From the NCBI GenBank assembly GCA_003695265.1, contig RFII01000050.1:1-33842 (forward strand): a DNA stretch of 33,842 nt. The letters run 5' to 3'. The translations under genes were made by a program, and so were the position numbers. The notes beneath the pieces were generated by a model. That model saw only the letters and a list, made by a program, of their open reading frames with translations. It made no database searches and was not told the origin of the DNA. This document shows positions 1 through 33,842 of this stretch, piece after piece (position 1 is the stretch's first letter; each line of letters begins with the position of its first letter). The stretch comes from Candidatus Woesearchaeota archaeon (GTDB lineage: Archaea; Nanobdellota; Nanobdellia; Woesearchaeales; J072).

Positions 1-1278
1 ATCAAAAATCTTATAAAAACTAACAAGGAACTGCAGGAAACCTTATCAAAAATTCTTGCCAACATAAGTGGGCTGCCAAAAAAGAAGCAGGAAAAGCCCT
101 TTTTTAAGGCAGATTACCAGAAAGATCAGGCTTCTATTATTAAAAAAAGGGAACTGCAAATAACTGATTTGAACGAGGAATTAAAGCGCAGAAACAAACT
201 TATCCAGCACCTGGCAGCAAAACTTAGGCTTGCTCAGGATTACAGCGCCCAAGCCAATAAACAGCTCAATCTGCTGAATAAGAAATTGGACTCAAAAAAC
301 AGACAAATACTTCTTATGAAAAAAGAACTGGAAAAAAGGGATAAATACATTCAAAAATTGGCAGCCGAAAAAAGCGATGAAACCAAGACATTAAAAAATA
401 CACTCTTAAAAGCACAGGAAGAAATCAACTTAAAAAACACACTTATTTTTAATCTTGAAAAAGAGGTTGAAACACACAAAAATTCTTTGGAAGAATTAAA
501 GCGAAAACTGCGAAGGCTGGCAAATGAATCTTATGAAAAAGAAAAGAAAATAACTCTTCTTAAGTCTGAAAATTCTTCCTTAGCAAATGCTGTTAGGGAA
601 TTAAAGCAGAATTCTGATTTGTTGTCAGCGCAGGTTGAGTCTCTCAAGTCGGATTTGGGTATTGCCAGGCAGAAAATCGTCGCTGTAGAAACAAGAGCCC
701 GTAAAAAAGAGGCGGCCTCTAAAAAGTCTTTAGAAATGTTGAAAATGGAGTATGAGAAGTCCTTGAAAGAACTTATTAAGAGCCAGTCTCAAAAAGAAGT
801 CGCTCTAAAGTCAAAAATTAACGAGTTAAACGAGAAAATACTTAACAAGGCACTGCTTCTTAAGAAAAAACAGGAGCAAGAAAAAAAATTATTTTACACT
901 TTTAACAAAGCCTTAAGAAACCTTTTTTATTTGAACGAGTCTGAATTAAAGCCAATGCTAAAAAAAGCGCTTTCTCAACAAACACAACCAACACAAGAGC
1001 CAGACCAAAAGGAAATCACAATACACCACTCCAGCGATGATAATGATTCTTTTTTTGTTGACGAACCACAAAAATTTCATACGCCAATCCACACACCTGT
1101 AATGCATAAAACTGTCAAACAAGTTATAAATGAGGATGATCCTTTAAAACTGCTCGTTCCTATGGTAAAAACAGCCTTAGACCATGGTGATTCTGTTGAG
1201 CAGATAAAGCATTCTTTACTCAATTCCGGCTATTCTGAGAAACACATAGAAGAAGCATTAACAAAAGTCAAAAAATAA
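1..1278 (+). CDS. Long coiled-coil protein with a small C-terminal helical module; 5'-truncated by the window edge
   Basis: The frame is open from base 1 (IKNLIKTNKELQETL...), so TTG 169 is probably not the start. Long K/E/L heptad-like stretch, a low-complexity linker, then LVPMVKTALDHGDSVEQIKHSLLNSGYSEKHIEEAL. Confidence 0.8.
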   Translation: MKNLIKTNKELQETLSKILANISGLPKKKQEKPFFKADYQKDQASIIKKRELQITDLNEELKRRNKLIQHLAAKLRLAQDYSAQANKQLNLLNKKLDSKNRQILLMKKELEKRDKYIQKLAAEKSDETKTLKNTLLKAQEEINLKNTLIFNLEKEVETHKNSLEELKRKLRRLANESYEKEKKITLLKSENSSLANAVRELKQNSDLLSAQVESLKSDLGIARQKIVAVETRARKKEAASKKSLEMLKMEYEKSLKELIKSQSQKEVALKSKINELNEKILNKALLLKKKQEQEKKLFYTFNKALRNLFYLNESELKPMLKKALSQQTQPTQEPDQKEITIHHSSDDNDSFFVDEPQKFHTPIHTPVMHKTVKQVINEDDPLKLLVPMVKTALDHGDSVEQIKHSLLNSGYSEKHIEEALTKVKK

Positions 1279-1287
1279 AAAAATAAT

Positions 1288-2256
1288 TTATCCCGCGTGT
1301 TTTACCAGCACTGGTGTTGTCACGTGGTCCTTATAATCAAACTCTGCCTTTATTGTCACAAGCTTTTTGAACTCTGAGTTTATTGGCATTGACAGCTGCT
1401 GCACACACCTAATTATTCTGTGCCCATTAAACAGCTTTACTTCTCCAGAGTCCCTTCCTGCTTCGTTCGGGCCGTCCAATCCATTGCAGTCAAGGGTTCC
1501 GCTTAATCCAGTGTCAACCTCAACATAAATTGTGTCCTCATCTTGAATGGTGTCACTACATTCAGTGCCTAATCTTGAGATTAAGCCAACATTTCTGTGC
1601 TGAAGCTCAAACGTGAAAGCTATTTTGTCATTTCCTTGTGCTGATTCTGTTAATGAGGCGACCTGTATTGGAGATCCTGAATTATAAACCGTTTTTTGCT
1701 CGTTCACAAAACACACTGGCTCAACAATCTTTGTCCCAGATGCTGTCTCTTGCGTGTCTAACAAATCATCTTTTATACATAGAAACGCTTCTGACATCAA
1801 ACCGTACTGGTAACAGATGTCTGCCCTGAAAAAGAATTGTGTTTGGCCGCTCACATTACCAGCATAATTCCATTCTCCCATGTCAACAAATGAAATCCCT
1901 CCTGGAATTACATTAAGATCAGGATCAAACTCTTGGCCTGGTATGTCCTCATTAACAATAACAGTTTGTTCTCCTGTCCTTCCAAAGTCTTCTGGGTCAA
2001 CACCGACAAGAGTTACTTTAGCTTCTCCTGCGTTAATATCCCATTCACCAACATTCTCCAAGACTACCTGGACCCCGAAGGGAAATTGTCCTTGATCAAA
2101 CACTATGCCTGGTGGTGAGCCCTCAAGAAAGCCGATGTCCAATCCCTGAGTTCCTCCAATAAATGGGTTGGTAGTATCACCTACTTGTTGCCCACCTTGG
2201 GTGCATCCAACGATTATTAATCCAAGCGCAATTAAAAGAATCAAGATCTTGTTCAT
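1288..2256 (-). CDS. Putative lipoprotein, paralog 1 of a Cys-rich two-beta-sandwich family
   Basis: Signal peptide with lipobox IVGC; SD GAGGAGG upstream; shares G-x-x-G-x8-10-PP, NxG, CYxY and G(S/A)P motifs and 6 Cys with the neighbours. Confidence 0.85.
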   Translation of the reverse strand: MNKILILLIALGLIIVGCTQGGQQVGDTTNPFIGGTQGLDIGFLEGSPPGIVFDQGQFPFGVQVVLENVGEWDINAGEAKVTLVGVDPEDFGRTGEQTVIVNEDIPGQEFDPDLNVIPGGISFVDMGEWNYAGNVSGQTQFFFRADICYQYGLMSEAFLCIKDDLLDTQETASGTKIVEPVCFVNEQKTVYNSGSPIQVASLTESAQGNDKIAFTFELQHRNVGLISRLGTECSDTIQDEDTIYVEVDTGLSGTLDCNGLDGPNEAGRDSGEVKLFNGHRIIRCVQQLSMPINSEFKKLVTIKAEFDYKDHVTTPVLVKHAG

Positions 2257-2262
2257 TTTCCA

Positions 2263-2270
2263 GCCTCCTC
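2263..2270 (-). promoter_or_regulatory. Shine-Dalgarno GAGGAGG for 1288-2256
   Basis: Minus strand reads GAGGAGGCTGGAAAATG. Confidence 0.7.
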
Positions 2271-2331
2271 TTTTTTGGTCTTCATTATTTAAACAACTTT
2301 TAATTATCAGAAATGATTATGAAGTTAGCAA

Positions 2332-2346
2332 TATATAAATTTTTTG
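2332..2346 (-). promoter_or_regulatory. Putative BRE/TATA promoter (CAAAAAA-TTTATATA) for 1288-2256
   Basis: A-rich BRE-like run directly before TTTATATA in a 114-bp intergenic gap. Confidence 0.5.
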
Positions 2347-2370
2347 GTTTTTTCTCCTCTAAAAAAGGTT

Positions 2371-3306
2371 TTAAACAAAAATGCTCCTAATAATTCTCAT
2401 GTTTGTGTAAATAGAATCCCTGTAGCCGTAACCAAGCCTTAACGTAAGCAAAGTCTCGTAATTTTCTCCAAAATCCAAGCATGTTTCGCAATAACAATAA
2501 ATGTACCCTTCGCCGCGTTCATCCAACCTTATTTCATCAGGCTTGCAAGTCAGAGTGTTTTCTGCGAGGCGTGCCTCTTCAAGAGACAACTTGTTGTATT
2601 CATCTCTTAAAAGGTCTGTGTGGCAGTTAGTAATCCCTCCAGGACCACTACCTTTGTAAAACACTTCTCCTCCACCAAGATTCTTAAAAAATATTTTGAA
2701 TTGCACTCTCTGGCCTATGATGTTCTCTTCAATCCTGGTAATTGCTACAGGCGCTCCTTGGCCGCCTGCCAAGGAAAGGTCATGCACCTCACAAACCTTG
2801 TCCTGTATTGTGTTCGTGTAATCAGTGTCAATGCACACCTTTGGAGTGGCATAAGTCTCATAATAATAGCATGCTGTTACCTTAAACGTTTGGTCAAAAT
2901 AAGGAACCTCTTGCGGAATTTCAACACGGTCCTCCCTGAACGAAACAGTTCCATAAATATCGCCGTAAGGGTTGAACTCGCTTATTCCTGGAGCCTCAAA
3001 AGTCCTGGTGTTGTCATAAGAAAGGTGGGGAAAGTACCTGTCGTCAAATCCTGTAAGGTAAAAATACCCTTGTCCATTTGTTATGTCATATGTTCCTTTG
3101 TTTGAGAACTCAACCATTATGTCCACTGGATCTCCATTATATATCTCTGCCGGCGGCGTGTTTGGAAGAAACCTCATGACAATTCCCAAGTTTCCTCTCG
3201 CGTAGTCAACAGCATAATCACGCCGAGACCCGAACCCACCCCAATAAGTACAACCAACTAAGAAAATGAAAATAAAAACCAATGAAAATTTCACTATTTT
3301 ATACAT
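2371..3306 (-). CDS. Putative lipoprotein, paralog 2
   Basis: Lipobox LVGC; motifs FLPNTPP, FSNKG, ACYYYET, KVCIDTD, GQGAPVAI, KNLGGG, LGYGY. Confidence 0.85.
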   Translation of the reverse strand: MYKIVKFSLVFIFIFLVGCTYWGGFGSRRDYAVDYARGNLGIVMRFLPNTPPAEIYNGDPVDIMVEFSNKGTYDITNGQGYFYLTGFDDRYFPHLSYDNTRTFEAPGISEFNPYGDIYGTVSFREDRVEIPQEVPYFDQTFKVTACYYYETYATPKVCIDTDYTNTIQDKVCEVHDLSLAGGQGAPVAITRIEENIIGQRVQFKIFFKNLGGGEVFYKGSGPGGITNCHTDLLRDEYNKLSLEEARLAENTLTCKPDEIRLDERGEGYIYCYCETCLDFGENYETLLTLRLGYGYRDSIYTNMRIIRSIFV

Positions 3307-3329
3307 GGAACCACCAACCTGTTTTGAGC

Positions 3330-3344
3330 TATATAAAATTTTCG
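3330..3344 (-). promoter_or_regulatory. Putative BRE/TATA promoter (CGAAAAT-TTTATATA) for 2371-3306
   Basis: Good archaeal BRE+TATA ending about 23 nt before the ATG, consistent with a leaderless or near-leaderless mRNA. Confidence 0.55.
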
Positions 3345-4313
3345 CTAACTTTCAAGGCTCCTAACAATCTCAACCTTTTTTTGGATTGAGTTGCTGTAAC
3401 CGTACTCAAGCACGATTCTAAGCACTGATTCATGCGCGTCTTTCTCTTTTGGCACGCTGTAAGTGCAGACAAACACTGCTTCATCATTGTACAGCCTTAT
3501 CCTTGGAACCATCAAAACATCATCAACAGGTTTGCAAGTGTCAGTTATTTCAAAGTCAGACACAAAAACCTTTGGGTAAACCCATCCTTTATTGTTCCAC
3601 AAATCTTCGCTTGTGTATTTTGAGGCAAGGCAGGGCATGTCGTACTTGCCAATGTCAAACACTTCCCCATCACCTTCATTTTCTATTTTTATTTCAAAAG
3701 TAACATCAACTATCGAAGGATCTTGAGTCTCTGTTACATATTCATTTACATAAGTGACAGCAATCGGAGCTCCTTGTCCTTTGCTGATTTTTTTATCTGA
3801 AATGTAACATGTCTGGTCTGTTTTTACCCCTCCAGCTGGTATTGTGTCTATGCAAACAGGTATATTGGCAACAGTGTAATAAGGATAGCAGGCAACCACT
3901 TTTATTGGCACATCATAAAAGTTTGTCTCGCTATCAGGAAACCTTATGTTATAAGTTTCATATTCTTTGTATTCATAGCCTCCATTCAAATTTATTTCAC
4001 TTCTGCCTTCTAAAGAAAACCTGTTTTCTTCGCTTCCCTCAACGTACAAGCCCTGAACCAGCTTAGTGTCAAACCCTTGAATGCTTATTAAGCCGTCAAC
4101 AACATCACTAGTTCCTCTGTTTCTTATTTCCAGGCCTACGTGCAGGCCTGAGTGCTGCCACACCTTGTCAGGTGGAAGGTTGTCAGCAAAGCTTAAAACA
4201 ACACCCTCTTTTCCGCTAGCGTCAAAAGTGTAACTGTTTGAGGGCTGAAAGCTAACCAGGCAGCCGCTTAGCGCGGCCAGCAAAAAAATGTGAAGCACAT
4301 GGATTAATCTCAT
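3345..4313 (-). CDS. Putative lipoprotein, paralog 3
   Basis: Lipobox LSGC; motifs FADNLPP, IRNRG, ACYPYYT, VCIDT, GQGAPIAV, ENEGDG, LEYGY. Confidence 0.85.
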   Translation of the reverse strand: MRLIHVLHIFLLAALSGCLVSFQPSNSYTFDASGKEGVVLSFADNLPPDKVWQHSGLHVGLEIRNRGTSDVVDGLISIQGFDTKLVQGLYVEGSEENRFSLEGRSEINLNGGYEYKEYETYNIRFPDSETNFYDVPIKVVACYPYYTVANIPVCIDTIPAGGVKTDQTCYISDKKISKGQGAPIAVTYVNEYVTETQDPSIVDVTFEIKIENEGDGEVFDIGKYDMPCLASKYTSEDLWNNKGWVYPKVFVSDFEITDTCKPVDDVLMVPRIRLYNDEAVFVCTYSVPKEKDAHESVLRIVLEYGYSNSIQKKVEIVRSLES

Positions 4314-4314
4314 A

Positions 4315-5262
4315 TTACCTTTCCTTCACTTTTATTACATTATACTTTGTAACAACATAACCATACTTTAAGTTTATGTTTAAGGGCGTTACGTACTCTG
4401 AATTGGGCGTTTCTAGTTCTCCTGTGCAAACAACATAATTCAACTCGTTTTTGTCAGTCATAATAATTTCACCCTCATTGCTGTCTGCCCCGCATTTTAA
4501 GTCAACGTCATGCAATTGGGCAGTCACCTTAACAACTTCCAAATCATCATACGTGAACTTGTCGCTGCCGCAAATATCCCAGAGTACAGCGGTGTTTTTT
4601 GTGATTTGCCCGTCACCGACGTTTTTCACAAATATTTTGTACTGGACATTCATCTTATTGTCGCTCACTATCGCAGAAGGCTCCACCCTGCTCACAACAA
4701 CAGGCGCTCCCTGCTCCTTAAGGTCAATGTTTTCAGCCTTGCAAACCTTGTTTTCTTTTATGTTGTAAGGGTCTGGGTCAACGCAAACATCAGGATCAGC
4801 GTTTGTTTCGTAAGTGTAGCACAGTTCTGTTTGAATAAGGCATTCATCATCTCGCTTGTCAGCATGCAGCGTTAAATCACCAATCCAAAACCCTCCGCCT
4901 GGCTGAAACCTCGAAACGCCTTTTATTTCAATGTTATTTATAGTAGCTGCGTGGTGCGTTCCCGCAAGGTCAGAAAAGCTCACTGCCTTGCAACTCGAAA
5001 CAGCTATTGTCGCATCATTAACATCAGTAACGCCGAGGTTCCTGACTTCCATAGCAACCTTAAAATTAGTATCCTCCCAGACCTCTGGAGGTGGGGCATT
5101 TTTCAATAGTTTCATCACTAATCCTTGACCGCCCACGTTTAAGTCTAGGAAATCAATTTCTTTCCCTGTCTTTTGTCTGATTCCACAACTGCTGAGAATC
5201 ATAACTGCAAAAATCAAGATTACAGCAAACATTATTTTTTTCACTTTAAGTTGCGGCCTCAT
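4315..5262 (-). CDS. Putative lipoprotein, paralog 4
   Basis: Lipobox LSSC; motifs LKNAPP, VRNLG, LCYTYET, VCVDPD, EQGAPVVV, KNVGDG, LKYGY. Start is ATG 5262 or GTG 5244. Confidence 0.85.
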   Translation of the reverse strand: MRPQLKVKKIMFAVILIFAVMILSSCGIRQKTGKEIDFLDLNVGGQGLVMKLLKNAPPPEVWEDTNFKVAMEVRNLGVTDVNDATIAVSSCKAVSFSDLAGTHHAATINNIEIKGVSRFQPGGGFWIGDLTLHADKRDDECLIQTELCYTYETNADPDVCVDPDPYNIKENKVCKAENIDLKEQGAPVVVSRVEPSAIVSDNKMNVQYKIFVKNVGDGQITKNTAVLWDICGSDKFTYDDLEVVKVTAQLHDVDLKCGADSNEGEIIMTDKNELNYVVCTGELETPNSEYVTPLNINLKYGYVVTKYNVIKVKER

Positions 5263-7039
5263 TGTCAATTATTTCAAAGCTCTGCTGCTTTTCAATTATG
5301 TAATTATAGCTCATCTCTGAGCTTATTACCAAGTCAACAGGGTTGTTTGTTTCGTCAAACAGCCCGCGCGTGTCAAGCTCCAATGGTATGTACGTGTAAG
5401 CGAGCTTTCCTTTCTTCTCAAACTCCTTTATTACTCTGTTAAACTCTGCTTTTGCATCTGTTGTCATACAACACCTTTTTCCTGTGCAGTCAATCGTCGC
5501 GTCCCCACTCTTTTTTGAAATGAAGTCAGGAAGCTCTAAGCACAGTTCAGTGACCTCATCGATTTTTCCCTCGCCGTTATTCACCAAAGCAACTCTTAAG
5601 GGAAGCTCTATTGTTTTATCATCAGGCACAGGAACAGGCGATTCCCTTTTTGTTGTCAGGTCAATCATTACAATGTTTGGGTCCATGGCAGCAGGCACAA
5701 CAACATTATTGTATGGGAAAGGCTCTTGAGAATAAAGGTCCGGCGTTCCTTCCCTTATAAAATACGTTTTAACGCTTGAAGTTGACCTCTGACCAAATTT
5801 AATCCATCCTGTCAAATAATAATTCCCTTTTGTTAATTCCAAAGGCGCTGACTTGCAAAGAGATATTGTTTTTGAGGTTCCTGCCCTGTACTCTTTAGAA
5901 ACGTGAAATTCGTTCGGCACAGGATCACTCGTACCAGTAAAATTACTGGTTGCGTTGCTGAACCTGCAATGTATTTCTCCATCAATATCAAGCTCGTCAT
6001 TCCCCCTTATTACCTCCACTTCCATGCTTAAGCCAGTCTCTTTAACATAATTTGAAGTGTAAGAACCATAAACCTCATCCAAATTAAGCTTGACTTCAGT
6101 TGGGATTTTCTCTGTTTCTTTGCCCCCTATAACAACAACTTCTTCCTGCTCCCCTGTCGTGATTTGATCATACTCTGTGCAGTCCTGCTGCGGCCCTATG
6201 CATTTCAGGTAAGCTGCCTGTAATCTTCCTAAATTAAGCAGACCTTCACCAATAGCTGACGCTTTTTCTTTTACACCCACAATTCTGTTATTAACAATTT
6301 CGTACTGTTCCGGAGCAACTATCATCCTTATGTCATACCCCCACGCTCCAAAATCGTTTTGGTCTAGGAAGAAAGCAAGCCAAAACAACAACAGCAAAAA
6401 CCACATTCTAGCATTAAAGCTTGTCGGCTCATAAGTTGAGCCTGCAAGCAACCCTATGTAGCTCCACCAAGGCCACAGCGGCTTGAAGAAAATCCATTTG
6501 ACGAAAGGAACAGTATGCAAGTACGGTCCCAACAGCTTCGGCATAAAAACTTCGAGTGAAATTCCGAGAAGAGCCCATATAAGACCGTCATGCCTGAACC
6601 TGAAAACAACACCCCACAAGACGCAAGCATATATTATGTCAACAACAATTGTTGCTGTAGTAACGCTGTAAGCCGGCATGCCGACAGACCTTGGAAGCAT
6701 GGAATCAATAACATAATTGTTCAGCAAGCCAAGGATTACGAACCAGTCGAACATGCTTCCGGGCAGAAACCCGCCAAGAAACCCTGCTGCGCCGCCCAAA
6801 GCCCATTTTGCAGTTCCTTTAACAACTGCACCTCCCATTCCGGCGGCCCTTTCAATTCCTCTTCCTGCTTTCTTCACCGCTTGCTTTGCCTGGGCAGCAG
6901 CCGCTTTTGCCCTTTCCTTCGCTGCTTCTTCCTGTTCTTCTGCTGTTTCCTCCTGCTCCTCTGCCAATTCTTCTTCTTTTTCTGCTGCTTTTATCTCCTC
7001 TTTAAGCTTCTTCTCTGTTAACTCATCAACATCAGCCAT
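5246..7039 (-). CDS. Polytopic membrane protein with a C-terminal ectodomain related to the lipoprotein family
   Basis: E/K/A-rich N-terminus, Gly-rich segment, about 5-6 hydrophobic helices, then a beta-rich domain with VALVNNGEGKI and terminal MSYNY, 8 Cys, and sequons NAT/NFT. Confidence 0.8.
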   Translation of the reverse strand: MADVDELTEKKLKEEIKAAEKEEELAEEQEETAEEQEEAAKERAKAAAAQAKQAVKKAGRGIERAAGMGGAVVKGTAKWALGGAAGFLGGFLPGSMFDWFVILGLLNNYVIDSMLPRSVGMPAYSVTTATIVVDIIYACVLWGVVFRFRHDGLIWALLGISLEVFMPKLLGPYLHTVPFVKWIFFKPLWPWWSYIGLLAGSTYEPTSFNARMWFLLLLFWLAFFLDQNDFGAWGYDIRMIVAPEQYEIVNNRIVGVKEKASAIGEGLLNLGRLQAAYLKCIGPQQDCTEYDQITTGEQEEVVVIGGKETEKIPTEVKLNLDEVYGSYTSNYVKETGLSMEVEVIRGNDELDIDGEIHCRFSNATSNFTGTSDPVPNEFHVSKEYRAGTSKTISLCKSAPLELTKGNYYLTGWIKFGQRSTSSVKTYFIREGTPDLYSQEPFPYNNVVVPAAMDPNIVMIDLTTKRESPVPVPDDKTIELPLRVALVNNGEGKIDEVTELCLELPDFISKKSGDATIDCTGKRCCMTTDAKAEFNRVIKEFEKKGKLAYTYIPLELDTRGLFDETNNPVDLVISSEMSYNYIIEKQQSFEIIDNEAAT

Positions 7040-7098
7040 TTTTGTTTAGAACAACAGAAATTTCTTCTATTCACCTCTTTTTCTGTTGAAAATCTTGA

Positions 7099-8793
7099 TT
7101 AGGTTTCAACTAGCTCTACGCGCAGCTCAACAATGTCAAGCGACTTGCTTAGCGGCACTATTGTTATTCCGTTGCTTCCGGGCTCAACATAATTCCCTAT
7201 GCTTCGGTAAAACTCCGGCTGCCTGGTGTTGAATGAGAATGTGTGGCCATTAACAAAAACTTCCCCCTGCTTCATTTCAAGATCGTCAATGAACCTCAAC
7301 GTAAGAATAACATCGTAAGCGTCGCTTAACACGAAATCATAAAACTCAACGGACTGCGGCCTTTGCCTTGGAGGGCAATCAGGATTATCACCGTCGCTGT
7401 TCTCATAACCTGCCGGGCAGTCGTCACATTCCGACGTGCTTATTCCAGCCTCGCAAATGCTTCTCACACCTGTTGTTGGGAAATCATCACACCACCAGTA
7501 CGAGCCGTTCTCTTCTTCAAAACAGCAGTCTTTATCATAATAAATTGAGCAATCATCAGGGCACTCACCATCAGTGTCATCACCACATTCTCCTTCGCAA
7601 GCCTGAGGCGGATCGCCGTTCTTTTCTTCATATCCTGAAGTGCACCTGCCGCAGTTTTCTGATGACACATAAGACACACACCTGTCATCCTGATTGTCTG
7701 TTTCCAAGTCGCACCAGTAATTGTTGTTTATGAAGCAGCAGTCCTTATCCTCATCCTCATCACAACCGCTGGGACAGTACCCATCAATCACACCACAAAC
7801 ACCCTCTTCAAAAAACTCATCAATAGCACCTTCAAAAAACACGTCCGGCAATTCAAAAAAATAGCTTGGATAAACGCTTTCTTTCAAAAAACTCGTTACC
7901 ATTATCTGATCAATTATTATATTTCCTTTGTTTGTGCTGAACTTTACTTCGTTGTTTCCCTCAAACAACGTTTCTGGGCTTATTTCTATTGGGTTGTTCA
8001 TGCTTTTGCATGCGGGAACGCCCCTAAAAACGCGCTCATTGTTTATAATAATTGATAATGTGCCAACTTTGCTTTGATCGCAGTCTGCGTAAAACACCAT
8101 TTCTGCAGCTTCCAAATTCTCTTTTTCGCTTTCACCAAGGACAAACCTGCTTGAAGCAACTCTTCCAGAAATGTCTGAAACATCAGCTGTTATTTTCACG
8201 TTTTCAAGAAGCATCTCATTTGATTTCCAAAACGCGAATCCTGTCGGAGACACAAGAAATTCCAGCACGTTATTTTGTTGAAGAGCATCTTTAGCCAAAG
8301 GTATTGGGTTTGGAGAGTCAGAAATGTATGAATTAAATATTTCTTTTCCATTTAAAAGAATTATTAACCTTCCATTATGAACGCTTGAAGCAAATGATAA
8401 CAGCACGTTTTCTGTGTTTTCAAAATCATTTATTGGAAATTCCAGAGACTTGAACTGCTTGCCAAAAACGCTGTTTTTTACGTAAATATTGCTGACTTCC
8501 TTTATTATTTTTGAGCTTGTTACTGTCTGCAATGACACGCTCGGCAGCGGGTGTGGTATTTCTCCTGTCTGGATGTTTTCTAATCTTCCAGGGCTTTCAA
8601 GCAGTAAAACCTCATTAAAATCAGACGGAATCCTTCCTCCATTGTCTTCACCAGGAACATTTGGAGTTCTTCCTTCAAGAAGCTCTTCCCTTTCTTTTGG
8701 TGGAAGAAAAAGAATGTACAACACAACAAGTATTCCAATAATAATTATTAATGATGCAGCCCCTGAAGCCCTTTCCTGTGCCTTTCTGCGCAT
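7099..8793 (-). CDS. Membrane-anchored surface protein with a class III (prepilin-like) N-terminus and a duplicated Cys-rich module
   Basis: MRRKAQ followed by hydrophobic LIIIIGILVVLYILF; three beta-rich repeats (hydrophobic-N(G/N)...N-x-hydrophobic); acidic 20-Cys insert; SD GAGGTG at 8802-8807. Confidence 0.8.
   Translation of the reverse strand: MRRKAQERASGAASLIIIIGILVVLYILFLPPKEREELLEGRTPNVPGEDNGGRIPSDFNEVLLLESPGRLENIQTGEIPHPLPSVSLQTVTSSKIIKEVSNIYVKNSVFGKQFKSLEFPINDFENTENVLLSFASSVHNGRLIILLNGKEIFNSYISDSPNPIPLAKDALQQNNVLEFLVSPTGFAFWKSNEMLLENVKITADVSDISGRVASSRFVLGESEKENLEAAEMVFYADCDQSKVGTLSIIINNERVFRGVPACKSMNNPIEISPETLFEGNNEVKFSTNKGNIIIDQIMVTSFLKESVYPSYFFELPDVFFEGAIDEFFEEGVCGVIDGYCPSGCDEDEDKDCCFINNNYWCDLETDNQDDRCVSYVSSENCGRCTSGYEEKNGDPPQACEGECGDDTDGECPDDCSIYYDKDCCFEEENGSYWWCDDFPTTGVRSICEAGISTSECDDCPAGYENSDGDNPDCPPRQRPQSVEFYDFVLSDAYDVILTLRFIDDLEMKQGEVFVNGHTFSFNTRQPEFYRSIGNYVEPGSNGITIVPLSKSLDIVELRVELVET
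7375..7797 (-). repeat. Two tandem ~70-aa Cys-rich protein repeats (10 Cys each)
   Basis: CGVIDGYCPSGC..DKDCCF..YWCD..C..C..CTSGYE...C versus CGDDTDGECPDDC..DKDCCF..WWCD..C..C..CPAGYE...C. Confidence 0.85.
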
Positions 8794-8839
8794 ATAAATT
8801 ACACCTCTATTTTTAGGCGTTTGACATAGCTTTGATTTT

Positions 8840-8877
8840 CAAAAATTATATATATAGAGCACTATTTAAATGTTTTG
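8840..8877. promoter_or_regulatory. Putative overlapping divergent promoters for the surface cluster (-) and pelota (+)
   Basis: Plus strand CAAAAA-TTATATAT (8840-8853); minus strand CAAAACA-TTTAAATA (8877-8863). Confidence 0.45.
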
Positions 8878-8910
8878 CTAATAATAGAGAATTAAAATGA
8901 AAAATCAAAA

Positions 8911-9978
8911 ATGAAAATCATTCATAAAAACTTTAAGACAGGAGAATTAAAATTTCAAGTTCAGAACCCTGATGATTTGTGGCATGTAAGCCAAATAATC
9001 GATCCTGGAGACCTTGTCAGCGGTCAGACTTTTAGAAAAATCAAGATTGGTAACGAAGACCAAAGAAAAGCAGCGACTGTAAAAAAAAAAGTTTTTCTAA
9101 CCATAATGGTTGAGCGCGTTGAATTTCACAAGTACAGCGACACTCTGCGCGTTTTAGGCACGATTGTTGAAGGCCCGGAAGACCTGCAAAAAGGATCACA
9201 CCACACGATAAGCATTGAACAAAACTCAATAATAAAGCTGAAAAAGGAGAAATGGCTTTCTTTCCAAATAGAAAAAGTAGCAGAAGCATCCAAGCAGAAT
9301 CTGCCAAAAATAATCCTTTGCGTCATGGACCGCGAACAAGCAATCTTTGCTCTTTCAAAACAGTTTGATTACCAAATAATATCTTCTATTGAAGGTGATG
9401 TTGAGCGCAAGGAAAAAAGGGCTTCTTTCAAAGGAGGATTTTACACTGAAATAGTAAAAATTTTAAATGATTATTCTAAAAGGTACAAGCCAAAAAACAT
9501 TATTCTTGCGAGCCCGGCTTTTTTCAAAGATGACCTTTACAAAAGCATTAAGGATAAGGATTTGAAAGACCTCATTGTTTTAGCCACTTGCTCTTCTGTA
9601 AGCAAAAACGGCCTGAACGAGCTTCTTAAAAGGCCTGAAGTCCGTCAAGTTCTCCATCAAGACCGTGTCGCAAAAGAAATAAAATTTGTTGAGGAACTGT
9701 TGTCTGAAATCTCAAAGGACGGCGCAGCCTCGTACGGGTTTAACGAAACAAGGGATGCGGCAATTGCAGGAGCAGTAAAAACGCTTCTAGTAACAGACTC
9801 TTTTATTAAGAAAAAAAGAGAATCCGACGATTATTCTTCTCTCGATTCTGTTATGAAAGCAGTTGACGCTTCAAAAGGCGAAATTCACATAATAAGCTCT
9901 GACAACGACGCTGGAAAAAAACTTGATGGTCTCGGCGGAATAGGTGCTGTTTTAAGGTATAAAACAAATTTTTCATAA
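8911..9978 (+). CDS. pelA: mRNA surveillance / ribosome rescue protein Pelota (Dom34)
   Basis: N-terminal DDLWH..I..GD and LRVLGTI..GP...GSHHT; central ASPAFFK; C-terminal AGKKLDGLGGIGAVLRY. Confidence 0.96.
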   Translation: MKIIHKNFKTGELKFQVQNPDDLWHVSQIIDPGDLVSGQTFRKIKIGNEDQRKAATVKKKVFLTIMVERVEFHKYSDTLRVLGTIVEGPEDLQKGSHHTISIEQNSIIKLKKEKWLSFQIEKVAEASKQNLPKIILCVMDREQAIFALSKQFDYQIISSIEGDVERKEKRASFKGGFYTEIVKILNDYSKRYKPKNIILASPAFFKDDLYKSIKDKDLKDLIVLATCSSVSKNGLNELLKRPEVRQVLHQDRVAKEIKFVEELLSEISKDGAASYGFNETRDAAIAGAVKTLLVTDSFIKKKRESDDYSSLDSVMKAVDASKGEIHIISSDNDAGKKLDGLGGIGAVLRYKTNFS

Positions 9979-9982
9979 TATA

Positions 9983-9990
9983 TTTTTTTT
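9983..9990 (+). terminator. Oligo-T terminator candidate after pelota
   Basis: T8 tract a few nt after the stop codon. Confidence 0.5.
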
Positions 9991-10020
9991 CTATATTTAT
10001 ATATCCTAATCATTCTAGAA

Positions 10021-10036
10021 GAGGAATCTTTAAATA
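10021..10036 (+). promoter_or_regulatory. Putative BRE/TATA promoter of the TrmB-family gene
   Basis: GAGGAATC-TTTAAATA, which would give a leader of about 140 nt ending in SD GGAGG (10184-10188). Confidence 0.45.
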
Positions 10037-10197
10037 GTAGTTATTCTATAATAGTATAAGCATATATTAACTGTTAAGTAAAAAACAAAGCTTGTTCGGC
10101 TTGAAAAACCATTACTAAAGGGTAAAAAATCATAACATATTAATAGTAGTAGTTCATCAGTACTCAACATTGTAGTAAATGTCGGAGGGGATGATTG

Positions 10198-11016
10198 ATG
10201 ATTGTTAAAGAAGAATTTTTAAGCAAACTACGTCGATATTTTTCTCTTAATTTGTACGAAGTCAAAATCTGGACAGCTCTTCTTTCTCGCGGCGTTTCAA
10301 CAGCAGGCGAGCTTTCAGACATAGCAAACGTTCCAAGATCAAGAAGCTATGACATTCTTGAAAGCCTAGAAAAAAAGGGTTTTGTTGTCATGAAGCTTGG
10401 AAAGCCAATAAAATACGTTGCTGTTCCCCCAGAAGAAGTCGTTGAGCGCGTGAAGAAAAACGTTAAGTTGGACGCGGAGCGCCAGACAAAGCTTCTTGAA
10501 AAATTAAAGGACACTGAGATACTAACTGAACTAAATTCTCTCCACAATCAAGGAGTCGAGCTAATAGAACCGACCGACCTTAGCGGCTCCTTGAAAGGAA
10601 GGCATAACCTTTACAATCATCTTGAGCTGACAATAAAAAATGCTGAGGAATCAGTTACCATCATGACAACACAGTTAGGTCTTATAAGAAAGATTGAGGG
10701 CTTCAGACACGTGTTTGAGCAGCTGAAAAAGAGGGGTGTTAAAATAAGAATAGCAGCCCCAATAACAAAAGAATCTAAGGCAGCAGTAAAAAGCCTTGGC
10801 AACCTCGCTGAGATAAGGCACACTGACAACCCGGCAAGATTCGTTGTTGTCGACGGAAAAGAGCTTGTGTTTATGGTGTTGAATGACACTGAAGTGCATC
10901 CAACTTATGACGTTGGCATATGGGTTAACACGCCGTTCTTTGCGAGCGCCCTTGAAGGGTTGTTTGATTTGGCATGGAAGAACATGAAGCCGGTCAAAGC
11001 CACAGCCATCAAATAA
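10198..11016 (+). CDS. TrmB-family transcriptional regulator / chromatin protein (wHTH plus C-terminal PLD-like domain)
   Basis: LNLYEVKIWTALL...TAGELSDIANVPRSRSYDILESLEKKGFV...GKPIKYVAVPP; C-terminal ARFVVVDGKE. ATG 10198 lies 9 nt after GGAGG. Confidence 0.92.
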   Translation: MIVKEEFLSKLRRYFSLNLYEVKIWTALLSRGVSTAGELSDIANVPRSRSYDILESLEKKGFVVMKLGKPIKYVAVPPEEVVERVKKNVKLDAERQTKLLEKLKDTEILTELNSLHNQGVELIEPTDLSGSLKGRHNLYNHLELTIKNAEESVTIMTTQLGLIRKIEGFRHVFEQLKKRGVKIRIAAPITKESKAAVKSLGNLAEIRHTDNPARFVVVDGKELVFMVLNDTEVHPTYDVGIWVNTPFFASALEGLFDLAWKNMKPVKATAIK

Positions 11017-11021
11017 ATATC

Positions 11022-11049
11022 TTTTTAACCTTTTTTTCTAAGCCTTTTT
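11022..11049 (+). terminator. Tandem oligo-T terminator candidates after the TrmB-family gene
   Basis: T5, T7 and T5 tracts directly after the stop. Confidence 0.5.
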
Positions 11050-11163
11050 AACAAATAGTTAAGTAAATTTTGTTGTTTTGAATTATTGTAAAAATTCTTA
11101 GTCCTACCCACACCACCCAAAAGCATGAAAGCTTTCTAACTTAAGCTGACAGCACACTTAAAT

Positions 11164-11180
11164 CACAAACTTTTTATACA
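11164..11180 (+). promoter_or_regulatory. Putative BRE/TATA promoter for pheS (leaderless)
   Basis: CACAAAC-TTTTTATACA ending 25 nt before the ATG; no SD. Confidence 0.45.
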
Positions 11181-11205
11181 GGATTATTCCTTTTTCCCCA
11201 CTATA

Positions 11206-12738
11206 ATGAACATTGACAAGATTATTGACACGCTGCACCCATTGGAAAGGGCAGTGCTTCCAGCACTTTCAAACCACAACAAATTTGAAGAGATAGTCTT
11301 CAACTCCAAATTAAAAGATATAGAAGTGATGCGCGCCCTGCAGTGGCTCCAAAACAAAGGAATAGTTGAATCAAAGCAGGAATCAAAGGAAATAATAAGC
11401 TTGGACCAAAACGGAAAAAAATATTTGGTGAGTGGCCTTCCAGAAAGAAAGTTTCTTGAATTAATAAAAGAGAAAGAAATGCCCCTTTCTTCAATTATGA
11501 ATGAGGGGAAATTTCAAAGAGAAGAGCTTAACGTTTGCATTGGAGTACTGAAAGGAAAAGCGGCAATAAGCGTTGAGAAGGGAAAGGAGTTACTTGTTTC
11601 AATAACAGAACAAGGGAGAAAATTATTGGAAAAAGAATTCTTGGAAGAAAAATTTCTGAAGAAAGATTTTCCTCTTGAAATATCTCAACTAACGCCTGAA
11701 GAAAGATTCGCTTTCCAAAACCTTCTGAAAAGGAAGAATTTCCTTCGTGTAGAAAACAAGAAAGTAAAATACTTTTTTTTAACCGATTTGGGGAAGCAAA
11801 TAATAGAAAAAGGCCTCGGCGACTCAGAAATCATAGACTCTTTGACGCCGTCAATGATCAAGGACGGGTCTTGGCGCAATAAAAAGTTCAGGAGATATGA
11901 TATAAAAGTTAACGTGCCAAAAACTTTCGGCGGAAAGCGCCACTTCGTGAGCCAGGCAATAGAATACGCTAAAAGAATCTGGCTGGACATGGGATTTAAG
12001 GAAATGACAGGACCAATAATTCAAACATCTTTTTGGAACTTTGACGCGCTTTTCACAGCCCAAGACCACCCAGTCAGGGACTTACAAGACACGTTTTACA
12101 TTAAGGACCCTGCACACGGCAAGCTTCCAAAAAAAGAATTAGTGATGAAAGTAAGAAAAGCGCATGAAGAAGGCGTTGCAGGAAGCACGGGCTGGAATTA
12201 CTCATGGAATCAAAAGGAAGCAACGAAAAACGTTTTGAGAACACACACAACTGTCCTGAGCGCCAGAACAATCGCAGCCCTGAAAAAAGACGAGCTTCCC
12301 GCAAAATACTTTTCAGTGGCGAAATGCTTCAGGAATGAGACTCTTGACTGGAGCCACTTGTTCGAGTTCAACCAAACAGAAGGCATTGTTGTTGATGAAA
12401 ACGCCAATTTTAGGCACCTTCTGGGGTATTTGAAAGAGTTTTTTGCAAAGATGGGTTTTCCAAAAGCAAGGTTTAGGCCCGCTTATTTCCCATACACAGA
12501 GCCAAGCGTTGAGATAGACGTGCTTCACCCAGTTCATAAAGAATGGGTTGAACTAGGCGGAGCAGGAATTTTCCGGCCAGAAGTAGTTGTTCCTCTTTTG
12601 GGAAAAGACATTCCTGTGCTTGCGTGGGGGCCCGGCTTTGACCGCATAATACTTGATTATTACAAGATAAATGATATAAGGGAACTTTACAAGAATGACC
12701 TTAACCAGCTGAGAACAATAAGAGCTTGGATGAAATAA
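11206..12738 (+). CDS. pheS: Phenylalanine--tRNA ligase alpha subunit (archaeal type)
   Basis: FWNFDALFTAQDHPVRDLQDTFY, LRTHTT, FRNETLDWSHLFEF, YFPYTEPS, ELGGAGIFRPE. Confidence 0.98.
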   Translation: MNIDKIIDTLHPLERAVLPALSNHNKFEEIVFNSKLKDIEVMRALQWLQNKGIVESKQESKEIISLDQNGKKYLVSGLPERKFLELIKEKEMPLSSIMNEGKFQREELNVCIGVLKGKAAISVEKGKELLVSITEQGRKLLEKEFLEEKFLKKDFPLEISQLTPEERFAFQNLLKRKNFLRVENKKVKYFFLTDLGKQIIEKGLGDSEIIDSLTPSMIKDGSWRNKKFRRYDIKVNVPKTFGGKRHFVSQAIEYAKRIWLDMGFKEMTGPIIQTSFWNFDALFTAQDHPVRDLQDTFYIKDPAHGKLPKKELVMKVRKAHEEGVAGSTGWNYSWNQKEATKNVLRTHTTVLSARTIAALKKDELPAKYFSVAKCFRNETLDWSHLFEFNQTEGIVVDENANFRHLLGYLKEFFAKMGFPKARFRPAYFPYTEPSVEIDVLHPVHKEWVELGGAGIFRPEVVVPLLGKDIPVLAWGPGFDRIILDYYKINDIRELYKNDLNQLRTIRAWMK

Positions 12739-12794
12739 TAAAATCATTAAAAACAATTAACAAAATAAAATCTGAAAAAACAAATAGGATAAAA

Positions 12795-14441
12795 ATGCCC
12801 GCAGTAACATTAAACAAGAAAGTCTTTGAAAAGCTTGTTGGAAAGAAACTGTCAGACAAGTTTCTCTCAGAAAGGATTCCTATGATTGGAACAGACTTAG
12901 GCAAAATAACACAAGACAATATAGAAGTTGAGGTTTTCCCTAACAGGCCTGACATGCTGTCCGAGCAGGGCTTCGCAAGGGCTTTTAGAAGCTTTATAGG
13001 TTTAAAAAAAGGCCTGCAGACTTACACTATTAAAAAAAGCAGCTACAAAGTAATAATCGACCCCTCTGTCAAGAACGTCAGGCCGTACACCGCGTGCGCT
13101 GTTGTCAAAGGTATAATGTTTGATGATGAGAAAATTAGGGAAGTAATCCAAATACAGGAAAAGCTTCACGTCACTTATGGAAGGAACAGGCGAAAAGTAG
13201 CTATCGGAATTTATCCGTTTGAAAAAATAAGAACTCCAATAAAATACTTGGCGAAGAGGCCTGAAGAGATCAGGTTCAAGCCTTTGGAATCTCCACGCGT
13301 AATGAATGGAAGGCAGATTCTTTCCCAGCACGGCACAGGTAGAGAATACGCCCATCTTCTTGAAGGATTCTCAAAATTCCCTGTTTTCATTGACGCAAAC
13401 AAAAAAGTGCTTTCAATGCCTCCAATAATCAACAGTGATGACGTTGGCAAGATAACAGAATCAACGAGAGACGTTTTTATTGAGTGCTCCGGATTTGATT
13501 TTAATGTTCTGAGCAAATGCCTTAACATGATTGTAACCGCTCTGGCTGACATGGGCGGAACAATTTATTCTATGCAGTTAAATTACGGAAGCAAAAAAAT
13601 CGTAACACCAAACCTCGAGCCAGAAAAAATGAAGATTGACATAAATTACATAAACAAGATTTTAGGGCTCAGCCTTAAAGAACCTGAAATAAAAAAATAT
13701 TTGCTTATGATGGGCTTTGGCTATAAGAATAAAACTGTTCTTATTCCAGCGTACAGGGCAGACATACTGCACCAAATTGACTTGGCAGAAGACATAGCTA
13801 TTGCTTACGGTTATGAAAACTTTAAGCATGAAATTCCGAACGTCTCAACCATTGCCAAGGAAGACGAATTTGAGGTTTTTAAGAGGAGAATAGCAAACAT
13901 TCTTGTCGGTCTCGGATTGATTGAAGTGAACACTTACAACTTGACTAACGAGGAAATACACAACAAAAAACCGAATTCTGACCTGAAGGGTATTGAAATA
14001 ATCGATGCCAAAAACGGCGACTTTAATCTTTTGAGGGCGTGGATGATCCCAAGCCTTTTGAACGTTTTAAGCGAGAACAAGCGCTACGAATACCCTCAGA
14101 AAATCTTTGATATTGGATATGTTTTCAAGCCGGACGCAACAACAGAAACAAGGATTGCTGAGATGCAAAGGCTTTGCGTAATTGTTTCGCATGCAAAAGC
14201 TGATTATACAGAAATAAAGCAGGTGCTTGACTTTTTGATGAGCACCCTAAACCTGAGCTATGAAATAGAAGATGTTGACAACAACACCTTTATTCCAGGC
14301 AGGGTCGGCCGAGTTTCAGTTAAAGGAAGAAAAGTTGCGTTTATAGGAGAAATTCACCCGCAAGTGCTGGAAAACTTTAATCTGGAAATGCCTGTAGCAG
14401 CATTAGAACTAAACCTTACCGACCTTTTTGGCGTCTTCTAA
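12795..14441 (+). CDS. pheT: Phenylalanine--tRNA ligase beta subunit
   Basis: PNRPDMLS, QEKLH..GRNRRKVAIG, LSMPPIINS, YRADILHQIDLAEDIAIAYGY, GEIHPQVL. Start moved to ATG 12795 (MPAV). Confidence 0.97.
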   Translation: MPAVTLNKKVFEKLVGKKLSDKFLSERIPMIGTDLGKITQDNIEVEVFPNRPDMLSEQGFARAFRSFIGLKKGLQTYTIKKSSYKVIIDPSVKNVRPYTACAVVKGIMFDDEKIREVIQIQEKLHVTYGRNRRKVAIGIYPFEKIRTPIKYLAKRPEEIRFKPLESPRVMNGRQILSQHGTGREYAHLLEGFSKFPVFIDANKKVLSMPPIINSDDVGKITESTRDVFIECSGFDFNVLSKCLNMIVTALADMGGTIYSMQLNYGSKKIVTPNLEPEKMKIDINYINKILGLSLKEPEIKKYLLMMGFGYKNKTVLIPAYRADILHQIDLAEDIAIAYGYENFKHEIPNVSTIAKEDEFEVFKRRIANILVGLGLIEVNTYNLTNEEIHNKKPNSDLKGIEIIDAKNGDFNLLRAWMIPSLLNVLSENKRYEYPQKIFDIGYVFKPDATTETRIAEMQRLCVIVSHAKADYTEIKQVLDFLMSTLNLSYEIEDVDNNTFIPGRVGRVSVKGRKVAFIGEIHPQVLENFNLEMPVAALELNLTDLFGVF

Positions 14442-14780
14442 TTTTTTCTCTTCCTTTTCCTTCTTTTTCTCTTCCTTTTTCTCTTCTTTTTTTGTTTGTT
14501 TTTGCAGGGATTTTTCAGGTTTCTTCTCTTTTTTCACTTTCTCCTTTATTTCAATGCCTAACTTCTTAAATTCTCTAACAACTTCTGCGTGGCTCGCGCC
14601 TTTAGAAATCTTTATAACCTTGCTTGTCGGCTCAATATGCTTTACATTGCACTTCTTCCTTCTCGTCTCGCCGTCTATAAGAACATAATTGTTGTTAAGA
14701 ACGTCAACTATTACACATCTCTTGTTGCTGTCCCTTCCGGCAATCTTCAAGCACACTCTCCCCACTTCAATAACTGCCAT
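14409..14780 (-). CDS. rpl14e: 50S ribosomal protein eL14 (L14e) with K/E-rich tail
   Basis: IEVGRVCLKIAGRD...RRKKCNVKHIEPT; operon position. Confidence 0.95.
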   Translation of the reverse strand: MAVIEVGRVCLKIAGRDSNKRCVIVDVLNNNYVLIDGETRRKKCNVKHIEPTSKVIKISKGASHAEVVREFKKLGIEIKEKVKKEKKPEKSLQKQTKKEEKKEEKKKEKEEKKLEDAKKVGKV

Positions 14781-14782
14781 TT

Positions 14783-15052
14783 TCAGATACTCCTCGCTTT
14801 TTTCTTAAGCTCTTTTCTCGAGCAGGCAGAGCACAAAACACCGCCGAAAGCCCTCTCAGGCCTTTTCTTTGTTTTCGCCATGTTTTTCATCTTTTTAGGC
14901 CTTTCCCTAGCAACTCCTGCAAGCGGTTTGCGGCAAGAAGCGCATATGGCTTTCGCTGGCTTTTTTTTCTTATAATGAATCTTTGTTTTTCCTCCAGGTG
15001 TTTTTACAAAAACCTTTCTTAACGTCCTTGATTTGTGTCTTCCGCTAGGCAT
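14783..15052 (-). CDS. rpl34e: 50S ribosomal protein eL34 (L34e)
   Basis: VKTPGG, CASC, KRPERAFGGVLCSAC; start ATG 15052. Confidence 0.95.
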   Translation of the reverse strand: MPSGRHKSRTLRKVFVKTPGGKTKIHYKKKKPAKAICASCRKPLAGVARERPKKMKNMAKTKKRPERAFGGVLCSACSRKELKKKARSI

Positions 15053-15072
15053 TTTTCTCTGGAATAATATTT

Positions 15073-15090
15073 TATTTAAAAAACTTGCGC
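15073..15090 (-). promoter_or_regulatory. Possible internal promoter for rpl34e-rpl14e
   Basis: GCGCAAGTTTTTTAAATA ending about 21-23 nt before the rpl34e ATG. Confidence 0.35.
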
Positions 15091-15100
15091 ATGACAAGCG

Positions 15101-15862
15101 TTAATAAACCTTCATAACCTTTCTGAGAGCTGAACTTAGCACTACTGCCATTATTAAGTAAGCCCAAATCCATGTCAACCCAAAAATCCTTATTTTTTTA
15201 TTGCTAACCCTTATTGAGGCAACGCCATCCTTGTTCACATACTGCAGCGGCTCCAAATACTCTTTTCCGTCTGTTATTAACACTTCTTGCTTGAACAAGT
15301 TGTTATCATAATTAAAAACAAGAGAATATTTACCCTTTTCACCTTTTAATCTCCAAACAACCTCTTTCTCCTTTATCGTTTTTGTTTCATCATCAAGCAA
15401 AGTAATCCCTTCCGGAACCATTAACGTAATGTTTCCTTCAGAGCCTCTTGCAAGCCTCACAGTAACATTGAACTCTTGGCCTGGCATGATCGGCTCATAA
15501 GCAATGTTTGTGGCAAGCCACGAAAAAATTATTAGGAGTGGTATTGTTGTGAAAAGCATAGGCCTCATGCTTCCCTTGAACTGCCTGCCCATCATATCCC
15601 ATGATTTCTTCTGCAATGCCATAACTTTTTTAGGGTCTTTTTCCTGCTTCATCTCATTCTGTAGCTTTTTCATATCCTCCTTAACTTTTCTCAACTCTTC
15701 CTGATTCGTTGTCTTCTTGTAAATCAACGTCGTTATAAAAGTAATTATTGCAGTGATTATAAAAACAGTCCAGAAGGGTGGCAGGTTCAGCAATGGCTTT
15801 AAAACAGGGTCAAGGATTGGGTTGAATATTTTTGCGAACCAGTTCAGTAATCCGCTAGCCAT
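15101..15862 (-). CDS. DUF106 / EMC3-TMCO1 (Oxa1 superfamily, Ylp1-like) membrane protein
   Basis: TM1, cytosolic coiled coil, MRPMLFTTIPLLIIFSW, terminal WIWAYLIMAVVLSSALRK; conserved position after secY. Confidence 0.9.
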   Translation of the reverse strand: MASGLLNWFAKIFNPILDPVLKPLLNLPPFWTVFIITAIITFITTLIYKKTTNQEELRKVKEDMKKLQNEMKQEKDPKKVMALQKKSWDMMGRQFKGSMRPMLFTTIPLLIIFSWLATNIAYEPIMPGQEFNVTVRLARGSEGNITLMVPEGITLLDDETKTIKEKEVVWRLKGEKGKYSLVFNYDNNLFKQEVLITDGKEYLEPLQYVNKDGVASIRVSNKKIRIFGLTWIWAYLIMAVVLSSALRKVMKVY

Positions 15863-17254
15863 TTAAGCCTCCATGAACCTTCTTAGCATTGGGTGCATGT
15901 CCATCATATGCTGCCTTGCAATCTCCTCATAAAGCCTGTAAACAATCATTACTGCAAGCAAAATTCCTGTTCCCCTGCTCAGTGCTCCGCTTAAGTCAGC
16001 AAGGCCTGCTAGTATCCCAACAGTGATTCCTCCCATAACAGTCAGAGGCCAAATATACCTGTCAAGTATTCTTTCCAAGACGCGCTGGTCTTTTCTGAAG
16101 CCAGGTATTTGCAGTCCTGACGACATTATGTTCTTTGCCTGGGTTTTTGCGTCCATTCCTGCTGTTTGAACCCAGAATATGGAAAAGATTACTGATCCTC
16201 CAAGCATGACTAGCAGGTACACCAACGAATGCAATAATGAAGACCAAGTGAAGCTCCCTTTTATTATAAGGCCTACAATGTTCGTGTGGGCTATCCATGC
16301 CACTAGGCCGCTTGCCGGCGTGTTGCCTACAAAAGTCCCTAAGAACGGGTGGCCCCAGTTTTGCAGCAAGTGAGCCCACAACTGCACGTTTGCCATGAGA
16401 GCAGCCACTAAAATGACTGGAATATTGCTCGTGTAAATAAAGTTAAGCGGCCACCTTATGCCATGCCCCCTCACACGGCCGAATGAGAGCGGAATTTCTA
16501 TCTTCATTGCCTGCGCGTAAACAGCCATTACAAAAACAAGCACTGTTGAAGCCAGAGCAGCAACTTTCAAGCCTGCTGTTACAGGGTCTCCTGCTGCTAA
16601 TGACTGGAATAATGCTGGAATCGCTCCTGCAGAAACTCCGGGGTTTGTAGGGCTCGGCAACGGGCTGAATGCCTGCACGAATATGCTCTGCGAGACGTTT
16701 GCTGCTATGAACAAGCTTACTCCTGACCCGAAGCCCCATTTGCTTACAACTTCATCCATAAAAACAATTAATATTCCACCTATTGTTAGCTGAGTGATTA
16801 AAAGGAACTGGAGGCTTGTATAAACTCCTGTTCCTGCCAACTCGGATGGGGGGGCTAATCCTCCCATTAAAACATAAATGCTTGCTTCAAAAACAGTGAA
16901 GCCTATTGTGAGAAGTTTTTGCAGTCCCTGAAACTTTCTCTTTCCATCATGGGATGTGAGGTCAAACTTGAATATGCCGCTTCCATTCAATAATTGAAGC
17001 ACTATTGACGCTGTGACAATAGGCCCTATTCCAAGAGAAAGAACTGAGCCGAAATGAGCTCCTAAAACAATGGACAAAAACTCAAACTGCTGAAGCGCAT
17101 TCTGCCCAAGCCCGAACAAAGGGAATAATCCAAGAGCATAAAACAGAATTAATATTAATCCAGTCCATTTGAGCTTTTCTTTAAAAGACAGCTTTTTTTG
17201 CGTCGGAGCAGCTACTTCTGGAAGGTTGAAAAGAATATTGTCTATCCAGCTCAT
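15863..17254 (-). CDS. secY: Preprotein translocase subunit SecY
   Basis: LPEV, LGIGPIVTASIVLQLL, DEVVSKWGFGSGVSLFI, YTSNIPVIL, GLQIPGFR, GTGILLAV; start ATG 17254. Confidence 0.98.
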   Translation of the reverse strand: MSWIDNILFNLPEVAAPTQKKLSFKEKLKWTGLILILFYALGLFPLFGLGQNALQQFEFLSIVLGAHFGSVLSLGIGPIVTASIVLQLLNGSGIFKFDLTSHDGKRKFQGLQKLLTIGFTVFEASIYVLMGGLAPPSELAGTGVYTSLQFLLITQLTIGGILIVFMDEVVSKWGFGSGVSLFIAANVSQSIFVQAFSPLPSPTNPGVSAGAIPALFQSLAAGDPVTAGLKVAALASTVLVFVMAVYAQAMKIEIPLSFGRVRGHGIRWPLNFIYTSNIPVILVAALMANVQLWAHLLQNWGHPFLGTFVGNTPASGLVAWIAHTNIVGLIIKGSFTWSSLLHSLVYLLVMLGGSVIFSIFWVQTAGMDAKTQAKNIMSSGLQIPGFRKDQRVLERILDRYIWPLTVMGGITVGILAGLADLSGALSRGTGILLAVMIVYRLYEEIARQHMMDMHPMLRRFMEA

Positions 17255-17255
17255 C

Positions 17256-17711
17256 TTACTCTTCTCCACTATCTTTTGAAGCGTTTAGAACATTAACTTG
17301 TCCGCCGGACTTTTGTACTTTTTCAACAGCCTTTTTTGACGCTTTTTCAACGCTTATGCTCATTTTTGTTTTTATGCTTCCCTTGCTTAGCAGCTTTTCG
17401 TAGCCGAGCTTTCCCAAATCTATAATGTAAGCATCTTTTTCTTTTGCTGCCAGGCCTTTTTTCTCCCACGCAGCCAGCTTTTTTTCAACGTCTCCCAAAT
17501 TTATTGCTTTGATTTTTTTCGCTTTCTTAAACCCGTACTTGCCGAAATACTTGCTTTTCCAAATGTTCGGCTTTTTTGCATCGCCTTTTTTTCCTGTGCC
17601 GGCCATACCTCTTCCTCCTCGGTTGCCTGCTCCGCGATGCTTTTTCATTGCGCCCCAGCCGTGTGTTTTGGAGCCGCGCTGCCTCGTATTCTTCTTTCTT
17701 TTGTTTCTCAT
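17256..17711 (-). CDS. rpl15: 50S ribosomal protein uL15
   Basis: RGSKTHGWG..KKHRGAGNRGGRGMAG. Confidence 0.97.
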   Translation of the reverse strand: MRNKRKKNTRQRGSKTHGWGAMKKHRGAGNRGGRGMAGTGKKGDAKKPNIWKSKYFGKYGFKKAKKIKAINLGDVEKKLAAWEKKGLAAKEKDAYIIDLGKLGYEKLLSKGSIKTKMSISVEKASKKAVEKVQKSGGQVNVLNASKDSGEE

Positions 17712-18157
17712 GGTAACATCTTTTTTATCAAATCATTAATTTTTTTACCCCTGTAACCAAGGGCGCCTCCTTTCGTGAAAGCCTTTTTTATGCCTTTCCT
17801 CTCAAAACCACCTCTTGGCGGGTGAAGGCAATAAACTCTCATTTTCTCATTCTTTACTTTTCTTTCTTTCAAACCCTTAAATAATGACTCATCGACTTCT
17901 CCCCATGTTACATAATCCTTGCACTTCCTTATCATGCCAAGAATGCTTGCATTGTTCGGAACAATAACGCAACTGTTTTTCTTATGTAAATTAAGCATTT
18001 TAAGGGTGTCCTTTATTGCGGATTTTACCTTGATATCTCCTCTAATTCTAATAACAGCAATGCTTTCCGATTTCTCGGCTTTTTTCACAGCAGCTTCTTT
18101 TTTTACTGCTTCCTGCTTTTTCTCTGCATTCTCATTTTTCTTCTGCTTTTGCTCCAT
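17708..18157 (-). CDS. rpl30: 50S ribosomal protein uL30
   Basis: AVIRIRG, TLKMLNL, DYVTWGE, LHPPRGGF, GALGYRG. Confidence 0.96.
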   Translation of the reverse strand: MEQKQKKNENAEKKQEAVKKEAAVKKAEKSESIAVIRIRGDIKVKSAIKDTLKMLNLHKKNSCVIVPNNASILGMIRKCKDYVTWGEVDESLFKGLKERKVKNEKMRVYCLHPPRGGFERKGIKKAFTKGGALGYRGKKINDLIKKMLP

Positions 18158-18983
18158 TTTGCGCTTTTCCCTCTACCACATTAAGCTTATCATAATGTTT
18201 TGGCTGAAGCTTTGTAGTCATAAGTTTCTTCAAAGCTTCAAAACACGCATATGCGAGGTTTGACTTTGTTGTCTGACCTTTTGTCTTTGACCACACATCT
18301 TTTATTCCAGCAAACTCCAATATTTTCCCGCATTCTTTCTCTATTACAAGGCCCGTTCCTTTAGGTGCTGGCATAAGCCTTATTTCTGACGAGCCCACTT
18401 TTCCTACAACTTCAAAGGGAATACTATGGTGCTCTTTGCACGAGCACGCCCAGCTTCCGCAACCCCTTCTTATTTTTATGATGTTCAGCTTAGCGTTTCT
18501 TTTTGCCTTTTCTCTAGCAGGCACTGTTTCTTTTGCTTTTCCATAGCCTATTCCAACAATCCCATTTTTGTTGCCAACAACTGCTAGGGCGCCGAAATGC
18601 GGCTTGTTGCCCTCTCTTGTCTTCTTTTGGGTTTGCTTGAAGACTCTTCTTTGGCCGCCGCCAAACTTTCCCTTTGATTGCCCTATTAATATTAAATCAG
18701 ACTCCAAATCAGGAACTAACACATCAACGATTTCCTCCTCAAGTATTGGAAGGCCTTTATCAAGCAATTCATTAATATCAACGATCTCTTTTTTCTGGAC
18801 TGCTTTTCCTACAGATGTTTTCGGATTCCATTCAGAAATATCAAACTCCTCCTTTTTCTCTTCCTCTGTACTTTCTTCCTCACTTTTTTCTTCTGCTGCT
18901 TCTTCAACAATTATAGGATCTTCTACTATTTCTTCCTTTTCTTCATTCTTTTCAACTGCTTTTTCTTCTTTTGCTTCTTTCAT
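18132..18983 (-). CDS. rps5: 30S ribosomal protein uS5
   Basis: WNPKT, RGCGSWACSC, HSIPFEVVGK, LMPAPKGTGLV, AGIKDVWS. Confidence 0.97.
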   Translation of the reverse strand: MKEAKEEKAVEKNEEKEEIVEDPIIVEEAAEEKSEEESTEEEKKEEFDISEWNPKTSVGKAVQKKEIVDINELLDKGLPILEEEIVDVLVPDLESDLILIGQSKGKFGGGQRRVFKQTQKKTREGNKPHFGALAVVGNKNGIVGIGYGKAKETVPAREKAKRNAKLNIIKIRRGCGSWACSCKEHHSIPFEVVGKVGSSEIRLMPAPKGTGLVIEKECGKILEFAGIKDVWSKTKGQTTKSNLAYACFEALKKLMTTKLQPKHYDKLNVVEGKAQNGAKAEEK

Positions 18984-19549
18984 TTTTTCAATGCCTTAAC
19001 TTTGTTTTTTATTTCCTCAAAATGCGTTTGGATTTTTGTGAGGTCGATGAGCTTTGACACTTTTGAAAATTGTGATTCTTGCTTTTTCATTGAGGCAAAT
19101 TTACTTATATGCTCTCCTCTTATACGATCCTCACCTGGAAATATCTCCTCTTCTGCCTTAAATTTCAGACCACCATCTCTTGCGCCTTTCAGGCAGGCGT
19201 AAATCCTTGATTTTTTTACTGGTGTATAAATACCTATATCAACGACTAATTCTTCAGGATGCTTTATTTTTTGCGCTAAAAGGAGTCCTGTCAAATAAGC
19301 TGCCGGCACGTTCGAGCAGCTTGCTTTCCACCCTAATTTGAGCAGTTCTCTTGAATGCGCAGATCCCAAAACTTTATCCCCTTGTGGCAAATACTTAATT
19401 ATTTGAGCCCAAATATGCTTTGATGATTTTCTTATTACAAGCCTGTCCTTTCCAGACATTACTATTTTTAGCCTTTTCTTGTAATTTGTTTTTCCTTCTC
19501 TTTTCCTTCGGTACTGAACAGTGTACCTTTTACTTTTTCTTCTTTGCAT
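18980..19549 (-). CDS. rpl18: 50S ribosomal protein uL18
   Basis: RRKREGKTNYKKRL, RLVIRKS, NVPAAYLTGLL, RIRGEHI. Confidence 0.97.
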   Translation of the reverse strand: MQRRKSKRYTVQYRRKREGKTNYKKRLKIVMSGKDRLVIRKSSKHIWAQIIKYLPQGDKVLGSAHSRELLKLGWKASCSNVPAAYLTGLLLAQKIKHPEELVVDIGIYTPVKKSRIYACLKGARDGGLKFKAEEEIFPGEDRIRGEHISKFASMKKQESQFSKVSKLIDLTKIQTHFEEIKNKVKALKK

Positions 19550-19997
19550 CTTTCCTCATCAATCCTTTTTCAGTTATGAAAAGCTTGACGTGTCTTTTGC
19601 TTCTGAAAAACCCTCCTTTTGCTTTCTGGTACAACGACCTGTAATCCTTTGATGTGATCATTTTTTTATCTCTGAGTTCTTGCAAAAACTTTCTCTGAAT
19701 TCTTATCCTGTTCATCCATGTTTTTTTCTTAGGATTCCTAGCTTTTTTCCCTCCTTTTCTCGAGCCTTTTCCTGTTCGCTTGCCTTTTCTTTTTTGTATC
19801 TGCCTTTTTTTTGCTCTCACCCTAGAAACACCTTTGGCAGGCTTGGCAGTTATTACTTTGTCATGTATTAATCCGCGAATGTCAGCTTTTGTAATAGCCT
19901 CTTTTATGTCTTCAATCCTTTCAGTATCAAAAACAACACGCTTCTCTGCGCATTTTAAGATTTGCGCTGCCAACTTTCTTTGTGATTTTAGCCTCAT
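19530..19997 (-). CDS. rpl19e: 50S ribosomal protein eL19 (L19e)
   Basis: QRKLAAQILK, AITKADIRGLI, GSRKG, WMNRIRIQR, YRSLYQKAKGG. Confidence 0.97.
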   Translation of the reverse strand: MRLKSQRKLAAQILKCAEKRVVFDTERIEDIKEAITKADIRGLIHDKVITAKPAKGVSRVRAKKRQIQKRKGKRTGKGSRKGGKKARNPKKKTWMNRIRIQRKFLQELRDKKMITSKDYRSLYQKAKGGFFRSKRHVKLFITEKGLMRKDAKKKK

Positions 19998-19998
19998 T

Positions 19999-20538
19999 TT
20001 ACAGTTTCTTTGTTAAAACCTTGTCCTTTTCTTTTTTCTCAAGCTTCCTCTTTTCTTCCTCGCTCTCTTCTTTTTCCACTTTTTTCTCAAGGCTTTTCTC
20101 TTCTTTTTCCTCGATCTTTTTCTTTTTCTTCTTCGCTTCTTTCATCTCTTTCCTTTTCTTCATGTCTTCCTTCCTTTTTTCAATGCTCTTTTTGACTTCT
20201 TTTAAATTAATGATTTTGATTCCTTCTTTTTCCGCAGCTTGCATGATTTCCAACTTCTTTTTTGTTCCAACAGCTGCTATCAGCACAGCGTCTGTATTTT
20301 TATTAATGCTTTTAAGCTCTTTCACGTTTTGGACGCGCATTATTCTCAAACCGTCCTTGCTGAGATGTTTTTCGCTCTTTTTTGTCCCATAACCTATACT
20401 AACCTTTTTTCCGTAGCCGCGCAGGCCAAGCCTTTTCTTGTTCTGAAGCCCTTTAGGCTTTCTCCACTTCATCTTGAGACGCTTCTTCTTATGAGCATCC
20501 TTTCTCACAAATTTTGGCTTTTTTCTTTTTTGTTTCAT
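19999..20538 (-). CDS. rpl32e: 50S ribosomal protein eL32 (L32e) with K/E-rich tail
   Basis: KKPKFVR, WRKPKGLQNK, IGYG, VGTKKKLEI. Confidence 0.95.
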   Translation of the reverse strand: MKQKRKKPKFVRKDAHKKKRLKMKWRKPKGLQNKKRLGLRGYGKKVSIGYGTKKSEKHLSKDGLRIMRVQNVKELKSINKNTDAVLIAAVGTKKKLEIMQAAEKEGIKIINLKEVKKSIEKRKEDMKKRKEMKEAKKKKKKIEEKEEKSLEKKVEKEESEEEKRKLEKKEKDKVLTKKL

Positions 20539-21080
20539 CTTACCTGTTTTCCATCTTTCTCAATAATGAATATTCCATCCTGGAAGATTCTTCTGTCCCT
20601 ATTGGTTATTCTGCAAAGTTGCTCTATTGATGCTGCTTGCTGGCTGACAACCTGCTTGTCGATTCCTTCTACAATTACTTCTTGTCCGTTGACTTTAACT
20701 GACACGCCGTTGCTTATCTTTACTTTTCTTGGTATTTTTTCTCCTAAAAAATTTTTAACTACGAACTCATCACCACTCACACTGACATTCATTGGGAAAT
20801 GGCCTGAACAAATCTTTAATTTATAAACGTGCCCTTCTGTAACTCCTTTTACAGCGTTTCTCACGTGCGCCTTGAAAGTTCCTAAAAGCTTTTTCTCCCT
20901 TTTCGTGCCTTTCTTTACTTCAAAAACAACTTTGTTCTGCTCTACTTTTGAGATTATGTTAGGGTTTGCAAGTTTCTTCTCTACTTCTCCCTTTTGGCCT
21001 TTAAATTTGAACAAGCCATTATTTAATTCAACGCTTACTCCTTCAGGCATTTCAACAACGACTTTTTGGTCTTCTCTCAT
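20535..21080 (-). CDS. rpl6: 50S ribosomal protein uL6
   Basis: GTFKAHVRN, HFPMNV, NFLGEK, DRRIFQDGIFI; start ATG 21080. Confidence 0.97.
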   Translation of the reverse strand: MREDQKVVVEMPEGVSVELNNGLFKFKGQKGEVEKKLANPNIISKVEQNKVVFEVKKGTKREKKLLGTFKAHVRNAVKGVTEGHVYKLKICSGHFPMNVSVSGDEFVVKNFLGEKIPRKVKISNGVSVKVNGQEVIVEGIDKQVVSQQAASIEQLCRITNRDRRIFQDGIFIIEKDGKQVR

Positions 21081-21094
21081 TTTCTTTATTTGAT

Positions 21095-21487
21095 TTAATA
21101 ACAATAACCAATCAGTTTTCCTCCAAGCGATTTTTTCTTGGCTGACTCATGGTCCATCATCCCTTTTGTTGTTGAGACTATGAGTATGCCAAAATTTTTG
21201 GCAGGCAAAAACCTTTTTTCGTATTTCTCATAACCATCTTTCTTGACTGAGTAATGAGGCTTTATGACTCCACACTTGTTTATGTTTCCCAAAAGATTGA
21301 TGTGAAGCTCGCCGCCTCTCTGGTTTTTAATCTCCTTATAATCACCAATATACATTCCTTCTTTCATAACGTCCAGCACTTTCTTTATCATGTTTGAAAC
21401 CGGCTTTACAATACATTCTTTCTTGCCAATTCTTTCACAGTTTAAAACGCTCGAAAACATATTGGCTAATGGATCATTTAATGTCAT
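21095..21487 (-). CDS. rps8: 30S ribosomal protein uS8
   Basis: NDPLAN, GNINKCGVIKP, EKRFLPA, STTKGMM; SD AGGTGA before ATG 21487. Confidence 0.97.
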   Translation of the reverse strand: MTLNDPLANMFSSVLNCERIGKKECIVKPVSNMIKKVLDVMKEGMYIGDYKEIKNQRGGELHINLLGNINKCGVIKPHYSVKKDGYEKYEKRFLPAKNFGILIVSTTKGMMDHESAKKKSLGGKLIGYCY

Positions 21488-21496
21488 GATTTTCAC

Positions 21497-21727
21497 CTAA
21501 CTGTATTTCTTGAACCCTATTTTTGATGCGATTTCCCTGAAGCACTGCCTGCACAGGTTCAAACCATATTTTTGTATGTGCCCCCTTATTCGGCCGCATC
21601 TCCTGCAGCGCTTAGTGCTTATGCCTTCCTTCCTGTCTTTAGGAACATTGTACTTTTTGAATCGCTTAATCTTGGCAGGCTTTTTGCCAATCTGCTTCAG
21701 CGCTTTTGTGTGCTCGCTGTAAGTCAT
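21497..21727 (-). CDS. rps14: 30S ribosomal protein uS14 (Zn-binding)
   Basis: CRRCG...[13 protein letters not shown]...GFKKY. Confidence 0.96.
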
Positions 21728-22239
21728 TCTTCTTCACCAACCTTTAAATTAAATTTTTGTTTCATGAACTCTATTGCTTCTTTCTTTGTTATCCTGTGGT
21801 TTCTTGGGATTTTTCTTTTCATGATTTTCCTTCTTTTTATCCTGAAACCAGGTCTTTGCAGAGTTATGCAGACCTCCAATCCCATAACCCCTATATTTGG
21901 ATCATATTCCAATTGAGGAATATCAATGTATTCGTGTATTCCAAAAGCAACATTTCCATTGTCATCAAACTGCTCTTCCTTAAGGCTGTTTTCCTTTGCC
22001 TCGAGCAATCTTTTTGCCAGCTCTTCAGCTTTCTTCCCTCTTATGGTAAGTTTGCAGCCTATTGGTAAGCCAGGTCTTAGGCCCCACGCAGCTATTCTCT
22101 TGTTTGTGAATGTTTTCACTGGGGAGATCCCAGTTATGTTTTTCAGCAGGGTCATTCCCTTCTTTAGCTTGTTCTGGTCTTTGCCTGCTCCAACGTTCAG
22201 CGTTACTTTCTCGATTTTTATTTGTTTCATAGGGTTCAT
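21724..22239 (-). CDS. rpl5: 50S ribosomal protein uL5
   Basis: [46 protein letters not shown]; start ATG 22239 or GTG 22245. Confidence 0.97.
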
Positions 22240-22241
22240 TT

Positions 22242-22934
22242 TCACTTTATCTTTATTAATGGTTTATCCTTCCCTATCAAAAATTCATACCCTTTCTTTG
22301 TTTCAAATAATTCTCCTTTTTCGTTTTTGAATATAATCTTGTTTCCATCTATTTTCTCTAATTTTCCTGAATGACCAGCATACGTTCCATCAATGAAGTA
22401 AAGGATTGCGCCTTTTTCAGGCTTTATATGATCAACAATTTTTTGTTCTGGAATCTTTAGTATTAAGCTCTCCCCTACTTTGTAATCATCTTTCTCTACG
22501 AGAATATTCCTTCCGCCGCCGGTGTTTAACTGGATTTTTCCTTTTTTCAACACTGTTTTTCCTTTTATCCTCACTGGTTTGAGCTCAGCATCTTTTTTGT
22601 CAATTTGCAAAGCAAATAATTTGCCTTTCTCATCAAGCAAAATCCTAAAATACTCTTTTGTGCTTGGTATTTCAACAACATCCATGAGACCGACGTTGTA
22701 CTTCGGGTCTTTCCTTCTCCTTCCATCTACCAAAACACCTTTCTTGTTCAGCAGGAACATGACCTCCTTTCTCGTCTTGCACTTTGGAATTATTTCTTTA
22801 AACAGCGTGTTCAATGAAACGCCCAGGCTCAACGTGTGAGCTCCAGGATTAGGTCTTGTAATAAAAACACTGCCTTTTCTTTTAATAGGCCAGTTTTTCG
22901 GCGTTGCTAATCTTTTAAGGTGTTTTTTTATCAT
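22242..22934 (-). CDS. rps4e: 30S ribosomal protein eS4 (S4e)
   Basis: HLKRLATPKNWPIKRK, PNPGAH, VDGRRRKD..VGLMDV. Confidence 0.97.
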   Translation of the reverse strand: MIKKHLKRLATPKNWPIKRKGSVFITRPNPGAHTLSLGVSLNTLFKEIIPKCKTRKEVMFLLNKKGVLVDGRRRKDPKYNVGLMDVVEIPSTKEYFRILLDEKGKLFALQIDKKDAELKPVRIKGKTVLKKGKIQLNTGGGRNILVEKDDYKVGESLILKIPEQKIVDHIKPEKGAILYFIDGTYAGHSGKLEKIDGNKIIFKNEKGELFETKKGYEFLIGKDKPLIKIK

Positions 22935-23439
22935 TTTTTACCACATTAGCTTTTTTCTTGTCTTTTTTAGCAGCCTTTACGTCTTCTTTTCCGGACGCGT
23001 CTGATTTTTGTCCTTGTTTTTCGCTTTTCTCTTCTTTCTTTTCTTCTTTTTTAGGCTGCTGAGATTTTGCTTGTGTTCTTTTAAACCTTTTTCTCTCTTC
23101 TACTAACTCTTGTATCATCACATTTGAGCAGTTTATGGGTATTTGGGCTTTTGAGCCGTCCTTCTTGCTTATCTCTGCTTTTGAAACGTAAATCCTATGC
23201 TTTTTTGTGTCAACTCTCTCAACTTTTCCACTGTGTCCTTTTAGCTGTCCTCTCATAACAATCACTTTGTCACCTTTCCTCACCCTAATTGATCTCACAC
23301 CATACTTTTTCCTAAGCTCTTTTGACAAAGTGGCATGCATGAACTTGTCTCTTACGTGGAGAGGAGCATTATACCTGTATTTTCTCTGCTTTCTCGGTTG
23401 TTTGCTCTTATTCCACGATTTTGACCATTTTTTCTTCAT
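22915..23439 (-). CDS. rpl24: 50S ribosomal protein uL24 with K/E-rich tail
   Basis: SKQPRKQRKYRYNAPLH, LSKELRKKYG, VRKGDKVIVMRG; start ATG 23439. Confidence 0.96.
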   Translation of the reverse strand: MKKKWSKSWNKSKQPRKQRKYRYNAPLHVRDKFMHATLSKELRKKYGVRSIRVRKGDKVIVMRGQLKGHSGKVERVDTKKHRIYVSKAEISKKDGSKAQIPINCSNVMIQELVEERKRFKRTQAKSQQPKKEEKKEEKSEKQGQKSDASGKEDVKAAKKDKKKANVVKNDKKTP

Positions 23440-23451
23440 GATTATCACATA

Positions 23452-23853
23452 TTACACTATTATTCCAGCAAGTTTTGCAATTCCAGGCCACCTTTCGCAG
23501 GCCTCTTTTGCTATAGGGCCTTTGAAAGCAGTCCCTTTTGGGTTGCCTTTGTCATCCTTTAGCACGACAGCAGCGTTGTCCTCGAACTTGACTCTTGTGC
23601 CATCACTTCTCCTGAACTCTTTTTTCTGCCTGACAATAACAGCATAAACTACCTGTTTTCTCATCTCGGGCTTTCCTTTCTTCACAGAAGCCATGCAAAG
23701 GTCGCCTATTCCAGCGCTAGGCTTCCTGCCTTTCACTGTTTTCTTGTTCAGCACCGCAAATATCTTAATCATTTTAGCTCCTGAATTATCACATGTCGGA
23801 ACTATGCTGCCTATTGGCAACGCATTAGTCATCTTTGATTGCAGCGCTTTCAT
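23452..23853 (-). CDS. rpl14: 50S ribosomal protein uL14
   Basis: CDNSGAK, AVIVRQKKEFRR, FEDNAAV, KGPIAKEA. Confidence 0.97.
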   Translation of the reverse strand: MKALQSKMTNALPIGSIVPTCDNSGAKMIKIFAVLNKKTVKGRKPSAGIGDLCMASVKKGKPEMRKQVVYAVIVRQKKEFRRSDGTRVKFEDNAAVVLKDDKGNPKGTAFKGPIAKEACERWPGIAKLAGIIV

Positions 23854-24344
23854 TAATTCTCACCTTTTAGCTTGGCTTTTTTGACGCTCTTTTTTTGGTT
23901 TCTTTGCTTTGTGGACTGGGTTTTTTCTCCTTTCTCTGCTTCTTTTTTAACCCCAGTGTTTTTTTCCAGCTGAGCATTCATCTTTTCCTTTTTGTCAGTT
24001 GTTTTTCCTTTCATTTTTTCTTGCTCTATCTCTTCCTCGGCTTTTTCAAGCAGGTAGTCACGGTCTGTGCCGAGCACTTTTACAACAATAAATTTTTTAG
24101 TCTTACTTAATGGCCTGCATTCCTTTATCATTACAACATCAGTTTCTTTTGCATTTATTTCAGGCGGATTATGAGCTTTCACTCTCGTCCTAGCCTTAGC
24201 AAGTCTTTCATACTTTGCTATTTTTTTGACACGACTCCATTCCACGGTAACTGTTTTTGCTGATTTTGCTGATATAACTGTGCCTACAAAAGTGCGGCCT
24301 CTCGTCTTTATTTTCCTTTCCTTAGCTTTGGTCTTTGATTTCAT
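23853..24344 (-). CDS. rps17: 30S ribosomal protein uS17 with long charged tail
   Basis: RGRTFVGTVIS, KYER, AHNP, ECRPLSKTKKFIV. Confidence 0.96.
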   Translation of the reverse strand: MKSKTKAKERKIKTRGRTFVGTVISAKSAKTVTVEWSRVKKIAKYERLAKARTRVKAHNPPEINAKETDVVMIKECRPLSKTKKFIVVKVLGTDRDYLLEKAEEEIEQEKMKGKTTDKKEKMNAQLEKNTGVKKEAEKGEKTQSTKQRNQKKSVKKAKLKGEN

Positions 24345-24354
24345 TTTCAGCTAG

Positions 24355-24615
24355 TCACCTTTTCTTTATCCTGTCTTCCGGCCTGCCCACCAATGCTTTT
24401 CCTTTGACCACAATTTTTTTATCGTTCATTTTTATTCTTAGCGTAACGTTTTTTTTTATGATTGTTTTTTTTGCGTTGTCTTTTTTCACTATGATTGTGT
24501 GTTTTGTCTCATCAATTATTTTTCCTATTATCCCAACGTTGTCTTTATTTGTTGAGCATATGACTTCGATTTCTCTGCCTATCAATTCCTTCCTTTGCAC
24601 GTCTTTAAGATTCAT
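24355..24615 (-). CDS. rnp1: Ribonuclease P protein component 1 (Rpp29/POP4)
   Basis: ELIG..IEV, GIIGKIIDETK, GRPEDRIKK; canonical position between SUI1 and S17. Confidence 0.93.
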   Translation of the reverse strand: MNLKDVQRKELIGREIEVICSTNKDNVGIIGKIIDETKHTIIVKKDNAKKTIIKKNVTLRIKMNDKKIVVKGKALVGRPEDRIKKR

Positions 24616-24617
24616 CC

Positions 24618-24926
24618 TTACTTTATTTCAATTGTATCCTCGCTGAACCCCATTTGGATAAGCGCTTGCTTTATCTTTGTTTTGTGGTTTCCTTGAAGCT
24701 CGATTTGGCCGTCTTTTGCTGTTCCTCCGCAGGCAAACTGGGCCTTTAACTTTTTGACAAGCTCTTTGAGGTCAATGTCTTTCTCGTCAATCCCTTTTAT
24801 AATGGTGTATTGTTTTCCGAACTTTCTCTTTTCTACAACCGCAGTTATCTTTTGTCGTTCCTTTGCAATGTTTTCGCAAACGCATAGCTCCTTTGGGAGT
24901 CCGCATACGGTACATATCTCACTCAT
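24618..24926 (-). CDS. sui1: Translation initiation factor aIF1 (SUI1 homolog)
   Basis: [33 protein letters not shown]. Confidence 0.96.
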
Positions 24927-25129
24927 TGCTTTGATTTCTCCGTGTTTTTTTGTTGTTTTATTGTTTTTATTTTAGCTAAAGTTTTTTTTATTGTTTTAAC
25001 TTGGCCAGGGCTCTTTGGATTCGTGCCCGTGGCAATCTGAGCATTAATCTTAATGAGTTCTTTTTTTAACTCAACAAATTTTTCATCAAGTTCTTTCTCT
25101 GACATCATGCGCAATTCTTTTATTTTCAT
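24923..25129 (-). CDS. rpl29: 50S ribosomal protein uL29
   Basis: [32 protein letters not shown]; position after S3. Confidence 0.93.
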
Positions 25130-25905
25130 TTTTTATCTGCTTTTTTCTCGCTGCTTTTTTTTGTTGTTTTTTTTGCTGAGGATTTTTTTGTTTTCTTTTC
25201 TCTTTTCTTTTCAGCGGATTTTTCTTCTGTTTTCTTATCCTCAGCTTTCTTTTCTGTTCCTTCTTCCTTGTCTTCTTTTTCTTCTTTCTTTTCTGTTTCA
25301 ACTTCATCTTTTCCTTTGGTTTTTATCCTATCCGGAAGAGTTGTTTCCGGAGGCATAATCCTTACTTTTATGCCAACAACTCCTGTTTTTAGCTTTGCTA
25401 TGGCTTCTGCGCTTCTCACACCTGTTAGTGCTATGTCACCGCATTTTTTTAAGTATCCTGAGTAAAACCTCCAGCTTTTAGCGCGTGCGCTCGGAATCTT
25501 TCCGGATATTATTATTTCGACTCCTAATGCGCCGGCGTTCATAACATCAACCATTGTTTTGTGGCCTATCCCCTTAAAGCGCACAGCTCCAAACCTTTCC
25601 AACGTGTTTGCTATTCTTTCCGCAACAATTTGGGCGTCGAGGTTTATGTTTTCAACCTCGTTAATTTCTATTTGGGGGTTTTCAAGATTAAACCTGTTTT
25701 TGATTTCTTCAGTAAGGTTCTTTATGTTTTCCCCTCTTCTTCCGACAACAAGGCCTGGTCTAGAGGCATAAATTATTATTTTCTCACCTAATGGAGTTCT
25801 TTGCAGGCGCGTGTGGGAGTGGCCTGCGCCCTTAAGGTTTTTTCTAATAAACTCCTGTATCCTGAATTCCTTCAGCTTTTCTGCAACGAATTGTCTTTCT
25901 ATCAT
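25126..25905 (-). CDS. rps3: 30S ribosomal protein uS3 with K/E-rich tail
   Basis: RTPLG, RPGLVVGRRG, GALGVEIIISGK, GYLKKCG, GVVGIKVRIMPP. Confidence 0.97.
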   Translation of the reverse strand: MIERQFVAEKLKEFRIQEFIRKNLKGAGHSHTRLQRTPLGEKIIIYASRPGLVVGRRGENIKNLTEEIKNRFNLENPQIEINEVENINLDAQIVAERIANTLERFGAVRFKGIGHKTMVDVMNAGALGVEIIISGKIPSARAKSWRFYSGYLKKCGDIALTGVRSAEAIAKLKTGVVGIKVRIMPPETTLPDRIKTKGKDEVETEKKEEKEDKEEGTEKKAEDKKTEEKSAEKKREKKTKKSSAKKTTKKSSEKKADKK

Positions 25906-26624
25906 TTCTTAGGATCCTCCTTTTCAGCCTCTTCTTTTTTTGGTTTCGGATCAGTTTTTTTCTCTTCATTTTTTGGCTCAGGCACTTTTTCTCTTTTAAC
26001 ATCTTTTGCTTCTTTTTTGCTTTTCGCATCTTTTTCATCAGCAATTGCTTCTTTTTCGGCTGCCCCTGCTTTTGACTCTTGTTTTTTTTCTTCTGCTTTT
26101 TCAGATTCCTTTTTGCCTTGCGTGGCTTCTTTCTTAATCTCCTTTTTTTGTTCTGCCTTTTCTTCCTTTTTTATGCTTGCCTTTGATTTTTTGTCAGCTT
26201 TTTCTTCAACAACAACCTCTATGTGTGTTCTCTTCATCTGCCTTCTTCTCAGCCTTCCATACCTCAACGGTGTCGAAGCCTTGTGCGCGCATATGTGTTT
26301 TATTATCAAGTTATTAACGTTTAGCCCCTTTGAAAGAGCATTCGCCTCAACAGACTCAAGCAATTTCAGTATTAAGCTTGATGCTTTTACATAGTATTTT
26401 CCCGAACCAATGCCTTTCTTATGGCCTGCCCCTTCTGTGAATCTTCTTACAGGGATAGGTTTCTTCAGTTCTTTTGCTAGTTTAAGCAACTCTTTTGCCT
26501 CCTGTAAATTTCTTTTTCTTATGTAATTGCATATTTCAACACTTGCCTTTGTGGAAATAGCTAATTCTCTGCCTATGGCCCTTGCCATGTTCTCATTATA
26601 TTCTTTATATGAATAATCAACCAT
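25902..26624 (-). CDS. rpl22: 50S ribosomal protein uL22 with a ~98-aa K/E/A tail
   Basis: ISTKASVEIC, PVRRF, EANALSKGL, THIEVVV. Confidence 0.95.
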   Translation of the reverse strand: MVDYSYKEYNENMARAIGRELAISTKASVEICNYIRKRNLQEAKELLKLAKELKKPIPVRRFTEGAGHKKGIGSGKYYVKASSLILKLLESVEANALSKGLNVNNLIIKHICAHKASTPLRYGRLRRRQMKRTHIEVVVEEKADKKSKASIKKEEKAEQKKEIKKEATQGKKESEKAEEKKQESKAGAAEKEAIADEKDAKSKKEAKDVKREKVPEPKNEEKKTDPKPKKEEAEKEDPKK

Positions 26625-26625
26625 T

Positions 26626-27006
26626 TTACCTCACTGATATTGCCGCGCTTGATCTTGTAGCTCCAACTCCAGGAGCGCTGTGCCCAACCTTCTTTCTTGT
26701 CATAGCAAATTCACCCAAGTAATGCCCCAACATTTCAGGCATTATCTGCACGGCAACAAACTCCTTCCCATTATGTATCCTTATTGTCTTGTTTAGCATC
26801 ATCGGAACTACTATCATATCCCTGCAATGTGTTTTCACATTATTCTTTTTCTCTATTTTCTTAAGCAATTTTTTATGCTCGTCAGGAAGCCCTCTTAAGA
26901 GGCTTCTTTTTTGTCTGGCAGGAAGTATTTGCGCAAATTCGGTTATACTCATCTTCTTCAATTCTTCTAGTGTTTTCCCATAAAACCTGAATTCTTTTTT
27001 TGCCAT
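26626..27006 (-). CDS. rps19: 30S ribosomal protein uS19
   Basis: [33 protein letters not shown]. Confidence 0.97.
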
Positions 27007-27725
27007 TATTTCTTCCTCCTACCAACCCTTTTAGGTCTCAGCATGCCGACCTTTCTTCCTGGCGGCGCGTTTTTCGGAGCAACAGTGGCCCTTCCTTTCC
27101 TAGACGACCTTGATCCTCCAAAAGGATGATCAACGGCGTTCATCGAAGCGCCACTCACTCTTGGATAAAGCTTGTTTTTTGCCTTCATTGCATGATACTT
27201 TTTGCCTGCTTTCAGCATTGGCTTTTCTTTTCTTCCGCCAGCTGCAATTATACCTATTGTCGCTTTGCAGTCTCCCTTAAACTTTTTCCTTTTCTTTGAT
27301 GGCAGCTGAACAAGTACTTCATTTTTCATCTTGCTAATAATCTTAGCAAAGCCCCCTGCGGAGCGAACAAATTTTCCGCCGTCTCCAGGAAGGTTTTCTA
27401 TGTTAAATATTGAAGTGCCCTCAGGTATGTCTTTTAAATACATAGTGTTTCCAGCACTTATCTTGTCTGTAGCTCCTATTTCTATAACATCTCCTGTTTT
27501 CACCCCTTCAGGGGCAATGTTCAAACCATAATCACCATTATCATATTTTAATACTAGTAAAGGACTTTCATGCCCTGGGCATTTTATTATATCTTTTATT
27601 TCTCCCTTTATTACCTTCTTATCTTTTAATAATGGGTATTTTACTTGGCCTACGTACCTGTGGCTTGGAGCCCTGTAAGTTGGGCTTCCTTTTCCTCTTG
27701 CTTGTTGTATTAATCTTTTGCCCAT
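27006..27725 (-). CDS. rpl2: 50S ribosomal protein uL2
   Basis: [43 protein letters not shown]. Confidence 0.98.
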
Positions 27726-27732
27726 TTTATCA

Positions 27733-27987
27733 TCACATCAACCCAAGTTGAGTTGCCAAGTCTATTGCTGGTGTTTCCTCACTTAATTTTACATAAGCCC
27801 TTTTTATCCCATGAGGGTCAACGTGCGTCGTCACCCTGACAATTTTTATCTTGTACATTTCTTCCAAAGCTTTTTTTATATCTTTTTTAGTTGCTTTCTT
27901 CTCTACTGCAAAAATTAGCTTGTTCTCTGACTCCATCAGCCTTAACGATTTTTCTGTTGACAATGGGTATTTTATCACGCTTTCCAT
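27733..27987 (-). CDS. rpl23: 50S ribosomal protein uL23
   Basis: PLSTEK, ENKLIFAV, KRAYVKL, AIDLATQLG; start ATG 27987 or GTG 27993. Confidence 0.95.
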   Translation of the reverse strand: MESVIKYPLSTEKSLRLMESENKLIFAVEKKATKKDIKKALEEMYKIKIVRVTTHVDPHGIKRAYVKLSEETPAIDLATQLGLM

Positions 27988-27989
27988 TT

Positions 27990-28796
27990 TCACAAGTATA
28001 ATTTTTCCTTGCCCATTTTTTCAATAGCTGATTCGCTCCAAAGAGTGAGCCTTCCCATCACTGCGCCGGGAGCAAGCACTTCTGCATTTATTGCGTTAAC
28101 AGGCACCACATCAACGCCTTTCACGTTTTTCGCGGCTTTTGAAAGCTTACACTCTTTTGAAACCACTATTAAAGGTCCGATTTTTACTTTTGTCTTTCTC
28201 CCCCTAATCTTTGCTTTCCCTTCTTTTCTTACTGTTTTAGACACTCTCTCAAGCTCTTCTTTCAGTCCTAATTTTTCAAGGACTTTCTTAACCTCCTTTG
28301 TTTTTTCAGCGTCTTCAATTTTTGAGCTTATGACAAAAGGATAATCCTTTGGAACTTTGTGTCCTCTTTTTTCAACAATTTCGGTAATCACGCTTGCTGA
28401 GATTGCCGACCTTATGGCTTTCCTGTTTTCTTTCTTGTTTATTTTCTGTTCCCAGTTCTTCTCAGCTTTTGGCGGATGGGCTCTTCTTCCACCCCTTGTG
28501 CCGGGCGCAAAAGCACCTTCCCAATTCATTCTTGTTCCGCGCCTGCTCATAATTTTCCTAGGCACTCTTGAAATACCATAACCATATGATCCTCTATACT
28601 TCCTTCTCCTTCTTGAAAGCTCGGCTGAATGCCTTTTTCCTGCTTCAGGAGAAGCACCATATTTTTGTCTCTTGTTTGCTTGCAAAACCTGAACTGCCTT
28701 TTTTACAAGGTCTGGCCGGGGTTCTTCCTCAAACTGTTTTGGCAACTCAATCTCTTTTTCTGGTGCTCCTTCCAGTGTTTTGACTTTAATTCTCAT
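27990..28796 (-). CDS. rpl4: 50S ribosomal protein uL4
   Basis: LPKQFEE..RPDL, GISRVPR, GGRRAHPPK, LAPGAVMGRLTLWSE. Confidence 0.97.
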   Translation of the reverse strand: MRIKVKTLEGAPEKEIELPKQFEEEPRPDLVKKAVQVLQANKRQKYGASPEAGKRHSAELSRRRRKYRGSYGYGISRVPRKIMSRRGTRMNWEGAFAPGTRGGRRAHPPKAEKNWEQKINKKENRKAIRSAISASVITEIVEKRGHKVPKDYPFVISSKIEDAEKTKEVKKVLEKLGLKEELERVSKTVRKEGKAKIRGRKTKVKIGPLIVVSKECKLSKAAKNVKGVDVVPVNAINAEVLAPGAVMGRLTLWSESAIEKMGKEKLYL

Positions 28797-28800
28797 TTTT

Positions 28801-29781
28801 TTAATTGCCTTGTTTTGATTCTAATGAAATATGCTGTATAGCTGGAGCCTCTTTTGGTATTTTCTTGCTAGGTCTTGATGATTTCGTGAGTATTATTAAT
28901 CTTTTTTTCGGCCCACTAACTGATCCTTTTAGTAAGACATAATTATTTTTTACAAGGCCATAATTAATGAATCCTCCCTTCGGGTTTATCTCTTCAGGAT
29001 TACTTCCTATTTTCAGTAGCCATTTATTATACTCTGTTCTTTGATGATAACCGTGCTGCCCCGCATGAGCAACCCTATATAATATGTGTCCTTGACCCCT
29101 CCAAGGACCTAAAGATCCGGGATTTCTAACACCTTTCTCAGACTTATGCTCTTTTAACCCAATTCCAAATCTTTCTACAGGCCCTTTAGTGCCTTTTCCT
29201 TTTGTAATACTATGAACGTCAACTTGCTCTCCTTCTTGAAACACTTTTTCTATAGGCACTTCCTTGTCAAAATACTCTTTTATAAACGCAAGCTGCTCCT
29301 CTTTTGTCCCTCCTATTCTTATCTCAAACAGTTCTGGCTTCTTCTTCCCAATTCCTGTGAGACTAGGCTGCGTGTAAACAACTGCTTTGATAAAATCATA
29401 CTCTTTAACATCATCTAACTTTTTTGTGCTTGCTTTCGGCAGTTTAACCTTTTTTGCAAGGTTTTTGTCAATGTTTTTCGAGAAGATCTCAGAAGAAAGA
29501 GCCGCGCCAGAAGGAGTGTTTTTGTAGAATCGGGCAGAAAAAATTTTGATCGGGGGGCACTCAATGACTGTAATAGGACATATAATGTCTGAACCCTTTG
29601 TTGTTGACGTTTTCCTGTTGTCAGTGATTATCACATGAGTCATTCCTGCTTTGTAGCCAGCAAAACCAACCAAGCCTGGATTAGAATTAGGATTATTCCT
29701 TAATCTAGGATAACTTCTCTTGGCCCTTTTCCGGGGCCAAAATTGCATGCTTCCACTTCTTGGTTTGTGTGCTTTTGGCAT
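28801..29781 (-). CDS. rpl3: 50S ribosomal protein uL3
   Basis: PRSGSMQFWPRKRA, GFAGYKAGMTH, TKGKG, AGQHGYHQRTEYNK, KGSVSGPKKR. Confidence 0.98.
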   Translation of the reverse strand: MPKAHKPRSGSMQFWPRKRAKRSYPRLRNNPNSNPGLVGFAGYKAGMTHVIITDNRKTSTTKGSDIICPITVIECPPIKIFSARFYKNTPSGAALSSEIFSKNIDKNLAKKVKLPKASTKKLDDVKEYDFIKAVVYTQPSLTGIGKKKPELFEIRIGGTKEEQLAFIKEYFDKEVPIEKVFQEGEQVDVHSITKGKGTKGPVERFGIGLKEHKSEKGVRNPGSLGPWRGQGHILYRVAHAGQHGYHQRTEYNKWLLKIGSNPEEINPKGGFINYGLVKNNYVLLKGSVSGPKKRLIILTKSSRPSKKIPKEAPAIQHISLESKQGN

Positions 29782-29789
29782 TTTGGCAG

Positions 29790-29935
29790 GGATGACTGAT
29801 TTTTCATCCTTTTTTTCTCTGTAACAGCCTTTTTGTGGAGCTTTTGCCTAGAACAAGTTTAATGGATAAACTTTGTACTGAAAAGCTCCTTTTCAGGCCT
29901 TGTTATCCAATATTTAAATTCTCACGATTTAAATA
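29790..29935 (-). other. Structured 5' leader of the rpl3 operon (three inverted repeats)
   Basis: IR1 29911-29919/29927-29935; long hairpin 29822-29905; IR3 29790-29795/29804-29809. Confidence 0.55.
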
Positions 29936-29963
29936 ATGGTTTTCTCTCAGGAATTTGAACTAT

Positions 29964-29978
29964 TTTATAAAGCTTTCT
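29964..29978 (-). promoter_or_regulatory. BRE/TATA promoter of the r-protein operon
   Basis: AGAAAGC-TTTATAAA, close to the archaeal consensus; predicted TSS about 29941. Confidence 0.6.
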
Positions 29979-30014
29979 GTTATCTCTCGTGTATTCCAGT
30001 CTCTTTTGAGTTTT

Positions 30015-31325
30015 TTAACTATTTTTACGTGTTTTTCTCCTGTTCAAATACTTCGTCTTTCTTATTGAGTAATTGACAGGGTTTTTGATTTTTGCGCAGG
30101 TGGGGTCTGGATTGCAGACCTGCAAGTCTTTCAAGAACATGTTGTGCGGCGGGCAGTTTGGAGGCAATGCTTTCTTTTTTTTAGTCATGTGGTACCTGAG
30201 GTGGCCTACAATGCGTGATTCGCGAAGCGGCTCCTGGTTTCTCTCATTCCACTCCCTTACAAGCTTTTCAATTTGGTCTTTGCTCCAGCCGACGTTGCTT
30301 AAGAAATTCACGAGCACAAACAATGACCTTTTCCTTCCGTCCTCCAAGCCTTCCAGTATTTTTTTTATGCATGGGGGAAAGAACTGTTCAGGAATTGCCT
30401 CTTCAACGACAGCGTATTCTTTTACTGGCTTTTCGATTTCTTCTTTCTCTTCGATGACAGCGCTGAAGTCAAACGCCTGCACTAAAAGCTGGTTTGCCTC
30501 ATTTTTTTCCGCGCTGGAACTGTCCAAAAAGCGAAGCTTGCCCACCTTGACTTTTTCTGGCATAGCGCTCTCACGTTTAAAGCCAAGCACTTCGTTCAGC
30601 CCTATCGGAATTGATGCCAGCCCTGACTTTTCGTTTAGGGAGTAAGGGCTCCTGTAAAGGTGCCTGCTGGAAATCAGTATTGTGTCAATGTCAACTATTT
30701 TGAAAGGGTCAAATTCATTGTCCTTTGCCAGTTCATCAACTGGAATTCCAAACCTCTGTGAGATTGATGAAACATCTTCCATTTCAAGAATCTTTTTAGC
30801 CAAATGCTTTCGTATCATCTCCCTCAAGTAAGCAGCAACTACTTTCGGCCCTTCCGGAAACAAGGTTTTTGTTGGCTTTCCGAGGACTTTTTCAGGGAAA
30901 GACTCGTAAGGCACTCCTATGTGAAACCCCTTGTTGCCGCTGAACTTGACGCTTATGCTCCTTATTCCATGGTGTTTTAATGCTTCTATCAGGTAATAAG
31001 CAGTGATTTTTGAGAATTGAATGTCCTTGCAGTCTATGTCAAGAACTAAGTCCCAGCCAGACCTCATCTCATCAAGCTCAGCCTTTTTCTTGTTAGGAGC
31101 CAGCATTAAAGGATTATTCCAGCGCTCTTCTGATATATGAAAAGAGGTTGCTCCTTGCTTTGCAAGCTCAAGAACATCCTGCGGGTATTGCAGGATGTCA
31201 GGCCTCTTGCCAAAGCCTTTATCACCAAATCTTATCGCGACTTCTTTGTTTTTCGCGCTATTAACAATCTCGTTGCGTATGTCTTCCCTTTTGTAATACT
31301 GCAATAAAGTGCTTAAGCTTATCAT
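30015..31325 (-). CDS. priS: Fused archaeo-eukaryotic DNA primase (PriS catalytic domain plus PriL C-terminal Fe-S domain)
   Basis: WDLVLDID (DxD), KFSGNKGFH, RSPYSLNEKSG; C-terminal FPPCI...PPNC...C..DPTC..IKNPVNY. Confidence 0.93.
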   Translation of the reverse strand: MISLSTLLQYYKREDIRNEIVNSAKNKEVAIRFGDKGFGKRPDILQYPQDVLELAKQGATSFHISEERWNNPLMLAPNKKKAELDEMRSGWDLVLDIDCKDIQFSKITAYYLIEALKHHGIRSISVKFSGNKGFHIGVPYESFPEKVLGKPTKTLFPEGPKVVAAYLREMIRKHLAKKILEMEDVSSISQRFGIPVDELAKDNEFDPFKIVDIDTILISSRHLYRSPYSLNEKSGLASIPIGLNEVLGFKRESAMPEKVKVGKLRFLDSSSAEKNEANQLLVQAFDFSAVIEEKEEIEKPVKEYAVVEEAIPEQFFPPCIKKILEGLEDGRKRSLFVLVNFLSNVGWSKDQIEKLVREWNERNQEPLRESRIVGHLRYHMTKKKKALPPNCPPHNMFLKDLQVCNPDPTCAKIKNPVNYSIRKTKYLNRRKTRKNS

Positions 31326-31361
31326 GCTTTCTGGGATAATAACTGTTTATTTATTCTTTTT

Positions 31362-31378
31362 GGAAAATGATTTAAATA
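31362..31378 (+). promoter_or_regulatory. Putative BRE/TATA promoter for the TOPRIM gene (leaderless)
   Basis: GGAAAATGA-TTTAAATA ending 20 nt before ATG 31399. Confidence 0.4.
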
Positions 31379-31398
31379 AATTTAACATTAATCAAAGA

Positions 31399-31764
31399 AT
31401 GCGCTCTGAAAATTTTGAAGACTTCGACGACTTTCTCGAAAAGCTCAGGTCTTCTGGCAAGCTAATTATTGTTGAAGGAGCAAAAGACAAGAATGCTCTC
31501 AAATCACTTGGAATAACAAACACTTTTATGATGAACGGCAAGCCATTGTTCAAAATTGTTGAGGAAGTTGCTGAAATTACTAAAGAATGCGTTATTCTGA
31601 CAGATTTTGACAGTGAGGGAAAAAAGCTTTACGGCAGGCTTAATTCTGGATTGCAGCGGTTAGGCGTTAAGGTTGATCATAGATTCAGGGAATTCTTGAT
31701 TAGAAAAACAAGGCTTAGCCATGTGGAAGGAATCTTAAGTTATAAAGAACACCAAAACCAATAA
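31399..31764 (+). CDS. Small stand-alone TOPRIM-domain protein (RNase M5 / small primase-like)
   Basis: IIVEGAKD and ILTDFDSEG motifs; ATG 31399 avoids overlap with the primase. Confidence 0.9.
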   Translation: MRSENFEDFDDFLEKLRSSGKLIIVEGAKDKNALKSLGITNTFMMNGKPLFKIVEEVAEITKECVILTDFDSEGKKLYGRLNSGLQRLGVKVDHRFREFLIRKTRLSHVEGILSYKEHQNQ

Positions 31765-31795
31765 TTTTTTAAGCCATTCAATTATTTTTATTCTT

Positions 31796-32326
31796 ATGGC
31801 AAAGCTGTCGGAAAAAGAGGTTAGGGCTATTGATCATATCGAGCATCAGATTATTGCTCTTGAGAAGGAATGGAATTCTTTTTCTAAAGAAACATTTATT
31901 GATTGGAATAAAAAATACGGCCGGCTTACACCTATGCAAATCCGGGAGAGGGTTCTTCTGCAAGTTGATGATGAGATTATAGAAAAAAAAGAGTTCAAGG
32001 AATTATGGTGGGAATCAATAATCACGTTCCGCAAGCTTTCGCATTTGATTAAAACGAAGAGGAAAAAGCAGGCTCTGAAGCTCTTCGAAATAAGTTATGA
32101 TAATTTTAAGCAGAAGCTGAAAGACCTTGAGTTCTTAGAATTAGACACTCTTATTTTTTTGAAGAGGAACCGCAACATTTTAGAGAAAACCTTTGATTCT
32201 GTTTATGGGAAAGGCTATTTTGACAGGCACGTCATAGGCAACTATTCAATCAGGTTTAGGATAATTCAGATTCTTTTTCGCGAGTACGAACTTTTAGAAG
32301 CGGTGCTGAACAACCTGCTGCGATAA
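31796..32326 (+). CDS. Hypothetical protein, probably alpha-helical
   Basis: 176-aa ORF that fills the gap between flanking genes without overlap; no motif recognised. Confidence 0.7.
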   Translation: MAKLSEKEVRAIDHIEHQIIALEKEWNSFSKETFIDWNKKYGRLTPMQIRERVLLQVDDEIIEKKEFKELWWESIITFRKLSHLIKTKRKKQALKLFEISYDNFKQKLKDLEFLELDTLIFLKRNRNILEKTFDSVYGKGYFDRHVIGNYSIRFRIIQILFREYELLEAVLNNLLR

Positions 32327-32327
32327 A

Positions 32328-33224
32328 TCACATGCTTTCCAGAGCCTTTATTCTCTCATCAATCGGTGGATGAGTTGAGAACATCCTGTTGAGACCGCCC
32401 TTCAAATTCCTTAAGGGGTTCTCAATGTACAGGTGTGCTGTGGCCTTGTTTGCCGTGTCAACCACTTTGTCATGGTCATTTTTTATTTTTCGCAGAGCAT
32501 CTGCAAGGCCTTTCGGATATCTAGTTAGCTTTGCGCCTGAGGCGTCTGCCAGGAATTCCCTCTTGCGCGAAATAGCAAACCTTATCATCTGCGCGATTAT
32601 CGGCGCTAGAATTGCCATTGCAAGCGCAACAACAATTAATATTACGTTTCCTCCGCTTTTGCTGTCTCTTCTGCCGCCGCCCCAAAGGAATGAGCGAAGC
32701 ATAAAGTCACTTAGTAGCGCAACTATTCCTATCATCACAGTAACAAGCATCATGAAGCGGATGTCATAGTTCTTTATGTGGCTTATCTCGTGCGCTAAAA
32801 CCCCTTCTAATTCCGCCCGGTTCAGCCTTTTCCTGGCGCCGCTTGTTATGCAAACAGCAGAGTGCTCAGGGTCTTTTCCTGTGGCAAACGCGTTAATTGA
32901 CTCTTCTTGAATCATATAAATTTTCGGCATTGGTATTCCTGCTGCTATTGAAAGGCCCTCAACTGTGTTCCAATAAAAAGGGTCATCTTTCTTTGTGACA
33001 GGCTTAGCGTGGCTCAGGCTCAGAATCATATTGCTACCGGAATGATAAGCAATTAGGGAATAAATAATAGCTATTATAAATGCAAAAACCATTCCAAACA
33101 TGTAATCGCCTAAGAAAACCTCTCCGAAAACGTAGCCTAAAACAATTATTAAAAGGCTGAAAAAAACCATTAAAGCGTACGACTTCAGCTTGTTCTTAGA
33201 GATTTCCTCATAAAAGTCGGCCAT
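32328..33224 (-). CDS. htpX: Membrane zinc metalloprotease HtpX (M48)
   Basis: NAFATG, GVLAHEISH (HExxH), SRKREFLADA, FSTHPP; four TM helices. Confidence 0.96.
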   Translation of the reverse strand: MADFYEEISKNKLKSYALMVFFSLLIIVLGYVFGEVFLGDYMFGMVFAFIIAIIYSLIAYHSGSNMILSLSHAKPVTKKDDPFYWNTVEGLSIAAGIPMPKIYMIQEESINAFATGKDPEHSAVCITSGARKRLNRAELEGVLAHEISHIKNYDIRFMMLVTVMIGIVALLSDFMLRSFLWGGGRRDSKSGGNVILIVVALAMAILAPIIAQMIRFAISRKREFLADASGAKLTRYPKGLADALRKIKNDHDKVVDTANKATAHLYIENPLRNLKGGLNRMFSTHPPIDERIKALESM

Positions 33225-33225
33225 C

Positions 33226-33780
33226 TTAGAACTTTACCTTTACAGGCTCGCGCTCTTCCTTTGATTCTGTCTTGAAGAATTCCTCTTCCTTGAACTTGAA
33301 CATGGCTGCCATTATGTTTGTCGGAAACTGCTGGATTTTCGTGTTGAACTTCAGCACCTGGTCATTATAAAACTGCCTTGCATAAGCTATTTTGCTTTCT
33401 GTTCCTGAAAGCTCTTCCTGCAACTGCATAAAGTTTTCGTTCGCCTTAAGCTGGGGATACGCTTCTGCTACTGCAAACAAACTTTTTAGCGCGCCGCTGA
33501 GCATGTTGTCAGCCTTTGCTTTGTCGCCCAAGCTTTTTGCGTCTTTCATCAAGTTGCGGGCCTCTGTAACCATCTTGAAAGTTTCTTTTTCGTGCTTTGC
33601 GTATCCTTTCACAGTCTCGACAAGATTTGGGATAAGGTCAAACCTTCTCTTCAGCTGAACGTCAATCTGCGACCACGCGTTCCTAATCCTGTTCCTCAAG
33701 CGAATCAGGCTGTTGAACACTATTATCATGTACAGCACGATTATTCCAACAACAATAAGCACTATCTGCAAAGGACTCAT
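33226..33780 (-). CDS. lemA: LemA family protein
   Basis: N-terminal TM; [43 protein letters not shown]; SD GAGGTGA at 33787-33793. Confidence 0.97.
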
Positions 33781-33817
33781 TTTGCTTCACCTCTCTTCAC
33801 TTTAATAAAAAATCTCT

Positions 33818-33835
33818 TATTTAAATACTTTGTTT
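33818..33835 (-). promoter_or_regulatory. Putative BRE/TATA promoter of lemA-htpX
   Basis: AAACAAAGTA-TTTAAATA about 23 nt upstream of the SD. Confidence 0.5.
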
Positions 33836-33842
33836 ATTATAC

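Follow-up and report, generated by a model that had tools for sequence, protein, structure and literature searches.

A gene cluster conserved across Woesearchaeales and sister orders probably encodes an undescribed cell-surface assembly

Introduction

What is built from six consecutive genes of a tiny hot-spring archaeon, none of which belongs to a recognised protein family? Woesearchaeales, Pacearchaeales, and their relatives are among the most widespread uncultured archaea, and no machinery of the cell surface or of host contact has, to our knowledge, been described for any of them. The genes lie in the window, that is, the whole stretch of 33,842 nucleotides analysed here, which belongs to a genome of 1.06 Mb (94.6% complete). 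A previous, sequence-only reading had taken them for parts of a disulfide-stabilised envelope structure of a DPANN archaeon, perhaps a pilus-associated scaffold, an S-layer-spanning pore, or a host-attachment device. The analysis reported here provides a concrete gene set for the above gap, namely three protein families in fixed order, found in ∼88% of 401 sampled genomes.

Results

Positions 1288-8793 are occupied by six minus-strand ORFs (G1-G6), which are listed below together with the features discussed in the text; LP denotes a lipobox protein.

8794..8910, no strand assigned: G1/pelota divergent intergenic region, read from sequence
8793..7099, minus strand: G1, ORF of 564 aa
7366..7806, minus strand: Cys-rich double repeat in G1 (aa 330-476), containing 20 of the 22 G1 Cys
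7039..5246, minus strand: G2, ORF of 597 aa, polytopic membrane protein
5258..6088, minus strand: possible LP-like ectodomain of G2 (aa 318-594), weakly indicated
5268..4315, minus strand: G3, ORF of 317 aa, LP of the "first" orthologue group
4313..3345, minus strand: G4, ORF of 322 aa, LP of the "second" type
3306..2371, minus strand: G5, ORF of 311 aa, LP of the "second" type, extra copy here
2256..1288, minus strand: G6, ORF of 322 aa, LP of the "last" orthologue group
1263..1287, minus strand: T-rich run directly 3′ of the G6 stop codon, read from sequence

The ORFs are indeed co-oriented and tightly packed, with spacings from G1 to G6 of 59, −23 (an overlap), 1, 38, and 114 nt. Upstream of G1, a TATA-like run (∼8846-8857, ∼55 nt from the ATG) is a putative promoter, and GAGGTG is found at 8802-8807, immediately 5′ of the start codon. 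The T-rich run behind G6, which overlaps the 3′ end of a convergent plus-strand gene, is a possible archaeal oligo-T terminator. Each of the six proteins carries an export signal or membrane anchor (one hydrophobic segment in G1, several in G2, and lipobox ends in G3-G6), and the number of Cys residues outside the signal and transmembrane parts is even throughout (22, 8, 8, 6, 8, and 6 for G1 to G6), both as initially read from the sequence. When the six proteins were searched against Pfam and NCBIfam, no family was matched at its cut-off, in agreement with the earlier failure to recognise any enzyme, ABC, or ATPase motif.

Conservation of the locus was assessed across the phylum. G1 was found in 356 and the LP family in 351 of the 401 genomes; 344 genomes encoded both, 38 neither, 12 only G1, and 7 only an LP. 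The gene behind G1 is of the G2 type in 78 of the 85 loci examined, with LP genes downstream. The neighbourhood and the co-occurrence across DPANN genomes, which had been named in advance as the points on which the idea of a system hinged, are thus conserved. Among 21 long loci, G1, G2, and LP genes were contiguous and on one strand in 17; three had insertions or an inversion within 20 kb, and one was cut by the contig end. The same order was kept in four of five genomes from other orders of the class, and in 59 further stretches downstream of G1, a G2 hit was obtained in 54 and at least one LP in 54. With the same order recurring throughout the class, chance can be dismissed as its origin; what this genome carries is one copy of a G1-G2-LP(n) operon that the class of Woesearchaeales and its sister orders has retained. 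In some families, one LP gene stays beside G2 and the remaining copies are located elsewhere. Named homologues come from Woesearchaeota or Nanoarchaeota, which bears out the assignment of the DNA to a DPANN archaeon. Median pairwise identity across 11 genomes was 37.7% for G1, 32-34% for the LPs, and 28.4% for G2, compared with 45.6% for pelota, which points to purifying selection on all three families. The cluster is single-copy, nearly universal, and set among translation genes (pelota and PheRS), with pelota divergent and upstream of G1 in 18 of the 21 long loci. A locus of this kind resembles housekeeping genes more than it does a fast-evolving determinant of host range, which speaks against a contact platform.

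G1 contains a single hydrophobic segment (aa 7-35 by hydropathy). In class III (type IV pilin-like) signal peptides, a [KR]-[GA] cleavage motif directly precedes the hydrophobic stretch, and the N-terminus of G1 had been called prepilin-like. In support of this, RKAQ stands before the hydrophobic stretch, [KR][GA]Q is present in 87 of 120 database and 16 of 21 locus homologues, and the Gln is nearly invariant in the family alignment; the strict motif is absent from about a quarter of the homologues. What does not fit is that E, R, and small polar residues follow the Gln, and that the AF2 model of G1 (pLDDT 86.6) places helices at 10-29 and 32-39 ahead of a disordered stretch (41-57), with no pilin head. 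The model further contains β domains at 60-207, 212-324, and 485-563, so that the predicted order is anchor, disordered linker, two jelly rolls, Cys-rich insert, and third jelly roll. Its fold matches include the PNGase F N-domain (Z 12.1), BcsB (Z 11.2), and CBM35/6/36 (Z 8-9), and Foldseek matched the C-terminal domains of GH35 enzymes and BcsB. The models thus show jelly rolls of the lectin-like, glycan-binding type. At Z 8-12, G1 and the LPs match generic β-sandwiches, and these matches show no function. The Cys-rich insert consists of invariant Cys columns in a repeated pattern (CG..DG.CP..C...D.DCCF...YWCD), and no Pfam match was obtained for it in the window protein or the scanned family members. 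More than 200 homologues of G1 share ∼40% identity with it; the short ones (389-446 aa) cover only profile positions ∼1-327 and ∼480-559, and the insert varies between lineages.

In G3-G6, the N-terminal hydrophobic stretch ends in LSSC, LSGC, LVGC, and IVGC, with the lipobox Cys at positions 28, 18, 19, and 18, respectively; all four fit the motif [LVI][ASTVI][GAS]C (as in PMC12462473). The prediction of four lipoproteins is therefore upheld as far as a putative lipid anchor is concerned. The strict lipobox was present in 134 of 183 database and 40 of 52 locus homologues, being absent from about a quarter, and a Cys lies within the first 45 aa in 182 of the 183; the LP alignment contains invariant Cys columns as well. 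G3-G6 are mutual paralogues (blastp E 3e-31 to 1e-3) and the only LP copies in the 1.06-Mb genome. In the tree, all 15 last-position LPs form one clade that includes G6 (SH-aLRT 99), 13 of 15 first-position LPs group together and are joined by G3 (SH-aLRT 87), and G4 and G5 fall into the second-type group. Position labels required five changes on the tree, as opposed to 25.4 when shuffled. The LPs thus comprise three ancient orthologue groups whose order along the locus is retained; the fourth LP of this genome stems from a duplication of the middle type. The AF2 model of G5 (pLDDT 90.3, pTM 0.82) comprises a signal helix and two β-sandwich domains, and the models show each LP as two Ig-like sandwiches. 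The G5 model matched best to generic sandwiches of the Ig-like, MG, and CARDB types (Z 9-10.4, ∼100 residues); the PF1109 CARDB domain (Z 9.0, rmsd 3.2, 107 residues) was one among many Ig-like, MG, and FN3-type sandwiches at Z 8-10. No CARDB/DUF11/COG1361-type Pfam domain was detected at E ≤ 1 in the six window proteins or at E ≤ 0.01 in 42 LP, 34 G1, and 15 G2 family members, so that the characterised families with which the cluster might have been confused were not matched. Six CARDB matches over cut-off are located elsewhere in the genome.

G2, as had been recognised, is the one polytopic membrane protein of the cluster. Its N-terminus is charged and lacks a signal peptide, and four to five hydrophobic segments lie between aa 85 and 225 by hydropathy; their number differs among homologues. 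A word-index search with G2 retrieved only G2 itself, and an HMM of its positional homologues matched it with 42 bits in two collinear segments (aa 14-225 and 457-549). Conserved residues are D112, P190, and W192 in the membrane part, and C358, C395, N487, G491, C524, Y578, and Y580 outside it. A structure search of the ESM Atlas related aa 318-594 to a 264-aa Nanobdellota cluster (TM 0.63 by row), which is also the top feature hit of the LP family. When the G2 and LP families were compared by hhalign (E 1.4e-3, probability 18%, 165 columns), they had N-x-G-x-G and a terminal YxY strand in common. The G2 ectodomain thus weakly resembles an LP, and the earlier statement that five of the proteins share a β-rich domain is firm for the four LPs but holds only weakly for G2.

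Some G2 homologues end in a murein hydrolase. C-terminal to the LP-like core, a domain of this kind was matched above the Pfam cut-off in 12 of 72 homologues (SLT in nine, M23 in two, and NlpC/P60 in one); one further SLT match stayed under the cut-off. The sequences that bear it span nine taxonomic families and are scattered on the tree of the G2 core (8 Fitch changes, 62 sequences). The remaining 60 of the 72 scanned homologues contain no recognisable hydrolase domain; this includes the G2 of the window, for which none was found by Pfam and which ends 17 residues past the conserved YxY strand. Wall cutting is thus either optional or located elsewhere. A domain search for Mur ligases in the 94.6%-complete genome was negative, so the archaeon shows no sign of a murein wall of its own. 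For a producer without murein, the target of such a hydrolase would be another cell.

The proteins were also inspected for N-x-S/T glycosylation sequons. The LPs contain 1.1 per 1,000 aa, compared with 7.1 expected from composition, and G1 contains 3.4 compared with 8.7, whereas the other ORFs of the same loci are close to expectation (4.4 versus 4.6). The sequon is absent from 41 of 52 LPs; in the window, G3, G4, and G5 have none, G1 and G6 one each, and G2 two. The genome encodes the oligosaccharyltransferase AglB/STT3 (98.5 bits). LPs avoid N-glycosylation sequons despite the presence of AglB, an unusual and measurable signature in a family of exported proteins.

Discussion

The cluster probably builds a cell-surface assembly that has so far not been described. 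From the operon structure, the co-occurrence, and the three LP orthologue groups, we infer that the six proteins form one hetero-oligomer. Anchored in the cell membrane and stabilised by disulfides, this apparently non-glycosylated assembly would sit on the membrane's outer face, with G2 as the integral-membrane core, its ectodomain of LP-like fold, and the three anciently diverged, lipid-anchored LP subunits surrounding or extending it. G1 would be held by its N-terminal helix and a flexible linker and would supply three lectin-like jelly rolls. Surface exposure, lipidation, glycan binding, and a target on a partner cell are all putative properties. The reading that we prefer, though we rate it somewhat below an even chance, is a lineage-wide surface platform that engages the wall of a partner cell by binding its glycan. 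In lineages with SLT, M23, or NlpC/P60 on G2, the platform might also cut the partner wall locally; in the organism of the window, whose G2 has no hydrolase, it would bind only. The host-attachment device suggested earlier gains indirect support from the fusions in 12 of 72 homologues. The more specific version, in which the operon encodes the long-sought organelle that Woesearchaeales, Pacearchaeales, and related DPANN archaea use for contact, lectin-like G1 docks on the partner wall, and interchangeable G2 hydrolases breach its peptidoglycan, is put forward tentatively. If it is true, many of these archaea live on bacteria, not on other archaea.

The same genes could serve the archaeon's own envelope, as housekeeping scaffolding of the pseudo-periplasm that spaces or anchors the S-layer (with G1 on its own S-layer glycans) or organises the membrane surface; the hydrolases would then be opportunistic additions, and cell contact would not be directly involved. 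This somewhat doubtful but serious alternative is favoured by the near-universal, single-copy occurrence in synteny with pelota and PheRS, by a conservation not far under that of pelota, and by the 60 of 72 G2 proteins devoid of a hydrolase. Sequon avoidance would also fit subunits packed closely and buried under a glycosylated layer, and a separate S-layer protein is suggested by weak S_layer_C matches in other parts of the genome. The alternative has difficulty explaining why, on a scaffold that never encounters peptidoglycan, three unrelated wall-hydrolase families should have been fused to G2 repeatedly and always at one end. Nor does the genome show murein synthesis. Its S-layer anchoring part is conjectural, as no DPANN S-layer protein has been determined so far according to the accessible part of the Nanobdella preprint. 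That LPs and G1 are themselves the main S-layer lattice of the lineage is very improbable. Archaeal S-layer proteins typically combine Ig-like sandwiches with lipid or transmembrane anchors (Nanobdella preprint, in the part available), and the LP family is lineage-wide; however, the Nanobdella S-layer candidates carry 13-17 glycosylation sites according to the same part of that source, whereas sequons are strongly depleted here, which makes an S-layer role unlikely. Moreover, the LPs are small (∼300 aa), the S_layer_C matches lie elsewhere, and three to four different subunits with a polytopic protein contrast with the usual one- or two-protein S-layer.

It is conceivable, but unlikely, that the products are co-transcribed surface proteins that stay separate from one another, for example, unrelated adhesins or protective coat proteins. 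Such independence would agree with the generic folds of G1 and the LPs, with the families that keep a single LP beside G2 and others elsewhere, and with the indirect nature of the evidence for assembly of G1-G6; it would leave unexplained the gene order fixed over the whole class, the three LP groups retained in order, the matching presence and absence of G1 and LPs, and the reading frames that overlap or lie 1 nt apart. Archaeal and Gram-positive importers usually work with lipid-anchored binding proteins, which is one reason to consider an uptake device with G2 as channel or transporter core and with LPs and G1 capturing lipids, peptides, or wall fragments that reduced genomes cannot make. 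The small genome, the polytopic nature of G2 with D112, P190, and W192 conserved in its membrane part, and wall hydrolases on G2 that could release substrates would suit this idea, too. It is nevertheless improbable, given that no ATPase, permease, or binding-protein family was found in the six proteins or the scanned homologues, no energising gene is conserved beside the cluster, the Ig-like LP fold is not a known solute-binding fold, and the number of hydrophobic segments varies among G2 homologues. There is very little to recommend a relation to type IV pili, with G1 as a large, peptidase-processed pilin-like subunit and G2 and LPs as base or accessory parts. The [KR][GA]Q motif with its nearly invariant Gln speaks for it, as does the presence in the genome of a prepilin peptidase (a single PF01478 match, 57 bits, on contig C3) and of two ATPase/TadC loci (T2SSE/T2SSF matches on C14, C23, C102, and C20). 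These are all on contigs other than that of the window (C100), clustering of the conserved neighbours in the 21 long loci revealed no pilus gene, the G1 helix of the model leads into a disordered linker instead of packing on a pilin head, and charged residues follow the Gln in the window's G1. A pilus-associated scaffold, as formerly considered, is not supported by these observations.

The proposed contact platform has partial counterparts among known systems. VirB1-like wall hydrolases of Gram-positive conjugation and phage tail lysins carry SLT, M23/LytM, or NlpC/P60-CHAP on a membrane-anchored or machine-borne scaffold and open peptidoglycan locally. The G2 family uses the same trio of catalytic modules on a scaffold, but no relation in sequence or fold to its scaffold part was found, the producer here shows no murein of its own, and the cluster contains no genes for a secretion ATPase or channel. 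BcsB, the periplasmic subunit of cellulose synthase, likewise combines a single-helix anchor with tandem jelly rolls of the carbohydrate-binding type; the match to the G1 model (Z 11.2 over 200 residues; Foldseek E 8e-6) is one of individual domains only (rmsd ∼19 Å), G1 is anchored at the opposite end and lacks flavodoxin-like domains, and no synthase is found among the conserved neighbours. The SlaA/SlaB S-layer resembles the cluster in its Ig-like sandwiches, membrane anchoring, and adjacent envelope genes, as far as described in the accessible part of the Nanobdella preprint, but is heavily glycosylated, whereas the cluster is sequon-poor, has small lipobox subunits and a polytopic component, and shows no sequence relation to it. 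Lipobox proteins are prevalent in DPANN archaea, and those handled by AliA/AliB share with G3-G6 the motif whose Cys is conserved family-wide (PMC12462473, in the part available); by contrast, the mature domains of G3-G6 belong to no lipoprotein family described so far, and their lipidation is putative.

A further close precedent comes from Pacearchaeota and Woesearchaeota themselves, which encode large extracellular or membrane-bound lytic murein transglycosylases (fam00969 and Module 98 in PMC8204110; GH23 in PMC9723730); for these proteins, both reports, in their accessible parts, propose attachment to, or attack on, bacterial walls. They come from the same lineage and carry SLT on large surface proteins, as do nine of the 72 G2 homologues, unlike the G2 of the window. 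The accessible text of both reports treats these proteins singly and makes no mention of a G1-G2-LP operon, of LP groups, or of the hydrolase as an optional C-terminal addition to a conserved membrane scaffold. The scattered reports of transglycosylases can now be tied to one such scaffold, and two questions are made testable, namely whether these archaea attach to bacteria and which proteins form the contact site. Module 98 consists, according to the part of PMC8204110 available, of 51 mostly unknown families common to Pacearchaeota and Woesearchaeota, and G1, G2, and the LPs may well be among them.

Six probably exported proteins of a predicted operon

Six genes, G1 to G6, lie on one strand of the window:

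8793..7099, minus strand, G1, ORF of 564 aa
7039..5246, minus strand, G2, ORF of 597 aa
5268..4315, minus strand, G3, ORF of 317 aa
4313..3345, minus strand, G4, ORF of 322 aa
3306..2371, minus strand, G5, ORF of 311 aa
2256..1288, minus strand, G6, ORF of 322 aa

The intergenic gaps from G1 through G6 are, in order, 59, −23, 1, 38, and 114 nt. A TATA-like run and GAGGTG, found by reading the sequence 5′ of G1, would be the promoter of G1, and a T-run after the stop codon of G6 the putative terminator. G1 begins with MRRKAQ, followed by a single hydrophobic segment (aa 7–35), and the N-terminus of G2 is long and charged, with several hydrophobic segments within aa 85–225. The hydrophobic N-termini of the remaining four end in LSSC (G3), LSGC (G4), LVGC (G5), and IVGC (G6), which match the lipobox motif given in the available text of PMC12462473. 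These lipobox proteins (LPs) are mutually paralogous (blastp, E 3e-31 to 1e-3) and are the only LP copies in the genome to which the window belongs (1.06 Mb, 94.6% complete). The even cysteine counts outside the anchors, noted in the sequence-only reading, held for all six proteins (22, 8, 8, 6, 8, and 6 for G1 to G6). No family reached its cut-off in Pfam and NCBIfam scans of the six proteins.

The public gene call for G5 begins at Met44 (268 aa), by which signal peptide and lipobox are lost, though homologues keep both; the real G5 is probably the longer ORF with its ATG at 3306. A lookup of sequencing runs for this DNA gave a single DNA run, from a hot-springs metagenome and probably its source, and no RNA run. 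Crudely scanned, the genome's 999 ORFs of 100 aa or more gave 18 lipobox candidates, four of which are the LPs. Several of the others are rich in cysteine, such as proteins of 926 aa with 37 Cys (contig C54) and of 1981 aa with 39 Cys (contig C64).

Predicted folds

The model of G5 (built with 42 relatives; pLDDT 90.3, pTM 0.82) consists of a signal helix and two β-sandwich domains, for which the best matches (Foldseek, VIA-align) were generic Ig-like, macroglobulin, HAP2-domain-III, and CARDB sandwiches (Z 9–10.4 over ~100 residues). That of G1 (34 relatives; pLDDT 86.6, pTM 0.45) comprises a helix (10–29), a disordered linker (41–57), jelly rolls at 60–207, 212–324, and 485–563, and a Cys-rich module (330–476). 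It matched the N-domain of PNGase F (Z 12.1, rmsd 2.3, 112 residues), BcsB (Z 11.2, 200 residues, two domains) and, furthermore, CBM35/6/36 and GH35 C-terminal domains. As modelled, the jelly rolls of G1 are carbohydrate-binding-type folds, but having a fold in common does not establish a function. Foldseek and VIA-align returned nothing beyond generic sandwich and jelly-roll matches, and no meaningful match came from searching PDB sequences with the profiles of the three families.

The ectodomain of G2 is likely, but not proven, to be LP-like. This assessment is based on three results: the G2 family HMM, which matched the window's G2 with 42 bits, a structure search of the ESM Atlas, in which the match to residues 318–594 of G2 was the cluster of the LP family itself (TM by row 0.63), and an hhalign comparison of the G2 and LP families (E 1.4e-3, probability 18%). 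A three-chain complex prediction of the G3, G5, and G6 ectodomains, with a 14-row alignment each, scored 0.01 and 0.00 versus a mark of 0.32, which is no evidence either way.

The Cys-rich region of G1 (7366–7806, minus strand) is a twice-repeated module of ~60 aa without Pfam match; each repeat has 8–10 Cys as well as D-x-D-x-D-C-C stretches, which are acidic. Long forms of G1 (553–584 aa) contain the module, whereas short ones (389–446 aa) lack it.

The operon is conserved across the class

Searched against 1.84 billion proteins, a profile of the four LP paralogues matched 2944 cluster representatives (E ≤ 1e-3); the named homologues of both G1 and the LPs are hypothetical proteins of "Candidatus Woesearchaeota" or "Nanoarchaeota". 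Of 401 sampled genomes of the phylum, 356 had a profile match to G1 and 351 to the LPs. When the two listings were compared, both were present in 344 genomes, only G1 in 12 (mostly with weak G1 scores), only LP in seven, and neither in 38. These tallies take in six unpublished genomes (G243, G244, G321, G332, G359, and G395), all positive for both; without them, the numbers are 350/395 (G1) and 345/395 (LP), and no locus was drawn from them.

Gene order was compared in three sets: the window and 20 genomes at ~20 kb each (set A), five genomes of other orders in the class (set B), and 59 more stretches 3′ of G1, none longer than 5.5 kb (set C). G2 relatives were gathered by gene position and home-built HMMs; a word-index search for G2 gave only G2 itself. 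G1, G2, and LP genes were contiguous in this order on one strand in 17 of the 21 loci of set A. Of the remaining four, one had a 273-aa ORF inserted, one had two opposite-strand ORFs between G2 and the LPs, one had G2 and three LPs inverted 7 kb off, and in one the contig ended after G2. The order G1-G2-LP-LP was found in four of the five set-B genomes, G1 standing alone beside pelota in the fifth; in set C, 54 of 59 stretches had a G2 HMM match and 54 of 59 at least one LP. Homologues of the genes for the multi-subunit cell-surface apparatus proposed from the sequence alone keep a conserved neighbourhood, with a G2-type gene adjoining G1 in 78 of 85 loci overall.

The flanking genes were named from translations and synteny, not from Pfam:

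1–1278, plus strand, probable coiled-coil gene, 5′-open ORF
8911–9978, plus strand, pelota
8911–14441 (including pelota), plus strand, TrmB-like gene, PheRS alpha, and PheRS beta

The flanks also carry a run of short minus-strand ORFs resembling, by the same means, a ribosomal-protein cluster. The places of pelota, the TrmB-like regulator, and PheRS alpha and beta upstream of G1 are kept in many genomes (in set A, pelota is divergently upstream in 18/21 loci and PheRS alpha in about 11/21), which places a surface operon in a stable housekeeping neighbourhood. Among 11 genomes, median pairwise identity was 45.6% for pelota, 37.7% for G1, 32–34% for the LPs, and 28.4% for G2. The product of 1–1278, whose ORF is convergent with G6, is long, Lys/Glu-rich, and probably coiled-coil; the 3′ end of the ORF runs into the T-rich stretch that follows G6, and it clusters with no ORF of other loci.

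The LPs comprise three subunit types

A quick maximum-likelihood tree of the 52 set-A LPs placed every one of the 15 last-position LPs in one clade (SH-aLRT 99), 13 of 15 first-position LPs in another group, and the 13 second-position LPs in a third. The position labels required five changes on this tree versus 25.4 when shuffled (0/200 shuffles as low). Judged from this tree, the LPs are three old subunits. In the window, G3 is of the first type, G4 and G5 are both of the second, and G6 is of the last, which makes the fourth LP gene a local duplication. Most of the order has three LP matches per genome, other orders one or two. Some LP orthologues are far longer than 310 aa (909, 518, and 427–466 aa, the last being second-type LPs), among them the ORFs at 8931–11660 (plus strand) of locus L038 and 8774–10330 (plus strand) of locus L040; the extra parts of all these are without Pfam match.

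Wall-hydrolase domains on G2 homologues

Pfam scans covered 72 G2 homologues, 18 from set A and alignment A4 and 54 from set C. Twelve carried a murein-hydrolase domain, in all cases C-terminal to the LP-like core: SLT in nine (34–63 bits), Peptidase_M23 in two (60–62 bits), and NlpC/P60 in one (52 bits). A relaxed scan of 22 long, match-free G2 proteins added one sub-threshold SLT. The carriers span nine taxonomic families and are scattered on the tree of the G2 core (62 sequences, hmmalign and FastTree; eight Fitch changes), indicating that the modules were repeatedly gained or lost at the same position. The window's G2 has no hydrolase domain. In its genome, no SLT or NlpC/P60 was found anywhere. 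A Mur-ligase domain was not found either, so that nothing points to the organism having a murein wall of its own.

For Pace- and Woesearchaeota, the available parts of PMC8204110 and PMC9723730 describe large proteins that are lytic murein transglycosylases; their authors suggested that bacterial walls are attached to or attacked. PMC12352652, as far as available, points out the prominence of peptidoglycan hydrolases in Nanoarchaeota. Earlier work had noticed the SLT proteins and a module made up of unknown, lineage-specific families. The available text of these three papers does not describe the G1-G2-LP operon, and that of a preprint on complete Nanobdellota genomes lists only "uncharacterized proteins" among conserved markers. 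Operon, subunit logic, and hydrolase link have not been noticed as far as literature searches reach; Module 98 of PMC8204110 may already include the three families. Nothing related to these families was found in Pfam, NCBIfam, or the PDB. We know of no multi-subunit system of such composition.

Sequon avoidance and possible function

The six proteins contain four N-glycosylation sequons (N-x-S/T) in their 2433 residues (genome median, 3.7 per 1000), although the genome encodes AglB/STT3 (98.5 bits). Observed densities in set A were compared with those expected from composition.

Sequon densities in set A (per 1000 residues)
LPs: observed 1.1, expected 7.1
G1: observed 3.4, expected 8.7
G2: observed 4.0, expected 5.8
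All other ORFs: observed 4.4, expected 4.6

No sequon at all was present in 41 of 52 LPs. Such avoidance would fit surfaces kept free for protein–protein or ligand contact.

Operon structure, co-occurrence, and the preserved order of the paralogues lead us to infer that the products of the six genes may assemble together; that they are independent surface proteins is unlikely. The reading tentatively preferred, on less than even odds, is a lineage-wide surface platform engaging the wall of a partner cell. G2 would be its membrane core, the three LP types its lipid-anchored structural subunits, and G1 a lectin-like binder, with wall-cutting modules added onto G2 in some lineages. Its main rival, a housekeeping envelope scaffold, is a weaker possibility, for which universality and housekeeping synteny speak, as do the 60 of 72 G2 proteins without hydrolases. 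An uptake device appears a little less probable than independent surface proteins.

Both an S-layer-spanning pore and a pilus scaffold had been among the options of the sequence-only reading. The linkage to prepilin peptidase and ATPase/TadC loci that a pilus-associated function called for was looked for and not found; these loci are on other contigs, and clustering of ORFs showed neither pilus nor ATPase genes among the conserved neighbours, nor an ABC component. For want of linkage, a pilus was rejected as the main explanation, and even a part in one is very improbable. A role as the main S-layer, rejected as the main explanation because of sequon depletion, is the least credible: glycosylation-avoiding exported proteins are unexpected for an archaeal S-layer, and the S-layer candidates of Nanobdella have 13–17 sites each according to the available part of a preprint (10.1101/2023.10.27.564410). 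ABC-linked COG1361 proteins were dismissed, with neither family nor neighbour fitting.

Other candidate envelope proteins of the same genome

One M23 domain found in the genome (58 bits) is in a 939-aa membrane protein (C43:24461–27280, plus strand; locus L129), which has N-terminal hydrophobic segments and, by eye, a lytic-transglycosylase-like stretch without Pfam SLT match. It was considered as G2-like and rejected, as the HMM shows no G2 likeness. Weak matches to S_layer_C (Methanococcales-type) occur at C36:256–429 (28 bits), C64:483–755 (28.9 bits, summed), and C70:370–615 (22.7 bits). All lie close to the ends of contigs and may represent fragments of another S-layer gene at which the assembly broke.
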